This document shows positions 1 to 64,000 of a DNA stretch of 64,000 nucleotides, piece by piece. Both the position numbers and the translations under genes were made by a program. Positions within the stretch are counted from its first letter, which is position 1, and every line of letters starts with the position of its first letter. The stretch comes from a virus (Duplodnaviria; Caudoviricetes): positions 1-64,000 of the IMG/VR virus record IMGVR_UViG_3300032328_000581. One strand, 5' to 3'. The notes beneath the pieces are model-generated. The model saw nothing but the letters and a program-made list of their open reading frames with translations, did not search any database and was not told the DNA's origin.

Positions 1-40
1 CTGTGTCTGACACGTGCTGACTTATTCTGATTCTTATCTT

Positions 41-147
41 GGGGCAGAGGGTGTCTACACGTGATCCAACATGACTATGATTCCTGCTCGGTACAGAGGG
101 CAAATCCGTTACATCTCTCAGCGTATTGGGTAAACACTCTCTGCCTC
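41..147 (+). ncRNA. Candidate structured RNA (long irregular hairpin)
   Basis: GGGGCAGAGGGTGT (41-54) pairs with ACACTCTCTGCCTC (134-147): 14 bp including two G-U pairs; weaker internal pairings; non-coding context. Confidence 0.35.
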
Positions 148-175
148 CCACAACCATCCAGTAGAAAGGTAAGGT

Positions 176-289
176 ATGACAATCAATCTCGACCTATCTG
201 ATGGCTCAATCGATACTCTCTTAGTGACTATCATTATATTGGCAATCACTAAAGCAGTAGTAACAGTATTGAAGAGTCGTCGTGGTTAA
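176..289 (+). CDS. Small single-TM membrane protein (37 aa, MTINLDLSDGSIDTLLVTIIILAITKAVVTVLKSRRG)
   Basis: Read by hand; RBS GAAAGGTAAGG before the ATG; hydrophobic stretch followed by a basic tail. Confidence 0.6.
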   Translation: MTINLDLSDGSIDTLLVTIIILAITKAVVTVLKSRRG

Positions 290-788
290 AAAGAAAACAA
301 CACCCCGCAAAGTAAATGAATTGATTGCAGAAGAGTTGGAAGAAATTAATTCAAACCCTGAAGTAATCAAAGACTCTAAAGCCAAGTTAGACAACGTGCC
401 AGAGGTCGAATTAGATCCGGTTACTAAGCACGAGGATGAGGCTATTAAGTTAGCCAACTCCAACACAAACAAACGGGGCTCCAGGGATAGTTATCACCCA
501 TTAATGGAAGCCTTTCAACGACATAAGTTACTTGCTGAAGGACAATACACCATCTCCAGTGACTTAATGAGAAAAGAATCAGGATACATCTTAGGGTGTA
601 AAACAGACAACACAGCCTTCCTCGTTGTTCAAGACTTTGACACATCTTGCCTAGTCAGGCTTGACGTTAAAGACTTAGAAAAGCTAAAGTTCCACATTGA
701 CGACGTATTAGTTGAGATGGGGCTTACAGCAATAGGCGTTAAATCAGAAAATGCCCACATGTGGCGCACAGCAAAACGATCAAAATAA
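282..788 (+). CDS. Hypothetical protein
   Basis: 168-aa ORF overlapping the upstream stop; on the coding strand of this block. Confidence 0.7.
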   Translation: MVKKKTTPRKVNELIAEELEEINSNPEVIKDSKAKLDNVPEVELDPVTKHEDEAIKLANSNTNKRGSRDSYHPLMEAFQRHKLLAEGQYTISSDLMRKESGYILGCKTDNTAFLVVQDFDTSCLVRLDVKDLEKLKFHIDDVLVEMGLTAIGVKSENAHMWRTAKRSK

Positions 789-800
789 GGAGATGATCCA

Positions 801-1016
801 ATGAAAGAACGGTTACACAAGGCAATTCCAGTATGGCTATATTGGAAACTTCCACTTAAAGCACAGATATGGCTAGCAGATTACCCTAGAAATCCTAACG
901 TAATTGTTGGTAGGTATTTTCAAGCCAAAAATGGTCAGTTTAAATGGAAAAACTCTTATGAGCCTAAACAAGACTGGCACCATACGGGCTTGTTCTCAAC
1001 AAGAGAGGATCGATAA
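801..1016 (+). CDS. Hypothetical protein
   Basis: 71-aa ORF with RBS AAGGAG. Confidence 0.7.
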   Translation: MKERLHKAIPVWLYWKLPLKAQIWLADYPRNPNVIVGRYFQAKNGQFKWKNSYEPKQDWHHTGLFSTREDR

Positions 1017-1171
1017 TGCCTGAAGATCAAGATAAAAAAGATATAGATATTGACGCAATGCTTAAAGATCTAAATATAGTAATGGCTTCTCTTGCAGAGC
1101 ATATTGAATTACTGCAGGAGCAGGTCGCTACTATAGTTAGTGATGTAGAGAAGTTTAAAGATTCACTATAA
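1016..1171 (+). CDS. Small coiled-coil hypothetical protein (51 aa, MPEDQDKKDIDIDAML...)
   Basis: Read by hand; TAATG coupling with the upstream ORF; RBS GAGGA. Confidence 0.65.
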   Translation: MPEDQDKKDIDIDAMLKDLNIVMASLAEHIELLQEQVATIVSDVEKFKDSL

Positions 1172-1203
1172 AAACACCGGCCAACACAAACATTCGCTGG
1201 CCC

Positions 1204-1277
1204 GCGCTGTTAGCTCAGTTGGTTAGAGCCCCGAACTCATAATTCGGTCGTCGTAGGTTCAAGTCCTACACAGCGCA
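1204..1277 (+). tRNA. tRNA with CAT anticodon (elongator Met or lysidine-modified Ile2); CCA not encoded
   Basis: Acceptor GCGCTGT/ACAGCGC, D-arm GCTC/GAGC, anticodon arm CCGAA-CTCATAA-TTCGG, T-arm GTAGG-TTCAAGT-CCTAC, discriminator A; no initiator hallmarks. Confidence 0.93.
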
Positions 1278-1302
1278 CGGCGCACTCTAGAAGGAGGAGT
1301 GT

Positions 1303-1395
1303 CTTTGGTCTGACGAGACCTAAGGTAAAACACGTCCCGTAAGCATCGGGGTATATCTGCTTCCTGTCCTGAGCATGACAAGGCTAAACTGCTCA
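1303..1395 (+). ncRNA. Three tandem H-type pseudoknot units
   Basis: Each unit is a stem whose loop pairs downstream after a TAWAWC/TAAAC linker (GACG/CGTC, AAGCA/TGCTT, GAGCA/TGCTC). Confidence 0.6.
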
Positions 1396-1418
1396 TTACC
1401 CATGCCCAAGGAGGTTGC

Positions 1419-1736
1419 ATGACAAGAAAGAAAGAAAAATATACTCCTAGTCAATTTAGTAAGCATATGCCAACCCCTATTTATGACAATTGGGCGTGGC
1501 AAGAAAAAGGCTTATGTAATGACTTAAAAAATACAGAAATCTTCTTTTATGAGGAGCAAGAGAGGGGGCCAGACAAAGAAAAGCGTATTAGTCTGGCTGT
1601 AGCCTGTTGCAATGCGTGTCCTGTAATTGAAGCCTGTAGACAGTTTGCTTTAGATACCCATCAAGATTACGGTGTCTGGGGAGGACTAACGGAGGAACAA
1701 AGGTTAGCAATTAGGCGCAAAACAAAAGTAGGATAA
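1419..1736 (+). CDS. whiB: WhiB-family Fe-S transcription factor (WhiB3/WhiD-like)
   Basis: WAWQEKGLC...IFF...CNACPV...C...YGVWGGLTEEQR; RBS AGGAGG. Confidence 0.92.
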   Translation: MTRKKEKYTPSQFSKHMPTPIYDNWAWQEKGLCNDLKNTEIFFYEEQERGPDKEKRISLAVACCNACPVIEACRQFALDTHQDYGVWGGLTEEQRLAIRRKTKVG

Positions 1737-1745
1737 GGAGGAACC

Positions 1746-2420
1746 ATGATTACAAAAGATCAACTCCTGGAACAAAACCGCGATCGTAAATGTCACGATT
1801 TTGATTCGGCAGTAGACTATTTAATCGGCGGTAAAAACCCTGAGTTATATCGCCCATTATATGACAGGGGGCTGGTACTTAGAAGAATTGACGATACAAC
1901 TATGGCAATTACTTTTACTCACCAAACTTCGTTTCAATTAGTTACTTACAAACCAAACGGCGTTGTTATATTGCCATCATTGTACGGGTATCACAGAGTA
2001 AGACCTGCTACCCGAAGAGCAATGGCAAATTATGCAAACCTTATAGGCATAGACTACAAAAAGCGAAAGTATTACATACACAGGCAAATTGATCCAAAGA
2101 AACCTATAAAGTTTAGGCGCTGCACCTCGTGTAGTGGGCAAGGCTTTAATATAATTACTTGCAATGGTATAGACGGTTATAAAGAAGTAACCCAATTCAG
2201 TGGAAAAAGCATAATGCTGCGAGTCATATGCACTATGCCAGAAGAAGATGTCAATCGTTATAGCAATCACAGAGAAAAACAAACGTGTGCATACTGCACC
2301 GCAGGAAAAGTTCAGGTGGGTGGTAAATCCATACCAACTGAGTGGGATGCACGAAAACCGTTACGACTAGATATTGTAACGGGGTACATCCTAGATGATG
2401 AGGAACCTACCGTAAGTTAG
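1746..2420 (+). CDS. Hypothetical protein with DnaJ-like CxxCxGxG zinc-finger motifs
   Basis: CTSCSGQG and CAYCTAG; RBS AAGGAGG. Confidence 0.65.
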   Translation: MITKDQLLEQNRDRKCHDFDSAVDYLIGGKNPELYRPLYDRGLVLRRIDDTTMAITFTHQTSFQLVTYKPNGVVILPSLYGYHRVRPATRRAMANYANLIGIDYKKRKYYIHRQIDPKKPIKFRRCTSCSGQGFNIITCNGIDGYKEVTQFSGKSIMLRVICTMPEEDVNRYSNHREKQTCAYCTAGKVQVGGKSIPTEWDARKPLRLDIVTGYILDDEEPTVS

Positions 2421-2581
2421 GCTGTCTCTGGAAAACGGCAATACTTAGGATCCAGTCATAGCAGCTCTGGTGCTATCAATAAAGTGGTCATGTCTGATAT
2501 CGGTGAGACTTTATTTTTAAATCCAGTGACTATAGCGTGGAGCGAGGCCTCTGCATGACCCTAGTATCTAAATTCGACAGT
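2421..2581 (+). ncRNA. Candidate rod-like structured RNA (about 160 nt)
   Basis: Nested helices GCTGTC/GACAGT, ATACT(T)AGG/CCTAGTAT, GTCAT(A)GCAG/CTGCATGAC, GTGCTAT/ATAGCGT, AATAAAGT/ACTTTATT. Confidence 0.45.
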
Positions 2582-2592
2582 AAATTTATTGT

Positions 2593-2640
2593 AGGTGAAA
2601 GACCGGCGTGTCTGCTATCGGCGCCGGTCTTTCTCCTTTC
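2593..2640 (+). terminator. Terminator-like hairpin
   Basis: GAAAGACCGGCG/CGCCGGTCTTTC 12-bp stem followed by a pyrimidine run. Confidence 0.6.
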
Positions 2641-2641
2641 A

Positions 2642-2683
2642 GTGCTACAGGGCTATTGACAAGTTCGATTCTTGTCTAGCACA
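2642..2683 (+). ncRNA. tRNA-like minihelix (acceptor stem plus T-arm)
   Basis: GTGCTA/TAGCAC stacked on GACAAG-TTCGATT-CTTGTC, with a canonical T-loop. Confidence 0.45.
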
Positions 2684-2745
2684 CTAGCCGGTAAAACGGT
2701 GAACTGCACATTCGGTGCAGTAATAAACTGAAAGGGAAAAGGCAA

Positions 2746-4170
2746 ATGAATATAGCGATGTTCGTAGAGACCTATGAGCCATCGATGAGCGACAGCAAGC
2801 GTCAAATACTTGTTGTTCCACATGATGGCAGTGCTCGTGTATATACAAGACTAACTGACGGAGTTACCGGCAAACGCTGGGACGAAGTGACAGTTAGCGA
2901 ACTGTATACAGCTATGTCTCCTAATGAATTCCTAACTGTTCAGCCTGTTGGTATCCACGTCACTTCAGCAGACGAAGAGGCTATCCGTGAAAACGGCTGG
3001 TCTCCAGTATTGTCTACCAAGGCAATGGCTGCTTATGACAAGGCTCCAAAGGATGAAGAGTTCGGTTCAGTACAACAACGAATCAATACTCTTATTGATA
3101 GAGTTGCAGTATGTGATCCGACATTGGAAGACTATGTTACTGATTTACGACGCCAAAGAGATGGTTCTTCTATTGAGACGCCATTCATTACACAGCCAAC
3201 ACAAACATCCGAGTCAGCATCTACTGACGAGGAAGACTTGAGTGAAGAGATGGTTAATTCATCTGGCAATCTCAAGATCGCCCTGGCAAGTATTCCCCCA
3301 ATTGAATACGCAAACAAGTATGTTAACCGCAAACTAACGGGTAATGTTCTTGACTTTACAGTATTCGATTATGCGCGAGCCACAAAGCGAGAAGTTCTTA
3401 TCTACGGCCCTACCGGTCCTGGTAAGACAACATCTATTGTTGCGTGGGCTGCTAAAAATCAACTGCGTCTTGCAGCTGTGTCCGGCAATGCTGCTCTCGA
3501 GCCAAGCCAACTAATCGGTAAATATGTACCGGATGGTAACGGCGGCTTCGAGTGGATTGACGGCCCAATTACTGACGTAGTTCGTAATGGTGGCGTTCTT
3601 ATTCTCGATGAGTTGAACTTCATCTCACCAAAAATCTACACAATTCTCTATTCACTCCTTGACGGACGACGTTGCTTGATTCTATTGGATCATCACGGCG
3701 AGACTATTCAAGCTCATCCAGACTTGACTATCTTTGCCACCATGAATCCAGAGTATGTCGGTACTACGCCTCTCAACTTTGCGATGCGTAACCGCTTTAG
3801 CGTTCAAATCCCTTGGGATTATGACGACGACGTAGAAGCACAGCTAATCAAGTCAAAAGCACTTCTTGTAATTGCTAAGCAGTTACGTACAGAAGCAGCT
3901 AAAGGTGAGTTCGAAACTCCTATCTCAACTAATATGTTGATGGAGCTAGAGCAAATCATTCCGTTTAATTATGAGTTTGCTATTGCTAACTTCGTTGCAC
4001 ACTTCGATAAAGAAGAGCAAGAGAAGGTTGCACTAGTTCTTATGACTCATGATTTTAACATCAAGGAAGACTTCAAGTTAAATGAAGTTACTCCAAGTGA
4101 ATTAACAGACGGTGTAGAGAGTATCAGCGAAGAAGTTGATGCTTGGCTACAATCAAAGAACACGAACTAG
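2746..4170 (+). CDS. MoxR-type AAA+ ATPase (CbbQ/NirQ/CobS-like)
   Basis: Walker A GPTGPGKT, Walker B LILDELN, sensor ATMNP, arginine finger MRNRF, ISTxxL. Confidence 0.9.
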   Translation: MNIAMFVETYEPSMSDSKRQILVVPHDGSARVYTRLTDGVTGKRWDEVTVSELYTAMSPNEFLTVQPVGIHVTSADEEAIRENGWSPVLSTKAMAAYDKAPKDEEFGSVQQRINTLIDRVAVCDPTLEDYVTDLRRQRDGSSIETPFITQPTQTSESASTDEEDLSEEMVNSSGNLKIALASIPPIEYANKYVNRKLTGNVLDFTVFDYARATKREVLIYGPTGPGKTTSIVAWAAKNQLRLAAVSGNAALEPSQLIGKYVPDGNGGFEWIDGPITDVVRNGGVLILDELNFISPKIYTILYSLLDGRRCLILLDHHGETIQAHPDLTIFATMNPEYVGTTPLNFAMRNRFSVQIPWDYDDDVEAQLIKSKALLVIAKQLRTEAAKGEFETPISTNMLMELEQIIPFNYEFAIANFVAHFDKEEQEKVALVLMTHDFNIKEDFKLNEVTPSELTDGVESISEEVDAWLQSKNTN

Positions 4171-4184
4171 AATAGGTAAAAGAC

Positions 4185-6164
4185 ATGCCGTATCAAGATA
4201 CTACAATATCAAAAAACGGTGCTGCTCGCGAAGAGGCAATGCAGATGAGAGCTTTACAGTTGTCTGCATTGTCTCGAGTATACGAAGGTGCTGACCGAAT
4301 TCTGACAGGTGATCCAATCAACGTTCATGTTGTAGAGGATGGCCCAGCAGTAACCTGGTCTGATGGTGAGAATATCTACATCAATCAAAAGCACATCGGC
4401 GAGATATCCCTTGAAATGCTGACTAAAGTTTCTGGTTTAAACTACCACGAGCTGGCCCATCATTTCTACACGCCCCGCGAAGGAACTACGCTGTTGAAGT
4501 ATGTAATAGAGCAAGGTTACTATACATCCTTTAACATCCTGGAGGATCAACGCATCGAGTCTTTACTCTGTGCTAGATATCCCAGTGTTAGTCCGTATCT
4601 TCAATCTGCTGCCTTAATTTGGCTGCAGACTTCCCCCGAAGCTGCGTTCACTAACTATCCTCTTATCGCTGGTCGTAGGCATATCAACGTAAAAATACGC
4701 GAAGCATTTCGGGACTTGTTTTACAAGCCTGAACTAATCCCCGATATTCAACGAATCACAAATGAGTATCGGTGCTTAGCATTCCCTAGGGACTACAAAC
4801 GAGCAGAAAAACTAATCAAGGAGTTCCACGAATTGATTATCTCACAAATGGATATACCACCTCAGTGTGGTCTTGGCAGCTGTGATGCTCGTTCGCCAAT
4901 CAAAAAAGGTAGACCTGAACCAGGTAAAGCCCAAGAACGTGACGCACGAGTTGCTTCTACGATGGGTAAGCCTGAGTCATTCTACATACCTAAGGAGCCG
5001 TTAGAACAATCGCAACAGGGATCTCAACCAAACGAACAAGGTTGTTTCCCTGGCGAACCGCACAACAGTGGTCCGCAAAAAGGTGAGTCTGTAGAAGGTG
5101 AAGGAACCAGCAATGGTTCTACCCCACCAACACAAACACACACTGAAGTATCTATGACTCAAGAGGAGATGCTACAAAAGCGCGAAGAAAAACTAGAAAA
5201 GCCAACTCAACTCAATACCTGGGGTAACTCTCACGTTAAGAGCCAAGGTGGTTTACCTAAAGATCTTAACACGCTCTTGGAGAATGACATCCAATCAATA
5301 TACGACCGCAAGGATGTTATTAAAGATGTCAAACGCAAGCAGAATATTATCGTTCACGGTGATGAAAACTGGGATGATAACTCTGCTCTTGGTAAGTTCT
5401 CTGATGCACCAGTTCCTGCCAAAGCATTACTTGACTATCGTAGGTTTGCAAATGAACTACGTAAGTTAAAGGATGACTCTGAGCCGGCCTGGGAAAGAGA
5501 GACAGTTGCTGGCAAAATCAATATGCCTCGCGTTATGCGCGGGTGTGATATTGACAAGTCATTCGACTCATGGTCTACAGGAGACGACTCAACTAATATT
5601 GAAGCCGTCATTTTAATCGACCGGTCATCTTCAATGAGCTCAGGCGCTAATGACAAAAAAGCATCAGTAGCATGCTGGACTGTTAAGCGTGCCTTGGAAA
5701 GCATTGACTGTTCTGTAACGGTCTATGCCTTTGATGATAAGAACGAGATAGCCTACAGAAAGCAAGATAAAGCAGGGCGCACCACATACAAGTTCATCCA
5801 CGGCCAAGGCGGCACAGACCCATACGAGTCTTTGCTCCTATCCGAGAAGACTTTTATGATGTCTACTCGCCCAAATAAAATGTTGTTCTTAATTACTGAC
5901 GGTCAGTTTGACAGTAAGCAAAACAACCCAGTTATTGAGCGACTAGCTAAACGTGGTGTGCTAACAGTCATGGTGTTGATTATGGACGAGAGTTCATACA
6001 ATGACGCTGTTACTAGAAACAATATGGCTCAAAGTCTTAGAGACAAAACTGACTTTAGCCATGGAGCCGAACTGTTTGCGCGAGTAAACGGTGGCAAAGA
6101 TCTACTACAACTTGCCAAGTCGGTAGTTGTAGGCGCAATTAAAAAGCGCAGACTAAATAACTAA
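4185..6164 (+). CDS. vWA-domain partner of MoxR with an N-terminal HExxH metallopeptidase-like domain
   Basis: YHELAH plus FNILEDQRIE at the N-terminus; MIDAS elements LIDRSSSM, GGT and LITDG at the C-terminus; low-complexity linker. Confidence 0.88.
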   Translation: MPYQDTTISKNGAAREEAMQMRALQLSALSRVYEGADRILTGDPINVHVVEDGPAVTWSDGENIYINQKHIGEISLEMLTKVSGLNYHELAHHFYTPREGTTLLKYVIEQGYYTSFNILEDQRIESLLCARYPSVSPYLQSAALIWLQTSPEAAFTNYPLIAGRRHINVKIREAFRDLFYKPELIPDIQRITNEYRCLAFPRDYKRAEKLIKEFHELIISQMDIPPQCGLGSCDARSPIKKGRPEPGKAQERDARVASTMGKPESFYIPKEPLEQSQQGSQPNEQGCFPGEPHNSGPQKGESVEGEGTSNGSTPPTQTHTEVSMTQEEMLQKREEKLEKPTQLNTWGNSHVKSQGGLPKDLNTLLENDIQSIYDRKDVIKDVKRKQNIIVHGDENWDDNSALGKFSDAPVPAKALLDYRRFANELRKLKDDSEPAWERETVAGKINMPRVMRGCDIDKSFDSWSTGDDSTNIEAVILIDRSSSMSSGANDKKASVACWTVKRALESIDCSVTVYAFDDKNEIAYRKQDKAGRTTYKFIHGQGGTDPYESLLLSEKTFMMSTRPNKMLFLITDGQFDSKQNNPVIERLAKRGVLTVMVLIMDESSYNDAVTRNNMAQSLRDKTDFSHGAELFARVNGGKDLLQLAKSVVVGAIKKRRLNN

Positions 6165-6178
6165 AGGGAGGTAAAGCA

Positions 6179-6637
6179 ATGTTTAGAGAAATTCTAGACA
6201 AGGCGTTAGGAAAAGACGCTGCAAAAGCAGACATAGCGCAGATGATTGTATTGATTGATTACAAGCCAGTCTTCTGTGACTATGCCAACTTTACAAAGTA
6301 TGATCCTGATTGGTGGCTTGAGTTAGCGGACGATGTAGTTAATAACTCCTCTAACCCAGACTTAGCCTTGGGTCTATATGCTATCGCAGCTTCTCAATAC
6401 TTCTTTGATGGCGAATACCGCAGTAGTAGTCGCTGTAAGGAAGCGTTGATGCGCGGCATGTCACTACGAAAAGAACATCCAGTTCTTATCACAATTGGCA
6501 AAGCCACAATGCTAAGCGAAATGTCTGACGGTGAGGCTGAAATGCCTACCCGCAAGGAAGTAGCTGCGGGTGGTCTGGCCTCTGCTATACAGAATCTCGA
6601 GATGTTCGAGCAGCTAGTATCACAGGACAAAGATTAA
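6179..6637 (+). CDS. Hypothetical protein
   Basis: 152-aa ORF with RBS GGGAGG. Confidence 0.75.
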   Translation: MFREILDKALGKDAAKADIAQMIVLIDYKPVFCDYANFTKYDPDWWLELADDVVNNSSNPDLALGLYAIAASQYFFDGEYRSSSRCKEALMRGMSLRKEHPVLITIGKATMLSEMSDGEAEMPTRKEVAAGGLASAIQNLEMFEQLVSQDKD

Positions 6638-6639
6638 TC

Positions 6640-6891
6640 ATGAGTTACATAGCTCTTGATCTTCTAACGCAAGAATGCGTTGGACCATTTGATACTGAAG
6701 ACCAAGCGCTTGCCTTCTCAATGGAGGCAAGCGATTGGCTTAATGAAAGGGGACTAGTCTTTGATATACACCAAGCGTGTAGCCCAACAGAGTGGTTCTT
6801 AAATAACACATCTAAAACTATAGAGGAGGTAGATGATGGCATCAGCAACCAAGAAGATAGAAACAGCGCCGTTCTTAGTTCGTCGAGTTAG
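6640..6891 (+). CDS. Hypothetical acidic protein
   Basis: 83-aa ORF in the operon. Confidence 0.65.
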   Translation: MSYIALDLLTQECVGPFDTEDQALAFSMEASDWLNERGLVFDIHQACSPTEWFLNNTSKTIEEVDDGISNQEDRNSAVLSSSS

Positions 6892-7399
6892 CGTACTAGA
6901 AAAGCTAAAAGCAAACAAAGAATGGTTAGAAGAATCCCACCTAAAGGTTAGGGATAATCCAGCAACTGAAGAAACGGTTAGTGCTAAGACAGCAGTGACC
7001 TGGGCTAAAGCTAACTGGGAAGATGTGCTTAAAGCACTGACCAAGTCTCATAAAAATGGAACGCTAGAGTTTAGCTACCATCACCACAGAAACTACGGCG
7101 ACCCAGACAGCCCTATTGAGGTACTGATATATCTACACGAAGTACCTACTTACCCCTATAGAAAAGACAGCACCAACACAAACATCCAGGAACTTAACGA
7201 AGCAATAAAGCAGGCTTTTGTTTCTTATACTGATAATAAAGGGGTAGCCACCCCAAGTACATATCAAAAAATATGTCAGTATGTTGCGTTGTTTGAGCAA
7301 TCAACCGAGGAATTTATAGACGCAAAGTTCTACAGTGACTTGCCTACGTTAATTCCTGACTTTAAAGAACAGTTCAATACCGTACAACAAATTAAATAA
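6833..7399 (+). CDS. Hypothetical protein
   Basis: 188-aa ORF with RBS GGAGG (start probably 6836). Confidence 0.75.
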   Translation: MMASATKKIETAPFLVRRVSVLEKLKANKEWLEESHLKVRDNPATEETVSAKTAVTWAKANWEDVLKALTKSHKNGTLEFSYHHHRNYGDPDSPIEVLIYLHEVPTYPYRKDSTNTNIQELNEAIKQAFVSYTDNKGVATPSTYQKICQYVALFEQSTEEFIDAKFYSDLPTLIPDFKEQFNTVQQIK

Positions 7400-7408
7400 G
7401 GGGGAAAA

Positions 7409-7681
7409 ATGCACAATCACGATGATGAAGATGATGAAGATGACTTCTCATTATCTAGCTTAACTGATCTGAACCTAGATTATGATATCTCAAAAGTACC
7501 TGGACCGTTCAAATCTCTTGCACTAGAGCAGATTTGCGCAATGAATAATTTCCTGGTTAACTCACTTGAAGAAGAGGGTAAGTTAATGGAAATGCTGACA
7601 TGGTCAAGTGAGAGGATTAAATCTTACGAGACCGCAATCATACAAAAACACAAAGCCGAGAGGGGCATAGACGATGAGTAG
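7409..7681 (+). CDS. Hypothetical protein with an acidic N-terminus
   Basis: 90-aa ORF containing DDEDDEDD. Confidence 0.7.
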   Translation: MHNHDDEDDEDDFSLSSLTDLNLDYDISKVPGPFKSLALEQICAMNNFLVNSLEEEGKLMEMLTWSSERIKSYETAIIQKHKAERGIDDE

Positions 7682-8354
7682 CAACGTCAACTTTGACGAC
7701 GAAAAAGAAAGAGAAGAGCAACGACGTCACAATCAGATGGTTATTGATAGGCATTCTGATTATGACTGTAAGAATCAGTTAGTTATGATCGGCTCAGCTG
7801 CCGACGTTGACTTAGTAATACAATACCTATCTGATGGTTCCAAGGCCCTAAGCTTCAACAAAGTTAAGCCTGTGCCTGATGAGCTAAAGACGTTCAATCC
7901 ACTAAACATAAAGCCGAGTGTCCTAGAAAAATACAAAGCTTTAGATTCGTATACCTTCAAAGAAGAACACTGGACTACCCCTAAAGAACCAGTTAATATT
8001 CAAGTAGCAACTCATATGCTTACCGAAGGTGTATTAACCGGTCTTCCAATGAAAATTAGAACAGACCTCAAACCTGAAAAGATAGCGGTATTTGAATTTG
8101 ATACTTGCATCAAACCACCAAGCGGAATCTATCACAAAATGAGCATTGACTTTCCAAAGATCATGTTTCATTACAGCTTCGACATTGAAGCTCCTTCAGA
8201 AAACACATGCGGCTGGGCTATTGGGATGGCGGGCGAGATTAAAAATCGTGGCCAATACGACAGTAGCTTCAGAGAAATTAGTCTTCATCTCGGCAAATTC
8301 AAAGATCTATGGTTGGATTTGTCAGATGGAGGTGATGCTAACGAAAGGGAGTAA
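7674..8354 (+). CDS. DUF1281/YubB ferredoxin-like domain protein
   Basis: CxNxLxxxG, FxKxxPxPxEL, W-T, FDTxxxPP and FPxxxFxYxF pattern. Confidence 0.6.
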   Translation: MSSNVNFDDEKEREEQRRHNQMVIDRHSDYDCKNQLVMIGSAADVDLVIQYLSDGSKALSFNKVKPVPDELKTFNPLNIKPSVLEKYKALDSYTFKEEHWTTPKEPVNIQVATHMLTEGVLTGLPMKIRTDLKPEKIAVFEFDTCIKPPSGIYHKMSIDFPKIMFHYSFDIEAPSENTCGWAIGMAGEIKNRGQYDSSFREISLHLGKFKDLWLDLSDGGDANERE

Positions 8355-8357
8355 TCT

Positions 8358-8549
8358 ATGGCAATGGTAAAACTTCAAATAACGTTTGAAGTATGCGTAT
8401 ACGAAGGACGTATAGAACCACCCTATGCTGCAGAGCATAACTGGGATCTATGGTTCTATGACCAATTCATACGTACCGCGCTTAATGATGAGTATCTTCG
8501 CCCGGGTGAGTACATCAAAGTACTCGAATGCGAAGAAGTCCCCGAGTAA
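8358..8549 (+). CDS. Hypothetical protein
   Basis: 63-aa ORF with RBS GGGAG; ends just before a terminator. Confidence 0.65.
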   Translation: MAMVKLQITFEVCVYEGRIEPPYAAEHNWDLWFYDQFIRTALNDEYLRPGEYIKVLECEEVPE

Positions 8550-8560
8550 CACACCAACAC

Positions 8561-8610
8561 AAACAACCCCGCAAGGTATCCAGAAAAATACCTTGCGGGG
8601 CTGTTTTTCT
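8561..8610 (+). terminator. Rho-independent terminator
   Basis: CCCCGCAAGGTAT/ATACCTTGCGGGG 13-bp stem followed by TGTTTTTCT. Confidence 0.85.
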
Positions 8611-8677
8611 CTCGACAGAGATACTCTCTTCAGAGTGTCATAACTATATCACAAGAAAAGAAAGGAGGAAACCACCC

Positions 8678-8929
8678 ATGCAACTTTACTTTGCAGCACT
8701 TGCACTTAAAGATAAAAACATGAAAAAGTTGGTGAGAGCCCTGCAAAAATCCGGCTTTTCAGTAACTGTAACTACACGAGGTCACGTACGTGTATTTAAC
8801 AAAGAAACAAACCAGCAAGTAATCTTATCTTCAGGTAGAACTAAAGATAGAAGAACTATATTAGAAATAAGAAAAAACCTAAAAGACATCGGCTATGACG
8901 CTAAAAAAGATGGCGTCAGTATAGGATAA
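8678..8929 (+). CDS. HicA-like (dsRBD-fold) RNase/toxin-like protein
   Basis: LxxxGFxVxxTxRGHVRV pattern; start reassigned to ATG 8678 after RBS AGGAGG; no adjacent HicB seen. Confidence 0.55.
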   Translation: MQLYFAALALKDKNMKKLVRALQKSGFSVTVTTRGHVRVFNKETNQQVILSSGRTKDRRTILEIRKNLKDIGYDAKKDGVSIG

Positions 8930-8933
8930 AAAT

Positions 8934-9050
8934 ATGAGCATATTGTTTATATGTCTAAACTGTGCAGGAGATTCTTATGAAGAACCGCACAAAGAAGAAC
9001 AAGTTCGTATGGTAACTTCTTGCCCAGATTGTTGGAGTCAAAATGGTTAA
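8934..9050 (+). CDS. Small zinc-ribbon protein (38 aa)
   Basis: Read by hand; CLNC and CPDC. Confidence 0.55.
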   Translation: MSILFICLNCAGDSYEEPHKEEQVRMVTSCPDCWSQNG

Positions 9051-9498
9051 TACATTTCTACCATTCTCAGACTACGATAAATCAGCAGAAGCCTTGGACA
9101 TAAAACGACTTGGAAAACAACGAGTAGAAGCCTTACAAATACTTAAAGCTAACTTAGGTAAAACCCAAGGTTGGAGAAACCACCCAGCTGCTGTAATGTG
9201 GCGCGGATATGAAGGACAACTTTACTTTTATATACGAGCCATCTGCTATCGGTGGACTAAATTAGGTTATCAAGATACTTGTTTACAGCAAGCAAAAGAA
9301 CTTGCAAAAGAAATACCAAGCGATAGGTTCCAACGACCTTGGTGGTTAGGTAAACGAGGATTTCACCGAAGCCACAGATCAAATCTAAAAAGAAAAGACA
9401 GCAACCACTACAAGTTTCCTGTGCCAGATGACTTACCTTATCTGTGGCCCAGGGAAGATGGCAAGTCCCTAACCCCAGTTAAAAAGAAAGGAGAGTAA
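9043..9498 (+). CDS. Pyrimidine-dimer DNA glycosylase-like protein (MSMEG_6728/DenV family)
   Basis: TFLP...LDxKRLGKQRVEALQIL...HPAAVMWRGY...PWWLG...HRSHRSNL. Confidence 0.88.
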   Translation: MVNTFLPFSDYDKSAEALDIKRLGKQRVEALQILKANLGKTQGWRNHPAAVMWRGYEGQLYFYIRAICYRWTKLGYQDTCLQQAKELAKEIPSDRFQRPWWLGKRGFHRSHRSNLKRKDSNHYKFPVPDDLPYLWPREDGKSLTPVKKKGE

Positions 9499-9499
9499 T

Positions 9500-9733
9500 A
9501 TGAACGTTGAAGTTATCGTAAAAAAAGTTGAGTTCTACTCTATGTTGCTTGAAGATGTTTCATCTATAGGGCTTCAAGAAGAGATACAAGACAGAATAGA
9601 CGCCGGAGAATACGGCGATCTAAGAAAGAACGAAGGCTGGACAATGATACATTCAGTAGATAACTACGATACGGGTGAGCCTATGAAGCTTATCCAGAAC
9701 GGAGAACAAGAAGATGAGCAACTTTACAGTTGA
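9500..9733 (+). CDS. Hypothetical protein
   Basis: 77-aa ORF with RBS AAGGAG. Confidence 0.7.
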   Translation: MNVEVIVKKVEFYSMLLEDVSSIGLQEEIQDRIDAGEYGDLRKNEGWTMIHSVDNYDTGEPMKLIQNGEQEDEQLYS

Positions 9734-10007
9734 AAAAGCGGTAATTAAGTTACCAGCAGGGTATGTAGGGTTCTGTATTTGCGGCAATTACCTTACCTAC
9801 CCAGATGAATATATAGACGGGGTTCAATGCCACGCCTGTTATATCTTTGATAGGGATCCAACAGTCCACATATGTGATCACTGTAGCTTTGTAGATGAAG
9901 CTTTCTTTGTATTCACCGATGAAGACGGAGATGAAGAAGTTGTATGCCTTGAATGCATACGATCAGAAGAACAGTACGAGTTTACAAATGAGGCAGTTCA
10001 TGCATAA
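9714..10007 (+). CDS. Cys-rich zinc-finger hypothetical protein
   Basis: CICG, CHAC, CDHC, CLEC. Confidence 0.7.
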   Translation: MSNFTVEKAVIKLPAGYVGFCICGNYLTYPDEYIDGVQCHACYIFDRDPTVHICDHCSFVDEAFFVFTDEDGDEEVVCLECIRSEEQYEFTNEAVHA

Positions 10008-10167
10008 ACATAAGTGGGAGTGGACGCCATTTTGGCACAGATATACTTGCCAATGTGGGAAAGCAAAGCCAATGAAATGTAAGGCAGCGGAAAAGATGGA
10101 GCCATGTGATTGCGATCTTCGTGCAGGAATGCCCCCCGGCACTGGGCGTAGATCGATGGTATTTTAA
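10000..10167 (+). CDS. Small Cys-rich hypothetical protein (MHKHKWEW...)
   Basis: ATG 10000 overlaps the upstream stop; CQCG and CDC. Confidence 0.55.
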   Translation: MHKHKWEWTPFWHRYTCQCGKAKPMKCKAAEKMEPCDCDLRAGMPPGTGRRSMVF

Positions 10168-10184
10168 TTAAAAAGTTTAAAAAG

Positions 10185-10233
10185 CAAACAATCCTTAACT
10201 TAAATTTGAGGGTTTTAAGTTAAGGATTGTTTG
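10185..10233. terminator. Bidirectional terminator / 20-bp perfect inverted repeat at the transcription convergence point
   Basis: CAAACAATCCTTAACTTAAA-N9-TTTAAGTTAAGGATTGTTTG between the convergent gene blocks. Confidence 0.85.
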
Positions 10234-10274
10234 TGTTGGCGGCGGCGGATACGTATGCCCAATCAGACTTAGGC

Positions 10275-10457
10275 TTATTCTTCGTCGTCGTCCCATTCAA
10301 TATCTTCAGCATCTTCGAGAAGTTCCTCTAAATCGTCATCTTCCCAGTCTTCAAAATCTTCGTCATCAATTTCTAAAGCAAAATCGACATCATCTTCCGG
10401 GCTAAGTTCTTTTGCAAAACTTTCGTCCCAATCAGGAAGATCTTTTTCATTAGACAT
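10275..10457 (-). CDS. Extremely acidic small protein (possible nucleic-acid mimic)
   Basis: More than half of the 60 residues are D/E; overlaps the RNR stop. Confidence 0.7.
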   Translation of the reverse strand: MSNEKDLPDWDESFAKELSPEDDVDFALEIDDEDFEDWEDDDLEELLEDAEDIEWDDDEE

Positions 10458-12492
10458 TCTTCATTTCCTCTCGAATTAATTTAACTTCACAAGCATCTGT
10501 TGTGCAGTAAGCCTCGCCAATTGCGTCATAAGCCATTCCTTCGTAGACCCCCTTGAGGTCAATTGGGAATAGATTCATTCTACCCTCTTCATACTCTTCT
10601 TCACTGCTAGTAGTGTAAGGCATTTGAGCGTATGTCCCAGTAGTCATTGGGAGGAACGAGACAGTCTTGAGTTGTCCGTCATACATATGGAGAGCAGTTC
10701 CTATTGAAGATGCTTCAGTCTCTGGGTTGAATGAGACGGTTACTGAGACGGAGTTGTCGGACCAGTATCGCTGCGCAGTTGCTGCGAGCGCCATCTTTTC
10801 ATATATTGAGACTTCCTTCTCGGAACGCTTAGCGTTAGATTTAATCGGGAAGAATACTACGGAGGTAGTATCTGGTGATTCTGAGGCCGGCTCTACCCGA
10901 TACTTAGCCATCTTAAATAGCGGAAGCATTGGATCTGAGTTACCAAAGCGGATAGCACGCAAAAAGAATTTTCCGCCCGGTGTCCAGTGAACTCCAGGGG
11001 ATTCCCCAGCCAGAATAGATACAGTTCCTGAAGGCTTTACAGTTGTGGTCTTAATTGACTCACGGATACCTAGCCATTCTGAGTAAGACTTGTCGTACTG
11101 TTGAATAACGGCGTAGCCCTCATCCATCCAAGTACGTAGTAGTGGCAGACCCTTGTTATCGGCAAAGTTAGCTACGCCGGATACAGATGTTCCAATACGG
11201 CGATTACGTTGCATGATTGCGTTAGTCTCTTCCCAGTGTGTTGGGATAAGGGTTACGGTCTTTGCGTATAAATAAGCAAACTTCAGGGTGCGCTTAAAGT
11301 CATCAAGATCCTCGTGGCGATTGAGATAGGTCTCTACAAGAGTACAACACTCAAAAGACTCCAAAGATTGCTCTGCGCAAGGATTGTAGCCAGATGCTCG
11401 CCAGTCTTTGTTGTTCTCTGGGTCGGCTAGTCTTCCATACTTACGAGTTAGATCCATCCAAACAACGCCAGGTTCACCATTAAGAGAAATTCCGTCAATA
11501 ATTGGGGATAGGTCAGTTCCAACGGATACCTCTACGGAGTTATTAGACATCCAACCCCATCCAGGAGACTTTGGATCGTAAGAATTACGCTCAGGATATA
11601 CTTCAGCATTCTTTAGGTTTAAGAAGTCTTGGTCATCAATTCGGCCAAGAAGAAGCTCTGCTGAACGGCGTACGTTTCCAGATACTACGCAGACCCCGAT
11701 AAGGTTTCCAATATCGGCTATGTCTCTGCGGGTAAGCTTCTCTCCGGCACGTCCTTTAAAGATAGATCTAACGTGATTGTGAAGTTTTTCTAACGGCTCG
11801 TGTCCGGCCGCGGTTCCACCAAAGGTTTTAATCGGAGTACCGGCTGGCCGAATCTGTGAATAATCAAATACTGGGCTCTTTTGGTCCGACTTAAGGAAAC
11901 TGTTAATTACAACAGCAACTGAGTCAACCCAGCCTTCGCGGGTATCTGGAATAACAATTGGGGCGGTATCTGGTTCTGGGGCATAAATCGTAAATTCTTT
12001 ATCTGCGCCCTTATCATCAAAGCCAACACCCACCCCTAACATTGAAGCTTCCATTAAGAAAGCAAATGGTTTTGCTGGATCGAGCTTGGTCATAGAACCT
12101 GTAGATACAAAAGCACAGTTTTGTAGGGCAGCTGAGTTTCTCTGCTCATTAACAATTGGGGTTCCCATAACCCATAGGCCGCGGCCGGGTGGGGTCCACT
12201 TTAGATTGAATAGGCGATCAAAAGCTTCTTTGGCTGAAGACTGGGCCTTTGCATCATTCCAAGGTAGACGGTTGGTTTTAGCGTGGTCCTTCTGGAGGGA
12301 GTACATTCCATTGATAACCCGCTCGCAAACATCAACCCAGGTCTCTTTGGTTCCGTCAGCCTTTAAACGACTGTAAGTACGAAGAAAGATGATCTCACCA
12401 ACGGAGTTACCGGCACAGTCCTCGTATCCCCAAGGGACCTTCTTTCCGCGGTAAGATTTGATAAATTCTTCGGTCAGTTTAAAAGAAAACAC
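10450..12492 (-). CDS. nrdJ: Class II (adenosylcobalamin-dependent) ribonucleotide reductase, monomeric RTPR type
   Basis: PPGRGLW, ALQNCAF, NPCAEQSLE, TTVKPSGTVS and C-terminal YCTTDAC. Confidence 0.95.
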   Translation of the reverse strand: MFSFKLTEEFIKSYRGKKVPWGYEDCAGNSVGEIIFLRTYSRLKADGTKETWVDVCERVINGMYSLQKDHAKTNRLPWNDAKAQSSAKEAFDRLFNLKWTPPGRGLWVMGTPIVNEQRNSAALQNCAFVSTGSMTKLDPAKPFAFLMEASMLGVGVGFDDKGADKEFTIYAPEPDTAPIVIPDTREGWVDSVAVVINSFLKSDQKSPVFDYSQIRPAGTPIKTFGGTAAGHEPLEKLHNHVRSIFKGRAGEKLTRRDIADIGNLIGVCVVSGNVRRSAELLLGRIDDQDFLNLKNAEVYPERNSYDPKSPGWGWMSNNSVEVSVGTDLSPIIDGISLNGEPGVVWMDLTRKYGRLADPENNKDWRASGYNPCAEQSLESFECCTLVETYLNRHEDLDDFKRTLKFAYLYAKTVTLIPTHWEETNAIMQRNRRIGTSVSGVANFADNKGLPLLRTWMDEGYAVIQQYDKSYSEWLGIRESIKTTTVKPSGTVSILAGESPGVHWTPGGKFFLRAIRFGNSDPMLPLFKMAKYRVEPASESPDTTSVVFFPIKSNAKRSEKEVSIYEKMALAATAQRYWSDNSVSVTVSFNPETEASSIGTALHMYDGQLKTVSFLPMTTGTYAQMPYTTSSEEEYEEGRMNLFPIDLKGVYEGMAYDAIGEAYCTTDACEVKLIREEMKNV

Positions 12493-12541
12493 AATGGCCC
12501 CATTCGTTGGTAAAAGTAACTGTTATATGATAAGAGTGAAA

Positions 12542-14011
12542 CTAGTTTTCGAGCTTTTCTGAGAGTATAGTTGATACTTCTGACTCAGACAAACCTTGGT
12601 TTGGGAGCTCTTTGAGCGTATTCGCTCGATCCCCAAACAGGGCAGACATTACTCCACCAGAGCTTTGACGTTCTACCGTCATGCGTACAAATTCTTTATT
12701 TTCCTCCAGTTCCTTGAGTTGCTTTACAATTTTAAATAAACGATCTATTTCTTGGGAAGTATTAGGATCTGGGTATCCGCCGTTCAATTCCTCCGCAAAT
12801 CGGGCAAAAGCGACTCTAGAACCTTGTATTTCAATGATTGTATTTAATAATCCTTTTAATTGCTCTTTAGTTTTTACCTCTACGGGTAGGTTGAAGGCAC
12901 AGCTGTTCTCAGGCTTAAAGGCCGGACAGTTAGTAGCTACGAAGCAGGTATTGCATTGGCGTAGTGAAGAAGATGAGCTAGATAACACTGGAACGTCACG
13001 TAAAACGTCTCGTCCAACCTCATCTTTTTCAATTATAGTCTTTGTTGTAACCCCAAAAACGGGCAACGGGCGCAGTTCTAAGGGGTCTCTTTCTTGCAAA
13101 TCTTTCCGCACGTCAGGGTGTCTATTATCAGGTTCTGTACCACCTGTTTCCGCATCTCCCGGGTCATCCATATACACGCTCTTATCAGATAACAGTGGTG
13201 TTTTTCGTTCATTAATGAACGCTTCTAGCTCAAGAAAAGACCAAATAGCTAGACGGGTAACCTCATTTGGATCATCTGCAATGATTAATGAATAGTCGAG
13301 ACCGGCCTTCTCGATGACTGCCTTATACCGGCTGCGGGCCTGGGCTTTCATTCTTTTAGGGTAACGAAGAAGGCGAGCGCCATCCCAGACAATTGTTTCT
13401 CCACGCATCATTGGAGACAGCCATGCTAGGGTGCTGACGGTAAGGCATTGGATCTGCCGTAAATTTTCTGGGCTCATTGAGCCAATAGCGTGGAAGGTAG
13501 TCCCAAATTGGGTAGTTAGGGCCCGTGTAATGCCGGCTAAGGACTTATCTTCTTCAATACTGTTGCCCACAATCCCCACGTGAGGGTAGGCCTTAGCTAA
13601 CCGGTGAAGCTCTGGGTGGCCATCTTTTGCCTCCCAGGTAGGAACAAAACGATCAGTACCAAAGTCTTCCCAAAAGGTATTTCTTTCAGTCGCCCGGTGC
13701 TCTGGCCCTAAAGACTGGGACGTAAACTCAAAAGCCAGCTCAATTCGGTCCTCGTTTAGAAAAACCCAATCATTGTACTCAGCATTAAAATCAAAAAGCT
13801 CTTCTGTGGTCAAGGCCGACTCATCATTGATCTTGGCATTTACATAGACAAAAACGTCATCTGGGAAGTATTCAGAAAGTAGGTAGTCTTTAGTCTTGGG
13901 TAGGCCGCGCTTTACAAGGCGCCAGTAGTTTAGGCCAATATGCTTTACGCCATTAGAGACCAGGAGTTTTCTGTGGGAAGGAACCTCTCCACCCAAAAAT
14001 ACGATATCCAT
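12542..14011 (-). CDS. TGT/DpdA-like barrel protein with a C-terminal 4-Cys cluster
   Basis: FHAIG...VSTLAW...G pattern resembles the HxxG...SxDSxxW of TGT-like phage proteins; CNTC-x5-C-x8-C; the family call is tentative. Confidence 0.4.
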   Translation of the reverse strand: MDIVFLGGEVPSHRKLLVSNGVKHIGLNYWRLVKRGLPKTKDYLLSEYFPDDVFVYVNAKINDESALTTEELFDFNAEYNDWVFLNEDRIELAFEFTSQSLGPEHRATERNTFWEDFGTDRFVPTWEAKDGHPELHRLAKAYPHVGIVGNSIEEDKSLAGITRALTTQFGTTFHAIGSMSPENLRQIQCLTVSTLAWLSPMMRGETIVWDGARLLRYPKRMKAQARSRYKAVIEKAGLDYSLIIADDPNEVTRLAIWSFLELEAFINERKTPLLSDKSVYMDDPGDAETGGTEPDNRHPDVRKDLQERDPLELRPLPVFGVTTKTIIEKDEVGRDVLRDVPVLSSSSSSLRQCNTCFVATNCPAFKPENSCAFNLPVEVKTKEQLKGLLNTIIEIQGSRVAFARFAEELNGGYPDPNTSQEIDRLFKIVKQLKELEENKEFVRMTVERQSSGGVMSALFGDRANTLKELPNQGLSESEVSTILSEKLEN

Positions 14012-14013
14012 CG

Positions 14014-14478
14014 TTACTCCCACCTATGTGCTGATAAGTCATCTAACATTAAACTTGCTTTAAATTCCTTCTGTTTTTCAAGCTCAGTTTTTAGTTCTTC
14101 CCAAGGCTTTACTTGACGTTTTGTTCTAACAAACTTTGGGGAGGCAAATAACAGCGAGGTTATCCCACTTTTAAAAGCCAATGCGCAACGGTCTACATCA
14201 GAGTCTACAAATAGCTCTACTGTAGATAGAGTCTTCATAATATCGAGTTGGCGTATTCTGAGATCTTGTCCCTCATAGCCAGAAGTATTATCAATAATGT
14301 CCGCATATCCGGAAATCATATTAGATCTAAGCCAATGCTCGGCTTCCATTTTTGTACCGTCTGTAGCAAGGACTACCCGATAACTTGGGGCTAAAACCCT
14401 AAATAGTTTTAATCCTTCGTGAATTGGATTCCCAACTTCGGTTCTAAGAACCCCGTCTAGTGAAACCAAAGCTGTCAT
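14014..14478 (-). CDS. HAD-fold protein with degenerate motif I
   Basis: LVSLDGVL (DxDG changed to SLDG), LAT, WL and LFVDSD. Confidence 0.6.
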   Translation of the reverse strand: MTALVSLDGVLRTEVGNPIHEGLKLFRVLAPSYRVVLATDGTKMEAEHWLRSNMISGYADIIDNTSGYEGQDLRIRQLDIMKTLSTVELFVDSDVDRCALAFKSGITSLLFASPKFVRTKRQVKPWEELKTELEKQKEFKASLMLDDLSAHRWE

Positions 14479-15404
14479 GGATTTTTTTGCGCTGCCCTTC
14501 GAATTAAAGTCCGTGTATCAGGCAATTCTACACCATAGGTGTCTAATTGTTCTTGTTTTTTAACCTCATCTTGATACTGTTTAATGGCCCGTAAAGCTGG
14601 TACAGTACCTGTCTTTTTACCAGCCTGCCACCTATAGTTATTAAAGTCAGAGTATCCAGATCCTGAGACGCTAAAAGCAGCTTTTCTTCCGTTATGTATG
14701 TCGTCATAAAAAGACACAGCTTGTTCTACCGAAAGCTTTAGACGTCTTTCTGCATTAAGTCTGTAAGCGTCGTTGGGGGCTGTTTTAATATCAGAAAGCG
14801 CGGCTGAGTATCTAGATACAAGCTCGGTAGCGGTATCGTAATCTCGTTGGCTCTGTTGCTCCCAAGAACGAGAGTAGGGAGCGTGAGCAGACCTATCTGG
14901 CTCTACAGTCCAGTTGTCGTTAGTTAAGTCGTACGCCGCGTAAGGGTTTAGATCTTTAATATCAGAACGAGCGTTTACATAATAGGTAAGCTCGTAGCCA
15001 TTCCAATTTTTAGTGTTAGGCATTAAGTCTAAATTAAAGCCTTCATTAAACATGCTGGCAATTTCTTGATCAGAAAGTCCAGCGTACTCATAATTTGTTT
15101 TTCTAAACTCAACATAGTTAATACCAACTAGGCAATCTAAGTCGCCTGGGTCTCGCTCTGCCGACCATTGATAAGAAACTCCGGACCCGGCCAGCCAAAT
15201 ATGAACCCACCTATTTGGTGCCGAGTACCGTACTCCGAGATGGTCAAACAAAAGCCTTGAGATATTATTTCTAACCCAAGGCTTTAGTCTGTTACCAAAG
15301 AATAGGTTAGGATCTAAGTCCGTATTTGGAGCGCTAAAGTAAGAGGTTTGGGACTCGTGTAAGCCGTCAACCTGTTCAAATTTGCTTAATTTATCGCGGT
15401 CCAT
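14475..15404 (-). CDS. Pol-beta-superfamily nucleotidyltransferase
   Basis: LAGS...GDLDCLV, ELTYYV and AAYDL. Confidence 0.75.
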   Translation of the reverse strand: MDRDKLSKFEQVDGLHESQTSYFSAPNTDLDPNLFFGNRLKPWVRNNISRLLFDHLGVRYSAPNRWVHIWLAGSGVSYQWSAERDPGDLDCLVGINYVEFRKTNYEYAGLSDQEIASMFNEGFNLDLMPNTKNWNGYELTYYVNARSDIKDLNPYAAYDLTNDNWTVEPDRSAHAPYSRSWEQQSQRDYDTATELVSRYSAALSDIKTAPNDAYRLNAERRLKLSVEQAVSFYDDIHNGRKAAFSVSGSGYSDFNNYRWQAGKKTGTVPALRAIKQYQDEVKKQEQLDTYGVELPDTRTLIRRAAQKNP

Positions 15405-15455
15405 AGGACTATTGTTCTTCCTAACCAGGTGTATGTCTAGCGAAACTAGCGGAAA

Positions 15456-15785
15456 TTAAGCAGGAGAGTTGTCTTTTTCTTCCTCTTCCTTAATGGTTTT
15501 CATGCGAGTAGTGGTGTATTCAGCGGATGCCTGTGCCTGAATATCCATTACGATGTCTGCCGCATAACGGCGAACCTCAATAAGTGTGGACTCACGCTCT
15601 ACTGGAGCATTAAAAATACGCGGGGTGCGTTCTAAAAACAGGTTTCCCTTGTCGTCTACTAAAACGGCAAAACCGAAAACAATCTTAGGAACATCTGCCT
15701 CAGCAGCTACTTCTTCAGTATGAGATGCGCCGTATTCTGCATCAGTGATTACAATTGCGTCTTCTGTGTTATCTTCGTTTGTCAT
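15456..15785 (-). CDS. Hypothetical protein
   Basis: 109-aa ORF with RBS AGGA. Confidence 0.7.
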   Translation of the reverse strand: MTNEDNTEDAIVITDAEYGASHTEEVAAEADVPKIVFGFAVLVDDKGNLFLERTPRIFNAPVERESTLIEVRRYAADIVMDIQAQASAEYTTTRMKTIKEEEEKDNSPA

Positions 15786-15801
15786 TTATTTTCCTATTCT
15801 T

Positions 15802-16368
15802 TTACTTATACATTCCGGATTGTTTACGTTGTTGTGTAACTACGTGAGATTTGACTGGGCAGAAATCACACAGGTAAATACTACTAGTAGCCGCGCTAAG
15901 TCCCAACTCTTTTCTTTCAGACTGTGTCTTTGGCACTAGCTTTTTCTTGTCAGATGCATAGTCGGGGCAACCCGCCGTAGGCCTGAGGTGCAAAGAATAG
16001 CACTTCATGGCGTCGTCAGCAAATGTGGCTTTAGTAAAGTAATACTCAGGATCTATATCAGCTAATCCTCCACCGACCTTTGTACGGAGGTTTTCAATGA
16101 TCTGTTTTCTAAACTTTTCTTGCGTCCAAAGCTTTACGCCTATTTTAGATAAGAACCCCATATGTTTGACTCCCGCAGACTCGTGCTTTTCAATTAAAAG
16201 CTCTAGTAGCGTATCATCTTCTGGGCGCCCCTCAAAGTCGGGAAGCTCTTCTATAGTTTTACATTGGTAGCAGTAAAGTAGGCGAATCTTAGGGCCTTCA
16301 TCTTTTACTTCAACGTATTCCCCACCTAGGTCAGCGGGTCCTTTGGCATTGCCGAATAAATTAGACAT
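15802..16368 (-). CDS. Hypothetical zinc-binding protein
   Basis: CYQC, C-x3-H, C and CDFC; RBS AAGGAG. Confidence 0.75.
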   Translation of the reverse strand: MSNLFGNAKGPADLGGEYVEVKDEGPKIRLLYCYQCKTIEELPDFEGRPEDDTLLELLIEKHESAGVKHMGFLSKIGVKLWTQEKFRKQIIENLRTKVGGGLADIDPEYYFTKATFADDAMKCYSLHLRPTAGCPDYASDKKKLVPKTQSERKELGLSAATSSIYLCDFCPVKSHVVTQQRKQSGMYK

Positions 16369-16405
16369 AGTACTCCTTTAATGATAAGGAGAGTCTATCA
16401 GACTA

Positions 16406-16894
16406 TTAAGCCATATCCTTCCGGCCAACCCGGGTGCGCTCAGCAAGAGTAGGCTCAGTTTTTTTAGGTTTACTAGGCGTAGATACGGGTATCTTCCTAT
16501 TTTTCATATACTCATCTTCAATATTTTCTAATTTTTTAGCGTAACGCCTTTCAGTGTACGCCTCAGATTTTGTAAGCTCTATATCACCACTTTTAACCTT
16601 TTCACCTGACTTTACCTGCTTAGGTGGAGAGACCTCTTCGTAAGGCCTACCAGCTAAAAATTTAGCTCTAGATCTGCCGGGTGAAGTAAACTCATATTTT
16701 TTATATCTTAATTGTTTTTCTGCAGCAAATTCATTAAAAGGCATGGATGTGGTAGTAGAGTTGCCGTCCGCATCTTTTACTGTAGTTTCTACCTGCTTAG
16801 CCAGCATAGACGCTATCCAGGCAACGTTGGCTTCTTTAATTAAAGAGGGAGTATCTTGACCTTCTTTTTTATTTCTTTTTGCCACGGCGCTCAC
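16406..16894 (-). CDS. Basic hypothetical protein
   Basis: 162-aa K/R-rich ORF. Confidence 0.7.
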   Translation of the reverse strand: MSAVAKRNKKEGQDTPSLIKEANVAWIASMLAKQVETTVKDADGNSTTTSMPFNEFAAEKQLRYKKYEFTSPGRSRAKFLAGRPYEEVSPPKQVKSGEKVKSGDIELTKSEAYTERRYAKKLENIEDEYMKNRKIPVSTPSKPKKTEPTLAERTRVGRKDMA

Positions 16895-17786
16895 GCTCCT
16901 CGTTTGCTAACTTTGCGGTAAACAAAGCACGTTCGGTATACGCTTTTTCTACATCTTTTAAGTGTTCTGGCAATGACTTAGAGTCTCCCTGACCCAACAC
17001 AGATGCAAGTGAAAAAGCTCCTGCTGGATCTGCAGCCCTAATTTTAGCATTATATACAGAGGCTATTTTTTCTGGGCTTGTCCACATATCACCAGATTCT
17101 TTTGTAGGCCTGCGAATTCCTGGATCTGGGTTGCCTGTCCAGGTAGTTCTTCCACGAAGACGAGCAGATTTTTTGCCGCTTTTGGTTGTGCGAGGAGTTA
17201 ATGGGGTCCAAGGACCTTTATCTCTTCCTAAATCGTAATTTTTAGCTTCTTTTTCTAAAGCTATAGCTTTTTCTTCCTCAGTTAATCGCTTTACCTTTGC
17301 AGCAGTACCCACCTGTTGTCTAGGGCGTTGACCAATTTTTTCCTGGCCTTGAGTGCCGGCTTTTTTAGGTTCCATTTCAAATGAATCTCGGGCAAAGTAA
17401 ACGTGCTCCATACGACCGTGTGGGTCTGGATTAATTACTTTTTTAGACAACTCCTTGTTTGGTGCAGCCATACCTTTTCTGCCCTTACTTAATTTTTTAA
17501 ATTGCTCTTCAGCTTCCGCGTCTTGTTGTTCGCGGTATACATAAGCGTTTTCTTTAGTTAACGGTTGAAAATTAGGGTCGGGAAGTCTGCGAGCTACGGC
17601 GTTTAATTTAGCTGTAGCTTCGCAATCTTTACAAACTGGGTGGAACATAATTCGTCCACCGGAGTCGTCTAAAACGTTGACGCCCATTAACTTGCGGGCA
17701 GGAGTATCTTTTCCTTTACAGGCAGAACCTACGCAGTACTCGTAAACCTGAGATGCGCCACCGTCAAAAACACCCTTTTTGGCCAT
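16869..17786 (-). CDS. Basic hypothetical protein with N-terminal Cys motifs
   Basis: 305 aa; CVGSAC and CKDC; K/R-rich. Confidence 0.75.
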   Translation of the reverse strand: MAKKGVFDGGASQVYEYCVGSACKGKDTPARKLMGVNVLDDSGGRIMFHPVCKDCEATAKLNAVARRLPDPNFQPLTKENAYVYREQQDAEAEEQFKKLSKGRKGMAAPNKELSKKVINPDPHGRMEHVYFARDSFEMEPKKAGTQGQEKIGQRPRQQVGTAAKVKRLTEEEKAIALEKEAKNYDLGRDKGPWTPLTPRTTKSGKKSARLRGRTTWTGNPDPGIRRPTKESGDMWTSPEKIASVYNAKIRAADPAGAFSLASVLGQGDSKSLPEHLKDVEKAYTERALFTAKLANEERERRGKKK

Positions 17787-18001
17787 CAGTATCCTTTAGG
17801 TTTGCGTGAAGCTTTCTTTCGAGCAAACGCAGCTAAAGAGACTACGTTTTTATCAATGTGTTCTGAAGATCCTTGTTCAAAATGAGCGTTTCTTGCTTTG
17901 TTTTCTAGGTCAGAAAGATTTTGATCAAAAAACTTATGTCCAGTATTTTTAAGACCACGATGTGCGGGGTGCTTATCGGACGGAGTCCCCATATCATCCA
18001 C
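17786..18001 (-). CDS. Small basic hypothetical protein
   Basis: 71 aa; coupled to the next gene. Confidence 0.6.
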   Translation of the reverse strand: MDDMGTPSDKHPAHRGLKNTGHKFFDQNLSDLENKARNAHFEQGSSEHIDKNVVSLAAFARKKASRKPKGY

Positions 18002-18003
18002 GG

Positions 18004-18285
18004 TTAGTAATTAGCTCCCATTTGCTTTTCAGATACGTTAAACACGTCTGAAGCTGGGCGAGAAGAGCTAGTAGCTGTCATCTTGCCAGGGTTTACCTTT
18101 GCAGGTGTTTCTTGGTCGATGAAGTCATAGTTCATGTATGGGTTTAGACCACGGCGGTTAGCGCGTACAATTTCGTCACCCATGCCTGGATCAATAGTGG
18201 TGTTAGGGCGAACTTTACGGTACTTACCGTCAGTTGCTCCTTCGTTTAAGCTTTCGTTTAATGAACCTGATTCATTAGTTGCCAT
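18004..18285 (-). CDS. Hypothetical protein
   Basis: 93 aa; stop/start coupled. Confidence 0.7.
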   Translation of the reverse strand: MATNESGSLNESLNEGATDGKYRKVRPNTTIDPGMGDEIVRANRRGLNPYMNYDFIDQETPAKVNPGKMTATSSSRPASDVFNVSEKQMGANY

Positions 18286-18569
18286 TATTTATCCTTTTCT
18301 TTTTTTGTTTTAATTACGTGTCCGGCACCTACTTTAAATCCAAATATTTTTCCGGATATAACTCCAGATGTTGGGCGAGGGCCATCACCAAACTTGGTGT
18401 TGTTATACTTAGTGCTGCCAGTTATGCTTCTTTCTGCAAAGTCGGGAGAAAAAGTGTGTTCGCCACGCTCCCAACCGCCTGCAGCATTTCCATAAGCCCT
18501 CATAGTCTCTTGATGATTACGAACAGACTTAGCTACGCGTCTAGCGTCACGTTCTCTACGAATGCTCAT
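18285..18569 (-). CDS. Basic hypothetical protein
   Basis: 94 aa; stop/start coupled. Confidence 0.7.
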   Translation of the reverse strand: MSIRRERDARRVAKSVRNHQETMRAYGNAAGGWERGEHTFSPDFAERSITGSTKYNNTKFGDGPRPTSGVISGKIFGFKVGAGHVIKTKKEKDK

Positions 18570-19096
18570 TACTTAGCCTTCTTGTTCTTCATACGAATAG
18601 GTGTCTTTGAACGACTAGCCTTTTTAGTAATCTTGTTTTCTTTCTTTTTATCTTCAGGCTTTTTAATTTTATTTTCGACTACTTTGTAGTCTTTTTTAAC
18701 TTTAAGGTTTGCTTCCATTTTTTGGTTACGCATTTCACTTCGTTTTTTTAACTCGTCAAGTGCATATTTATCTCTTGGAGATTCAGGCTTAGGCTTTGGC
18801 TGATAATCTTTTGGCATTTTAATAGTACGTTTTTTTTCTTCCTGCATTTGACGCCTTTTTGTGTCTTCATTTCTAGGGTTTTTTGGCAGATGGCTTGGCT
18901 TACCTGATTCACCAGCATTGTTATACTTTTTTTGTGGGTCGCCTTCTCTGTATTTATTAGGTGAAGGGGCTTTTTTATAGCGGTCACTCTTGTACTCATA
19001 CTCATTCTTTTTAGGCAAGCCTTTTTTATCCTTAGGAGGAATACCGTACTTCTTCTTGTCTGGTCCTTCGTCTGGAGATGCAACAGCTGTCTTCAT
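18569..19096 (-). CDS. Lys/Pro-rich, histone-H1-like low-complexity protein
   Basis: Very high K content; RBS GAAAGGA. Confidence 0.7.
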   Translation of the reverse strand: MKTAVASPDEGPDKKKYGIPPKDKKGLPKKNEYEYKSDRYKKAPSPNKYREGDPQKKYNNAGESGKPSHLPKNPRNEDTKRRQMQEEKKRTIKMPKDYQPKPKPESPRDKYALDELKKRSEMRNQKMEANLKVKKDYKVVENKIKKPEDKKKENKITKKASRSKTPIRMKNKKAK

Positions 19097-19139
19097 GGTA
19101 TTCCTTTCAGATAAATCCTAAGTACACAGTGTAGGGGCT

Positions 19140-19316
19140 TTAACGGCCCTTTGACATGGCTTCTTTAAGCCTTTTTTTGTGCATTATATTTCGGCACTCT
19201 GGGCATACCCCTAAAGCGCCGGTAAAGGCCACCGTGACTGGATCCATAAGATCCCCGCACTTGTGGCAGAGCCTAGAGCCCTCGTAAATAGTGGGTAGGT
19301 TGTAGTTTTCGTCCAT
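19140..19316 (-). CDS. Small zinc-ribbon protein (58 aa, MDENYNLPTIYEGSRLCHKCG...CPEC)
   Basis: Read by hand; TAATG coupling; two CxxC motifs. Confidence 0.65.
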   Translation of the reverse strand: MDENYNLPTIYEGSRLCHKCGDLMDPVTVAFTGALGVCPECRNIMHKKRLKEAMSKGR

Positions 19317-19678
19317 TACCAGAACCCTTGGCCTTGAGCATTTCTTAGCGTGCTTTCTGCGCTCGCGGTTCCGTAGGTGTCTGCTCGTAATGGGAAGCCA
19401 TTTGTATCCTCATTGACATGCATTACGTCTTTAATATTTAGTTCTCTAGACCTGTAACCAAAGCGTGGGGGAAATAGCTTGACCTGAGGTAAGTTTGGTC
19501 TAACAATCTCTTGAAGCACAGCTCCCGGAGTTGTAACTGACGCGAGGGCTCTAGAAATTAACGAATCTTGTACAGACTTGTATGGCCCTAAATAATCGTA
19601 GCGTGGCTCAACGTCATTTCTATCACCAACGATTGGCCGACCTTTAGTGTGATCATAGACTCCGTCTGCTGAATTCAC
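19316..19678 (-). CDS. Hypothetical protein
   Basis: 120-aa ORF with GTGA overlap. Confidence 0.7.
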   Translation of the reverse strand: MNSADGVYDHTKGRPIVGDRNDVEPRYDYLGPYKSVQDSLISRALASVTTPGAVLQEIVRPNLPQVKLFPPRFGYRSRELNIKDVMHVNEDTNGFPLRADTYGTASAESTLRNAQGQGFW

Positions 19679-19953
19679 TCTTCACCTCGATGAATTCGAT
19701 CAAGTTTAGCTAATCTTGAATCTCCAGGCTTTGCCCCCATTTTTTCTAAGTGGGCGCGAATCTCATTTGTATCAAAAAAGTGATTGTTACGACTTCCTTG
19801 TAAACCCCTGGGGCGTGTTTGATGTGGAATTTTATCCATGTTACGTTTTACAGTGCTTAGTCCAACTTCATAGATAGCAGCTACTTGTTTAGGGTTGGTA
19901 ATAACTCTGCCCGGTTCTTTAGGGGCAGCAGCTTTTTTAGTTGGACGTCCCAT
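19675..19953 (-). CDS. Putative HTH DNA-binding protein
   Basis: PKQVAAIYEVGLSTVKR, an excisionase/MerR-like HTH pattern. Confidence 0.5.
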   Translation of the reverse strand: MGRPTKKAAAPKEPGRVITNPKQVAAIYEVGLSTVKRNMDKIPHQTRPRGLQGSRNNHFFDTNEIRAHLEKMGAKPGDSRLAKLDRIHRGEE

Positions 19954-19954
19954 G

Positions 19955-20500
19955 TTAGTTCCACTTCGGCTTTAGGTGCGAGAATTGACGGGCAATAGTT
20001 GGGTTAAACTCTCCAGGAACTGTTGCAGAAATGTTGGCTTTGCCATCATTTACTAAGTGAGGAGCTGGAGCTAAGTTAGACTTAGGGGCATGGCGATTAA
20101 CCAACATGTTAATGCCGCCATTTATGTTAGTAGCTGTATATTTTTCTTGCTTTAATCTGCTGCTTGGCAGGAAATCTTGTGGCCAGAAATATTGATTAGA
20201 CTCAATTCGCTCACCTTTGTGAACTCCGCGCTGATAACCGCGTTGATTTTGACGTGCCTTTAAAGAATCTAATACTGTATCTGAAGTAGAAGAGGCTCTT
20301 CCTCGATCATCGCGACGAGAACGTATGGTTCCTAGGTATCCGTCTGGATACTCTGCCTCGGGGGTTCTACCAATTCCAAGACGCAGGTAGTCCATATCAC
20401 TGCGAGGAATAACTGGGGTACCGCCACCGCCGGTTGTAGTGTAAGCACCTACATAACCGTTAGATCCTAGGTATTGCCAGTTTTGATGGGATTGAGGCAT
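19955..20500 (-). CDS. Hypothetical protein
   Basis: 181-aa ORF; probably leaderless. Confidence 0.75.
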   Translation of the reverse strand: MPQSHQNWQYLGSNGYVGAYTTTGGGGTPVIPRSDMDYLRLGIGRTPEAEYPDGYLGTIRSRRDDRGRASSTSDTVLDSLKARQNQRGYQRGVHKGERIESNQYFWPQDFLPSSRLKQEKYTATNINGGINMLVNRHAPKSNLAPAPHLVNDGKANISATVPGEFNPTIARQFSHLKPKWN

Positions 20501-20506
20501 ATCGGC

Positions 20507-20512
20507 AGTATA
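20507..20512 (-). promoter_or_regulatory. Putative -10 box (TATACT) of a leaderless transcript
   Basis: TATACT lies 6 nt before ATG 20500; no SD; directly after a terminator. Confidence 0.45.
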
Positions 20513-20547
20513 AATGAAAATGGGGACAGAAACAGGTCTGTCCCCAT
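20512..20547 (-). terminator. Rho-independent terminator
   Basis: ATGGGGACAG/CTGTCCCCAT stem with a T-rich tail on the - strand. Confidence 0.75.
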
Positions 20548-20562
20548 AATCTTTTTAATTTT

Positions 20563-20814
20563 TTACTTCTTTTTACCCTTTTTCTGGGTGTCAGAAAGAA
20601 ACTTCATAACTGATGGCAAAGCCGCATTAACAATACCGAATGCTGGATCTTTTGGATTCAAAGCACGGATAGCTACTGGCAGGATTGCTGCTAGGCCGGC
20701 TGCAAGCAGGGCCTTTGGATCGGTGTTACCGGTAGTCCATAGTGCAACAGCTGCTGCAAGGAATGAACGTCCGTATGAGGACAACATTGCTAGGATCTTT
20801 GGATCTAACTTCAT
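20563..20814 (-). CDS. Holin (actinophage type)
   Basis: SYGRSFLAAAVAL...AGLAAILPVAIRALNPKD; two TM segments and a basic C-terminus. Confidence 0.7.
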   Translation of the reverse strand: MKLDPKILAMLSSYGRSFLAAAVALWTTGNTDPKALLAAGLAAILPVAIRALNPKDPAFGIVNAALPSVMKFLSDTQKKGKKK

Positions 20815-20824
20815 TTATTACTCC

Positions 20825-21025
20825 TTATTTTTTCTTGTCTATTAGAGCTACAAAAAGCTCGTCAATACGCTTTTCAAGTCGATCGACAGAATCGCGTAAA
20901 CTTGTTCCAGAATTTGGTTTAAGTTCGCTTAAGTAGTGTTTAACCATGTAACGAACCATGATTCCAATTGAACCAATTAGCGAAACTATGGTTAGGCAAA
21001 AAGCTGCCCAATCCTGTGCGGACAT
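20825..21025 (-). CDS. Membrane protein (1 TM plus coiled coil), lysis-associated type
   Basis: N-terminal TM followed by ELKPNSGTSLRDSVDRLE. Confidence 0.65.
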   Translation of the reverse strand: MSAQDWAAFCLTIVSLIGSIGIMVRYMVKHYLSELKPNSGTSLRDSVDRLEKRIDELFVALIDKKK

Positions 21026-21121
21026 ACATTATCTCCTAAAGAACAAGTTGTAGGGGTAACTATGATACACGTGATACGCATTGTCATGGTAAAGTACAAA
21101 TATAGTTAAGAAGGAGAAAAA

Positions 21122-23326
21122 ATAAACCTACTGCGCCCATTCGCAGCACTAATCCTTACACTATTCCTCTTTATATTGGGACAATATTCAGCTAATGCTA
21201 CCGAACCTGTAGATACAGTAGTAGTTACTCCTGCCTCCACAGATTCTTCTCCGCCCATTGTCGATCAGACTCCCGGTTCAGCTCCGACTCTTGTTCTTTT
21301 GACACCTCAGGTTGAGACTCCAACTGTATCCTCCGTCCAAGAAAAAATTGAGACGGCAACTATAACATTAAGTAATGCGATTTCCAACGCTAGCCCTGCG
21401 CAGCAAACAGCCGCAGAAGCACCTGTAGCTGAGGCGACCTCGGCAATCCAGGCCGCCGAATCAGCTACAGCTGTAGCGGTAGTGGCGGTACAAGCAGTTG
21501 ACTCTCAGACAGCTGTAGTGGCGGCTGCAACAACGGCAGTAGATTCTGCAACAGCAGTAGTGGCTACAGCAACTACAAACTTAAGTAATGCTCAAGCTGA
21601 TTTCTCTACCGCTCAAACAGTAGCAACAACAGCCCAGGCTGCTGCCGATGCCTCAGGCGTTATTACAACCGCACCTGGTCTTCTTGTAAAAGTTTATAAC
21701 GTTCAAGGCCAAAACAATGCTCCAGTAATACCACAAGGAGCAACGCCTATACACACCGCAGTTGATACTAACGGTATTAATGAAAACTGGGGAAGCGGTA
21801 ACGTAGCCGGCTCTAATCGTTCAGAGGACGTAATTGTTACCTATGAAGGGCAAGTTACCGCACCAGAAAATGTAAACACTATAAGATTTATAGTGTTATC
21901 GGATGATGGTGCTAGAATCTACATAGACAATCAGTTAGTAGTTGATAACTGGAGAGACCAAGGACCTACGTGGAGCCTTGCTAGTAACTGGCTTGATTTT
22001 ACTACAGACCGCATCAAAGATATTACAGTGTGGTATTACGAAAATGGTGGCGGTGCAACCCTTCATCTAGGTTGGCAACATAGCGGTATTCATACTGGTG
22101 TAGGTAATCAGTACTTATCACATACAACAACTACTCAAGATCCAACATTAGTTGCTGCCGCTAGTACAGCAGTTGCTGCTGTACCGGTAGCAGAAGCAGT
22201 TGTTACAGATAAGACGCAAGTGAAAGAAGCAGCAGAGACAGCGCTTGCATCAGCTCAGACCACACTAACAACAGAAACTGGGACATTGACAACCCTCCAA
22301 TCAACAGCTAATACAGCGGTTATTGCAGCAAATCAATTAGCAGATACTGCAACTGCTAGCGTAGCAGTAGCGGTCGCTGCTTTGCAAGTTCCAACACCTA
22401 TAGTTCAACCAGTGGTCCCAGATCCCACCCCGGCTCCAGAACCTCAACCCGTTCCTCAACCTGAACCAACTCCGACTCCTGAGCCTGAACCAACGCCACA
22501 GCCAACCCCAGAACCCGAACCTGTTCCTGAGCCAACTCCAGAACCCGTTCCTGAGACTCCTGTAGAACCCGAACCAACTCCTGAAGTTTCACCTACTGAC
22601 CCCGATACAGAAACGCCATTAGAACCCATAGAAGAGCCACCACTACCGGTAGAGCCCGAAGCGCCACCCGTAGAGCCAGAGGCGCCTGTTGAGGAAGTCG
22701 AACCACCCGTGGAAGAAGAACCACAACCAGAGTCACCAGAAATAGAGCCAGAAAATCCGTTAGAAGAATCATTCCCAGAGCCTACCACACCTGAAGAGGA
22801 AGTAGATGCCGCGGTAGAGGATGCCCTAGAAGACGGAGTTGTTACTGAAGCTGAAAAAGAAATAATTGTAGACGCCCTCTTAGAATCCGTAGAGCCTGGG
22901 GAAGCGCTTACTGCTGAAGCTATTGCTGAAGCGGGCATTGAGTATAAGGACCTTCCACCGGAGACCCCTGTTGAGGTTAGAACAGATGAAAATGGAAATG
23001 AAGTTATAATTACGGCAGACGTTGCTGCGGCCCTTGTGCTATTAGAGAACCCCGCGGAATTAATCGGTGCAATATTCAGTGATCCAGGAGAAGCCCTCCA
23101 AGCGCTAGGAAGTATCGGCGCTGATATGTCGGATGAAGAACGTGAAGAAGCACAAGAAATGGTAGTTGCTGCTGTTATTGCAGCTGGTGCTGCCATGAAT
23201 GCAGTAGGAGCTGCTGCAGGAGCTGCCGGTACAAGTACTGGTGGTTCAAGTGGCGGAGGGGGCGGAAGTTCTGGTGGCGGAGGTCCATCAGGAGACAGTA
23301 AAGGCGTTAGGAGACGTAAACCTTGA
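21122..23326 (+). CDS. Exported/membrane-anchored PA14-domain protein with an Ala/Thr-rich stalk and Pro-Glu repeats
   Basis: PA14 motifs SDDGARIYID and WYYENGGGA; signal peptide ending in ANA upstream of the TTG at 21176; C-terminal hydrophobic helix, Gly-rich linker and RRRKP; start codon uncertain. Confidence 0.8.
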   Translation: MNLLRPFAALILTLFLFILGQYSANATEPVDTVVVTPASTDSSPPIVDQTPGSAPTLVLLTPQVETPTVSSVQEKIETATITLSNAISNASPAQQTAAEAPVAEATSAIQAAESATAVAVVAVQAVDSQTAVVAAATTAVDSATAVVATATTNLSNAQADFSTAQTVATTAQAAADASGVITTAPGLLVKVYNVQGQNNAPVIPQGATPIHTAVDTNGINENWGSGNVAGSNRSEDVIVTYEGQVTAPENVNTIRFIVLSDDGARIYIDNQLVVDNWRDQGPTWSLASNWLDFTTDRIKDITVWYYENGGGATLHLGWQHSGIHTGVGNQYLSHTTTTQDPTLVAAASTAVAAVPVAEAVVTDKTQVKEAAETALASAQTTLTTETGTLTTLQSTANTAVIAANQLADTATASVAVAVAALQVPTPIVQPVVPDPTPAPEPQPVPQPEPTPTPEPEPTPQPTPEPEPVPEPTPEPVPETPVEPEPTPEVSPTDPDTETPLEPIEEPPLPVEPEAPPVEPEAPVEEVEPPVEEEPQPESPEIEPENPLEESFPEPTTPEEEVDAAVEDALEDGVVTEAEKEIIVDALLESVEPGEALTAEAIAEAGIEYKDLPPETPVEVRTDENGNEVIITADVAAALVLLENPAELIGAIFSDPGEALQALGSIGADMSDEEREEAQEMVVAAVIAAGAAMNAVGAAAGAAGTSTGGSSGGGGGSSGGGGPSGDSKGVRRRKP
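22415..22790 (+). repeat. Coding Pro-Glu/Pro-Thr tandem repeats
   Basis: PEPTPTPEPEPTPQPTPEPEP...; degenerate codons. Confidence 0.8.
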
Positions 23327-23493
23327 AAATAATCAGAGACATGGTTGATCAGCTATGGACACTTTTAGGTATGTTTATTGCCTGGGTTGTTCTAGATGGA
23401 TCTGCAAAGACCGTAGTTGGATACGCAATTATCGGTACTTTATTTGCCTGGGCTGTTACGTACCCCTTAAGAAACCCAAAGGATGAAGAATGA
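23323..23493 (+). CDS. Small two-TM membrane protein (56 aa)
   Basis: Read by hand (MKIIRDMVDQLWTLLGMFIAWVVLDG...); TTGA overlap; RBS AGGAG. Confidence 0.65.
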   Translation: MKIIRDMVDQLWTLLGMFIAWVVLDGSAKTVVGYAIIGTLFAWAVTYPLRNPKDEE

Positions 23494-23699
23494 AAACATT
23501 TAAAATACTGCTGTTAACCTCAGTATTAGCCCTGTCTTTAACTAGCTGTGGATATAGCGGATTCTATAGATACCCCTGCCAAGACCCAAAAAACTGGGAA
23601 ATAGCCGAATGTAAGCCTCCTATATGTACTGCAGCTCAAATTTGTCCAGTAGACTTGGTCAAAACAGCCCCCCTAGAAACAGGAACACCAAATGAGTAG
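23490..23699 (+). CDS. Small Cys-rich lipoprotein
   Basis: Signal peptide with lipobox LTSC; four further Cys residues. Confidence 0.75.
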   Translation: MKTFKILLLTSVLALSLTSCGYSGFYRYPCQDPKNWEIAECKPPICTAAQICPVDLVKTAPLETGTPNE

Positions 23700-24102
23700 A
23701 GAACGACTAACACCAGCCGATTTAGATTCTAGATTAAAGTTTATGCTAGGAACCATCCTAGGTCTTATCCTATTTTTTACCTCTATAGGTATTTTGTACG
23801 GACTTTTATTCGTAACTCAACCTATTGGAGCTCAGTCAGAGAATGACAAAATGTTTTTTAATGTGCTCGGTAGCATAGCTACTTTTATTACAGGAACTCT
23901 TGCCGGCATTTTAATTGGCAATTCTGGAGCTAAAGACATTATGGCCGCTCAGATTCAAAATAAAGAAGTAGATGCCAAGAATACACAGGCAGACAAGAAA
24001 CTTGAAGCAGAGATTGACGCTACAGCCGCACGTTTAGCTGCAAAGCCTAATGGTCAAATGCCAGAAGAACAACCAGTTGATACAGATTGGGACAAAGACT
24101 AA
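23692..24102 (+). CDS. Two-TM membrane protein (holin-like)
   Basis: Two hydrophobic helices and a coiled-coil tail; directly upstream of the endolysin. Confidence 0.65.
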   Translation: MSRERLTPADLDSRLKFMLGTILGLILFFTSIGILYGLLFVTQPIGAQSENDKMFFNVLGSIATFITGTLAGILIGNSGAKDIMAAQIQNKEVDAKNTQADKKLEAEIDATAARLAAKPNGQMPEEQPVDTDWDKD

Positions 24103-24662
24103 TGGCAGATCAAGGAACAGCAGCCCGTCTTATTGAGGTCGCTAAAGCTGAAATTGGAGTAATTGAAGGCCCTAAAGATAACGAAACCAAGTACGGCGCT
24201 TACACAAAGGCTAACTTTCAGCCGTGGTGTGGTTCTTTCGTAAACTGGTGCGCTAACGAGGCTGGTGTAAAGGTTCCTAATACCGTTTACACACCAGGTG
24301 GTGCAGCCGCATTTAAGAAGGCTGGCGCTTGGATTGATGGGGACATCGCAGATCCTGAACCAGGTGATATTGCCTATTTTGATTTCCCATCAGATGGTGT
24401 CGATAGAATTTCTCACGTAGGAATTGTTATTAAAGACAACGAAGACGGAACAGTCTGGTGTATAGAGGGCAACACATCTTCAAAGAAATCTGGAAGTCAA
24501 CGAAACGGCGGAGAAGTTTGCAAGCAACTTCGTGCGTTCAAAAAGAACAAAGCTGGCGTTATGATTTCTATTGTTGGTTTTGGTCGCCCTAAGTTTGGGA
24601 AAACCGCAGCTTCTAAGCCTGCAACCGCAAAAGCAGATAAGTGCCCTACCTGCGGTAAGTAA
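24102..24662 (+). CDS. CHAP-domain endolysin (amidase/peptidase)
   Basis: QPWCGSFVNWC, PGDIAYF, SHVGIV and IEGNT. Confidence 0.88.
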   Translation: MADQGTAARLIEVAKAEIGVIEGPKDNETKYGAYTKANFQPWCGSFVNWCANEAGVKVPNTVYTPGGAAAFKKAGAWIDGDIADPEPGDIAYFDFPSDGVDRISHVGIVIKDNEDGTVWCIEGNTSSKKSGSQRNGGEVCKQLRAFKKNKAGVMISIVGFGRPKFGKTAASKPATAKADKCPTCGK

Positions 24663-24754
24663 TGTATTACTTGACCCACTTCACGTTTCAAGGAACGGTT
24701 TTAGTAACGTTAATCGTTATTACTGTCCTTGGAATGTGGTGGGCTGAGCGTTAA
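24662..24754 (+). CDS. 30-aa single-TM peptide
   Basis: Read by hand (MYYLTHFTFQGTVLVTLIVITVLGMWWAER); TAATG coupling to the endolysin. Confidence 0.5.
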   Translation: MYYLTHFTFQGTVLVTLIVITVLGMWWAER

Positions 24755-25932
24755 CGGTCGTTTTTACCGCCGAGTACAACTAACTCTCTTCGAGGATCTA
24801 ATCCTTCTCCAACTACTAAAGAAATAATTCCTGGAGCGCTTTCAAGCCCGGACTTATCCCTAAACCACGCAGACCCATTATCCATTGCAGGATTTTGTAT
24901 GAACAGTCTTGGCCCAACGTTCTGTGAACGATAATGGTGATAGTGACCAACGTTAAGTATGTCTGCCTGCGCTACTGAGCAACGCCCCATAGCTTGTCCA
25001 GCCCACCATTTAACCATGTCTCTAGCTTGATGTCCGTGAGCCATGCCGTACATAACCCCACTTAAATTAACAGTTAGTGTGCTGTCATCTGCAGCAGGGT
25101 ATCGGAACTCTACGCGATCCCGTAAGAAATCATTCTCTTTACAAATGTCTTCTACTTGAGAAACAACCTCAATTTGCCAAGAATCTTCTGGGCGTCCAAC
25201 TAAGAAACGTTGAACTTCATCGTGGTTACCGGGAACTACTGGGACAATAATTTTATTTGCTAATGGTGCAAAAGCTTTAACTTGTGCAAGAAGCATTCGT
25301 CTACCTACACGAACCTGCTCTGACACTCCAATGTCGTGGCGCCCCATGACTTTGCCCTTTTGGCTTGTCATGCCCTCAATGCAATCGCCTAGTTGTGGCA
25401 ACGCAATTTGACCAATCTTGTATTTCTTTGACAGATACTTTTGATGTTCAACAGCTTCATCTAAAGACATAAGAACTCGATTAATAATTGCCGGTGTATC
25501 GTCTTTACCGTATTGAGTATCTCCAATACTGTACACTGCAGTTAAATCTCCGCTAGCGTCAGTTACTTTTCCTGGCTTCCATTTATTTATATTATCTAAC
25601 AACTCAACAAGATCATAATCTTTTTCTGTAGATCCGTTTACCGGAACAACATTGATTCTAAATGATTCTAACCATTCACCGTCATACTTTTGCCAACGAG
25701 ATCTGCGGTGAGAAATAACGGCCCACTCTGCAGGATCTAAATTAGCTTCTCTTAAAATTTCTTCTGCTCCGGGAGTGTTTCCATCTGGTCGTGGAGTAGA
25801 AACAACAAAGCCACCATCAGTTCCTATTTCAGAACGTGGACGCCAAGTTTCAGGAATATGTTTATTTAATTTATCTGAGCCTTCTTGGCCCGCCTTAATT
25901 ATGGCGTCGCTATACTCGTCGCTTAAGGACAT
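24751..25932 (-). CDS. Calcineurin-like metallophosphoesterase (Mre11/SbcD-like)
   Basis: GDTQ, GDCIEG, GNHD, HGH and GHYHH. Confidence 0.85.
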   Translation of the reverse strand: MSLSDEYSDAIIKAGQEGSDKLNKHIPETWRPRSEIGTDGGFVVSTPRPDGNTPGAEEILREANLDPAEWAVISHRRSRWQKYDGEWLESFRINVVPVNGSTEKDYDLVELLDNINKWKPGKVTDASGDLTAVYSIGDTQYGKDDTPAIINRVLMSLDEAVEHQKYLSKKYKIGQIALPQLGDCIEGMTSQKGKVMGRHDIGVSEQVRVGRRMLLAQVKAFAPLANKIIVPVVPGNHDEVQRFLVGRPEDSWQIEVVSQVEDICKENDFLRDRVEFRYPAADDSTLTVNLSGVMYGMAHGHQARDMVKWWAGQAMGRCSVAQADILNVGHYHHYRSQNVGPRLFIQNPAMDNGSAWFRDKSGLESAPGIISLVVGEGLDPRRELVVLGGKNDR

Positions 25933-26168
25933 CCGCAATCTCCGTTTCGGTGTGTAAGCAATGAGGTTAGTCCAAATTGCGCTCCAGCTTTGCTGTACAA
26001 CTTATAAAGACTTCTAGTTGAGAAGTCTACATCATTAATTGATTTTTCAAATGCTTCGTGATCATTGTGTGGCAAAGAAGCGGCCCACTGTCCGACTACG
26101 CAATATAAAGCGTTTTTTCTTTCATCTTTTGCAACTGCATAAAGATCTTCTAACATTGTCTGCCCCAT
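25923..26168 (-). CDS. Hypothetical protein
   Basis: 81 aa; C...HRNGDCGC metal-binding motif; overlaps the phosphoesterase start. Confidence 0.7.
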   Translation of the reverse strand: MGQTMLEDLYAVAKDERKNALYCVVGQWAASLPHNDHEAFEKSINDVDFSTRSLYKLYSKAGAQFGLTSLLTHRNGDCGCP

Positions 26169-26178
26169 TCTTTAGTAA

Positions 26179-26212
26179 CTCTCTACTAAGCCCGTTAAGA
26201 CCTAGTAGAGAG
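26179..26212. terminator. Intergenic hairpin
   Basis: CTCTCTACTA/TAGTAGAGAG 10-bp stem. Confidence 0.5.
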
Positions 26213-26223
26213 CATACACTAAA

Positions 26224-26529
26224 TTAGTAGGACGTGCTCATTCCCTGACCAAAGCTGTCGGTGCTGCGCTTGATGGCTGGACTCATAACTCGTCCGTTAG
26301 CCTGAGTGCTAGCAGCCTCTGGAGAGGTCTGTGGCATGTACTTAACTGTGATTCTATGAGCTGCGCCATCGTGATCTGGAGCTATTGTTCCGCGCTTACC
26401 CATAGGTTGTGCATAAGGGTCCGCAGCTTGTGCACCCTTTTTCTTCATAAGAGTTCCTGCTTTAGGTGATGCGGAAGGAGAAGTAAACTTCGCACCTTCT
26501 TTACCTATCGTCTTACGTTCTTTGGCCAT
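26224..26529 (-). CDS. Basic low-complexity hypothetical protein
   Basis: 101 aa; RBS AAGGAAG. Confidence 0.7.
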   Translation of the reverse strand: MAKERKTIGKEGAKFTSPSASPKAGTLMKKKGAQAADPYAQPMGKRGTIAPDHDGAAHRITVKYMPQTSPEAASTQANGRVMSPAIKRSTDSFGQGMSTSY

Positions 26530-26565
26530 TTTTACTTCCTTAAATTAGAGTTGAGATCTCAAGAC

Positions 26566-26838
26566 TTAGTTTACGCTAATTGTGAAAACAATGGCGCTAA
26601 TCTGACCATCTCTTGAGTCAACTGTGGTGAATCCAGGTCGGCATGTTAGATCTAATCCTCGAGGCGCAACGTAGCCTCGGGCAATAGCAATAGCTTTTAC
26701 AGCTTGATTTACAGCTGAAGCGCCTACAGCTCTAAGCTTAACTTGAGGAGATTCATATAGGGCGTGGGCAATTGCCGACCCTACGGATTGGGCGTTAGAT
26801 CCAGCCCCAACACGTAAAAAACTTTCTTCTTCTGACAC
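26566..26838 (-). CDS. spoVS: SpoVS-family (Alba-like fold) protein
   Basis: LRV...SVGSAIA...AVGASAVNQAVKAIAIARGYVAPRGLDL...PGF closely matches the SpoVS consensus. Confidence 0.9.
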   Translation of the reverse strand: MSEEESFLRVGAGSNAQSVGSAIAHALYESPQVKLRAVGASAVNQAVKAIAIARGYVAPRGLDLTCRPGFTTVDSRDGQISAIVFTISVN

Positions 26839-26886
26839 GGGTAGTATTCCTTTGGGTTCGATTTGTGGTGCCCTCAGGAATAAGTA

Positions 26887-27486
26887 TCAAGGTTTTTCTC
26901 TAAATTTAGGGTCTAAAAGCTTTTTAATTATCTCTTTCTCATAGGCCACATCAGCCTTTCCAGAGGCTATTCTGGCCAACCCATAAGAATCGGCGGCATT
27001 ATCGTCGTTAAACTCTAGACCCCATTTCTTGTAAACGTGTAGCAAAATTTGATTTTTTTGAACTCCGGTGCCTTTTCCCGTTATGTACTTCTTAAGCATA
27101 GCTGGAGCTACGATTAAGGGGTGTTTAGCTTCTGAGGCGTAACACCAGTGGCGTAGCTCTATCTTTACTAAACCACCTAATTCCCCCGCCATATGGGCCA
27201 TAGTGCTGTTATAGGCATAGCCCTCCATTGCGGCATCTACTATGTTAATTGTAGGTTCAAAAACCTCACCTGCCATAAAATAATAAATGTCAATTAATCT
27301 TTCTACGCCCAAACCCACTGATTTGTAAACAAAGGTCTTGTACTCTCCGGCGTCATTTAATACGGTTATAGCGAATCCACTATAAGACTGGTCAATCCCA
27401 AGGTATTTTTTAGACTCGTCTCTTAAATCTAAGCCACCGTCAATGGTCTTTAATTTTCCTCTATGCCCACCAGAACCTAATTTCAT
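26887..27486 (-). CDS. ruvC: RuvC-like Holliday junction resolvase
   Basis: LGIDQS, AMEGYA, LKKYITGKG and DNAADS. Confidence 0.85.
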   Translation of the reverse strand: MKLGSGGHRGKLKTIDGGLDLRDESKKYLGIDQSYSGFAITVLNDAGEYKTFVYKSVGLGVERLIDIYYFMAGEVFEPTINIVDAAMEGYAYNSTMAHMAGELGGLVKIELRHWCYASEAKHPLIVAPAMLKKYITGKGTGVQKNQILLHVYKKWGLEFNDDNAADSYGLARIASGKADVAYEKEIIKKLLDPKFREKP

Positions 27487-27965
27487 GTGGTGAATTTGCG
27501 TGATCTACTGCGGAAACTGCCGCCGTCAGATGTACGGCGAGTTAACTCTCTAGACACTAACTGAGAGTCGCGCTCTACGTTTTCTGCACGCATTTCTAAT
27601 AGTTTACGGAAAGCGTATTGAACGTCTAATTCGTGTTTAGCTTTCTCAACAATTGGGTTTGTTGTAATAGCCGCTTTAACTACCGCTACTCGATCGCCTT
27701 TGCCGCCTTGCCAATTGTCTAACATACATTGGGCTTCTATAGAATCTAGGCCTCGCTCTGCCTCGCGCTCATTAATGATTGCAATAGCTCTTGCTCCAGA
27801 AAGATGATCGTTCCATTGAGTAAACTGAACAAATAGCTCCATAAGAGCTTCGTCGTCTAGTTCTGTAATGTCTAATGGTAGAGAAGGAATTTCATATACT
27901 GGCTTAGGAGAAAGCGTAAAACCCAACTCACCTAAAGACTTTAAAACATTATTGCTTATACTCAT
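27483..27965 (-). CDS. Helical hypothetical protein (possibly a UvsY-like mediator)
   Basis: Coiled coil ending in VSRELTRR; recombination context. Confidence 0.55.
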   Translation of the reverse strand: MSISNNVLKSLGELGFTLSPKPVYEIPSLPLDITELDDEALMELFVQFTQWNDHLSGARAIAIINEREAERGLDSIEAQCMLDNWQGGKGDRVAVVKAAITTNPIVEKAKHELDVQYAFRKLLEMRAENVERDSQLVSRELTRRTSDGGSFRSRSRKFTT

Positions 27966-28819
27966 TGTTCGCTCCTAAATGGTTTACAGCGAGCGCAGCC
28001 TATCACAGAATCTATATTGCACTGTGGCGGGCGGTTATTCTCTAAAGCCCAAACAACATCTAGCGCAGACTCAAAGAACCTAGCTGAGTGTTCTGGGTTA
28101 TATGACACAGAGAATTCCTTATAATCTTGATTTGCCTTTAACTCATAGATGTAGACAATCTCAGATGGGGCGGACTCTAGCAAACCGTCTTCAACCATAA
28201 CGTGTGCAAGGTGCAAGTAAACCTGGCCCTGAAGTATGTGGCTAGGAAATGGTTGGCGGATATTACGCCAAGCTGACTCCACATCTTGTGCCCCATTAAA
28301 TAAACCCGGAGCTTCCATACGTATTGTTCCTGAGCCTATAGTTTTGATTTCAATTAAGAAATCTTCGCCCATTGTCTTAACCCAACCATCTGAGTGGCCG
28401 GAAATTCTATGTCTTTTACTAACTAAGGGGACTTCTTTATATTCAACGCTCTTATGTACTTCTGAAGAAAGTGCCCAAGATCTTCCGGTGCTATCTTCCC
28501 AAGCGCCATAAAGCACGCCCATGTCTCGAAGATAGCCTTGCCACTTAGCGTGGGCTCCGTGTCCTGCGTCAAATATAGATTGAAGACGTAGGGTGGGGCG
28601 CTCCCGTGTTTCTACATAATTACCGTTCAATGCGTGATAGGAAGCGAGAGCACACCACTCTGGCTTAATGATATCAGAAGGATGCAGCACAGTTTGATCT
28701 CTATTATCAAAATCTCTTGATAGAATGTGCCGCTCAATAGCGCCCATCAATCTAGTATCTCTTTTTTTGGTATCAAGATAGTTCTTTAGTTTTATACTAG
28801 AAACGACGCTATTTTCCAT
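27962..28819 (-). CDS. Cas4-like / PD-(D/E)xK exonuclease
   Basis: HPS...C, GHSDG, IEIKT, QGQVY and C-terminal C...CARC. Confidence 0.82.
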   Translation of the reverse strand: MENSVVSSIKLKNYLDTKKRDTRLMGAIERHILSRDFDNRDQTVLHPSDIIKPEWCALASYHALNGNYVETRERPTLRLQSIFDAGHGAHAKWQGYLRDMGVLYGAWEDSTGRSWALSSEVHKSVEYKEVPLVSKRHRISGHSDGWVKTMGEDFLIEIKTIGSGTIRMEAPGLFNGAQDVESAWRNIRQPFPSHILQGQVYLHLAHVMVEDGLLESAPSEIVYIYELKANQDYKEFSVSYNPEHSARFFESALDVVWALENNRPPQCNIDSVIGCARCKPFRSEQ

Positions 28820-28820
28820 T

Positions 28821-29135
28821 TTATTTTTCCTTCTCCTCTAGCCATTTTTCCAAGGTATATCCCATTTTAGTGTACTTACGCTTAAGCGCATTTCGTTCTC
28901 TGTGACTCATTCCGCCAAAGATACCATGAAGCTCATCGTTCTTAATAGCCTCTTTGAGGCACTGTTTTCTTACAGGGCAGGGGGGTCTGCCATCTCTACC
29001 GTAACAAATTGCTTTAGCTGAATCAGCTATGGGTTTGTATAACTTCTTATCCCTTGGGGGAAAAAAGATCTCAGTGTCTTCTCCTCGACACTTTGCTTCA
29101 TATCTCCAAGCCCAAGACGGGTTGTTTTCTGACAA
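28821..29135 (-). CDS. whiB: WhiB-family transcription factor
   Basis: WRYEAKC...IFFP...C...CPVRKQC...GIFGGMSHRER. Confidence 0.9.
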   Translation of the reverse strand: MSENNPSWAWRYEAKCRGEDTEIFFPPRDKKLYKPIADSAKAICYGRDGRPPCPVRKQCLKEAIKNDELHGIFGGMSHRERNALKRKYTKMGYTLEKWLEEKEK

Positions 29136-29459
29136 CTATTCACCTCTAACATAATTACGTAGCTCAAAAAAATCCTCCTCTCCCAGAAGAACGTAATTTT
29201 CACCGTCGAGATGAATGCCTAATACCGGAGTACGGCTGTCTAAAATTGCTTCTTTTGTTATTTTCTTTAAAACTTCTGACTTAATTGTTACTGTTTTTTT
29301 ACCTGTCCACTTATGCTCTATTAAAAGATCATCGGTTCGGACGTCTCCTTTGCGAGACCAAAACGCGCCGGAACCGGCACTTCTTTGTCCACCAAGAATT
29401 TTTTCTAAACGCTTTTCATGCTTAAGAGATTGTTTCTGGCCTTCACTCTTCATCGTCAA
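29136..29459 (-). CDS. Hjc-type PD-(D/E)xK resolvase/nuclease
   Basis: HE, GSGA, KGDV and IEHK. Confidence 0.75.
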   Translation of the reverse strand: MTMKSEGQKQSLKHEKRLEKILGGQRSAGSGAFWSRKGDVRTDDLLIEHKWTGKKTVTIKSEVLKKITKEAILDSRTPVLGIHLDGENYVLLGEEDFFELRNYVRGE

Positions 29460-30510
29460 GTATTTCTACTTGAAGTGGTGCTCCATGTTTCAAGGTATCT
29501 ATTACGGCGTGGGATAGCTCTTCCTTTAAGTCAACCTCTTCACGGATTGAGTTAATTAGGTTTACCGCTCCTTGCCATTTACGATCCTTATAATACAGCC
29601 ATCCGCCGCGTCTTTCAACTACCCCATTCAGGATAGACATAGCCACGATCTCCTTGCCAAAGTCATAGTCTCCGGCGTCAATAGCCCCACCATCGGCAAA
29701 GTAAAAGTCCATATAGGCCGTTTGTTGTGGGGGATAAGTCTTATTTTTAATGGTTCTGACTCGTATAGTCTGTCCTACACGGCGCTTGCTTTCTCCAGTA
29801 CCTGTCTCTAGCCAGTCATCTCGCTTAACCTCGCACCGGACGCTGTAGGCGTAGTCTTTACCTAGGCCGCCTGGGGTAGTTCGAGGATCCCCGTGCATAA
29901 CCCCAATCTTCATCCGGTACTGGTTAATCATTACTCCGAGTACTGGTCTTTCGTCTTCAACGAGGTCTCGCTTGGTAGCTGACGCCACTTTTCTAAAGAA
30001 CTTATTGGTAATAAGTGCGCCACGACCCACAGTAAATTCATCCATGTTCTTTTCATCTTCTGCGCCAGGGACAAGGGCAGGAAGAGAATCGATAACGACC
30101 ATGTCCACAGACTTACTTTCCATAAATTGAATAACCGATTCAAAAGCTTCCTCCATACTATTAGTTTCAACAAGTAATACTCTATCTACATCTACGCCAC
30201 ACATTTTTGCGTAGCCCGGATCAAACTGTTCGGCAGCAATCCACACAACTGTAAAGTCAGGGTTAAGTTTTTGATTGGCACCAATTGTTTTAAGTGCTAT
30301 GGCGGTCTTGCCGTGAGATGCCTCCCCAACAATTTCAACCCAATGATTCATAGGCCAACCCCCACCTAAAACAGTGTCAAAGGTAAGAGATCCCGTAGTG
30401 ATACGTTTAGCAATATTTATTTGGCTTGCAAAAACAACGGTATTTGCTCCGCTCTTCTTGTTAATTTGAGCCATTACTTTTAGTGCTTCAGAGTTTATTG
30501 TTGAGGCCAT
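29443..30510 (-). CDS. recA: RecA/UvsX recombinase
   Basis: ITTGSL, GEASHGKT, VIDSL, INQYR and TTPGG. Confidence 0.93.
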   Translation of the reverse strand: MASTINSEALKVMAQINKKSGANTVVFASQINIAKRITTGSLTFDTVLGGGWPMNHWVEIVGEASHGKTAIALKTIGANQKLNPDFTVVWIAAEQFDPGYAKMCGVDVDRVLLVETNSMEEAFESVIQFMESKSVDMVVIDSLPALVPGAEDEKNMDEFTVGRGALITNKFFRKVASATKRDLVEDERPVLGVMINQYRMKIGVMHGDPRTTPGGLGKDYAYSVRCEVKRDDWLETGTGESKRRVGQTIRVRTIKNKTYPPQQTAYMDFYFADGGAIDAGDYDFGKEIVAMSILNGVVERRGGWLYYKDRKWQGAVNLINSIREEVDLKEELSHAVIDTLKHGAPLQVEILDDEE

Positions 30511-30896
30511 TACTCTAACCTTCCTACGATTGTTGTTGGATTAAATCCGCCAGATTGCCCTACTTGCTTTGCTGCAATAGGTGCGCCACCGTTACCGGTA
30601 CCGCCTACTCCAGTTCCAGCTTGAACTATTGGGTAACCGCAATCATAGCAGCGTTTTCTTTGAGTGCCTAATGGGGCAAAGTAATTACCAGAGTAACAAC
30701 CCGGACAGTTTTCCGGATTTTGTGCGCTCTGAGCTTTAACTACTACTTGATCAGTTTTTTGATCATAAGCAACTGGGACGTTAGGGGTCTGCTGTGCTTG
30801 ACGGTAGGGAAGCATAGGGTTAGGAGAAGTTTGAGGTGCAGGAGAAGGGGGTTTTTGTGAACCCAACTTTCTTGCGTACCAATCAGCATTACTCAT
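30510..30896 (-). CDS. Zinc-ribbon hypothetical protein
   Basis: CPGC and CYDCGYP. Confidence 0.7.
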   Translation of the reverse strand: MSNADWYARKLGSQKPPSPAPQTSPNPMLPYRQAQQTPNVPVAYDQKTDQVVVKAQSAQNPENCPGCYSGNYFAPLGTQRKRCYDCGYPIVQAGTGVGGTGNGGAPIAAKQVGQSGGFNPTTIVGRLE

Positions 30897-31314
30897 CTTT
30901 TACTCCTGTTTCTAGTAGATCTAAATTAATAAGGGTAGATATTACGGATATAGAGGAGGATAAAGAAACAATCTTAAACAACTCTATAATGTGAATTAAG
31001 TCTTCTTCAATTAATGGTTTACTCTCAGGGTGCTCGCCTAGCATTTCTAACTCATACGCTGCTGCGGCAATTCGAGCAGCAATATCAGAGTGCGCCTCTA
31101 TTAAAGGCAATAGGTTTGAGAATCGCTCTAAACGTTTTTGGCTTGCTTGCTCTTCCATATCGGCTACTTCATCCGATATTGGCGGCAATCCCATAGAACG
31201 TCCTAGTGCGGCAACGTCATCAAATATGGAGTCAAAAATTGCTTCACGAATTAAAGTAGGCATAGATATATTAAGAACCTTTGTTACTTTTTTCTTCTTT
31301 TTAAACAACCCCAT
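30889..31314 (-). CDS. Hypothetical protein
   Basis: Start reassigned to MGLFKKK, coupled to the polymerase stop. Confidence 0.7.
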   Translation of the reverse strand: MGLFKKKKKVTKVLNISMPTLIREAIFDSIFDDVAALGRSMGLPPISDEVADMEEQASQKRLERFSNLLPLIEAHSDIAARIAAAAYELEMLGEHPESKPLIEEDLIHIIELFKIVSLSSSISVISTLINLDLLETGVKDE

Positions 31315-33293
31315 TATTTTGCCTCTCCCCATCTGGAGACAAGTGTAACATCTGCAATCAAAGGTACGGACAGCACATTTATGCCCTCCATAGCCTCAAT
31401 TACAGCGGCCATAGTTACTTCCGCCAAGTGATCGGGGCTAACTACAACTAACTCGTCATGAACAGTTAGGATTAAGCTTGACTCTTTTGGGATCAAAGCC
31501 TGGGCTCTAACCATAGCAACCTTTATTAAATCTGCTGCAGATCCCTGGATCATAGTATTAAAAGCTTGGCGTTCAGCTCTAGCCCTAGCCCACTGATCTT
31601 TAGCTCTAAGCTCGGGAAGATAACGTCTGCGCTTCAATAGCGTGCTTACATAAGGTATAGGAGTTTGACGACGCGACTCTGATACCACGTGCCTCTTATA
31701 CCTAGCAACTGCAGGAAACTTCTTAATAAACATATCAAGGAGATTCTTTGCTTCGTTTAGGGTACAGCCAATTTCTTTAGCAATCTTATCTGGACCTACA
31801 CCATAAGCAAGAGACAGAACCAGAACTTTTCCGGCTTTTCTATCAACACCCATAGTATTTCCAATAGTTGTGTAAATATCCTCTCCGTTTTTATACGCAT
31901 CCACCATAACCCGGTCACCACTAAAACTAGCAATAATTCTAGGTTCAATCTGAGAGTAGTCTGCAACTATAAGCTTGTGGCCTTTCGGTGCAATAAAGAG
32001 ATTTCTAATGGCTTTACCGTTTTTAGTGTGAGGTGCGGGAACATTCTGTAGATTTGGGTTTCTACTAGAAAAGCGCCCTGTTTCTGCGCCGTACTGGACA
32101 AAGTCGGTATGAATTCTATCGCGATACATAATGCTCTCTTTAACAACCGTTTTTGACTTGCCCGCCAGAGTACGAGTGATATCCCCACCTAGGTACGGGA
32201 TTACGTATGTGGTCATAAGCTTATTTAAGTCAGAGTAAATAAGTAATTGATCTACGAGGGAGTCTCGACCACGAAACGCGTCTAGAGCAGGCTCAGAAAC
32301 AGAGTAATCTCTAAAACTTGATACGTAGTTAGGGTCAGAGGCACGCTTTTCTCCTGCTGGGGTCATAAGCTTTGGCTTAAGTCCTCTGCCCCCATCTTTT
32401 CTAGGAGTAAATAATATTTCTTGTTTTTCTGGTACAGAGTTTAAATTAAATGGGCGTTTAGCTAAAGCAAAGATCTTTCCTCGAGTGTCTTCAATTTGAC
32501 CTTCTAGATCATCTTTTAATTGCGCCAGCTGATCAACATCTATATCCGCACCACGTAGCTCCATATTGCAAATAACATTTAACACGTCCATTTCAAGGTT
32601 AAATATTGGCCCTAAGCCATCTAACGCAAGCTTTTCCTCATAGGACTTATACAGTTTCCAAGTCCACTCGGCATCCAGTGCGGCGTAAGTAGCGACCTCA
32701 TCAAAGGAGTAGGCCTCAATTTCTTTTCCTACACCTTTAACCATCTCGTACCCAAACTCACGCTTTAAGCAATCATCAAGGCCTAGAGAGATTCTATTTC
32801 GATTGTCTAAAATAAAGGCCGCATTGAGAGTGCAGAAATATGGTCCAGCTGGTAAGGATTTGTTGTACTTAGTTACGCTTTGTAAGTCAAACTTTAAGTT
32901 ATGCCCAACCTTTACCTTAGAACTGTTAAGTAAAGGCTTAAGAGCCGAGAATACCTCGGCTGGAGTCAACTGCTCAGGTGGGGCTGTAAAAACTTTTGTA
33001 GCCTTCTTTTCATCCTTACTATAATCTTGAGGACGAATTTCCATGCCGTTTTCTTTTCTAAGAACAGCAGAAGGTAGTAAAGGAAAATCAGTGCGTAAAA
33101 AATTGCCATTTGGGTGACCCATAGGTACGACATCTACCCGGTCATCTGTTGCTAAAGCTATCCACACAACGCGGTTCTGTCGTGGATCTCCTCGATGATC
33201 CCCCATAGTTTCTACGTCAAAAGCAAACGCAGGCTTGTCACTATAGTGATCAACAAGTTCTTGTAATTTATCCTTCGTAGTTATTATATTCAT
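31314..33293 (-). CDS. polA: Family A DNA polymerase (3'-5' exonuclease plus polymerase)
   Basis: FDVET, GHNLKFD, YAALDA, TGRFSS-PNLQN, ADYSQIEPR, YG and TVHDEL; start at MNIIT after RBS AAGGAGG. Confidence 0.95.
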   Translation of the reverse strand: MNIITTKDKLQELVDHYSDKPAFAFDVETMGDHRGDPRQNRVVWIALATDDRVDVVPMGHPNGNFLRTDFPLLPSAVLRKENGMEIRPQDYSKDEKKATKVFTAPPEQLTPAEVFSALKPLLNSSKVKVGHNLKFDLQSVTKYNKSLPAGPYFCTLNAAFILDNRNRISLGLDDCLKREFGYEMVKGVGKEIEAYSFDEVATYAALDAEWTWKLYKSYEEKLALDGLGPIFNLEMDVLNVICNMELRGADIDVDQLAQLKDDLEGQIEDTRGKIFALAKRPFNLNSVPEKQEILFTPRKDGGRGLKPKLMTPAGEKRASDPNYVSSFRDYSVSEPALDAFRGRDSLVDQLLIYSDLNKLMTTYVIPYLGGDITRTLAGKSKTVVKESIMYRDRIHTDFVQYGAETGRFSSRNPNLQNVPAPHTKNGKAIRNLFIAPKGHKLIVADYSQIEPRIIASFSGDRVMVDAYKNGEDIYTTIGNTMGVDRKAGKVLVLSLAYGVGPDKIAKEIGCTLNEAKNLLDMFIKKFPAVARYKRHVVSESRRQTPIPYVSTLLKRRRYLPELRAKDQWARARAERQAFNTMIQGSAADLIKVAMVRAQALIPKESSLILTVHDELVVVSPDHLAEVTMAAVIEAMEGINVLSVPLIADVTLVSRWGEAK

Positions 33294-33311
33294 ATCTACC
33301 TCCTTAGTGTA

Positions 33312-33364
33312 GAGGCTGGGAAGTTCCGCCAAGAAGGAGGCGAAAACAGCGGAACTCCCCAACC
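33312..33364 (-). terminator. Strong intergenic hairpin between ssb and polA
   Basis: GGTTGGGGAGTTCCGC/GCGGAACTTCCCAGCC stem on the - strand. Confidence 0.55.
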
Positions 33365-33377
33365 ATAGAATCGAGAG

Positions 33378-34106
33378 TTACTGGCCAGCCAGAAGTTCTC
33401 TCGCAATTTCCTCAAGTTCAGCGTTGGTTGAAACGCGAAGTGCGTCCGGACCAAGAGGCTTCATCTTAGAGATTACACTAGAAAGTTGAACTGGATCTAG
33501 ATCCCAGTCCTCTGCCAAATCGCGTTCCTTGACTGGCATTATTGAATATGAAGTTTTTGTTCCAATGCCGGACTTGCTAACCGCCCAATAAATATCAGCG
33601 CGATCAATAGGACCAACTTTTTTGTCTGCATTTAACTTTTCAAGCTGCCCACACAAACGTACTCCAACTGTCATAAGTTGAATCTGTGGGACCTCATCAG
33701 AAAGGTTAACTACGCTGAATGCAAATTTGCGCTCAGGCTTATTTCCAACACGAGATAGTGGATCGTTATCCCAACCAACAAAAGACTTCTTACCTGGGCG
33801 GTTTACCCAGTGCTGTAAAAAGCTCATTGGTTCTGCTGAAAGAAACTTTACTAATTGCACATCTTCATCAAACCTAAAATCGGTTGTAAATGATTTGCTT
33901 GCTTCAGAAACGGCTCGCTTTGCTGCGGCCCATCCTGTTTGAATTACAGACGAACGATCTGGAAAATCAGATTCGCTGTCTTCAATAAATAGATCCTCTT
34001 CAACTTCAGAGATTACGGGTGATACAGGGTCTGTTCCTAGATAAGAAGAGACATTAGGTGCTTGTGACACGGTGTTTCCTTTCATATTGCCATAGCCAGT
34101 TGCCAT
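33378..34106 (-). CDS. Single-stranded DNA-binding protein (gp32-like)
   Basis: VKFL...QHW..., KSGIGTKTSY and an acidic C-terminal region; upstream of polA. Confidence 0.6.
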   Translation of the reverse strand: MATGYGNMKGNTVSQAPNVSSYLGTDPVSPVISEVEEDLFIEDSESDFPDRSSVIQTGWAAAKRAVSEASKSFTTDFRFDEDVQLVKFLSAEPMSFLQHWVNRPGKKSFVGWDNDPLSRVGNKPERKFAFSVVNLSDEVPQIQLMTVGVRLCGQLEKLNADKKVGPIDRADIYWAVSKSGIGTKTSYSIMPVKERDLAEDWDLDPVQLSSVISKMKPLGPDALRVSTNAELEEIARELLAGQ

Positions 34107-34109
34107 AGG

Positions 34110-34574
34110 TTAGTTGGTTTCGTTTTCATGAATCTTAGTCCAGTTTTCCAATAGTTCTATTGAAAGATCTGGATGTCGATTCCAATCAATCCGCTTAGAG
34201 TCTATAAGGCCCCGGGATTGAAAGCTTTGTATTGTGGACTCAATAATAGCACGACTATACATTCGCCACCCAGGTTTTTTCTTACCGTCTACGACGATAG
34301 ATCTAAGCCTGTATGGAGCCCGAGGAATGTAGCCTTTGCGTTCCCATAGACGTATGGTTACTAGCGGCCTCTTTAATGCCTCACAGAGAGACCCCGCGCT
34401 ATAAAGCTCGATGGTCTTCCCATTTGGAAGCGTCTTTACCTGAGGTTTGCTTTCCCAAGAGTCTTTAGGTTCAACTTTCTTTTTAGCAGGATCGACTGAT
34501 TTACGTTTACGCTTTGATCCGGGGTAATAATCCCCTAACCCATTAAACATAGAATCAATAATATCGTCAGCCAT
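34110..34574 (-). CDS. MerR-like HTH DNA-binding protein
   Basis: YSAGSLCEAL...TIRLWERKGYIP...RMYS; start at MADDII. Confidence 0.75.
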   Translation of the reverse strand: MADDIIDSMFNGLGDYYPGSKRKRKSVDPAKKKVEPKDSWESKPQVKTLPNGKTIELYSAGSLCEALKRPLVTIRLWERKGYIPRAPYRLRSIVVDGKKKPGWRMYSRAIIESTIQSFQSRGLIDSKRIDWNRHPDLSIELLENWTKIHENETN

Positions 34575-34576
34575 TT

Positions 34577-34744
34577 TTAAATATTTTTCCTTAAACGACG
34601 CTTTGACATTGGTAGTTCTATTTGTACAAAGAAAAATAGTAAATCTAAAGAACACTGAATGCTAGAAATAAATATTCCAAGCCCAATGCTTTTCTTGTAA
34701 AACCCGTACTGTACCCATACGTCGCCAATTCTAATTTCTTTCAT
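34577..34744 (-). CDS. Small hydrophobic hypothetical protein (55 aa)
   Basis: Read by hand (MKEIRIGDVWVQYGFY...); fills the gap between neighbours. Confidence 0.5.
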   Translation of the reverse strand: MKEIRIGDVWVQYGFYKKSIGLGIFISSIQCSLDLLFFFVQIELPMSKRRLRKNI

Positions 34745-34746
34745 GA

Positions 34747-35190
34747 TTACTTCTTACTTGGCACAAAGGCCCAGGTTACAGTGCGAGTAAGCATATCATC
34801 CATGTCTTTTTCAGATAATAAGTCTTCATATAGACACGCCATAATTTCGTCTTCATCTACAACTTCAATAGTTTTGATGCAACGATCTGCTAATCCTCGT
34901 GCTTTAAGTAAATGCAGGGCTACTTCAGGGTTAATTTTTTGAGTAGCTCGACGTTGGCGTTGTAGTGAAACATATCCTTCAACCTCTTCTGGAAGTTCTA
35001 ACCAGAAATGGCCCTTGTCATCTTCAAGGCCTTCTTGTTCAACAATATCCATTAATTGAGTTTTAATTACGGATTGTTGTTTTGTTAAATCATCAATACG
35101 CTTTTTAAACCCAATAAACTCGCGTACTTGCGCCATTAATGAATTAGTTTCTACACGTACTGCTCTTGATGGTGGCTCTATTGTTGCCAT
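34747..35190 (-). CDS. Hypothetical coiled-coil protein
   Basis: 147 aa; RBS AAGGAGG. Confidence 0.75.
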   Translation of the reverse strand: MATIEPPSRAVRVETNSLMAQVREFIGFKKRIDDLTKQQSVIKTQLMDIVEQEGLEDDKGHFWLELPEEVEGYVSLQRQRRATQKINPEVALHLLKARGLADRCIKTIEVVDEDEIMACLYEDLLSEKDMDDMLTRTVTWAFVPSKK

Positions 35191-35257
35191 TTGTACCCTC
35201 CTTTAGAGTATGTGGGTACACCCTAACACACGGGTACGACATCTCAAAACTGGGGAT

Positions 35258-35401
35258 TTATTGGCGGACGTAGTCCTTCAAGGCGGAAACAATCACGTCT
35301 GTAACTGTACGGCCCTCTATAGCGGCCTTTTCTTTAACGGCAGACCAAAGCTCAGGGGCTACCCGTATTGTGCGGGTAGGGGTTTTAGGTAGATTAGGCA
35401 C
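35258..35401 (-). CDS. Ribbon-helix-helix DNA-binding protein (47 aa)
   Basis: Read by hand: MPNLPKTPTRTIRVAPELWSAVKEKAAIEGRTVTDVIVSALKDYVRQ; GTG start; RBS AAGGAG. Confidence 0.8.
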   Translation of the reverse strand: MPNLPKTPTRTIRVAPELWSAVKEKAAIEGRTVTDVIVSALKDYVRQ

Positions 35402-35411
35402 GTATGACTCC

Positions 35412-37031
35412 TTAGCTGTTAACTTGCAAAAAAGCTCGAAGTGTGCCTACTGAGAGGTTAACTCCGCCCCGATCATTTATGCCTTGCCCATCTAACACTG
35501 CGTCAGATACGGCTGTTTTCTGTATAAGCATCTCTCTTTGACGCTGTTCTAAAGAGTTTTCCATTAAAATGTCTTGGATTACAATTTTTTCCCAGGTGCT
35601 AGATGCTCTCTTAATTCTACCATTTCTTTGTACCGCTAACCCGGCATTCCACGGCAAATCGTAATTAATTAACAGGTTAGCTTGAGGTAGGTCTACGCCA
35701 TAGCCTCCAGCATCAGAAGATATAAATAGACGACAATTAGGATCTGTTTGAAACCTTTCTTTTGCCTCTTCTTTCTGTTTAGCGTTTAATTGGCCCGTAT
35801 AGGTCACAGAATCATAGGGCAAGTATTCCTGTATAAGTTTAGTCATTCCCACAAAACTTGAAAAGATTACTACTTTGTTTCCATCATATTGAGACAGAAA
35901 ATCGTCTACATATTGTTTTAATACAACTAATTTTGGGCTTGATTTTAATCCGTCTAACAACCCTAAAGTTTTTAATTCAGATGCATATCCGGAGCCTCCG
36001 TGAAATCCAGGAATATTTATAGTGTTTCCATCAACTACTACGGCTCCGTCTTCAAACTTATTAGCACTTAATGCTAACAGCTGGGGGTCATCACAGAGAA
36101 GGCGTAGGCACGTCATTTTTGACATAATTAGGCCCCTAAGCTCATCCATCTGCCCACCTTGATCGCTTTGTTGCCCATAGTGAGAAAAGATATTAAATGA
36201 GGTTCCAAAAGTGTCTAGAGCTTCCTCTAAATTAAGAAGAAGATCTCGAACTATGTGTGTGTACAGTTTTCTTCCGGCCCTATCAAAGGGAACATATATA
36301 GGCTCGGAGTGTATTGTTTCTGGCAAGAAAGGGGCCACATCTGGATCAGACTGTTTCTTTCTTACGCAGGCGTTTAACAAAGTCTTATTTAATAGTGGTA
36401 GATTTCTGTAACGTTCTACCCCGCCAAATTTATTCCTAATAATAAAGGTTGAATCAAAAAGATCAAATCTGCCCAGAACTTTAGGGTCAACAAACTGCAT
36501 AATTGAGTAAAGCTCTTCTGGTTTTCCGTTTTCTACCGGTGTACCAGTAAGAGCAAATTTAACTGGGCTTTGAAGTTTCTTTACGTACTTAGATCGTTTA
36601 GATCTGAAGCTTTTGACTGCAGTTGCTTCGTCGCAGACAATGAATCCCGTAGCGAGCTGTCGTACAGACTCCCAGTCGTTAACAACTTGCTCGTAGTTAA
36701 TAATGACGTAATCCACGAGTGAATGCCCCCAGTCAAGGGCTTGCTGGTATTGCTCAGCTCGCTGTTTCGGCGTTCCGTCAATGACCAAAGGTGTTGCAGA
36801 TCCATCTGTAAACTTTCTAATTTGATCAGCCCACTGATATTTAAGGCTGGAAAGACAGACTATAACACCGGGCTCCCGGATTGAACCGCTATCCTTAAGC
36901 GATTCGATAGCCGCGATGGTTAGTACTGTCTTCCCAAGCCCCAAATCATATGCAACGAGCATTTGTTTACGCTCGACCATTGCTTCTACGGCCTCTACTT
37001 GATACGGTAAAAGGGTTCCAGTAAAGGTCAC
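35412..37031 (-). CDS. SNF2-family helicase
   Basis: DLGLGKT, CDEA, LTGTP, GVDL and QRNGRIKR. Confidence 0.92.
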   Translation of the reverse strand: MTFTGTLLPYQVEAVEAMVERKQMLVAYDLGLGKTVLTIAAIESLKDSGSIREPGVIVCLSSLKYQWADQIRKFTDGSATPLVIDGTPKQRAEQYQQALDWGHSLVDYVIINYEQVVNDWESVRQLATGFIVCDEATAVKSFRSKRSKYVKKLQSPVKFALTGTPVENGKPEELYSIMQFVDPKVLGRFDLFDSTFIIRNKFGGVERYRNLPLLNKTLLNACVRKKQSDPDVAPFLPETIHSEPIYVPFDRAGRKLYTHIVRDLLLNLEEALDTFGTSFNIFSHYGQQSDQGGQMDELRGLIMSKMTCLRLLCDDPQLLALSANKFEDGAVVVDGNTINIPGFHGGSGYASELKTLGLLDGLKSSPKLVVLKQYVDDFLSQYDGNKVVIFSSFVGMTKLIQEYLPYDSVTYTGQLNAKQKEEAKERFQTDPNCRLFISSDAGGYGVDLPQANLLINYDLPWNAGLAVQRNGRIKRASSTWEKIVIQDILMENSLEQRQREMLIQKTAVSDAVLDGQGINDRGGVNLSVGTLRAFLQVNS

Positions 37032-37267
37032 AATGGGATCTCGTTTACTCTGTCTTTAGACCAATGTATGTAAGATCTTATATAGACAAGAGCATACGCT
37101 AACGCTGAAAATATAAACCCGTACTGGTCGGTAGTTAATGCGTAAACAATCCATAAAACTTCGTTAAAAAGAAGGACTAACCAACCCCATATAGTTTTAC
37201 GGCCTACAAAATAAATTCCACCAACACCAATAACTGCAAGGACCCAAGATCCATATTCCATAATCAT
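37028..37267 (-). CDS. Short PnuC-like membrane protein
   Basis: Three TM segments; IWGWLV...NEVLW...YGF...W pattern. Confidence 0.55.
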   Translation of the reverse strand: MIMEYGSWVLAVIGVGGIYFVGRKTIWGWLVLLFNEVLWIVYALTTDQYGFIFSALAYALVYIRSYIHWSKDRVNEIPL

Positions 37268-37803
37268 ACGCGTGCCCTCATTCTCGTGTTAATTAAAGCT
37301 TTTAAGTCATCTATTGTACCGTTATTAACAAATATTTGATCAACTTTTTCTCCGTCCATTGCGGACTCAGAATCGTGTGAGTTTACCGGGTCAACCCCTA
37401 AACGCTTTACGCGCCAAATTTGAGCGTTATCGTAATCGCGAATAGCTTTAGCTTCATTGGGGTACCGAACATCAGTAATAACGTAGTTAACTTCCCCAAA
37501 CAATTGAAGTCCGTTTAACGCCTGCCGTACCCAAAACATATCCCCAAAAGTTTTACGGGCACCAACACCTAGGTCTTGAAGAAGGCGTCTGGCTTCGGGA
37601 TAGTCAACCTTAACTCTGTCCCACCCGTACACGTCAACCAACCCCTTAACTCGATACCCCTCTTTAAGCATTGGGTTAGTGGCGTATAACAGGTCACGTA
37701 TGGGGTCAGCAAAAGCGACTCGTTGGTAACCGTAATTCTCTACAAGGATACTGGCTACCGTGTCTTTTCCTGACTGCGCATATCCGGTAAGTCCAATTAT
37801 CAT
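37264..37803 (-). CDS. Deoxynucleoside monophosphate kinase
   Basis: GLTGYAQSGKDT, FADPIR, RRLLQDLG, ITDVRYPNE and HDSE. Confidence 0.9.
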   Translation of the reverse strand: MIIGLTGYAQSGKDTVASILVENYGYQRVAFADPIRDLLYATNPMLKEGYRVKGLVDVYGWDRVKVDYPEARRLLQDLGVGARKTFGDMFWVRQALNGLQLFGEVNYVITDVRYPNEAKAIRDYDNAQIWRVKRLGVDPVNSHDSESAMDGEKVDQIFVNNGTIDDLKALINTRMRARV

Positions 37804-37922
37804 TTTGATCTCCTACATCCAGCACAAACTTTTTCAGGAATACTTGCTATTACTATAGTTTTACAATCTGTTGCCCAATTTCCGCATTCGCTGCAATATC
37901 CTTTAGCCCCTACTTTTGACAT
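37800..37922 (-). CDS. Small zinc-finger protein (40 aa)
   Basis: Read by hand; CSEC and CAGC; ATGA overlap. Confidence 0.5.
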   Translation of the reverse strand: MSKVGAKGYCSECGNWATDCKTIVIASIPEKVCAGCRRSK

Positions 37923-38916
37923 TTAGTGATCCCTTCAACATAACGCAGTGCGTTGCGTGTTCTATTCCAAATACTACCTCATCTGGAGTCATTTCTCCAA
38001 TATCCTTAGCTGTTGAGCTGCCGTAATTAAATGCCCAAAACTCTAGGCCGTTTTCCCGAGCAACAGATATAAAAGACTCTAACGCCGCTTTTCCCGCAGC
38101 GTCAACGTTTGGGTTATCAAAAGCAAGTATGAGCTTGTCTGCACGCTTCATAAGATCTATCTGAGCTGCGCTTACAGTAACCCCACATAAAGCTACGCCC
38201 TCTGTTGAATTTCGACAGACCCCAACCTTTACTGCGTCTAGTGGGGACTCAACAACAACCATAGTTGGGCCTGCCCATTCCCTTATGCCAAATAAAGTTT
38301 TAGACTTTTGTATTCCGGGAGGTCGATTAAAGAAATGCTTGTGTCCCTGGCCCTTTTCCTGCCACCCCATCAAACCACCAGTATCTGCGTTTCTTATGGG
38401 AATAATCCAGATAGATTTGTTGTTATCCCATTTAACTGAGTAAGTTTTGCAAGACTCCAGTGTTAAGCCCCTAGCAGATAATGCTGAGTCTATAGGATCA
38501 ATAAATACAGCTAATCTTGCCTCGCCCATAGCAACCGGCGGGCGTAGACGCACATAGTTATTTTTAGCGTCTTCCATTTGACGAACTAACTGAGTTAAAT
38601 CAACATCTACTTGAGTAGTAAGCCAACCCTTTGCTGCCTCAAAATCTAACAAACCAAAAGAAGTCTTAAATTGTTTTAACTCTGCAACTAGACTTAGAAG
38701 AGTTCCCCGATACCCGCAAGAAAAACAATGATGTACTCCAGTTTCTTGATTCATAGACCAAGAAGGGTTTATGTCTTCTCTTCCAGTACGCTCTTTATGC
38801 AGGGGGCAATGACTCTGGAGCTCGTTACGTACCTCTGAGCAGTCTATGCCCAGCTTTAAAAGAGCTTTATGAACCTCACCCTCGCGGTACACAGCAGCCA
38901 CAGCAATTCGTCTCAT
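37903..38916 (-). CDS. DNA primase (CHC2 zinc finger plus TOPRIM)
   Basis: CPLH...CFSC, VVESPLD, AFDN...AG and KDIG; true start may be GTG 38892. Confidence 0.88.
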   Translation of the reverse strand: MRRIAVAAVYREGEVHKALLKLGIDCSEVRNELQSHCPLHKERTGREDINPSWSMNQETGVHHCFSCGYRGTLLSLVAELKQFKTSFGLLDFEAAKGWLTTQVDVDLTQLVRQMEDAKNNYVRLRPPVAMGEARLAVFIDPIDSALSARGLTLESCKTYSVKWDNNKSIWIIPIRNADTGGLMGWQEKGQGHKHFFNRPPGIQKSKTLFGIREWAGPTMVVVESPLDAVKVGVCRNSTEGVALCGVTVSAAQIDLMKRADKLILAFDNPNVDAAGKAALESFISVARENGLEFWAFNYGSSTAKDIGEMTPDEVVFGIEHATHCVMLKGSLNVKSRG

Positions 38917-39151
38917 GATCTATCTTTACAACTATGTCGTTGTTAATTTCATCTGGATCTGGGTGTCCTACGCCGTGAGTGCATACGCGCTGCATGCAAA
39001 ATATCATAGGATTCCATATTTGAGGAAAAGAACGCATATGGTGATCAGAACGATTGTGAATAGTGCAGTATGGTCCTCGGCAAGCACCTTTAGAGTGAGC
39101 TCGCTTAAAAACCATTTCAGAGTGCTCTAATTTAATTACTTCAGGACTCAT
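38876..39151 (-). CDS. Cys/His-rich hypothetical protein
   Basis: CTIH, CTHGVGHPDPD and CCGCC. Confidence 0.7.
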   Translation of the reverse strand: MSPEVIKLEHSEMVFKRAHSKGACRGPYCTIHNRSDHHMRSFPQIWNPMIFCMQRVCTHGVGHPDPDEINNDIVVKIDHETNCCGCCVPRG

Positions 39152-39366
39152 ATATTTCCCCTATCTAATGGTGTAGGTGCTTTTGCGTACGTCCCGCAAA
39201 TTGCACATTCCATGTCTAAAAGATACTGCGATATTTCATAATCTTCAAAACTTGCGTGTATACGCCAGAGGTTGGACTCACAATGCGGACAGTCGTGGCA
39301 TACGACATTTTCATACTCCATGCTGCCGGTGTAATCCGGCTTTAATTGCCTAAAAGACTTACTCAT
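39148..39366 (-). CDS. Zinc-ribbon protein
   Basis: CPHC and CAICG. Confidence 0.7.
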   Translation of the reverse strand: MSKSFRQLKPDYTGSMEYENVVCHDCPHCESNLWRIHASFEDYEISQYLLDMECAICGTYAKAPTPLDRGNI

Positions 39367-39626
39367 CTACTAACCCTATGTCTAGCTCCACGCATTCTTA
39401 TTCTTTGGCGAGGAGTAGTCCCACCCCAGATTCCGTCTAACCAAGGAGTCTTTATTGCGTACTCCAAGCATTCATTAATGAGCGGACAAGCCGAGCAAAT
39501 ACTCTTAGCTTCTTTAAGAATTTCGGGGTCTGTGTATTCTTCTGGAAAGAAAAGGTTAGAATTTAAATCATTACATAGCTGAGTGCCATTAAATGGATAA
39601 TCAGAGTACTCGATATTAAGCTCCAT
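39363..39626 (-). CDS. whiB: WhiB-family transcription factor
   Basis: C...LFFP...AKSICSACPL..CLEYA...GIWGGTTPRQR; start reassigned to MELNIEY. Confidence 0.9.
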   Translation of the reverse strand: MELNIEYSDYPFNGTQLCNDLNSNLFFPEEYTDPEILKEAKSICSACPLINECLEYAIKTPWLDGIWGGTTPRQRIRMRGARHRVSR

Positions 39627-40836
39627 ATTCTTGAAACTTCCCCTCTTCCCAATCCCAAAGTAGTTCAACTTCCGCTGGACCACAGTTACGGCTAGCAACA
39701 ATGCGAAGTAAACGAGAAGTATCGTCTTCCTCATCTTGTCGCTGTAAAGCAAAGATCACGTCTGAGTCCTGGTGGAACGAAGACGAATACCCAATAGAGT
39801 CTGCAGTTACTTGACCCTTTTTCATTTTGTAACTTAATACCTGCGTGCTCTGTACAATAGGGATCTCATACTTTTGAGCAAGGCGTTTCATAGATTGAGT
39901 AATGTTTTTAAGAGCTAACGGGGTTCCGCGCTCTTGGCTAATTTCGTCAAACATCAAATACACACCGTCTACAAAAAGAATTTGTGGGCGAAGCTTTTCG
40001 AGCTTTATAGCTAACTGAGAAACAGTTGCTCCGGAGATAGACTCTGTTAAATAGAACTTATGCATACCTTCCATATCAGTAAGCATCTTTTGATAACGAG
40101 TTTCTTCAGAAGGATTAAGCGCTCCCCTAACCATACGTCCGTGTGAAATGTGCGCTCGCATAGCGTCATGGCGATGCTGTTGCTCTAAGTTACTCATCTC
40201 AAAAGACTGAAACATAGGTACAAACCCGTCGTTGTGGACGTTAACCGCCATCTGCATTGCAAGAACAGACTTACCTGTTTTAGGTGGGGCAATAATAGTT
40301 ACAAGTTGTCCGGGCTGTAATCCTGCTGTTGCCATATCCATTACCTGAAATCCAGTAGCAATACCGAGCAAACCATTAGGACGAGTTTTAATATCTAAGT
40401 ACTCTTGATAGCGATTCATCGCATCTTTGGTTAGGTCAATTTCTGTTGCGGATCCTGAACCCTCGTCTATAAGAGTTGCAAAACCCTGACCCATAATTTT
40501 AATGGCAGAGTTGTGATCTCCGACAGCAATTGCATCTGCAGCCTGCTGAACAACTTCAATAGATTTTTGGCGTTTTCTAAATTCTATTAGTTGATCTAAT
40601 AAATAATCTAAGGAGTCGTCTACAGCTAATAGTTTATAAGTGGGGAAGTTATCTAATACTGTAGTTGCTGTAGGTACTTCTTGATACTTAGTCCAGTGGT
40701 TTCTTAAAAAATCCCATATAAGTCTGCTGTCTTCATTAAAGAACCAGCTACTCTCAACACCGCGCTCTAAGAGGGAAGAGATGTCTCTAGTGCGAATAGC
40801 ACGCGATATTAATCTGACTTCATTATCTGCGGCCAT
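39616..40836 (-). CDS. dnaB: DnaB-like replicative helicase
   Basis: ATGF, APPKTGKS, FEMS, VDGVYL, QDSD and SRN. Confidence 0.9.
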   Translation of the reverse strand: MAADNEVRLISRAIRTRDISSLLERGVESSWFFNEDSRLIWDFLRNHWTKYQEVPTATTVLDNFPTYKLLAVDDSLDYLLDQLIEFRKRQKSIEVVQQAADAIAVGDHNSAIKIMGQGFATLIDEGSGSATEIDLTKDAMNRYQEYLDIKTRPNGLLGIATGFQVMDMATAGLQPGQLVTIIAPPKTGKSVLAMQMAVNVHNDGFVPMFQSFEMSNLEQQHRHDAMRAHISHGRMVRGALNPSEETRYQKMLTDMEGMHKFYLTESISGATVSQLAIKLEKLRPQILFVDGVYLMFDEISQERGTPLALKNITQSMKRLAQKYEIPIVQSTQVLSYKMKKGQVTADSIGYSSSFHQDSDVIFALQRQDEEDDTSRLLRIVASRNCGPAEVELLWDWEEGKFQEYGA

Positions 40837-41246
40837 TACATTCTCCCCATATCTAAATATTTTGCGCCGTATCTAAGACTTCTACTGGGTATGTCTACCA
40901 CATATTTAAGTTCAGGTCTATATGGGAGTTCGCCAACTAGATCCGCTACTACCGGATAACTATTTGTGTAGTTAAAGGGGTTAGTACCTAGATTGTCTAG
41001 ATCCTCCATAATTTCTTTCATTTCTTTTCTTGTATAGCCAAAGCCAACAAGTTCCATACTAAAATCATTTTTCTGTGCAAATCTCCAGAATAAAGATAGA
41101 GCTACTCTATTGTAGGTAACTTCTTCTGTATGTAGAGTTATTAAGCCGGCTAAAGTTTTCTTTACTGCGGGCCGCTTATTTAATATGCAATCAAGTGTTA
41201 CAACTACACGAAGAGGTACTTCGTTAGAGATGTCTCCTTTTTGCAT
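40836..41246 (-). CDS. Hypothetical protein (possible degenerate HAD fold)
   Basis: VVVTLDCIL...YVVD; 136 aa. Confidence 0.6.
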   Translation of the reverse strand: MQKGDISNEVPLRVVVTLDCILNKRPAVKKTLAGLITLHTEEVTYNRVALSLFWRFAQKNDFSMELVGFGYTRKEMKEIMEDLDNLGTNPFNYTNSYPVVADLVGELPYRPELKYVVDIPSRSLRYGAKYLDMGRM

Positions 41247-41250
41247 AACA

Positions 41251-41559
41251 TTACAGTACCAAAGGTTTTCCGTATTTCAAAATTAATTCTCTAAAAGCCT
41301 CTACTGAGGTTTCGGCTGCGTCAATCTCTTCTCTAGGAATTACCTTAGACGTAATCTCTATTGGGTACATACCTTCGCTAAGCCGAGATTTACACCAATT
41401 TACGTGGCGGCATACATTTCTTCCGGTAAACCCGTCACAAGAACAGCGAAGGCTGGAGTCAGTATAAATCTGTACTTCGCAGACCCCTGTAGTTGAAATA
41501 AAAAACTGTATGGTCTTCCAACCTGGAAGCTGTGACTTCTTAAAGTTATTCTTTTTCAT
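41251..41559 (-). CDS. SWIM zinc-finger protein
   Basis: CSC-x8-CRH. Confidence 0.75.
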   Translation of the reverse strand: MKKNNFKKSQLPGWKTIQFFISTTGVCEVQIYTDSSLRCSCDGFTGRNVCRHVNWCKSRLSEGMYPIEITSKVIPREEIDAAETSVEAFRELILKYGKPLVL

Positions 41560-42235
41560 TTCTTCTCCGATCTCCTTTTGGAGCATTTACAACTAAGGGT
41601 ATAAACGCTTCGTGTATAAAACTGGACATAGGCTCACCATACACAGTTTCCCAATCTTTTGTCGGAACGTTTGTTGTAATTATCGTTGGCAAGCCCGAAT
41701 TAAATCTAGAGCGCAGAAGGGCGTCAAAGGTATTCTCAGCCCATCCGGTAGCAGTCCGGTACTCCTTGCCTAGGTCGTCCAACACAAACAGCTGTAGGTT
41801 CTCTACAGGGCTTAGATCCCCAAAGATTGCATCTATCTCTCTTTGGTCTGATTCGTTCTCTTCATCCCACTGAGCCTTCTGAGTACGCAAAAGCTTTGGA
41901 TAGTCCATAAAAGCCCCCAGGCGAGGAGGTAGGGCTTCCGTTGGGCCGTATAAACGATCGGGAATGGCCCTAATAAGGCTTTGAAGGGCCACAGAAGCTA
42001 TCGTGGTCTTTCCGTGACCCGGTTTACCTACTAAAAGGATGCCAAGGCCGCAGATAGGGGATCCAGGGGTTCTAATGACCTTTCCAGATAGAACTGACTC
42101 CGTCCAAGCCATGACCTGGGTTTTGGTGTCAGAGTCGTCTAAGTCTGAGAATTCCATACCTAGGGTTTTTACTGGAACACCTGAACGGCTAAGGCGACTT
42201 CTAGTGCTTGGGCGTTCTTGGCTAAGGTCGTACAT
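41546..42235 (-). CDS. DnaC/IstB-like AAA+ helicase loader
   Basis: GKPGHGKT, LFVLDDLGKE and R...LPTIITTN. Confidence 0.88.
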   Translation of the reverse strand: MYDLSQERPSTRSRLSRSGVPVKTLGMEFSDLDDSDTKTQVMAWTESVLSGKVIRTPGSPICGLGILLVGKPGHGKTTIASVALQSLIRAIPDRLYGPTEALPPRLGAFMDYPKLLRTQKAQWDEENESDQREIDAIFGDLSPVENLQLFVLDDLGKEYRTATGWAENTFDALLRSRFNSGLPTIITTNVPTKDWETVYGEPMSSFIHEAFIPLVVNAPKGDRRRNEKE

Positions 42236-43188
42236 TAGTTACCTCCAAGTAGTTTTAACATTTTTTCTTGGTGTGCCAAGAAGTTGTCGTCAACATACTC
42301 GACCTCAGACTTTGTTGTCAACCCGTGAATTGTTGGGTAGTAAGCAATAAAGCGACGCCACATTGGAGTTCCTACTCCGGAGTTGTGTAAGTTTCTAGGG
42401 TCAGCAAAAAACATTCTGATCCCCTTTAAGATTGAAGATCTGTGTACGCCTTGACCAACAAGCTTATTCATCCAGCTAATTAAAGACTTGCCGTTGACTT
42501 GTCCTGGAATGCCGGGACAGTGTTCGCGGATCTTGTCATAGAACTCAGCAATCAAATCATCCGTAGTCCAGTTGTCTTCTAGACGCTCGTATCTGCGCAT
42601 AGATGCCGGAACGGCTTCAAAGGTTGTTGCTTTGTACTTCAAGTTAATCTTTGCCTGCTTATCTTGGATTTTTCCGATAGCCCCAGAATCTGAGTCTTCT
42701 ACAAAACCGCGCTGTTTCTTCTTAGGCTCTTCGCCTTCTTCCAGAATTGGCCAACCCATTTCAACCTCCTTGGTTATCGGGGCACCCGATTGATTAGAAT
42801 TACGTAGTAATTCTAATTCTTTATAGCTCTCTAATGACTTACTACTAGTAGTGACTGGTTCACCGACGTACGGAATTCCAGGCGTCGGTAAATTAGGCGT
42901 CGGTACTGGTTGGTAATTCCAGTTAAAAAGGTCTACGTACTTCTTTCCTAGTTCAGTAAACTTAAGTGAAGTAACCCATCGCCCATTAGACGTTTGTTCT
43001 TTTACGGCCTTTATATACCCTGAACGTTTTAGCTCAGTCATTGCCGACCTAATTGCGTCTCGGCCCTCATTCATATAATTGCCTTCTTGAATTTCACTAG
43101 AAGACATAACTCTTCCTACAGTGGCAAATAACATCCACGTAGCCCTGGCTAATCCCGACAGGTGTGGGTTTGTATTTGGTGCGTTCAT
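42235..43188 (-). CDS. Replication initiator-like protein with an N-terminal winged HTH
   Basis: LS..A...EGRDAIRSAMTELKRSGYI; Pro-rich linker; upstream of the DnaC-like loader; RBS GAGGAGG. Confidence 0.65.
   Translation of the reverse strand: MNAPNTNPHLSGLARATWMLFATVGRVMSSSEIQEGNYMNEGRDAIRSAMTELKRSGYIKAVKEQTSNGRWVTSLKFTELGKKYVDLFNWNYQPVPTPNLPTPGIPYVGEPVTTSSKSLESYKELELLRNSNQSGAPITKEVEMGWPILEEGEEPKKKQRGFVEDSDSGAIGKIQDKQAKINLKYKATTFEAVPASMRRYERLEDNWTTDDLIAEFYDKIREHCPGIPGQVNGKSLISWMNKLVGQGVHRSSILKGIRMFFADPRNLHNSGVGTPMWRRFIAYYPTIHGLTTKSEVEYVDDNFLAHQEKMLKLLGGN
42793..42905. repeat. Candidate replication origin: iteron-like repeats plus AT-rich palindromes
   Basis: AGGCGTCGGTA twice (42880, 42895), inverted ACCGACG (42862), ACTACTAGTAGT palindrome, ATTAGAATTAC-gta-GTAATTCTAAT. 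Confidence 0.45.
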
Positions 43189-43207
43189 CTGCCCTCCTCT
43201 TTTAATT

Positions 43208-43483
43208 TTAGATCTTTTCAACCTTTTGGGGTAGTCCCCTAAATTCTCGAAGCGATATTCCGGTGAAAGTTTGCTCTACGACTATGGACATTGTCAAACC
43301 CAAAAAAGTAGCCGCTAAAGAGTAGACCAGTAGAAATTGCAGGCTACACCCTAAAAGTATACAAAAAGGGACAGAAAGGGCTAAAGCTAATAAACCTCGC
43401 CATTTACCTATAGAAAATATCAAACTTTCTACGGCAGACAGAACACACGCAACAGCAAGCGAAACAATAAAAACTGTTGTCAT
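43208..43483 (-). CDS. Three-TM membrane protein
   Basis: Highly hydrophobic 91-aa ORF. Confidence 0.7.
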   Translation of the reverse strand: MTTVFIVSLAVACVLSAVESLIFSIGKWRGLLALALSVPFCILLGCSLQFLLVYSLAATFLGLTMSIVVEQTFTGISLREFRGLPQKVEKI

Positions 43484-43492
43484 TTAATGATC

Positions 43493-46400
43493 CTACTCTC
43501 TAAATACAACCCTGTCGATGTTAAAAGATTGGGTTGCGTTAAAGGTACTCGGTGTAAACGTGATTGTCAATTTTGCGGAAGCAGCGTTTAGGGTAGCTAA
43601 AGCAGGGAATGTGTTTGAGATGTACGCCCAACGATCAGTTCGGGTTACTGTAACTGACTTCTCTGTGTATTGAGCTGTAACATCAAGTACCTTTGTTGGG
43701 TCATTTGGAAACGCCGGATCTTGAATTAGTACCGGCAGTACAGATCCTGTAGGTGTATAGAACGTTACCTTAAGCTTATACGTACCTGCAGACAGGGCAT
43801 TTTCTGGCTTAATAGCAATAGAGGCATAATAACCTTGACCTGAAACAACCGGCACAGTTCCTGAAGTTATGCCAAATACCTTAGTAGCGTTAGAGGTTCC
43901 AGCGGTTGTTACTCTACACCAAGAAGTTCCGTGAGTGATTTGGTCACCAAACAAGGACCCCCTAGAAGTTTTTCTAACCAGTGTTGAGTTTTCTGGTACC
44001 CACTTATCTAAGTCATTCTCAAAAGAAGCAGAAGGTATTAAAGACTCTATTAGCTCTGGATATCCCCCGGACTCTAAGCCCGGCTTCACGGCCCAACTAC
44101 TACCATGAGGCATTACTAAAGCAAGTGAGTTGCGTAATCTAGAAAACTTAACCGCATAGTTAGGAAAGTAGGAACTACGGCTAGCGTTAGTGTTTAAAAC
44201 TCTATCTACTAAGTAGGTATTAGAGCTTCCTGATATAGGAACAATTGAGCTAGTAACAGAAGATGGGTTAAGAAAGACGCTAGGGATTTTTCCGTACTCT
44301 GCCTGAACACCGTCAATATGGAAGAACGTTGTTGGGGTTCCTACATAAGTAGCTGGTGGATCAATTTTAATATTTAAAACAAAACTTGTTTCTCCAACAG
44401 CTAGCTGCTTTACTGCAGATATTCTTGTCCATTGATATTTATCTTTTTCAGAAACAAAGGTTGTTGATTGAAAAGAATTACTTCCTAAAGTAATTGTATA
44501 GCTTCCCTCAGCTGCACGAACATAAGCAGATACTACAAAGTCCTCGCCGCCTTTTGCTGGGGATGGAAGAACAACTGTTGTAGATATATTTCCGCCAGTT
44601 GTTGCAACATAAGTTAGCTTGCCCATTTTAGACCCATACTTTGCAGTGTATGTTCCGCTTGTAGGTGTTCCTAAAGTTCCATTAGAATTTTTTACTGGAA
44701 CTATAGTAGACCCTGAAGCAGTATCCATAGTTAAAGTTCCTACATTGGCAGTCCAAGTTGAGATTGTTTCAAAAGAAGGTTCTTGAATGAAGTTATATAC
44801 ATTTTTATACTCCCACAAGCAGTCTCCAGGGAAAAAATACGGTTCAGTAACTGGGGTGCTAGACACCGGAGCACTAGATCCATCAAAAAATGGTAAGGAA
44901 AGAGCCGTAGGCTGTAATAAGCAAGAATCAATGTAAGCAGATTCACCTACAGCGCAGTTTGGAAATATAATAAAAACTTTTACTACAGGGTTTCCAGAAT
45001 CTCGAGTGTATGCGGGAGCAATTGCAGATATAGAAATTCGCGTTCTAACCGGAACTCTTTGTGAGCTCACCAATGTATTAGTTAGGGTTACTTCGTTAGA
45101 TTGCACTGAGTATATAGTTGAGTCGTAGTATTCTCCATCAACATCGCTTAAAATTAAAGTCTGTTGTTCAATAGACTCTCTGTTTGAAAACTCTATTTTA
45201 ATTATTGCTTTATTTATAATTGTTGAGTCGGTACTTACATAGGCGCTAAAGGTGTAGTTTTGACCTGGATCTACAGATATCCAGTCGCTAGCTACATACA
45301 TTTGACTTGAATTTAACGCAGTCAATGCACCAACAGAAGAACCAAAAAATATAGAGTTTGAAGACACAAAAGACTTAGATACAAAGTTTGAGTTACTAGA
45401 GGACAACCAGCCACCCGTACCGTCTTCAAAAGAGGGGTTTGGAACTAGGTTTTCTTTAGATCCTTGAAGGTACACATTTACTTGCTTTGCATCCTCAAAA
45501 GCAAGGCTATATTTAGACTCTGAAAATTGAGTTTTATCTAACAGAACCTTTGTTTCAGAAAGAGTGCTAGGTGTTATTAATAGTTCAATTGATGCGTAAG
45601 CTGCGTCTAGTGGGGATACCCGACCTAATCTTCCTGCAGAAGATCCGGAGGTAAACTCTTTCCAAGAGCTTGAAGAGGTAATGGGTGCGGTTAACGCGGT
45701 AGAGCTAAGGGTCTCTCCAAGGTAATTCCACCAGTTAATCTTTACTGATAGAGTGTAAGAGTTGCCGCTAATTTCCCTAAACCAACCAGTAAATAAATAC
45801 TCTGTATTTCCTTCAACAGGAATTCCTAAAAGAGGCATTTTAGCATTAGCTATTGGTAGTTGCAATGTTGCCGGTGATACTGTAGAGGTGCTTTCCGCAA
45901 CTGTAAATACTCCGAAGCCAACTTCTTTTGGTGGATACAAAGAGTCATTTACCCAAGCTTTAGGTGGAGTAATAGCTGTACTTAAAACTGCTGCCGAGTT
46001 TTCAAATTTTACCGAAGTTTTAGTTCCACGGGTAATGTGCCAGCGACCAGTAGATTCTTCAAAAGAAGAGTCATTGTAGTCCAGCATAAGATTGTGACCC
46101 AGTTTAATTTCAGAGCTTAGGTGTGTAAGTCCAGTAACATAACCAGATACTGCGCCTTTTGTTCCTTTAACAGAGTTAATTACGTTTCCTGCTCTGTACA
46201 GGGATCGATGATAGCTGTCGCCCAAAGCAGGTTCATAATTAAAGCCTAGATCTAAAATTTGTGATTCTAAAAGAGCGCTGGGGATTGCGTTTGACGATGA
46301 TTTAGATATTAACTCAGCTTCAGCATTTAGCTTGTCATACATAAAAGTATAGGCTGAGAGTGTTCTAGAAAGGTCGTTAGTTTCAGCTTCGCCAACGGCA

Positions 46401-46858
46401 TCTCCAATACCATTATTTGTATTAAACCAGATACGTGGTAGCCAGTTAATTAATTTAGATAACGTGTCTGTTTCTTGCGTTACAATTATGTTGGTATCTC
46501 CGCAAAAAATCCAACGCTTTACCCCTTGAGTGCCACCAAAAACCCAAATTGAGTAGTTAACTTCGCGGTTGTCGGTTGATACGTCATTGTCAATATACGT
46601 AGTTCTAAACGCAGAAATTACATCTCCATCTAAATAGATTCCCTCAAATGGGGTGTCAGGAACACCTGAGAATCCTCGAACAACTCTCCAATGGGTAGGC
46701 TCTTCATCCTCGGGCGCAGGGGTGATAGATCCCCAAGCCAAGGATATAGAGTTAAAGTTATACGACCATGATCTAATCCCTGAGGCATAGTAAGTCCTAC
46801 TTACTTCACGCTCACCGTACTTGGATATACCATACGTCGCAATACTATATTTTGCCAT
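43493..46858 (-). CDS. Baseplate wedge/tail protein (P2 gpI-like domain plus repeated carbohydrate-binding-like modules)
   Basis: LPRIW...KGTKGAV tail-I region; repeated NLxxNPSFE beta-sandwich starts. Confidence 0.75.
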   Translation of the reverse strand: MAKYSIATYGISKYGEREVSRTYYASGIRSWSYNFNSISLAWGSITPAPEDEEPTHWRVVRGFSGVPDTPFEGIYLDGDVISAFRTTYIDNDVSTDNREVNYSIWVFGGTQGVKRWIFCGDTNIIVTQETDTLSKLINWLPRIWFNTNNGIGDAVGEAETNDLSRTLSAYTFMYDKLNAEAELISKSSSNAIPSALLESQILDLGFNYEPALGDSYHRSLYRAGNVINSVKGTKGAVSGYVTGLTHLSSEIKLGHNLMLDYNDSSFEESTGRWHITRGTKTSVKFENSAAVLSTAITPPKAWVNDSLYPPKEVGFGVFTVAESTSTVSPATLQLPIANAKMPLLGIPVEGNTEYLFTGWFREISGNSYTLSVKINWWNYLGETLSSTALTAPITSSSSWKEFTSGSSAGRLGRVSPLDAAYASIELLITPSTLSETKVLLDKTQFSESKYSLAFEDAKQVNVYLQGSKENLVPNPSFEDGTGGWLSSSNSNFVSKSFVSSNSIFFGSSVGALTALNSSQMYVASDWISVDPGQNYTFSAYVSTDSTIINKAIIKIEFSNRESIEQQTLILSDVDGEYYDSTIYSVQSNEVTLTNTLVSSQRVPVRTRISISAIAPAYTRDSGNPVVKVFIIFPNCAVGESAYIDSCLLQPTALSLPFFDGSSAPVSSTPVTEPYFFPGDCLWEYKNVYNFIQEPSFETISTWTANVGTLTMDTASGSTIVPVKNSNGTLGTPTSGTYTAKYGSKMGKLTYVATTGGNISTTVVLPSPAKGGEDFVVSAYVRAAEGSYTITLGSNSFQSTTFVSEKDKYQWTRISAVKQLAVGETSFVLNIKIDPPATYVGTPTTFFHIDGVQAEYGKIPSVFLNPSSVTSSIVPISGSSNTYLVDRVLNTNASRSSYFPNYAVKFSRLRNSLALVMPHGSSWAVKPGLESGGYPELIESLIPSASFENDLDKWVPENSTLVRKTSRGSLFGDQITHGTSWCRVTTAGTSNATKVFGITSGTVPVVSGQGYYASIAIKPENALSAGTYKLKVTFYTPTGSVLPVLIQDPAFPNDPTKVLDVTAQYTEKSVTVTRTDRWAYISNTFPALATLNAASAKLTITFTPSTFNATQSFNIDRVVFRE

Positions 46859-46867
46859 GTTTTAAGT

Positions 46868-47431
46868 TTACATCCCTGCAAATAAGAATGGGCTAATTGA
46901 TGCCGCATTAGCTATAGCTGTTGCTGTAGCGGCTTGAGCAGCGGCTGCAGAAATAGAGTTAGTTAAGGCAACATAGTCTGTACTTGTATTATACAGGACG
47001 TTAAAGGTTCCTACTTTAGGTTTGCCGGTGTTATCTACGTTAAATCCTAGAGCGGTTGATGAGTCTCGAGTTTCAAATAGGTTAAATAAGTTTCCAGTAC
47101 GAGCAGTTATAGTTAGACCAGTTCGTCCAGCAGTAGGAGAAATATTGTCTCCTGTTTTAGCTACATAGTTTGCGGAGCTTCCTGTTCCGTTTACTAGTCC
47201 AGCCTCAATATTTTTTAGTCTAGCGCCTAAAGAGTTCCAGTTAATGTCTTGAACAAACGTTCCAGAATAGTTAGAAACTAAGATGCTTGTATCATTTACG
47301 GCAGCACCAAGAGACGTTTCTATAGCGCGAACCTCATCTTGAATGACGTTTACGTGGTCAGCTAAAACTGTATCTTGGATATCAATTTTATTCTGTAATT
47401 GGCGTACTGAGGACGGGAAGGAAGCGGTCAT
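46868..47431 (-). CDS. Virion structural protein (fibre-associated)
   Basis: ASFPSS...ADHVNVIQDEV..IE..LG; C-terminal SPFLFAGM. Confidence 0.6.
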   Translation of the reverse strand: MTASFPSSVRQLQNKIDIQDTVLADHVNVIQDEVRAIETSLGAAVNDTSILVSNYSGTFVQDINWNSLGARLKNIEAGLVNGTGSSANYVAKTGDNISPTAGRTGLTITARTGNLFNLFETRDSSTALGFNVDNTGKPKVGTFNVLYNTSTDYVALTNSISAAAAQAATATAIANAASISPFLFAGM

Positions 47432-47446
47432 TTTTTACCTATCTCT

Positions 47447-48994
47447 TTAGATGTTAATTCCGCCAGATACCGTGATTAACAGGTTAGCTGGAATCAGGTA
47501 CGGAATTTGGTTTGGGTCTAGGATTATGTCTTGGGCGGAAGATCCGCCGTCAACGTTTAGCTTTGTTACCGATACTGAGGTTATGCCAGTTAACGGAGAC
47601 AATGCTGAGATAATTGAAGAAAGGGATATATTTCTAGCGAACGTATTTTTTTCATAGGAGAAAAGTCCGGTATCACCAGAAAGAAGCGCCTTGTACACAT
47701 CTAAACGCGCAGTACTTTGCTTATACGTGTCCTTTATTAAGACAGTGACTTCTAATCGCAACGGCATGTATTGTGGGGGCAATACGTTTAGGGTTACGCC
47801 TACAGGGATTTTGTCATCCATATAGAGCTCTACGTCTCTTTTAAGGCTGGTCCAAGAAGGAGTTACAGCTCCTGAAATTATGCCCGGGGTAGCGCTACCA
47901 TCATTTTGTACTTGAAGGTATACGTTAACTAAAGAGTACACTGAGGAAGCGGCGTTTGTCTTTCCTACTAAAGGAACTAGTGATGAAAGGTACTTGTAAT
48001 CATTTAGGGTTACCGCACGGTTTCGTGAAATAATAGCGTTTTTAATTTTAGATCTAATTTGTGTTTGGCTATCTGCGTCCGCACCTCCGGTTGCGGCTGT
48101 AGCATTGTTTACAGTAAAGAATGAAACTGCTTCTGGATCAATATTTCCAGGAATAAATGAAACTTCACTTACTGCTCCTGAAATTACGTTTCCATAACGA
48201 CCTACGCTGATCTTGTAGGTTGCGCTAATAGCCTGTGAAGCAGGTGGGATAGACCCATTAATTCCGTCACCAAAAAGTACGTTTAGAGTTCCATCTGTAT
48301 TTTGGTTTGCTGTAAATACCAAGTCATTTGGACCATACTCTACAAGGTTATCTACATACTGCCAAGGCGCAAATGCGACTCCCTGTCCTACGTAAACAAC
48401 TAGAGACGCGTCAATAATTCCGCTTTCAAGAATTTGAAAAGACTGGTTAGCGCTTCCAGTTGACGTACCAATACTAGAAGGCAGTGGTTTATGAAATACG
48501 GGATCAATATAGTCTTCTTTATCAGTGTTTACTGTTTTTCCCTCAACACAAACAACGTTTACTGTAGCATTTGGTGCAATTGCTGTAAAAGGCTGGGTAG
48601 TTTCAAAGTATGCTTGAGAAAAAGGTCCGTAGTTTAACGGAGCCATTACTTGAGTTCCGACAGGCAAACTTATTGGGGCATCGCTGTCATTTGTAAAGGA
48701 CACGGTTACAGTGGCCGGGGTTGGACCTGAAGGGCGATACCCATATAAAGATGCAAAATTTAACAGGGTTTCTGTTTTTACAGCGGTTTCTACCTGAGTT
48801 TCATTAGCAACTCGGTCAATGTAATAGGACATAATGTCCCCCATATAAGCAAAAGCTTCTAGCAAAGCATTTCCTAGGTCCGAAGGGTCGTTAGGATTCC
48901 AAGCGCCGCCTGTTTTTAGGTTTACTAGGCTTATTAATTCGTTTTTTAGGGCTGCGTAATCCCTAGAAGTGTAGTCAATTTGAATTTCACTCAT
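47447..48994 (-). CDS. Baseplate wedge protein (T4 gp6/gpJ-like)
   Basis: IDYTSRDY, LLEAFAYMGD, FGDG, GGAD and RAVTLNDY. Confidence 0.9.
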   Translation of the reverse strand: MSEIQIDYTSRDYAALKNELISLVNLKTGGAWNPNDPSDLGNALLEAFAYMGDIMSYYIDRVANETQVETAVKTETLLNFASLYGYRPSGPTPATVTVSFTNDSDAPISLPVGTQVMAPLNYGPFSQAYFETTQPFTAIAPNATVNVVCVEGKTVNTDKEDYIDPVFHKPLPSSIGTSTGSANQSFQILESGIIDASLVVYVGQGVAFAPWQYVDNLVEYGPNDLVFTANQNTDGTLNVLFGDGINGSIPPASQAISATYKISVGRYGNVISGAVSEVSFIPGNIDPEAVSFFTVNNATAATGGADADSQTQIRSKIKNAIISRNRAVTLNDYKYLSSLVPLVGKTNAASSVYSLVNVYLQVQNDGSATPGIISGAVTPSWTSLKRDVELYMDDKIPVGVTLNVLPPQYMPLRLEVTVLIKDTYKQSTARLDVYKALLSGDTGLFSYEKNTFARNISLSSIISALSPLTGITSVSVTKLNVDGGSSAQDIILDPNQIPYLIPANLLITVSGGINI

Positions 48995-49407
48995 TGTGTA
49001 ATACCAACCGTCCCATCGTTTCCAAAAATTGCTGTTGATGTAGTTAAACTGACTTGTTCATCCCCAGGAACTAAAATAACAACTTTAATTTCGCTAGTTC
49101 CATTTTCTTCGGGAGGGCTAACCTCTATCTGTTGAATTTTAACACCCCTTAGCCAGGTATTAATTGCTTCTCTTACGGCGTCCTCAACAGCTTTTCTAAA
49201 AGACATTACTTCTCCGCCGTCATGTATGTACTCATTTTCAAATAAGGCGCGTTTTAGATCAACCCCATAATTTTGTTGCATAGGGCGCTGCCCTATTGCT
49301 GTGCTCATTAGGGTCGCTAGGCGGTCTAAGTAGATCTTGCCGCTAGATGTTGCGGCTAAAATTTCTCCCGAAACATCTACGGTATATGGGTAGGCAATAG
49401 CTCTCAT
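48991..49407 (-). CDS. Baseplate wedge subunit (gp25/gpW-like)
   Basis: T..GQRPM...YG...LFE pattern. Confidence 0.8.
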   Translation of the reverse strand: MRAIAYPYTVDVSGEILAATSSGKIYLDRLATLMSTAIGQRPMQQNYGVDLKRALFENEYIHDGGEVMSFRKAVEDAVREAINTWLRGVKIQQIEVSPPEENGTSEIKVVILVPGDEQVSLTTSTAIFGNDGTVGITQ

Positions 49408-49910
49408 TAAGACCTAACTCCAATCCATATAGGGAATTCAGGGTCTCCGGCAATATACATGACCCAAACTTCTTGATATTTTCTAGGAACAATTCTATGC
49501 GGTGTATGTTCATCTGTAACGTTAGTCTCTTGTGGATCTGATGTTGCTTTTCGATCATGATCCAAAGAGCTGGCCCCAGCCTTAGCCACAATAGTCAATG
49601 CAGGTATTGAATGGCTGTGAGAATCCAATCCCCCGCCACTTCCGGTACTACTTGATTGTGTGGTTAGCAGGGCGGCAATTGCTTCCGCCGTATGCTCTTT
49701 ATGATCCGGATGATTGGCGTTGCTCGTTACAGGTAGGCAAGCCTCAGCCCAACCTGTTTTAGACCCGCCAGTAGGTTGATTTACAGAAATCTTTATACGA
49801 CTCTTTTTTAGTGGGTCGTTAATGTCTAAAACCTTACCTATATATACCCCATAAAATCTTGGGCGTCCAAGAGGGTCCGCCCCATACACATTGTTGCTAT
49901 AGTCATTCAT
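49407..49910 (-). CDS. Baseplate spike (gp5/gpV OB-fold)
   Basis: YGVYIGKV....DPL...RI, WA..C and VWVMYIAGDPEFPIWIG. Confidence 0.85.
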   Translation of the reverse strand: MNDYSNNVYGADPLGRPRFYGVYIGKVLDINDPLKKSRIKISVNQPTGGSKTGWAEACLPVTSNANHPDHKEHTAEAIAALLTTQSSSTGSGGGLDSHSHSIPALTIVAKAGASSLDHDRKATSDPQETNVTDEHTPHRIVPRKYQEVWVMYIAGDPEFPIWIGVRS

Positions 49911-50506
49911 TATACTATTTTATTACCCCTCTTTGCAGACCATGACACCGTATTTTTTACGCCCTTAAGTGATGGTGGTTTTATTAGGTAAGGGTTAGTA
50001 ACTAAAGTAGAAAATGAATTTGATGGCTGGGTTACATTTGGCCCTACCCCATCGTAATCAATCTCTTGAAGTTCAGAGCTATTTGGAGAAAGAGATATCT
50101 CAGTTAATTGGGACTCAGCTATAGTCAATGACTGTCCAGAAAGTTCGCTTTCTACATCTCTATACTGAACGGCTTTTCCAGCGTTGGGGTTTACGTCCCC
50201 AAGAGTTTCGGCGCCAACAACCAAGTCAAGTACATAATAAGCTCGACGATCATTAAAATTGTGAGAAACAGACAGCACAGTCCAGTACCCAGAAAGATCA
50301 TTAGGAAGGTTATCTAAATAGATTGGGTCATATGGCCTAATATCTGAGTTGCCTATAACAGTGACTTCCATAGTATATTGGTACCTGCTGGTGTTACTTA
50401 AGGCATTTGCTAAAAGTTTTGAGTCATTTACGTTAGAAACCACTTCATAGGGATAGTGTTTTTTAAACGATGCTTTAGTATTTTTTTTAGAAAAACTTGC
50501 TGTCAT
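49910..50506 (-). CDS. Baseplate hub (gpD/gp27-like), C-terminal part
   Basis: VIGNSDIRPYDPIYL...SGYWTVLSVSHNF. Confidence 0.7.
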   Translation of the reverse strand: MTASFSKKNTKASFKKHYPYEVVSNVNDSKLLANALSNTSRYQYTMEVTVIGNSDIRPYDPIYLDNLPNDLSGYWTVLSVSHNFNDRRAYYVLDLVVGAETLGDVNPNAGKAVQYRDVESELSGQSLTIAESQLTEISLSPNSSELQEIDYDGVGPNVTQPSNSFSTLVTNPYLIKPPSLKGVKNTVSWSAKRGNKIV

Positions 50507-51345
50507 AGGAAGTAATCCTCACTTGGTTTTACCGCACCTTTTTGAGGTGTTTTTTTATTTACGTGAGGATGTACAGTCTTAATAGTTTGTCTACCATTTT
50601 GGCTTTTTCCACTTATTACCCTGTCAACCTTAACCCCTGCCTCAGGGGAGGCGTCACTAATTACAGGCTTAAAGTAAAGTATTGAACCCAATGCCCTTTC
50701 TAAGGCATTTATAGCGCCATTTACTGGGCTATCCACATAGTAAAAATATGGAGCTTGGCTTTTTTTACTTGCGGTTATCTTATCTTTAGAGCAAAACGTA
50801 ACAGTAGTATTCTCTGCACGTAAGGCAAATCCGGTCTGTTTAGCTAAACTTCTAAATAATTGCCAATATGTTTGCCCAGATTGAACTATAGCTTTTCTTA
50901 CTCTAGGGTCCCGTTGAACCGTAGAAGATAGGCCAAATCTTTGGCATATTTTTGAGACTACTTGATCTGCAGTAACATTGGTGTGAATTTCTTGGGTGCT
51001 ATCTTTTAGGCATGCTGACGCTGAAATGCACTTAATTATAGTTTGATTTACGCCTTCAATACCGCCTGTTTGATAAATCCTATCAACTTTTCCTACAAAT
51101 ACTGATTTAATCTTTCCAGATCTATAAGTAAACTTTACAGGGTCCCCGTACGCAATCTGTGTTTCTTTTCGATTTGGTTTTCCTTTAATTCTAAGTATAA
51201 GCAAGTCATGCTCTTCTATTGATTGCTTTAATTCTGCACTCATAATTAAAAAGTCAAGTGATTTTAGGTTAGGAAACTCAACTTTATAAGATGCGCTATA
51301 AACATCGGGTCTCCAAATATAGGCAGGAAGTACAAGATTACTCAT
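50503..51345 (-). CDS. Baseplate hub (gpD/gp27-like), N-terminal part
   Basis: FVGKV, TADQVV..I and QSGQTYWQLFRSLA...G. Confidence 0.75.
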   Translation of the reverse strand: MSNLVLPAYIWRPDVYSASYKVEFPNLKSLDFLIMSAELKQSIEEHDLLILRIKGKPNRKETQIAYGDPVKFTYRSGKIKSVFVGKVDRIYQTGGIEGVNQTIIKCISASACLKDSTQEIHTNVTADQVVSKICQRFGLSSTVQRDPRVRKAIVQSGQTYWQLFRSLAKQTGFALRAENTTVTFCSKDKITASKKSQAPYFYYVDSPVNGAINALERALGSILYFKPVISDASPEAGVKVDRVISGKSQNGRQTIKTVHPHVNKKTPQKGAVKPSEDYFL

Positions 51346-51619
51346 TTGGCACCCTAATTACTGTTCCTGGAGCTATATTAAACGGGTCTAAAATTTCAGG
51401 GTTTATATCCATAATTTCCCACCAGTACTTAGTTCCACCACAATATGTTGCAGCTAAAGCGGCTAAAGAATCAGTAATAACCCATGTGTGGTTAAAGTAG
51501 GTTACTTCTTGATTGTCTGGCCATAACCTAAAAACAGCAATTTGAAATTTAGATTCGGGCCCAGAGGTGATCTGCGCTAAAGTACCGTCGTAGTATCTAG
51601 ACACTCTTTCAATAGGCAT
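51338..51619 (-). CDS. LysM-like tail X / gp53-like baseplate protein
   Basis: SRY, DSL..LA..Y....WWEIMDINP and PGTVIRVP. Confidence 0.85.
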   Translation of the reverse strand: MPIERVSRYYDGTLAQITSGPESKFQIAVFRLWPDNQEVTYFNHTWVITDSLAALAATYCGGTKYWWEIMDINPEILDPFNIAPGTVIRVPNE

Positions 51620-53307
51620 TACTCATCCGCTTCCTCTACGGCCCCAGCACCACCGTAGCGTTTCTTAAATGTCTCTAGAACGTCACCATTTAGGTCGTCT
51701 GAGAGTTGAACTATAGCTGGGTATCTGTTTATAGTTAAGGTTACTGTGCTGAGGACGGGCACCATTCTTCTATCAAACTGACGATGTTCTACCTCTAAAT
51801 TTGATACTGCCCCAAAAATTTTATAACTATTATGAAGATGTAGCCATACCGGAGTTTGTTTTAAAAGTCCGCTATCAGAGGTTAATCCAGGATAGCCAAG
51901 TAGAGGGTCTTGTCCTGTAGTTGTACTAGGGTCTCCATTACATACTCGATATAAAAACTCAATGTCATACTCAGTTCCGCGATTTAATATACCTTGTTTA
52001 GCTACTTCACTTAGTGCAGGAGTATATGGAGATTTAGTTGGGCTATTGGTACTTTGAAGCTCAGTCATATCTGCTAAACGATTTAGTAGCAAGGTTACCT
52101 TAACAGACATATTTCCTGTTATAAGAATCGCGACATCTTGAATGTTTGTGTAATCAAACGGTGATCCACTAACGCCGTAACTAATTGTTTCTGGGTTATA
52201 CATAAATCTAAATCCCCAAAGCTCACCTTTTTTAGATACTTCTGGGTTTGTATTTACAGCTAATGCGCTGTTTTTATCCTGGTAAATTCTTCCCAATTCT
52301 GGGGCAGTGCTAAGCCGGTTAACCACACCTTTTTTGTCTGTCCATTCAAAACTTCTTGGATTACCCTTTGTAGATTTATGAAAAGGGGGGTTCCATCGCT
52401 CGGGATTTTTAGGTTCTTTTGGAGATACGTTTCCTCCGCTGCCTCCGCCGCCTTTGTCTTCTTTTGGAACTTTTACATTTGTAACTTTTCCACTTACAAT
52501 TGCGTCAATAAGAACCGCCATAGCTGCTTTGTATGCGGGTCCTTTGCTTCCATTTATAAATTTTTTAGGGTCTTTTCCAATTTCAACTTCTTTAACTTTA
52601 GTACCATTTGCGCCAGGGTTGTAGTACAAAGCAAAGTACGTAGTTTCTTGTGTAGTAGTGTTTACAACTCGTTTTATTCCAACATACTGTTTTAAATCAA
52701 CATCATAGTGGATATTTTGAGTTTGTCGTATAGGAGCTGCTCCAGCGTACTCAAGATCTAGTTCCGCAATAAGCCCTTTTGGAATTGCGGGAAAAGCCTC
52801 AGCTTTTGTAAAATGAACCGTTTGAACCCCTTTAAAGTCTTTACCATCAATATTTCTTCTAGGTATTAACACACCATTTGCAGGAAAACCAGGAGCACCC
52901 TTATGTGTTACTGTAAACGATGGAGTAATTAGATACGGAAATTTAAGGGCCCGTAAATTTAATACAAACTTGTTAATTTGAGCCGTAAAGTACAGGTTAT
53001 TCCAAGTTTCAATTCCATTAAGAATGTCATTTACTGGGTTTGCGGGAACGGTTGCTTTTACTACCCTAACTTGATCGTCATTTAGTTGAGTAACGGTAGT
53101 GCCATCTTTTTTATAGGCTTTTATTACCCACTGTAATTGACTTTGGCTTCCAAGCTGATTTCCAGCTTGATCTGTTGGAGACACCTGAACATTGCCGCTA
53201 TCTTTAAAATCTATAAAGTTAATTTTAGCGGTTTGAGTTTCTATATTTACCCATACGCCATTTAAGTGCTGTTGTAAGTAAACGTTATAGTAATAATCTA
53301 CGGCCAT
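51619..53307 (-). CDS. Tail-tube initiator/baseplate protein
   Basis: C-terminal GFRFMYNP..I, GTEYDIEFL and FDRRMVP; position after the tape measure gene. Confidence 0.65.
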   Translation of the reverse strand: MAVDYYYNVYLQQHLNGVWVNIETQTAKINFIDFKDSGNVQVSPTDQAGNQLGSQSQLQWVIKAYKKDGTTVTQLNDDQVRVVKATVPANPVNDILNGIETWNNLYFTAQINKFVLNLRALKFPYLITPSFTVTHKGAPGFPANGVLIPRRNIDGKDFKGVQTVHFTKAEAFPAIPKGLIAELDLEYAGAAPIRQTQNIHYDVDLKQYVGIKRVVNTTTQETTYFALYYNPGANGTKVKEVEIGKDPKKFINGSKGPAYKAAMAVLIDAIVSGKVTNVKVPKEDKGGGGSGGNVSPKEPKNPERWNPPFHKSTKGNPRSFEWTDKKGVVNRLSTAPELGRIYQDKNSALAVNTNPEVSKKGELWGFRFMYNPETISYGVSGSPFDYTNIQDVAILITGNMSVKVTLLLNRLADMTELQSTNSPTKSPYTPALSEVAKQGILNRGTEYDIEFLYRVCNGDPSTTTGQDPLLGYPGLTSDSGLLKQTPVWLHLHNSYKIFGAVSNLEVEHRQFDRRMVPVLSTVTLTINRYPAIVQLSDDLNGDVLETFKKRYGGAGAVEEADE

Positions 53308-56243
53308 TAGTATGTCCTAATCTCATTCTCTTCAATAGACCTTTTAAGTTTTCTACTAAATTCTTTAAAGAGTCTTTCCGCGTCGGCTGAGCTAGCGCTA
53401 GCAATACTTACGTTCATGTTTACGGTTATTTCTCCCCTATGAGAGGGTTCTCTTGTAGAGGATCCAGAGGACATCATCCCACCAGAAGAGTATGACTCTT
53501 GACCACCACCTATGCCCGCAGATTCTTTTGCACGCTTAGCGTCATCCATATACCTAAGGAATGTGCCGTCATTATAAGTAGACCATTGTTTCCACCAGCT
53601 ACCCTTATTGGACACTTCATATGCTGCTCTAATGTTTGTGTCGGTGTTAAATAGGGCCTCATTGTTTTTAATTCCAAATTGTTTGCGACGATTACGCCCC
53701 ATATTTGGGCTTGAAGGGTCGTTATCTTTCATATTAATTTGGAATAGTCCGTAAGAAAGGTCTCGCCGTTTGTTATTGAATGCTCGTGGATTACCTCGGG
53801 ACTCGGCAAGGGATACTGCAAAGGCTGTTTCTAAAGACTTGCCAGAAAACCCAGCACGGCGAAGCATGCGAATATAAGCAGCCCTGCTTCCACCGGGTAT
53901 TTGAGAAGAAACTGCATCATCGGCGCTATTTAAAGTTCCAGTAATTCCTTCTGAAATTGAAACGCTTCTTCGTGAGTACCCAGAGGTAAACTTATCAAGA
54001 TCTTCAGATCCAATTTCTCTACCAGCACCAATTGCTCCGGACAATAAAGAAGATAAAGATGCACTATTTAAATCTGATAAACCTCGGCTATTTAGGTCAG
54101 ATAATCCCCTACCAATTTCACCACTTTGAGAATTAGAAAAAGCATCTTGTCTACCAAATAGACCGCCGCTTACTCTAGAGAATACGTTTTTAGCCATGTT
54201 TAAGCCTGCTCTAAAAGCTTTAGTTACAAAGTTAGCGGCTTTTCCAAATAATCCCTTAGGATCAATGCGGCCCTGTGCACCGCGGCCACCATTATCTCTA
54301 ACTTCAAAGTGAAGGTGTGGTCCGGTAGATGCTCCCGCTCCAGGGGCGCCTTTACGACCACCCGATTTAGCAATTACTTGTCCATTTTTAACTACTTGAC
54401 CGACTCGAACCAGAGCACGATTTAAGTGTGCGTACAAAGTAGATTTAGTTCCATGCTTTATAATTACGTAGTTTCCGTAACCCCCGCCACTGCCAACTTC
54501 AGTAACAATACCGTCAGCAGCGGCTGTAATGTTTGTATTTTCGGCAACACCAAAGTCTGTACCTCGGTGGTTAGAACTAATGCCGTTTCCACCTTTACGG
54601 CGCCCAAAGTGAGAAGTTACCGGAGTTCCTTGAGGTACCGGTAAAGAGAATGTTCCAACAGATCCCTTGCCAGGCATATTGTTGTCGCCACCAATGCCAT
54701 GATCATCATCTGGACCGCCTATGGAGCCAATTGCACGTCCACCGAGGTATCCACCACCACTTATAAGTGCTCCCAGTATTGCGCCAGGAATTGCTCCAAC
54801 GCCGCCAGCAAACGCACCTGCAGCACCGCCAGCCAAAGCTCCCGTACCAGCAGCACTTAATAGGCCGCCTAGTATTCCTTTATCAGACTTCTGATCTCCG
54901 TACCCACTCATGCTACTTAGTAGAAGTCCTAGACCAGGTATTAATTTTCCAGCACCCTTACCTAAACCACCTCTTAAACCTGACATAAGACTACCTGCGC
55001 CACGCAATCCTCCGGCAAGGAGTGGGGAAGCGGCTTTAGCTCCAGCACCGAATCTTCCTACACCCATTATTCGACCCATAATAGCTGCGTTAACCGCAGT
55101 ATTAGCTATGCCCATACCAACGCTTCCAGCAGTAGCTAAGGTACCGCCCATATTTCCAGCGTTAGGAAAAGTTTGTAGTATGCCTTTAAGGCCCATAAGG
55201 CCGCCAGTTACCGGCCCTATTGCAGAAGCCAGATCTGCAAATCCTTCATTAAGTTTTGCAACAACGTTTAGGGATGCATTATATCCGCCTACAAGTCCGC
55301 TCTCGGTTGATTGTAGGGCCGAGCTTTGCCCTTCTTGAAACCTAAAGTTTGATCTTAATGGGCTACCCGACTCTACACCCATAGTAGTTAATGCAGACTG
55401 TGCGCTTCCTAAATCTTTTTTTGTAAGGCCCTTACCTTTCCTAGCTCGAGCTAAAATTGCAGAAGCAATCTGTCCAAATAAACCGGGGTCTCCACCGCAA
55501 ATTAACATAAGAGTCGAGTAACCTTTAGAATTTGGATTAAAGAGTAAAAATGCCTGTTGCTCGGTAACTTCACGACCACCATATAACATGTTGTAAACTA
55601 AGTTAATAATTGTATTCATAGGCTTTAAGTTGCCTTGAGCATCTCTGATATTTACGCCTAACCGTAAAAATAAGGCGCCGTTCATTTGGGAAAGGCTAGC
55701 TGCAGACTGCTCGTTAGTTTGTCCGGAAAGAGCGCTCATTCCACCAAGCTGAGACATGATGTTCATGGAGCTTTTAGAATTAGCGGAGTAACCTCCTTGA
55801 TACGCTATGTTTGCCGCAGCTGCTGTGGGGCCGCCAGCACTTGTTGCGCCATTAACTAGACGATTAGATTGCGCAATTAACTCTCGAGACTTCATGCCGC
55901 TTAAGCCCGCAACAGAATCGGCATACATTCTTTGTGCAACAGCTGACATGGTATTTGGAGCCATGCTCATAAAGGTTCCGCCAGCTATTGCCGCGCCGCC
56001 CAGTATTTTTTCATTACGGGTGAAACTGCCCAGGACGGTTCCTAGACCTAATTTACTACGTCCGGGCGACCCCCCAGATACGGCTTCGCCATAGGCTTCG
56101 CCATTTTCTTTCATTTTGGCGGTCTCAGCAGTCATCTGCTTAAGTACTTTGTAGGCTTTTACGAACTCTTTTTCAAACGTAGTTCCAATGCCTTCTACCT
56201 CATCGTCGGTAGCAAACAAGTTCTGACTGTTAATTTTAATCAC
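53307..56243 (-). CDS. Tape-measure-like protein with M23 peptidase and lysozyme-like domains
   Basis: HRGTDF, YAHL and GPHLHFEVR (M23); AES.G...SYGLFQIN...W..WSTY (lysozyme-like); Gly/Ala-rich body. Confidence 0.85.
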   Translation of the reverse strand: MIKINSQNLFATDDEVEGIGTTFEKEFVKAYKVLKQMTAETAKMKENGEAYGEAVSGGSPGRSKLGLGTVLGSFTRNEKILGGAAIAGGTFMSMAPNTMSAVAQRMYADSVAGLSGMKSRELIAQSNRLVNGATSAGGPTAAAANIAYQGGYSANSKSSMNIMSQLGGMSALSGQTNEQSAASLSQMNGALFLRLGVNIRDAQGNLKPMNTIINLVYNMLYGGREVTEQQAFLLFNPNSKGYSTLMLICGGDPGLFGQIASAILARARKGKGLTKKDLGSAQSALTTMGVESGSPLRSNFRFQEGQSSALQSTESGLVGGYNASLNVVAKLNEGFADLASAIGPVTGGLMGLKGILQTFPNAGNMGGTLATAGSVGMGIANTAVNAAIMGRIMGVGRFGAGAKAASPLLAGGLRGAGSLMSGLRGGLGKGAGKLIPGLGLLLSSMSGYGDQKSDKGILGGLLSAAGTGALAGGAAGAFAGGVGAIPGAILGALISGGGYLGGRAIGSIGGPDDDHGIGGDNNMPGKGSVGTFSLPVPQGTPVTSHFGRRKGGNGISSNHRGTDFGVAENTNITAAADGIVTEVGSGGGYGNYVIIKHGTKSTLYAHLNRALVRVGQVVKNGQVIAKSGGRKGAPGAGASTGPHLHFEVRDNGGRGAQGRIDPKGLFGKAANFVTKAFRAGLNMAKNVFSRVSGGLFGRQDAFSNSQSGEIGRGLSDLNSRGLSDLNSASLSSLLSGAIGAGREIGSEDLDKFTSGYSRRSVSISEGITGTLNSADDAVSSQIPGGSRAAYIRMLRRAGFSGKSLETAFAVSLAESRGNPRAFNNKRRDLSYGLFQINMKDNDPSSPNMGRNRRKQFGIKNNEALFNTDTNIRAAYEVSNKGSWWKQWSTYNDGTFLRYMDDAKRAKESAGIGGGQESYSSGGMMSSGSSTREPSHRGEITVNMNVSIASASSADAERLFKEFSRKLKRSIEENEIRTY

Positions 56244-56246
56244 CGC

Positions 56247-56384
56247 CTATCTAATTCGTAGTATCCACATGGTTCTCTCTCTAAATGAGAGGTGCTTTAT
56301 GTCGTCTAGAGTCCATCCCGGGTAGTTCTTGCTAAGAATGTCATAGGATTCTATGAGTAGTTCGTAGCTTAACTCACTCTTGAA
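56247..56384 (-). CDS. Frameshift extension of the tail assembly chaperone (45 aa, no upstream start codon)
   Basis: FKSELSYELLIESYDILSKNYPGWTLDDIKHLSFRERTMWILRIR in the +1 frame between chaperone and tape measure. Confidence 0.65.
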   Translation of the reverse strand, partial: FKSELSYELLIESYDILSKNYPGWTLDDIKHLSFRERTMWILRIR

Positions 56385-57201
56385 ATAGTTCCGCTAAAGT
56401 TAGCGGAAGTGGTACCTCCGAACCACAAGACTGACAAGCTTTCTTAATTGCACCGAGTTGTGGACCAGGATTGCGGTCTGTTATTGCTTTGAGTATATCT
56501 CTTCGATCTTTAATGCTTAAATCTTTAACTATCTGCGGGTTTGTTATTGGCAAACCATTAATACTTACTATACAGCCCTGCAGTAGAAGGCTGTCTAGTT
56601 CTGCAGAGTTTTTACTTGAAGCGTTTACAAGTGTCTTTTGTACGGCTCCACTAGGTAGTGTTGCCTCAACAATACCCACTTTACACTTTATGCTAAAAAC
56701 TCGGTCTTTTTCGTCAAGAGTCTTAATCTTAACGTCATCGGTTAGGTGAATCGTAACTGTTTGTTCTTCTTGGCAGGTCGGGCATAAACCCGGGCCAACA
56801 GTTACTTCTTCCCCAAAAGTGATCTTTCTAATAGCTAGAAGAAGCATTTCACGGTCTCCAGCTAGAAGCTGGTCTAGTGTTTCTTTTGTAGCTTCTTCAT
56901 CGCCTATTTTTATTACTGCTCTTTCCAAGATTGTGAGTAGTGACTTGCCTGGATCTAAAATCTTAGCAATTACTTCCTCATCAGCCCCGGTTAGTTCTCT
57001 AACAACTGCGGTTGAAATTGACCCCTCAAATGGATCATAAAGACCACCAGGTAGGGTAACTTCTCCGTCTGGAGGCAACGCAACTGGAGCTTTTTCCAGC
57101 TGCGCTGCCTCAGCAGAGTTAAGAGCATTTTCTACGAGTTTGTTAGCTGCAGCCGGATTATCCGTTGCAACTACGATTGTTTCATTTGCCATGTTATGCA
57201 C
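56374..57201 (-). CDS. Tail assembly chaperone (T4 gp26-like)
   Basis: VRELTGADEE, GDR..LL.AIR..TFG, CPTC and CQSCG; lies between the tube and tape measure genes. Confidence 0.75.
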   Translation of the reverse strand: MHNMANETIVVATDNPAAANKLVENALNSAEAAQLEKAPVALPPDGEVTLPGGLYDPFEGSISTAVVRELTGADEEVIAKILDPGKSLLTILERAVIKIGDEEATKETLDQLLAGDREMLLLAIRKITFGEEVTVGPGLCPTCQEEQTVTIHLTDDVKIKTLDEKDRVFSIKCKVGIVEATLPSGAVQKTLVNASSKNSAELDSLLLQGCIVSINGLPITNPQIVKDLSIKDRRDILKAITDRNPGPQLGAIKKACQSCGSEVPLPLTLAELFQE

Positions 57202-57216
57202 CTATTTCTTTTTTAA

Positions 57217-57846
57217 TTATGCGCTAAATGTACCGGCTGTTGCGGCAAAGCCGTCTGCAAGTATAACATCAAAGCCTTCGTGAACGATCGTCATTTCTTC
57301 AACCATTAGAGTGCTTTGACCTGCATCAAGACTGCTGTAGCCAAGGTTAGCAATCCACGCGTTGTAAACTCTAAAACGCATAGATGTATGTTGTCCAGCA
57401 TCAGTTAGTGCAGCTTTTCCACTAGCTCCGCCACCAGCAACATCGAATCCTGCTGGGTTTGGGTGGCTTAGTACTGCAATGTCTAGGGTGCAACGAAAAT
57501 CTGCTCCAACTCCGGCTGTTGCGCGAGGAGTCATAAGGGCAAATAGACGCTTCATCCACTTCTGGTTTTGATTCTGTCCAAGCATTACGCCGTGTGACAG
57601 AGTAATTGGTGTGAAAGAAGACTGACCAGGAATCTGGTGCACGTTTGTGTTGTATCCGCCTTCACGGTATGCAATAGGTTCTGTTGAAACACTAAGACCG
57701 GAAACAGATACAAAACCCATCTTATTCCAAGCAGCTGTGTCCCACTTCGAATCATCAGTATTTGGCGTAAAAGTTACTAAAAACTTAAACGTACGTACTG
57801 GATCAGTAGTTAACTGTCTCTTGATATTATCGACTGAAAGTGCCAT
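57217..57846 (-). CDS. Tail tube protein (T4 gp19-like)
   Basis: DP...FKF.V, GF.SVSGL, YREGG, PGQ..F.PITL and NAW...EE..IVHEG. Confidence 0.92.
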   Translation of the reverse strand: MALSVDNIKRQLTTDPVRTFKFLVTFTPNTDDSKWDTAAWNKMGFVSVSGLSVSTEPIAYREGGYNTNVHQIPGQSSFTPITLSHGVMLGQNQNQKWMKRLFALMTPRATAGVGADFRCTLDIAVLSHPNPAGFDVAGGGASGKAALTDAGQHTSMRFRVYNAWIANLGYSSLDAGQSTLMVEEMTIVHEGFDVILADGFAATAGTFSA

Positions 57847-57860
57847 GTTTGTTTATCTCC

Positions 57861-59438
57861 TTAGGCCGTAGCGTTGCTAGTAATTTGACCCAGTTTGATA
57901 ACAACAAACTCAGCTGGGTATTCTAAAGCGACTCCAACTTCAATATTTACACGGCCATTCATAATGTCCGCTTCGCTATTGATAGTCTCATCACATCGTA
58001 CAAAGAAGGCATCAGCAGTAGTTGCTCCACGCAAACCACCTTGTTGCCAGTATGATCCTAAGAAGTTTGAGATAGTGACGTTTAGTCGCAACCACAATCT
58101 AGCATCATTGTTTTCAAAAATCGCAAATGATGTTAGGTCTGTAAGCTCTTTCTTAAGGTAGCTTAAAGATCTACGAACATTTATGTAACGATTTCCTGGG
58201 GTGTTATTTAGAGTTCTACCACCCATAATTACAATTCCAGCCCCAGGTACTGCTCGAATTGCGTTTACTGGATTAGCAGATGTATTAATTGCATCAAGTT
58301 CTGCGTTTGTAAATTGTCGTTCTGTAGTAACAGCTAGAGCAATTTGATTTCCTAGTCCTGCAGGTGTCTTAAACACTCCGCGAGAAGCGTCTGTTGCTAG
58401 GTACTGACCTACAACTGCTGCGCCAGGTGCCTGAAGACGTGTAGCTCCAGGTGTAGAACGCAAAGCATTTGGAATCAAAACCCAAGGATAGTAAAATGCT
58501 GCGCATCCGCCTGCTGAGCTTGCAGCAAAAGCAGTAGACACATCATCAACAAATGTCTGAGCTTCAGCTACTGTAAGTCCTGCTGGAGTATCTAGAACAG
58601 CAAATGAGTCTCCGCGTCCTTCGCAATAAGAAACTAAGTCAGCTGACATGTTGATTGCAAGAGTTCGTTCTGTAGATGTAAGAGAGGTTGTGTAGGTGTA
58701 CGCAATAGCTGGGACGTTAATTACTAGTGGGTTTTGGATTGGGTCCAAAGTTGCCAGTGCAGTTGAGATATTGGTACGTGTTGGGGCAGATCCGTCTGCT
58801 CCAGCAGTTGTTGATCCAAGCGCATATAGGGTAGCTCCAATAGTAGGAATATCGTCTGGCGCTGTAGATGCAGAGTTAAGATCAGATACTGAAATAACTG
58901 AAGAGCTTGGGTTAATAACAGATACAAAGTAACGTGGATCTGTGGTGCTCATGCTTAGATCTGTAAATTGCTCAATTAGGTTAGAGGTTGCATTGCCCGC
59001 GATTGTAGGTGGGCCATACACTGCAAGACCAAAACGAGTTGGAGTTCCTGCGGCTCGAACCTGAACTGCAAGGCTGTTTCCCCAAACTCCTGGGTTATTT
59101 GCAGATACTAGAATTGTGTTTAGCTGGGCTTGAGACTTGTCAGTAAGAGTAACTGATGCGGCTGCTGCGCCAGCTCCAGTAACTCGCTTAATATACAGCT
59201 GGCGTCCGCCATTTGCAAAAAAGTTAAAGGCTGCCCAAGTTGTTGGGTAGGCGTCATCCAATGCACCAAAAGTTTTTACAAACTGTGTCCAAGAACTAAG
59301 AAGGACTGGAACAGCTGTTGGGCCTTTTGCAAGAGCACCAACAAAAACTCCAATAGCGTTGCCACTTTCAGCAAGCTCTATGGTTTGTGGAAGTTCCACT
59401 TCTTGAATAAATACGCCCGGTCTATTAAATGTAGACAT
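57861..59438 (-). CDS. Tail sheath protein
   Basis: RPGVFIQE, YYPW, RGVFKTPAG, YINVRR, FENND and PAEF. Confidence 0.95.
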   Translation of the reverse strand: MSTFNRPGVFIQEVELPQTIELAESGNAIGVFVGALAKGPTAVPVLLSSWTQFVKTFGALDDAYPTTWAAFNFFANGGRQLYIKRVTGAGAAAASVTLTDKSQAQLNTILVSANNPGVWGNSLAVQVRAAGTPTRFGLAVYGPPTIAGNATSNLIEQFTDLSMSTTDPRYFVSVINPSSSVISVSDLNSASTAPDDIPTIGATLYALGSTTAGADGSAPTRTNISTALATLDPIQNPLVINVPAIAYTYTTSLTSTERTLAINMSADLVSYCEGRGDSFAVLDTPAGLTVAEAQTFVDDVSTAFAASSAGGCAAFYYPWVLIPNALRSTPGATRLQAPGAAVVGQYLATDASRGVFKTPAGLGNQIALAVTTERQFTNAELDAINTSANPVNAIRAVPGAGIVIMGGRTLNNTPGNRYINVRRSLSYLKKELTDLTSFAIFENNDARLWLRLNVTISNFLGSYWQQGGLRGATTADAFFVRCDETINSEADIMNGRVNIEVGVALEYPAEFVVIKLGQITSNATA

Positions 59439-59486
59439 TCGGTTTTCTCCTTAATAGGTTAGTTGTTTTCATAGGGGGTCCGATTA

Positions 59487-60116
59487 TTATGCGGGTTGTG
59501 CTTGTTGTAGTTGTAACAGTTCATATATTGATACATTTGATTGATCAGTGCCACGGATACTAATATTTCTACGAGTAACCGGAACGCCTGTTCTTTCAAA
59601 ACCAGTTCTAAATAGTTCAGAACTAATTCTAATTGAGTAGACATTCATAAAGAGTCGTTTTTCAGACTCAGTGCTGTCTCTCTTGGAAAAACCCAACATA
59701 TCCAGTCGACGCCAAGTGTTGTCTTCTGGTACGTAGATAGATCCAAATCTAACTGGCAAGCGACCTATAGCAAATAGTCCACCTAAAATTTGTCGGTCAT
59801 GCCGAGGTTGCCTAGAAAAAGTTGATATTTGATAATCAAGGTTTATAGGCATTGGGTAGAACGTGTCTCGACTAGAGTTTCCGTCCCAACCTTCTGGTTG
59901 GTAGGGGACGGTAACTATTCCAGACTGTACTCGTTCGGTTGCTTCTGAAATGTTAATTAGGTCAATAGTCATATAAGGATACGCCTGTTGACGGATTTCT
60001 TTGTCCGGTTGGCCGTAGAAAACTCCTACAGGTCGTGCTTGGTTTCCCGCGTCTGAAACGGTAAGGCCAGACAAAAGGCTCTTAAGAGCCTTCTCTTCAT
60101 TTAAAATAAATGGCAT
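59487..60116 (-). CDS. Tail completion/terminator protein
   Basis: YPYMTI and P..LDYQI; directly upstream of the sheath gene. Confidence 0.6.
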   Translation of the reverse strand: MPFILNEEKALKSLLSGLTVSDAGNQARPVGVFYGQPDKEIRQQAYPYMTIDLINISEATERVQSGIVTVPYQPEGWDGNSSRDTFYPMPINLDYQISTFSRQPRHDRQILGGLFAIGRLPVRFGSIYVPEDNTWRRLDMLGFSKRDSTESEKRLFMNVYSIRISSELFRTGFERTGVPVTRRNISIRGTDQSNVSIYELLQLQQAQPA

Positions 60117-60394
60117 TAATTTACCCCAATCTTAGTAAAGTAATTTCGCATTACTGGGGATGGGGGCGTATCTTCGTCGCCATACTCAAAAGCTAGGATC
60201 TTATTCTCAAGCTCTTTAGGGTAGGAGACTTTTAGGCTGCCATTAGGGTTAGGGCGAACCTCGAGTTTTGTAGCTAGGTTTTCTGGCCACCCAGCAAGAA
60301 GCGCCTCATATTGTAGTGTGAGGGTGTGTTTATCTGCAGACGCTGATAATTCCTTGTAAAGTTTGATCTTTAATTGTTTAGTTATACTAGCCAT
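60116..60394 (-). CDS. Putative neck/tail completion protein
   Basis: GWP and EYG...PP.P.MR. Confidence 0.55.
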   Translation of the reverse strand: MASITKQLKIKLYKELSASADKHTLTLQYEALLAGWPENLATKLEVRPNPNGSLKVSYPKELENKILAFEYGDEDTPPSPVMRNYFTKIGVN

Positions 60395-60548
60395 TTTTAC
60401 GAAGAGCTTTCGAGAGTAAATACCCAGCTATAAATCCCGCTGCAGCTTTACGTTCGCCGCCTGTATTAAGGCCGACAATTCCTCGAACAAATTCTTCTTT
60501 ATCAGCTTCCGTTTCAGCACGGTTTAGCCGATTGACTAAAAAGATCAT
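60387..60548 (-). CDS. Small hypothetical protein (53 aa)
   Basis: Read by hand (MIFLVNRLNRAETEADKEEFVRG...); RBS GGAGG. Confidence 0.6.
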   Translation of the reverse strand: MIFLVNRLNRAETEADKEEFVRGIVGLNTGGERKAAAGFIAGYLLSKALRKNG

Positions 60549-60651
60549 AGTTCCTCCATATGAGGTGCAAGGTATAGCAGCAGGGTTCCCAGTTGCCTGG
60601 GCGTCGCTCTAAGGATAAGGCAAAGACGTTTAAAAGAAGCCCTAAGTGAGA

Positions 60652-60918
60652 CTATTTTTCTTTAGGCCTAAACTGTTTACGTATTCTTGGGCGTATTACT
60701 TTCTTACCCAAAGCCTTATATTTGTTACTACTCAGGCGCTTAGTTATAGCTCCCGTGGATCCTGGGGATAGGGTTCTAGCTTGCCCACCCTTCCACTTTC
60801 CTGATGACTTTTTTGACCAAGATTCGGCAGACTTAAACCCGGCTTTTACTGTTTTAGCTGAGGTGGCTTTTGCAGGACCTATAGCTTTAGGTGTTTTAGG
60901 GTTTACGTTACTAGGCAT
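60652..60918 (-). CDS. Small highly basic protein
   Basis: MPSNVNPKTPK...; K/R-rich; RBS GAGG. Confidence 0.6.
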   Translation of the reverse strand: MPSNVNPKTPKAIGPAKATSAKTVKAGFKSAESWSKKSSGKWKGGQARTLSPGSTGAITKRLSSNKYKALGKKVIRPRIRKQFRPKEK

Positions 60919-61501
60919 TTGGGGGTACCTCATTAAATGGGTCGTAAGATGCATACCTGGCAAACTGAGGGTCATTGACTAGCTCTTCAGCGTTTACCTG
61001 GTTACAGTCTAGGGAGAAAACTGTGTATTTATTATTCATAAGGCCTCTAGGAGACATTTTAGTGGGGGTAAATACTTCGTTTCTAAATACTAGACGGTCT
61101 CTTAAAAACTCATCGGGGTTATCAACAAGGGTCTTAAAGTGAGCCGAAGTAGTGCTACTTGACCCATAGAGATCCGTGCTTCTCTCAACAATGTCCATAT
61201 TAAAGGTAACTCTTAAAACGTCCACGTTATAGAAACCTCGGTCGCTTTGCATAGTCACGCCCTGGTAGATTACGGCATTGATGCATGGGATTAGAAGAGG
61301 GCCATGCCAACGACGGCCGCCAGTACTTGGGTTTGAGCTACCTACGTCGTAGATTGGGTCAACCACAGTGCTAGGCTCATCATAGGTCCACCACTCAATG
61401 TCGTTTCCAACAGTGCGAACTATCTCTTTGGTAATACCAGAGATTATAGACTTACGTTCATTAGGGACATCAAAGCGTCCTTGACGCTGTTCTCCGCGCA
61501 T
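60911..61501 (-). CDS. Putative head-closure/neck protein
   Basis: VDPIYDVG and RGFYNVD.L; structural gene context. Confidence 0.55.
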   Translation of the reverse strand: MRGEQRQGRFDVPNERKSIISGITKEIVRTVGNDIEWWTYDEPSTVVDPIYDVGSSNPSTGGRRWHGPLLIPCINAVIYQGVTMQSDRGFYNVDVLRVTFNMDIVERSTDLYGSSSTTSAHFKTLVDNPDEFLRDRLVFRNEVFTPTKMSPRGLMNNKYTVFSLDCNQVNAEELVNDPQFARYASYDPFNEVPPNA

Positions 61502-61510
61502 GTCTTCTCC

Positions 61511-63322
61511 TTATTCCCAACCCTTATCGGCTACGTCGACGGTATTTGAACTTCCACCGGGGCCTGTAGCGGTAATGTTTACCCATCGAGCCCAACTATA
61601 CTGAGAGCTATTTCTTGTTACCGTAGCGGATCCCCCTGCAGGAATGCTTCCACCAGTCCCGGTTGTAGAGGCTAGTACGCTTCCGCCATCTGAATTAGAG
61701 AACTGAAGTCCCCAGTTAAATGAAGTAGCTGCACCACCAGAGTTATTAACAGTGAGCGTCCAGCTATTAGGAGACCCCCCATTGTAATTATTTGACGCAG
61801 TTATACTAGGTGCAGAGGGCGCCGAGGTAGTAAAGGTAACGGTAGGAGACTGAGTGTACGACGATGTTAGGCCGGTATTAAGATCATAAGTAGCTACTCG
61901 AGCGTAGAAAGTTCCCGCAACCCGGTACTGATAGCTTAAGTCAGCAAGCCCTGCTGATCTTACTAATCCCCCACCGCTATTATAAATATCAATTAAATAA
62001 GATAAGCTTCCAGAGCCGCCGCTTCCAGCTGTCCAACGGAAGGTTCCACCAGTAGGAGAAATGTCATCTGAACCAGTTACACTTCCCGGAGCATTAGGGG
62101 CTGTTGGGGCGGCATTTCTTGCTGTAATAACGTTTGAAGATAGTATTGGGGGAGTGCTAGTTCCTCCGGCATTAGTTGCTGTTGCAACCCCCCTAAATAT
62201 ATTAGATGGGCTATTAGCTTGTCCCTGCGTAACTTGGAAAGATATGCTACTTGCTCCATTGCTTGAAATAACTCTACCCGAACCAGCATCTGGCGTACCG
62301 CTTGTGGTAGTAGTTATGTATACATCATAAGAAAATGGGCTGCCCGTAAATCCAGAAGCCGATGCGGTAACAAAAGTACCCACTTCTCCGCTTCCAGATA
62401 AAGTTACCGTTCCTCCTGTAGGAGCAGGGATGTTATCGAGAGTTACTGGGTCTCCCGATCCTGTAAGGGACGGTAACCCACCTTGTTGTACGCTTCCAAT
62501 AGTATTTACGTTTTCCGTGTTTACCGGGTAAGACATAAATGAATACGATGCTCCAGGAGTCAATCCAGTAACTACCGCTTGACCGCCATTAGAATTTATA
62601 GTTCCCCAAAAAATTTGGTTACCTTGTCCTGAAGGGCCGTAATAGGCTAGGGCGCTTGTGGTATTTGCACCGAAAAAAGTTGCAAAAGTAAATGTATTTG
62701 TTCCTTTAGATACAAGAGAAACCGAAGGTCGGCTTGGGGTAGGGACGGTGTAGTCATAAACCGTATACCCTACAGTTTGCGGAACAGTGTAGTTACTTGC
62801 TGCAGGAATAGTTTGACTTGCAACTGTGTTGTGGTTGTTAGCGGTTGCCCCAGATGCGCTTCTTATAACTGAACCTACTGTGTTTCCTGCGTTAACAATT
62901 AAAGCATTTGCAGTTCCTTCGGTTTGACCCACAACATTTGGGACGGTAATAAATGCAAATACGTAATAACTAAGGTTTACTGTTTGAGCTGACAGATATA
63001 CGCCTGGAGTTACGCTCTGTGAAGCAATGTTTCCATTGTTTGCCGGAGTAGCTCCGTTAGCATTATTAAGTATTGTATTAGTTCCGGGGGTATTTCCGGA
63101 GTTAGTTATGTTTGTTCTACCGGTAGCTAAAACTTGTCCTACAACATTTGGAACAACAAAAGCGCTATAAGTAAAGATTGATCGCCAAGTACCGGCAACT
63201 TTTACGTAGGCGTTAGTCACACCTAACCAGGTTCCGTTTACTTTTACGTAGGCCGTCTGTACCGAGTCAGTATCGGGGGATACCGTTCTCCATGTACCAC
63301 CTACTTTTACGTACTTGGCCAT
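61511..63322 (-). CDS. Fibre/receptor-binding-like protein with PASTA-like and Ig/FN3-like domains
   Basis: Three YVKVxGTW repeats; two VPNVVGQ...SQ PASTA-like units; VTGLTPGASYSF FN3; Ser/Thr/Gly-rich. Confidence 0.7.
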   Translation of the reverse strand: MAKYVKVGGTWRTVSPDTDSVQTAYVKVNGTWLGVTNAYVKVAGTWRSIFTYSAFVVPNVVGQVLATGRTNITNSGNTPGTNTILNNANGATPANNGNIASQSVTPGVYLSAQTVNLSYYVFAFITVPNVVGQTEGTANALIVNAGNTVGSVIRSASGATANNHNTVASQTIPAASNYTVPQTVGYTVYDYTVPTPSRPSVSLVSKGTNTFTFATFFGANTTSALAYYGPSGQGNQIFWGTINSNGGQAVVTGLTPGASYSFMSYPVNTENVNTIGSVQQGGLPSLTGSGDPVTLDNIPAPTGGTVTLSGSGEVGTFVTASASGFTGSPFSYDVYITTTTSGTPDAGSGRVISSNGASSISFQVTQGQANSPSNIFRGVATATNAGGTSTPPILSSNVITARNAAPTAPNAPGSVTGSDDISPTGGTFRWTAGSGGSGSLSYLIDIYNSGGGLVRSAGLADLSYQYRVAGTFYARVATYDLNTGLTSSYTQSPTVTFTTSAPSAPSITASNNYNGGSPNSWTLTVNNSGGAATSFNWGLQFSNSDGGSVLASTTGTGGSIPAGGSATVTRNSSQYSWARWVNITATGPGGSSNTVDVADKGWE

Positions 63323-63325
63323 GGT

Positions 63326-63517
63326 CTACGCGTACTTAAACCAGATGTCCCCATCAGCACCGTCAGTACTTGTGGGTGCGGCAGTAGATGCAAAAACGTT
63401 TCTAAGAGCCCCTGTAGTGACGGTTGTTGGTGAGACTACTTTTGTGGCAGGGCCTACAACTAGATTAGTTGTAGAAGATATCGTTTCAAGTTTTTCAGGA
63501 AATTCTTTACGTGTCAT
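63326..63517 (-). CDS. Small fibre-associated protein
   Basis: LRNVFASTAAP...GADGDIWFKY, a motif typical of phage fibre adaptors. Confidence 0.6.
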   Translation of the reverse strand: MTRKEFPEKLETISSTTNLVVGPATKVVSPTTVTTGALRNVFASTAAPTSTDGADGDIWFKYA

Positions 63518-63858
63518 GCTGTTATTTGACTCCCAAACGCGTGAAAGGTAATAGATGAGGATGTTCCTGTAGCCACAGTAATTGTGTCATATGGGGCTAG
63601 GGTTATTCCAAGAGTAAATGTTTGTGTTGTGTTGCCTGCAATAGGTACAGTTAAAGCTAGTGCGTTTCCTGTGCTAGCTACAGCTGGGGTTGTACCGGTA
63701 GCCTTGCGAACATAAATAGTCGCAGTTGCTAGGGTTGGCGTCACATTGGCTACCGCAATAGTTGAGACAATAGTTTGGGTAGCTGCAGGGCTAGAGTATA
63801 GATCTAGGTTTGAACCGGATGGTGTAGCCTGTCCAAGAATGAGATAATTTGTAGGCAT
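63514..63858 (-). CDS. Virion structural protein (small beta-sandwich)
   Basis: YLILGQ..P, LY..P...TIVSTI.VAN and FHAFGSQI. Confidence 0.65.
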   Translation of the reverse strand: MPTNYLILGQATPSGSNLDLYSSPAATQTIVSTIAVANVTPTLATATIYVRKATGTTPAVASTGNALALTVPIAGNTTQTFTLGITLAPYDTITVATGTSSSITFHAFGSQITA

Positions 63859-63872
63859 TGTGCTCCCTGTAA

Positions 63873-64000
63873 TTAGATGTGGCTAAGGTAGTACCCCATA
63901 TTAACTTGATATCGCTCATTAGAGGGGTCTAAACTAAGAGCAATTTGCCCGTGCAGGGCTGCAGTTTCGTATTCTTTTAGGTTATAACTTGCTAGTGCTA
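63873..64000 (-). CDS. C-terminal end of a TPR-containing protein (truncated by the window edge)
   Basis: Read by hand: ...ALASYNLKEYETAALHGQIALSLDPSNERYQVNMGYYLSHI*, a TPR pattern. Confidence 0.55.
   Translation of the reverse strand, partial: ALASYNLKEYETAALHGQIALSLDPSNERYQVNMGYYLSHI

Follow-up and report, generated by a model that had tools for sequence, protein, structure and literature searches.

The uncultured, abundant freshwater actinobacterial phage analysed here has a record length of 98,886 bp (98.9 kb), and the 64,000-nucleotide stretch of it that was analysed is referred to below as the window. A 12-base word, CCAACACAAACA, recurs every 1-2.5 kb through one 14-kb block of this genome. 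The block lies on the plus strand, wraps around the ends of the record and contains small ORFs, a tRNA-Met, WhiB, MoxR/VWA and DenV; it is contiguous in the relative G001, and the record ends are therefore arbitrary. Its designation as an early region is putative. The copies of the word in the window, and the features that bear on them, are as follows.

460-471, plus strand: exact copy within a 168-aa ORF, codon offset 1 (S-N-T-N-K), kept in G001 at 87202
1181-1192, plus strand: exact copy, intergenic, with a stop codon 9 nt before and tRNA-Met 11 nt after
1204-1278, plus strand: tRNA-Met (CAT), immediately 3′ of the 1181 copy
3196-3207, plus strand: exact copy, encoding P-T-Q-T (aa 151-154) in the linker of the MoxR-type AAA ATPase
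5127-5138, plus strand: exact copy, encoding P-T-Q-T in a linker of the VWA-domain protein
7173-7184, plus strand: exact copy within a 188-aa ORF, codon offset 1 (T-N-T-N-I), kept in G001 at 80333
8554-8565, plus strand: exact copy, 4 nt beyond the stop codon of the gene at 8358-8549 and adjoining a terminator
8567-8600, plus strand: strong bidirectional intrinsic terminator (13-14 bp stem, 8 GC pairs) adjoining the 8554 copy
10191-10227 (approximate ends, read from the sequence), minus strand: AT-rich 14-bp hairpin, bidirectional terminator at the convergence point, -24.4 kcal/mol
10228-10239, minus strand: exact copy in inverted orientation, closing a long minus-strand operon at its 3′ end and followed by the hairpin on its own strand
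34110-34577, minus strand: MerR-type winged-HTH protein, candidate reader, about 155 aa from the Met at 34577, conserved
35258-35401, minus strand: ribbon-helix-helix (RHH) protein, 47 aa, candidate reader, conserved in four of four complete genomes
41779-41790, plus strand: exact copy antisense to a DnaC/IstB-like loader gene, kept only in the 96% relative G001
48543-48554, plus strand: variant TCAACACAAACA, antisense to a baseplate wedge gene
53633-53644, minus strand: variant CCGACACAAACA, sense, in the gene for a 978-aa tail/lysin protein; G001 has the canonical word at the orthologous position (32440)
63619-63630, minus strand: variant ACAACACAAACA, sense, within a 114-aa ORF, kept in G001

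All eight exact copies listed in a preliminary description of this DNA were found in place, at 460, 1181, 3196, 5127, 7173, 8554 and 41779 on the plus strand and at 10228 on the minus strand. The copy at 41779 had been taken as the only other one in the remaining 54 kb, which holds for the window, while the full genome adds two copies outside it (96952 and 98060; n = 10). Dinucleotide shuffles gave means of 0.00 exact and 0.25 one-mismatch copies against the 8 and 11 observed, and six one-mismatch copies occur in the full genome, where about 0.4 are expected. When exact and one-mismatch copies were counted over the full genome against a codon-aware shuffle, a check that the preliminary description had proposed, the excess was far above background; four genomes carry 6-11 exact copies each, compared with 0.2-0.6 in shuffles that preserve protein and codon usage. 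The word is also the most over-represented 12-mer of the genome, with nine occurrences on one strand, the next unrelated word having three. Background chance is excluded as the source of these copies.

The word is built of two tandem hexamers, CCAACA and CAAACA, and its top strand consists of A and C only, which would be met in about 1 in 1000 random 12-mers. Its edges are sharp: the 5′ flank shows no conservation, and the 3′ flank carries a C/G-rich tract at +15 to +23. The proposal of an undescribed control system stands to the extent that this is a selected, polar, block-concentrated element, and no comparable word was encountered in the literature searched.

The word was said to follow the direction of transcription and to flip where transcription units converge, and the counts bear this out: 38 copies are sense and eight stand at the 3′ end of a unit on the same strand as the copy, against six antisense, and of 28 intergenic copies, 27 point the same way as a neighbouring gene. 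Orientation tracks every local switch in gene direction, including at the sparse sites over 85 kb of minus-strand genes. This transcription polarity is real, and coding constraint may contribute to it within genes, where an antisense copy would read C-L-C-W, V-C-V-G or F-V-L. Antisense copies number four to six, against about 0.3 by chance. About half of all copies lie within ORFs, and the intergenic ones are found 0-15 nt past stop codons. Enrichment in the block is evident in G000, where nine of 15 sites fall within 14% of the genome and the head of the block is marked by a copy at 95139, and in G007, where all six sites are inside the block or at its end.

The proposed coupling of the word to terminators was seen at 8554 (hairpin at 8567-8600) and at 10228 (-24 kcal/mol hairpin) but not as a general rule: terminator adjacency belongs to a subset of copies, the others lying after stop codons or in linkers. 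A very strong hairpin stands directly 3′ of seven of 72 non-redundant sites, compared with 0.7% of controls and none of the 72 upstream flanks, and about three of the six strong terminators in G000 have the word on their 5′ side, whereas the median folding energy 3′ of the word equals that of controls. At the 8567-8600 terminator, the reverse complement of the word serves as the T/G-rich tail on the opposite strand. The apparent host of the 8554 copy is the ORF at 8528-8929, whose orthologue in G001 has 84 aa; judging by that orthologue, this ORF probably begins after the terminator, and the 8554 copy would be intergenic. The copy at 1181 sits, as described, inside a GGCCA...TGGCC stem-loop before the tRNA, and the word likewise lies 7-12 nt 5′ of tRNA-Met in G001, G003 and L010, with diverged spacers.

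Conservation of the word in related phages, which the preliminary description had put forward for testing, was found in nine relatives whose ATPases are 52-96% identical; these carry CCAACACAAACA, or CCGACACAAACA/CCGCAACAAACA, in the same block together with an inverted copy at the convergence point. Equivalents of the inverted copy that closes the block occur in G001, G002, G003, G007, G008, G009 and G010. The word is almost invariant among relatives with 52-57% identical proteins, and variant spellings predominate in some lineages (G007, G008). The reading frames given earlier for the intragenic copies (SNTNK at 460, TNTNI at 7173, PTQT at 3196 and 5127) are correct, and the frame differs by lineage. 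In the ATPase linker, the exact word is present in G000-G003 between unrelated flanks, L034 has it in frame 1 (A-D-T-N-K) and L036 has the variant CCGCAACAAACA; in the VWA linker it stands in frame 0 in G000, G001, G002 and L034 and in frame 1 in L035, L032 and L036. Among the nine ATPase genes, none of the 22 other invariant P/T/Q columns shows single-codon conservation. Because the same protein linkers hold the word in different frames across lineages, selection acts at the nucleotide level, as had been argued. The sites are real and conserved, and the word is a directional control signal. The clade that carries it, lytic-looking myoviruses of 99 kb, is highly abundant in lakes; for one core gene there are 755 homologues, a large share of them on contigs of about 100 kb.

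In the reading that we favour, tentatively and with less than even confidence, the word would be an asymmetric protein-binding site on double-stranded DNA that acts on transcription elongation, in a stoperator-like layout. A sequence-specific reader, most likely phage-encoded, would bind the duplex within transcription units and affect host RNA polymerase in transit in an orientation-dependent manner. About nine sites, one per 1-2.5 kb, would span the 14-kb accessory block, with one inverted site ending it at the close of the converging operon and sparse variants in late genes. Once made, the reader would silence or insulate the block and strengthen the bidirectional terminators at unit ends. 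That the reader is a phage-encoded protein on double-stranded DNA is our inference, as are the direction of its effect (blocking or insulating) and the time at which it acts.

Operators and stoperators of Cluster A mycobacteriophages (L5 gp71, Bxb1, TipsytheTRex) are asymmetric 13-bp sites present in many copies, oriented with transcription and found in promoters and short intergenic spaces genome-wide, some being intragenic; they are read by a gp71-type monomeric repressor with an HTH and a Stoperator domain (PMC9283540). A bound stoperator stops elongation in its native orientation alone, and in the lysogen the sites provide silencing and immunity. The analogy drawn in the preliminary description is apt in layout, namely in size (12 against 13 bp), asymmetry, copy number, polarity and density (about one per 1.5-2 kb in both systems, about one per 1.6 kb for the word). 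Placement just past stop codons in short intergenic spaces agrees for the intergenic copies, although about half of all copies of the word are intragenic and nine of 15 sit in one block. Both systems occur in actinobacterial phages that rely on the polymerase of the host, and both have a two-half-site shape suiting a two-domain monomer; tandem hexamers would be expected of such a monomer reading successive major grooves. The two differ in that the stoperator sequence is unrelated to CCAACACAAACA, stoperators are spread over the genome whereas the word is concentrated in one 14-kb block, and a subset of word copies adjoins bidirectional terminators. Stoperators also co-evolve with immunity repressors, whereas the word hardly varies throughout a deep clade, and no gp71-like repressor was detected when the MerR-like protein, the best candidate, was compared by sequence and fold. 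They belong to temperate phages; here, tyrosine integrases were sought in all six frames and none was found, which within that scope gives no hint of the lysogeny that stoperators serve, although the phage may still be temperate.

Several further observations were counted in favour of a duplex site. Half of the copies are inside translated ORFs, and the excess of antisense copies over chance argues for reading of double-stranded DNA, as an RNA-only signal would not predict them. The variant spellings specific to G007 and G008 fit a phage-encoded reader. No phage RNA polymerase or sigma factor was detected, nor a NusG paralogue (PF02357) in six frames of the phage genome, and the polymerase transcribing the block must be the host's. 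No enrichment of the word was seen in 401 Actinomycetota genomes, a phylum sample that may not include the host of the phage. Counted against a duplex site were the results on the MerR-like protein given below, the integrase search, the near-invariance of the word among diverged relatives and its A/C-only strand, which would better suit reading as single-stranded RNA or non-template DNA, this last argument being weakened by the tandem-hexamer structure.

Four candidate readers had been named. The MerR-like, RHH and SpoVS proteins are conserved, but nothing ties any of them to the word, and the HTH protein at 19675 is a poor candidate because it is missing in G002 and G003. The MerR-like protein (34110-34577) is present in every array-bearing genome complete enough to judge and is absent from G006. 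It has no sequence match in the PDB, and its predicted model gave weak matches to MerR-family folds only and no fold match to the solved stoperator repressor; no co-variation with the word variants was seen. Cultured Streptomyces relatives (Borockvirus) also have the candidate proteins.

A possible alternative, nearly as likely as the duplex site, is that the word is read single-stranded, either as nascent RNA (boxA-like) or as the non-template DNA of a paused polymerase (ops-like), and that a recruited factor alters pausing, termination or read-through along the block. An A/C-only RNA cannot fold on itself or wobble-pair, and the predicted unpaired probability of the word is 0.66, compared with 0.45 in controls. 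The strict sense polarity, which includes intergenic DNA, the position of intergenic copies in ribosome-free RNA past stop codons, the hairpins 3′ but not 5′ of the word, its place on the 5′ side of strong G000 terminators and the C/G-rich tract at +15 to +23, which resembles the sequence downstream of pause sites, are all consistent with such reading, and a conserved host reader would suit invariance in diverged phages. However, ribosomes would sweep an RNA-protein complex from the half of the copies in translated ORFs, the motif-then-hairpin arrangement is not general, antisense copies exceed chance, and lineage-specific spellings sit poorly with a fixed host reader. A copy right before the final convergent terminators would be odd for an antiterminator.

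The ops element is a 12-nt sequence read on the exposed non-template strand by RfaH, a specialised NusG paralogue, whereas boxA of lambda nut and rrn leaders is read as nascent RNA by NusB/S10 and is constant in different phages because the host reads it. The word shares with ops and boxA its 12-nt length and a linear, polar form within transcription units, where those elements control termination over long operons, and its size and strand would fit an ops-like non-template element. It bears no sequence resemblance to ops, boxA or mycobacterial NusA BoxC, and no NusG paralogue, on which the ops/RfaH system depends, was detected in this phage. Furthermore, ops and nut sites are few, promoter-proximal and in untranslated leaders, whereas the 9-10 copies of the word are spread out, half of them in ORFs. 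The boxA consensus is UGCUCUUUA / CGCUCUUA, and mycobacterial rrn BoxC is bound by the NusA KH domains, with an AUA trinucleotide being critical (PMC2724277). Identity with boxA was rejected as CCAACACAAACA has neither U nor G, and identity with BoxC as a word with no U cannot contain AUA and host-phylum matches have no rrn context. A nut-like boxA-plus-boxB unit was rejected on the grounds that a boxB-like downstream hairpin is not general and about half of the copies are inside ORFs. Somewhat less probable is that the word is a co-transcriptional signal of a new kind, an A/C-only 12-mer through which a phage- or host-encoded factor, acting on single-stranded RNA or non-template DNA, would reprogramme the actinobacterial polymerase. 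It would then be an ops/nut-like elongation-control system, unrelated to RfaH, N, Q or put, at work on the whole block and at bidirectional terminators.

A role in replication or recombination, with the word as a polar signal on the DNA, is improbable, whether as a Ter-like fork barrier at the convergence point or as a Chi-like site used by the phage RecA, Cas4-type exonuclease or resolvase. Many copies pointing one way towards a single inverted copy do resemble a fork trap, their spacing of 1-2.5 kb is comparable to the length of Okazaki fragments, and the gene products of the phage include RecA, a Cas4-type exonuclease, two Holliday-junction resolvases, DnaB, DnaG and PolA. But orientation follows gene direction, which no simple scheme with 14- and 85-kb arms predicts, and Chi and KOPS are genome-wide words of 5-8 nt, whereas this one has 12 nt and is block-restricted, with no enrichment in the sampled host-phylum genomes. 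A segment of homology between G000 and G001 stops 3 nt short of the 96952 copy, a coincidence of breakpoint and site seen only once (n = 1). Tus-Ter sites and the Sal-box/TTF-I arrays behind rRNA genes are asymmetric protein-binding sites with an orientation-dependent effect. They too form opposed groups at a convergence zone, but lie outside genes, at replication termini or unit ends, whereas the word runs through the genes of the whole block and tracks transcription everywhere.

The chance is slighter still that the word is an RNA processing or translation signal, that is, a cleavage site segmenting a polycistronic transcript or a CA-rich enhancer beside start codons. Several copies are placed after a stop codon and ahead of the following Shine-Dalgarno sequence (G002 57870, L014 9008, L035 10022, L036 679), directly past an ATG (G000 95139, G003 17937, G002 36187) or 5′ of tRNA-Met, the 96952 copy is 6 nt 5′ of an ATG that has no Shine-Dalgarno sequence, and the word is predicted to be unpaired. 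Distance to the start codon is highly variable, however, an enhancer would not be expected to be a letter-perfect 12-mer, cleavage in the ATPase and VWA frames would ruin those messages, and the copies at final terminators have no gene downstream. Very unlikely is a site for a site-specific nicking enzyme, of the kind behind the interrupted strands of T5-like phages and certain Pseudomonas phages: the exact, sharp-edged word with its unconserved 5′ flank and kb-scale spacing would suit one, but T5-type nicks are on one genome strand, whereas the word switches strand with gene direction, and no nickase was recognised among the annotated proteins. A promoter was rejected (the flank has little T, is rich in C at +15 to +23 and shows no TANNNT signal, copies adjoin terminators or lie in ORFs, and neither phage polymerase nor sigma factor was detected), as was a host genome-wide word of the Chi/KOPS type (49 matches in the phylum sample, similar to the reversed-word control and in unrelated contexts); the earlier idea of a role in ejection or organisation, and likewise packaging, is unlikely because the copies flip with gene direction and are not fixed along the genome.

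To our knowledge, orientation-dependent elongation control by arrays of asymmetric sites in bacteria is known mainly from one temperate mycobacteriophage group. A similar layout is now seen in an unrelated, lytic-looking 99-kb myovirus clade, with a word unrelated to stoperators and no recognisable repressor. As the word is exact, short and conserved, it provides a clean probe for the search for its reader and for distinguishing elongation control at the level of DNA from that at the level of the transcript, with the cultured Streptomyces phages of Borockvirus as an experimental entry point. If the word is read single-stranded, this would be an elongation-control system in an abundant freshwater phage clade.

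The 98,886-bp virus record, of which the window is the first 64 kb, belongs to a myovirus in which tail sheath, baseplate wedge, portal, large terminase and a virion structural protein were recognised. The replication and metabolism genes encode PolA, an SNF2 helicase, a DnaG-type primase, DnaB, a DnaC/IstB-like loader and RecA, and the phage also encodes a class II ribonucleotide reductase, a Cas4-type exonuclease and two Holliday-junction resolvases. It carries a SpoVS homologue and two WhiB paralogues, and the presence of WhiB points to an actinobacterial host; its closest cultured phages are the Streptomyces Borockviruses, with capsid proteins 72-74% identical. SpoVS (26566-26838, minus strand; 87-99% identical across the clade and 54% in Streptomyces phage BRock) and the second WhiB (28821-29135, minus strand; 84-98% across the clade) are conserved at the level of capsid and terminase, among the phage's most conserved proteins. 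In six-frame searches of the genome, no phage RNA polymerase turned up among the large proteins, and no sigma region 2, NusG domain or tyrosine integrase. With no phage polymerase or sigma detected, transcription is attributed to the host polymerase, and in view of the tyrosine-integrase search the life style looks lytic.

An exact search of the window recovered every copy of the 12-mer listed in the preliminary description, seven between 460 and 10239 and one at 41779, and the rest of the record holds further copies.

Copies of the word in the source phage (record positions)
460, 1181, 3196, 5127, 7173, 8554 and 41779, plus strand: exact CCAACACAAACA, in the window
10228, minus strand: exact CCAACACAAACA, in the window
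96952 and 98060: two more exact CCAACACAAACA copies, in the record outside the window
48543, 53633, 63619, 77370, 86050 and 95139: the six one-mismatch copies of the full record

CCAACACAAACA is the genome's most over-represented 12-mer: it has nine copies on one strand, whereas the runner-up among unrelated words has three. Under dinucleotide-preserving shuffles of the window, 0 exact copies are expected, and 0.25 copies with at most one mismatch against 11 observed; over the full genome, about 0.4 one-mismatch copies are expected against the six found. Homologues of the block genes are contiguous (77342-91394) in G001, a 96%-identical relative, so the record ends of the source phage (G000) are arbitrary and the array forms one plus-strand block, which extends in G000 from about 94957 across the record end to 10167 with word sites 0.7-2.5 kb apart. 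This block, which from layout only we infer to be a putative early region, contains small ORFs without assignment, tRNA-Met, WhiB, a zinc-ribbon protein, a MoxR-type AAA ATPase, a VWA protein, further unassigned ORFs and a DenV-type glycosylase, and it had no megablast match among GenBank phages.

Two parts of the block deserve mention in their own right. Positions 1419-8549 (plus strand) form an operon-like run of WhiB, the zinc-motif protein, the MoxR AAA ATPase with its 150-aa N-terminal extension, the VWA protein and six acidic proteins that match nothing in Pfam or PHROGs; this run may be a phage chaperone or remodelling module. Outside the window, 96952-97575 (L031:12952-13575) is a hypervariable cassette: homology between G000 and G001 ends 3 nt before the 96952 word copy and restarts at 97575, and between these points G000 has an insert of its own, coding for an 88-aa HTH-like protein with its ATG 6 nt beyond the word and no Shine-Dalgarno sequence.

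The 5' flanks of the copies have nothing in common, and the unit is therefore a sharp 12-mer. It can be read as two tandem hexamers, CCAACA and CAAACA, and one of its strands is A and C only, as in about 1 in 1000 random 12-mers. ACAAACA occurs 96 times in the four complete genomes, and the 5-mer before it is CCAAC in 33 cases, TCAAC in 8, CCGCA in 5, ACAAC in 3 and CCGAC in 3; positions 2 and 6-12 are thus fixed, and positions 1 and 3-5 accept a few alternatives. The main spelling varies by genome, being mostly CCGACACAAACA in one relative (G007) and mostly CCGCAACAAACA in another (G008). Position +13 is A or T in 58/68 non-redundant sites and +14 is usually T or C, followed from +15 to +23 by a C/G-rich, T-poor tract in which CC, CG and GC are enriched three- to four-fold.

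Selection on the word acts at the nucleotide level. When synonymous codons were shuffled per gene, keeping protein sequences and the gene's codon usage, 0.2-0.6 exact copies were expected per genome, and the four complete genomes contain 10, 11, 6 and 6. The excess stands against this codon-aware background, and the frame changes between lineages agree with the shuffles in bearing out the nucleotide-level conservation that had been proposed: intragenic sites fall overall in frame 0 (n = 17) and frame 1 (n = 18), and within the VWA gene the word is in frame 0 in four lineages and in frame 1 in three. Conservation in relatives was confirmed as well, since all nine relatives recovered through the ATPase (52-96% identical among them) keep the word or a close variant within the same block. 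In the two long genes, ATPase and VWA, which offer no intergenic space, the word is placed in linkers; that of the ATPase is a variable linker between the N-terminal extension and the AAA core.

The word in the ATPase linker
G000-G003 (the source phage and three relatives): CCA ACA CAA ACA (P-T-Q-T), flanking sequence unrelated
L035 and L032: word displaced by a few codons
L034: word in a different frame (A-D-T-N-K)
L036: spelling CCGCAACAAACA

None of the 22 other invariant Pro/Thr/Gln columns of the ATPase alignment keeps one codon across the nine genes. A distant phage of 135 kb that carries MoxR (G006), whose ATPase is about 29% identical and lacks the N-terminal extension, has a single exact copy in its genome, at ATPase codons 6-9 (M-T-T-I-N-P-T-Q-T; L057:9749-9760, also L060:5034 and L062:7446) and thus at the same ATPase junction as in the G000 clade. 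This copy may be an ancient site at the gene start, or a chance match on the shared PTQT peptide.

The transcription-oriented polarity noted in the preliminary description was upheld over the four genomes: 38 sites read in the sense direction of the gene in or beside which they occur, 8 come immediately behind the 3' end of a same-strand gene at a convergent boundary, and 6 are antisense. Of 28 intergenic copies, 27 share the direction of a neighbouring gene, and no copy runs against both of its neighbours. The intragenic sense bias could be due in part to coding constraint, because the antisense frames read C-L-C-W, V-C-V-G or F-V-L. Intergenic copies lie 0-15 nt after a stop codon; what comes next is a Shine-Dalgarno sequence with a start codon, tRNA-Met (7-12 nt downstream in two diverged lineages) or a hairpin. 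In every relative several copies point along the block, and a single inverted copy sits just past it, at the end of the converging ribonucleotide-reductase operon. The last minus-strand operon gene in G000 (10275-10457), directly upstream of the inverted copy and its terminator, encodes a protein of 60 aa, 33 of them Asp/Glu and 2 Lys/Arg; it is 100% identical in G001 and may be a DNA mimic or an anti-restriction-like protein.

At 7/72 non-redundant sites the word is directly followed, within 45 nt, by a hairpin of -20 kcal/mol or stronger; this holds for 0.7% of control windows and for 0/72 upstream flanks. Counting only the strongest matches of a genome-wide scan, G000 has about six strong terminators, and the word lies right beside three of them.

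Bidirectional terminators abutted by the word
8567-8600, in the window
about 10191-10227, in the window
86017-86049, outside the window

At these terminators the T-rich tail pairs with the 3' half of the word, whose complement is in turn the tail for the other strand. The terminator coupling claimed from the first inspection is therefore real and limited to a subset of sites; it does not extend to a general rule, the median downstream folding energy being equal to the control value. On the same statistic a general boxA-boxB-like module was rejected. A strong bidirectional terminator with a 12-bp stem at another strand switch (20519-20548, both strands), conserved in G001, has no word copy, so not every unit end uses the word. 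A 133-aa ORF with a weak HicA-like/phrog_2089 match (8528-8929, plus strand) spans the terminator at 8567-8600; its true start probably lies downstream of this terminator, because the G001 orthologue is 84 aa.

Cultured Borockvirus relatives lack the CCAACACAAACA word. Within the first 13 kb of Streptomyces phage BRock (NC_048650.1), a different word, ACAA-N8-9-GGTACAAACATYGGCTCTGTGCC, is found in four copies (2537 minus, 5016 plus, 12570 minus and 12754 minus), mostly intergenic and near a strand switch, which is possibly a promoter. It shares with the present site only a ACAAACAT-CG core, in the extended site (e.g. L034:3276, CCGACACAAACATCGGC).

Searches of Pfam and PHROGs gave no candidate reader of the word among 20 block proteins, and a literature search for its sequence returned incidental primer matches only. 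The zinc-ribbon protein (1746-2420) offered no lead as reader; it has two CxxCxGxG motifs of the DnaJ type, and its gene may form a group with the MoxR/VWA genes. Among the binders suggested earlier, conservation of the HTH protein at 19675 stops at G001, whereas the 47-aa RHH protein (35258-35401) and the MerR-like protein (34110-34577) are both conserved, but nothing ties either to the word. The latter, a winged-HTH protein of about 155 aa, is the best-conserved candidate; its HTH is invariant and it has 755 homologues. Its model (mean pLDDT 83) resembles MerR-family structures only weakly and the solved stoperator repressor not at all, and the protein shows no co-variation with word spelling. 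Every array-bearing genome that is sufficiently complete has the gene, and G006 lacks it, which reads simply as the pattern of a clade core gene. The 755 homologues (E<=1e-5), many on 97-107 kb contigs and with some identical proteins on 45-84 contigs, also indicate a clade very abundant in public freshwater metagenomes.

The explanation we tentatively favour, at somewhat short of an even chance, is that the word is an asymmetric protein-binding site on DNA that affects polymerase during elongation, throughout the block and where units end. The operators and stoperators of Cluster A mycobacteriophages are more than 20 asymmetric 13-mers in promoters and short intergenic spaces, oriented with transcription, which a monomeric repressor with two DNA-binding domains reads via successive major grooves and which stop elongation in their natural orientation only (PMC9283540). 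The parallel to them already drawn holds as layout, in size, asymmetry, density and polarity and, for the intergenic copies, in placement, and extends to host polymerase and host phylum; a two-hexamer word would also suit a two-domain reader. It is on these likenesses that binding to DNA is preferred. Unlike stoperators, the word sites are concentrated in one block and nearly invariant across a deep clade, and the phage has no gp71-like protein that we could find and, by the tyrosine-integrase search, no sign of lysogeny.

Elements such as ops and boxA are read as a single strand during transcription. That the word is read likewise is the main rival explanation, and we consider it nearly as probable as the favoured one: its A/C-only strand would keep the RNA or non-template strand unstructured, and its strict sense polarity, its placement after stop codons, the terminator-coupled subset and the GC-rich tract downstream would all fit. 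Against this, half of the copies are translated, antisense copies exceed chance, spellings are specific to lineages, and the six-frame search found no NusG paralogue in the phage. A replication or recombination signal, an RNA processing or translation signal and a nick site are less likely still.

Other readings were rejected. A promoter is contradicted by the lack of a -10-like partner at any fixed distance, the T-poor flank, the copies inside ORFs and before terminators, and the failure to find a phage polymerase or sigma. Mimicry of a host genome-wide word (Chi or rrn) is not supported by 49 matches in 401 sampled Actinomycetota genomes, a sample that may not include the true host, since this is about the number for the reversed word and the contexts are unrelated. 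The word does not mimic the mycobacterial NusA BoxC either, as it lacks the AUA critical to that element (PMC2724277). A packaging or ejection guide, including the ejection/organisation site considered at first, would need a single orientation along the genome, and that of the word changes. For pairing with phage RNA, complementary copies are confined to the inverted one at the terminator and two that lie antisense within genes, and a single guide cannot match both canonical and CCGCA variants; as for a recombination joint, a single homology breakpoint coincides with a word site.

Under the favoured protein-binding explanation, a putative reader would sit on the duplex word sites across the block and at unit ends, and, once bound, would affect the host polymerase during elongation.

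Follow-up and report, generated by a model that had tools for sequence, protein, structure and literature searches.

What is the function of three short pseudoknots folded back to back between a tRNA gene and a whiB-like gene of a phage? The question is raised by the window analysed here, a 64-kb stretch that forms the first part of a 98.9-kb IMG/VR phage record. A preliminary description had noticed three abutting H-type pseudoknots at positions 1303-1395 and had suggested that they form a repeated RNA module, possibly one that protects the whiB message. The array is intergenic and lies on the plus strand, as do all neighbouring genes, with tRNA-Met on its 5' side (Table 1). The tRNA gene does not encode CCA. 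Hairpin H0 begins 4-5 nt past the end of the tRNA and carries, in its loop and 3' arm, a perfect Shine-Dalgarno-like AAGGAGG (1291-1297), located 7 nt 5' of a UUG at 1305 that opens a mini-ORF (1305-1313). The whiB Shine-Dalgarno sequence follows the end of unit 3 at a distance of 12-13 nt, slightly less than the approximately 14 nt given before. A sigma-70 promoter scan around the tRNA returned nothing convincing, and there is no promoter-like site between the array and whiB. H0 scored as weakly terminator-like, and a U-tract is absent after all three units, unit 3 being followed by UUACCCAU. In one freshwater metatranscriptome (n = 1), contigs, which carry no end information, cover whiB at low depth (1453-1602 and 1680-1830), and positions 1308-1409 are uncovered.

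Table 1. Features of the tRNA-Met to whiB interval, in window coordinates.
Feature	Position	Strand	Basis
tRNA-Met, anticodon CAU	1204..1278	+	ARAGORN; Rfam tRNA, 69 bits
Hairpin H0, between tRNA-Met and unit 1	1282..1302	+	MFE fold
Unit 1, H-type pseudoknot	1303..1336	+	sequence; H-type scanner
Unit 2, H-type pseudoknot	1334..1363	+	sequence; H-type scanner
Unit 3, H-type pseudoknot	1364..1395	+	family model R1; compensatory changes in orthologues
whiB ribosome-binding site, AAGGAGG	1408..1414	+	sequence
whiB-like gene, 105 aa	1419..1736	+	ORF list

All pairings listed originally for the three knots are present, and the sequence and the scanner agree on a repeated module with one shared topology. 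Stem 1 of unit 1 (1303-1310 with 1317-1324) has eight layers, seven pairs and a U.U mismatch; its loop GACG (1312-1315) pairs with CGUC (1333-1336) in a 4-bp stem 2, and the A-rich linker of 8 nt contains AAAAC. Unit 2 pairs CCCG (1336-1339) with CGGG (1347-1350), a stem that two wobble pairs can extend, and loop AAGCA (1341-1345) with UGCUU (1358-1362); its 5-nt linker is AUAUC. In unit 3, stem 1 joins 1365-1368 to 1377-1380, stem 2 joins loop UGAGCA (1370-1375) to UGCUCA (1390-1395), and the 9-nt linker, which has the same length in several other members of the family described below, ends in AAAC. Two details of the initial model had to be corrected. Stem 2 of unit 3 has 6 bp rather than 5, and C1336 is common to stem 2 of unit 1 and stem 1 of unit 2, so one of these two helices loses a pair. 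The nested MFE fold of the array region is unexceptional (z = -0.44), which is expected, because nested folding cannot model pseudoknots.

The triple array is more than a chance arrangement. Using the loop and stem limits of the three units, the scanner found 120 H-type candidates on both strands of the 64-kb window, and in these 128 kb of scanned strand two or more candidates abutted in a chain only once, in this triple. Among 20,000 dinucleotide shuffles of 1279-1420 there were nine double chains and no triple chain. The whole-window expectation is approximately 0.01, a rough figure given that the scanner limits were chosen after the units had been seen. The probability that two further knot-compatible units would abut a real one by chance is approximately 1e-4.

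A scan of the loci examined identified knots nearly identical to unit 3, with wholly different first stems, in unrelated contigs. A pattern constrained in nothing but the loop and 3' strand of this knot matches at least 119 contigs of viruses and at least 120 of bacteria or MAGs; by record titles, the bacterial matches include Saccharibacteria, Firmicutes, Actinobacteriota, Cyanobacteria, Chloroflexota, Bacteroidota and Proteobacteria. We used 114 distinct 29-nt copies to build a consensus (A1) and a covariance model (R1). Copies in cultured phages are those of Mycobacterium phage Labelle (46 bits with R1), the T7-like Paracoccus phage ParMal1 (35 bits) and Erwinia phage Berlingot (29 bits). 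The consensus consists of a variable 5-bp stem 1 closed by C-G, then C, UGAGCA, N, the 3' strand of stem 1, NAAAC and UGCUCA. Residues C6 and U7 and the AAAC of the linker are invariant or nearly so across the family alignment. Many copies have a first stem that is weak as a lone hairpin, at approximately -1 kcal/mol.

Both stems of the family knot covary. Pairs 2-4 of stem 1 occur in all four Watson-Crick types among the 114 copies, and the covariation score is 0.445, compared with 0.116 in shuffled sets, a value reached by none of 500 shuffles. When the stem-1 partners are slid by 1-3 columns, only 25-34% remain paired, compared with 91%. Copies were harvested on the condition that they pair, and the percentage paired is therefore partly built in, which is not true of the diversity of pair types. 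For stem 2, we chose candidates without any stem-2 constraint. Pairing in this set is bimodal, with modes at 5-6 and 0-2 pairs, and loop variants have a matching 3' strand in 7 cases versus 1. A looser scan, in which approximately 22 random matches of any kind are expected, returned several compensated stem-2 types repeatedly, namely UGAGUA/UACUCA, UAAGCA/UGCUUA, UGGGUA/UACCCA and UGGACA/UGUCCA. The covariation initially claimed for this locus is very strong for unit 3 at the level of the family, and weaker than claimed between the units of the array.

As already suspected, no named Rfam family accommodates the module. Searches with cmscan of positions 1100-1500 at E values up to 10, and of the whole window at the gathering threshold, matched only the tRNA and no riboswitch or other family, and the Rfam 15 search left canonical copies of the knot in L102 unmatched. 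In the literature on structured phage RNAs, we found no description of the 29-nt knot. The family is a real RNA family of a known structural kind that has apparently not been catalogued.

Several specific candidates were also considered and rejected. A tmRNA does not apply: ARAGORN gives a complete tRNA-Met only, and Rfam gives no tmRNA match. HDV-like and theta ribozymes, which are found 3' of phage tRNAs, have no Rfam match either, and the locus is a hairpin with three separate H-type knots rather than a nested double pseudoknot. The preQ1-I riboswitch (RF00504) yields no cmscan match at E values up to 10 and has an unfit architecture, and a CRISPR-repeat mimic was dismissed on architecture or Rfam results. 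A tRNA acceptor mimic of the TYMV type would be followed by ACCA, which occurs after only 10 of 151 family copies; here the knot is followed by UUAC.

Unit 3 is a canonical member of the family. It scores 27.2 bits with R1 (E = 1.5e-5), is the only match in the window and in the entire 98.9-kb genome, and has every element of the consensus: C-G closure, loop C, UGAGCA paired with UGCUCA, a 1-nt junction and AAAC. Units 1 and 2 give no match to R1 at E values up to 10. Unit 1 retains the C-G closure and AAAAC and deviates in its loop U, its 6-nt loop and its 4-bp stem 2. Its orthologue in L047 has a canonical loop and scores 15 bits (E = 0.005) over the 5' two-thirds of R1, which argues for descent of unit 1 from a family knot. 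Unit 2 agrees with the family in its lengths and departs from it in a G-C closure, a loop U instead of C, and AUAUC instead of AAAC; the first A-U pair of its stem 2 matches the compensated family variant UAAGCA/UGCUUA. Judging from these sequence features, we read units 1 and 2 as probable diverged copies of the family knot.

The history of the array can be followed in related genomes. In the close relatives compared (L001/L007, L009 and L010), WhiB is 83-98% identical. Positions 1201-1389 are 100% identical in four close relatives, while the flanking coding DNA of L001 is 73-85% identical. The sole change inside the array among them is U1390G, which opens one pair of unit 3 stem 2. This perfect conservation shows that selection still sees units 1 and 2. 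A search of viral and metagenome contigs based on WhiB returned near-identical arrays only, and the array is absent next to WhiB relatives of 48% identity or less. A blastn search of INPHARED with the locus matched only in the tRNA. Using the 3' end of the tRNA as a query, we identified homologous arrays. In the 100-kb phages L029, L030 and L035, the order is tRNA, H0, unit 1, unit 2 and unit 3, followed by an unrelated gene. L026 and L031 have an additional structured insert 3' of the tRNA, an H0 with a different stem and a similar purine-rich loop, a unit 1 with the stem retained and a loop of 14 nt, no unit 2, and a unit 3 with two compensatory pairs in each stem. A motif-pattern search added L047, which has units 1 and 3 and a further knot, lacks unit 2, and has no tRNA in the 1.2 kb upstream of the array. 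Its unit 3 contains another compensated pair, C-G to U-A.

Thus, tRNA-Met is the 5' partner of the array in every orthologous locus except L047. The gene on the 3' side is whiB in this phage only, with the WhiB relatives of 83-98% identity carrying the same array; in L029, L030, L035, L026 and L047 the array precedes unrelated genes. The link to whiB that had been proposed at first is not supported: the array travels with tRNA-Met or stands alone, not with whiB. H0 also varies. Its stem is preserved in L029 by one-sided G-C/G-U changes and is wholly different in sequence in L026; its loop is purine-rich throughout (GAGGAGGG, GGAAGGGG), and the Shine-Dalgarno-like sequence is conserved in kind in both L029 and L026.

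Changes in the orthologues say less about pairing within the individual units. Across five orthologous arrays we counted one compensatory change and three broken pairs, which is not significant, the sequences being too similar. The first stem of unit 1 covaries (GGUC/GACC versus GGUG/CACC in L047), and its second stem has one compensatory change and one broken pair. Unit 2 shows no covariation among the five orthologues, and its terminal stem-2 pair is broken in three of them. Natural variants break one second-stem pair per unit. Together with the failure of units 1 and 2 to match R1, these counts make the internal covariation of the three units weaker than had been claimed.

The location of family copies provides clues to function. 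We analyzed the placement of 151 distinct copies, only one of which lies inside a long ORF on the same strand. The nearest long ORF points the same way as the knot in 98 of 103 cases on its 5' side and in 65 of 83 on its 3' side, the other 18 there being convergent. Where a co-oriented ORF ends just upstream, the distance from stop codon to stem 1 is 4-8 nt in 36 of 48 copies, with a minimum of 4. A Shine-Dalgarno sequence and start codon follow 10-39 nt 3' of 41 copies, 14 copies are found 3-13 nt 5' of a tRNA on the same strand, and four are found 3' of a tRNA. A U-tract directly follows 27 of the 151 knots (18%, versus 2% in the background), and some of these knots stand alone, with no other structure in the 11-18 nt that separate them from a convergent gene. 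The 8 nt 3' of the knot are G-poor, with a conservation of 0.1-0.4 bits. An upstream hairpin of -6 kcal/mol or lower accompanies 37% of family knots, compared with 15% in shuffled sequences; H0 has the equivalent position here. Tandem arrays of two or three knots also occur in L104, L146, L096 and L047, and abutment is tightest in the array at 1303-1395. With this placement, a knot would stay folded beside a terminating ribosome, adjoin RNA-processing cuts and belong to the end of the upstream gene. The UGA within the knot has no frame preference relative to the upstream ORF. PHROG scans of the genes beside 20 family copies revealed no shared function. The PHROGs that recur beside family knots are phrog_1221 upstream, and phrog_452 (endonuclease) and phrog_11667 downstream.

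Comparison with known systems reveals several partial likenesses. Coremin motifs (xrRNA-C) of beny-, cucumo- and many other RNA viruses stall Xrn1 and ribosomes (PMC6546385, PMC10520033, PMC10321173). Both coremin and the phage knot are very small and combine a short hairpin, an A-rich spacer with UAAAC and loop-pairing bases; coremin pairs GAG with CUC in Watson-Crick fashion, and the pairing of the phage loop is alike. Both have a pyrimidine as a one-base first loop, both may occur in tandem or intergenic copies, and coremin acts without protein, as the phage knot probably would. Coremin differs in its 3-4-bp hairpin, YGAD/YGNNAD loop, 3-bp second stem and need for a second hairpin downstream (PMC10520033), whereas the phage knot has an 8-nt loop beginning with CU and a 6-bp second stem and does not require a downstream hairpin. 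Coremin belongs to eukaryotic RNA viruses and acts against Xrn1, whereas stalling by the phage knot is putative. Within the array, the loops UGACGA, UAAGCAU and CUGAGCAU deviate from the coremin consensus, their second base being G, A and U, respectively (two of three lack G), and the spacers contain UAAAAC or CUAAAC rather than the full coremin motif GUUAAACUAC. The following unit could serve units 1 and 2 as the second coremin hairpin; nothing conserved is found 3' of unit 3. The likeness to coremin is resemblance, not homology.

Luteovirid -1 frameshifting knots of the BWYV/PEMV type are 28-29 nt long, with a 5-bp stem 1 and a C-containing first loop of 1-2 nt. They share with the phage knots a one-base junction, an A-rich last loop able to occupy the minor groove of stem 1, and a spacing of 4-8 nt, which is counted from the A-site codon in luteovirids and from the stop codon in phages. 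In contrast to luteovirid knots, the phage knots follow stop codons or tRNAs rather than slippery sites in ORFs, extend no frame and have a longer stem 2 (6 bp). Classical frameshifting pseudoknots of such size do not stall Xrn1 (PMC10321173), and barrier activity of a plain H-type knot therefore cannot be assumed. The phage knot also resembles the preQ1-I riboswitch, a small H-type knot whose first stem has 5 bp, whose tail is A-rich and which can likewise occur in tandem, but the junction loop of the phage knot, 1 nt compared with 4-6 nt in preQ1-I, leaves no ligand pocket; no queuosine genes are linked to the phage knot. The upstream domain of the tobamovirus 3' UTR consists of three consecutive pseudoknots in a quasi-continuous stack beside a tRNA-like structure. 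Here the analogy is only formal: in this RNA virus the order is reversed, with the knots 5' of the tRNA-like structure, the domain has a known role in eEF1A binding, and there is no sequence similarity to the array.

Bacterial RNA stabilizers offer further parallels. Roadblocks at the 5' end stabilize long stretches of downstream mRNA against RNase J1 (PMC3997798), and a viral RNA stops RNase J1 mechanically, through its fold alone (PMC5760640). Gram-positive 5' stabilizers comprise 5'-terminal hairpins, STAB-SD and stalled ribosomes (PMC3997798, PMC5737220). The locus resembles them in the position of H0, 4-5 nt from the predicted processed 5' end, and in an unused Shine-Dalgarno sequence upstream of the ribosome-binding site, and the common logic would be to block a 5'-3' nuclease that attacks monophosphate ends. 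The known 5' stabilizers are hairpins or bound ribosomes, not pseudoknot arrays, and we know of none that is coupled to tRNA excision. Intrinsic terminators and REP-type 3' stabilizing hairpins sit just after co-oriented genes and sometimes between convergent genes. Protection from 3' exonucleases would be expected of them and of the phage knot alike; the phage element differs in being a pseudoknot and in that most of its copies have no U-tract and are read through.

We propose that the array is a protein-free mechanical boundary or barrier element on phage transcripts, an interpretation built on sequence and placement that we regard as a serious possibility, somewhat short of probable. The array would be co-transcribed with tRNA-Met, and its three H-type knots would stack coaxially. 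The invariant loop C and the AAAC linker may form base triples that stiffen both stems as in luteovirus knots, the BWYV type being the model of a compact, triplex-stiffened knot. Such a knot would stop enzymes that travel on RNA, namely exonucleases and possibly scanning RNase E or ribosomes. On the 5' side, RNase J (5'-3') or scanning RNase E would be halted. Excision of the tRNA by RNase Z or E would leave the whiB mRNA with a 5'-monophosphate end, and H0, its Shine-Dalgarno-like sequence as a ribosome landing (decoy) site and the three knots would together shield this mRNA. The array could equally cap an RNA that ends just downstream of the knots, where 3' exonucleases would enter at a downstream cut, at an RNase P site or at the end of a U-tract.

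Which of the two sides would be protected? A block to RNase J, as first suggested, would fit the local anatomy. An RNase J-specific role cannot be general, because the family is also carried by phages whose hosts presumably have no RNase J (Erwinia and Pseudomonas-type contigs). Taken alone, the anchoring of family knots to the upstream gene is no less consistent with a 3'-side role than with a 5' shield; when the 18 of 83 convergent downstream neighbours are considered as well, a 3'-end element becomes the better fit of the two. At this locus the upstream "gene" is a tRNA, which has no need of a 3' cap, and this counts against a 3'-end role. If the element is a barrier, the two directions are roughly even: at 1303-1395 itself, 5' protection of whiB mRNA and a 3'-side role are each unlikely when taken singly and equal in weight, the rest falling to other readings. 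We are more doubtful still about the detailed scheme in which the 29-nt knot is a protein-independent roadblock to exoribonucleases or translocases, and in which three knots, a 5' hairpin and a decoy Shine-Dalgarno sequence would guard the 5' end left by tRNA excision.

Other explanations have to be weighed against a barrier. Units 1 and 2 fail R1, deviate at the loop-1 C and the AAAC linker and show no significant covariation, and unit 2 is missing in L026/L031 and L047, all of which would suit a locus in which unit 3 alone is functional and the other two are decaying duplicates or chance complementarity. We find this improbable in view of their 100% conservation where the flanks diverge by 15-27%, the chance of approximately 1e-4 for two extra abutting units, the covarying stem of unit 1 and the canonical loop retained in its L047 orthologue. 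This question cuts across the others, and the probabilities that we attach to the various readings therefore sum to more than one. The array might also form 3' ends, as an unconventional intrinsic terminator or attenuator in which stacked stems replace the hairpin and which throttles read-through from the highly expressed tRNA into whiB. The enrichment of U-tracts after family knots (18% versus 2%), the U-tract knots that stand alone 11-18 nt before a convergent gene, the 95% of knots that follow co-oriented genes and the weakly terminator-like H0 point in this direction. However, no unit here has a U-tract, nor do 82% of family copies; transcription must pass through copies that precede a tRNA by 3-13 nt or a coupled start codon by 10-39 nt, and the stretch from the array to whiB contains no promoter-like site. 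Such a role is quite improbable for this array.

The ribosome is another possible target: the knot could stop post-termination or scanning ribosomes or tune the next start, and, with H0 and the UUG mini-ORF, control translation of whiB. Frameshift and read-through knots use a spacer of 4-8 nt, which equals the distance from stop codon to knot in the family. The perfect AAGGAGG 7 nt before UUG 1305 and the whiB ribosome-binding site 12-13 nt past unit 3 would also suit such control, and coremin motifs are able both to halt scanning ribosomes and to promote frameshifting (PMC10520033, PMC10321173). However, a tRNA and not an ORF ends just upstream of this array, no start codon that could be regulated follows the knots that precede tRNAs or convergent genes, the in-knot UGA favours no frame, and tight spacing is also expected from genome compaction and from the avoidance of unwinding by a terminating ribosome, all of which makes control of ribosomes hardly probable. 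Finally, the array could be a platform for a protein or ligand (operator, sponge or tandem sensor) or a stable trans-acting RNA released with the tRNA. Three tandem sites, the perfect conservation of the block of tRNA, H0 and units, and the near-invariance of C6, U7 and AAAC across phyla are compatible with a platform, and phage T4, in which tRNAs are transcribed together with stable RNAs whose role is unknown, provides a parallel for a stable RNA. On the other hand, the 1-nt junction loop leaves no pocket like that of preQ1-I, Rfam riboswitches do not match at E values up to 10, the genes beside the knots share no function, intramolecular triples would call for just these invariant residues, and the spread over many host phyla disfavours a phage-specific protein partner. 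The sponge and ligand-sensor ideas of the preliminary description found no support, and we consider a platform or stable RNA very improbable.

The barrier reading can be approached experimentally. A near-perfect copy of the family knot is present in Mycobacterium phage Labelle, a Patience-type phage of M. smegmatis, in which the family is easily tested, and the triple array adjoining the tRNA, the most compact arrangement seen here, is a natural test of copy number. If a 29-nt protein-free block against bacterial RNases or ribosomes is confirmed, synthetic operons would gain a useful component and viral xrRNAs a new comparison; as a roadblock, the knot would also be the first element of the xrRNA kind known beyond the RNA viruses of eukaryotes. 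More broadly, the knot family may be a generic phage boundary element. Should this be the case, phages of many bacterial phyla would share a tiny portable RNA device that sets the start, end or survival of their messages, a layer of phage gene expression hitherto undescribed.

The block from 1201 to 1389 (189 nt), which comprises the tRNA, hairpin H0 and pseudoknot units 1 to 3 up to the final linker base, shows 100% identity in relatives, and the genes flanking it differ by 15-27% in the same relatives. Identity ends exactly ahead of the 3' strand of the second stem of unit 3, where a U1390G polymorphism is found. Many sequencing runs of lake DNA, spread over at least 16 studies, contain contigs of the phage or its close kin, and a 2025 freshwater metatranscriptome library contained low-depth contigs matching 1453-1602, 1680-1830 and 2278-2400 (whiB and downstream genes).

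Sequence features next to the tRNA and within the array (window positions)
Feature	Position	Details
12-mer CCAACACAAACA	1181-1192	Exact match; lies within 1179-1202, in the loop of a 5-bp stem abutting the tRNA 5' end
Perfect Shine-Dalgarno AAGGAGG and mini-ORF	1291-1313	AAGGAGG in hairpin H0; UUG 1305 follows after 7 nt

The mini-ORF opened by this UUG lies in unit 1 and has two codons (UUG GUC UGA); its counterpart frames have 9 codons in the array version without unit 2 (L026) and 6 in the locus carrying units 1, 3 and a further knot (L047). Together with the AAGGAGG of H0, it may act as a STAB-SD-like decoy site for ribosomes, or else as a start-stop element. Arrays of the version without unit 2 (L026 3764-3860; L031) also carry an extra structured insert of about 95 nt, built of nested long-range stems, between tRNA-Met and H0. 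The 12-mer has an eighth + strand copy in the window at 41779, and its near-copy CAACACAAACA stands immediately 3' of unit 3 in the full arrays L029, L030 and L035; in several other contigs (L036, L054, L103, L107, L113, L166), CA-rich stretches without G come after the family knots.

Across the family, a U-tract directly follows the 29-nt knot in 18% of copies (for example, L198, L235, L086, L286 and L139), versus 2% in the background, and some of these knots are the sole structure ahead of a convergent gene. Knots with an immediate U-tract are candidate "pseudoknot terminators". Fourteen family knots end 3-13 nt 5' of the start of a same-strand tRNA (L036 2770-2798, L078, L038, L166, L080, L185 and L084, among others), in the majority tRNA-Asp, with tRNAs for Ser, Arg and Gln among the others. 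Cutting by RNase P at the tRNA 5' end would leave such a knot as the extreme 3' end of the upstream mRNA.

Members of phrog_1221 are repeatedly found 5' of the knots standing ahead of tRNA-Asp. Phrog_452, a family of 135-aa endonucleases with the N-terminus MFEY or MYEY, repeatedly lies immediately 3' of a hairpin-plus-knot (L065, L092, L127, L144, L161, L163). Spacers marked by a knot may thus far be places where mobile nuclease genes insert.
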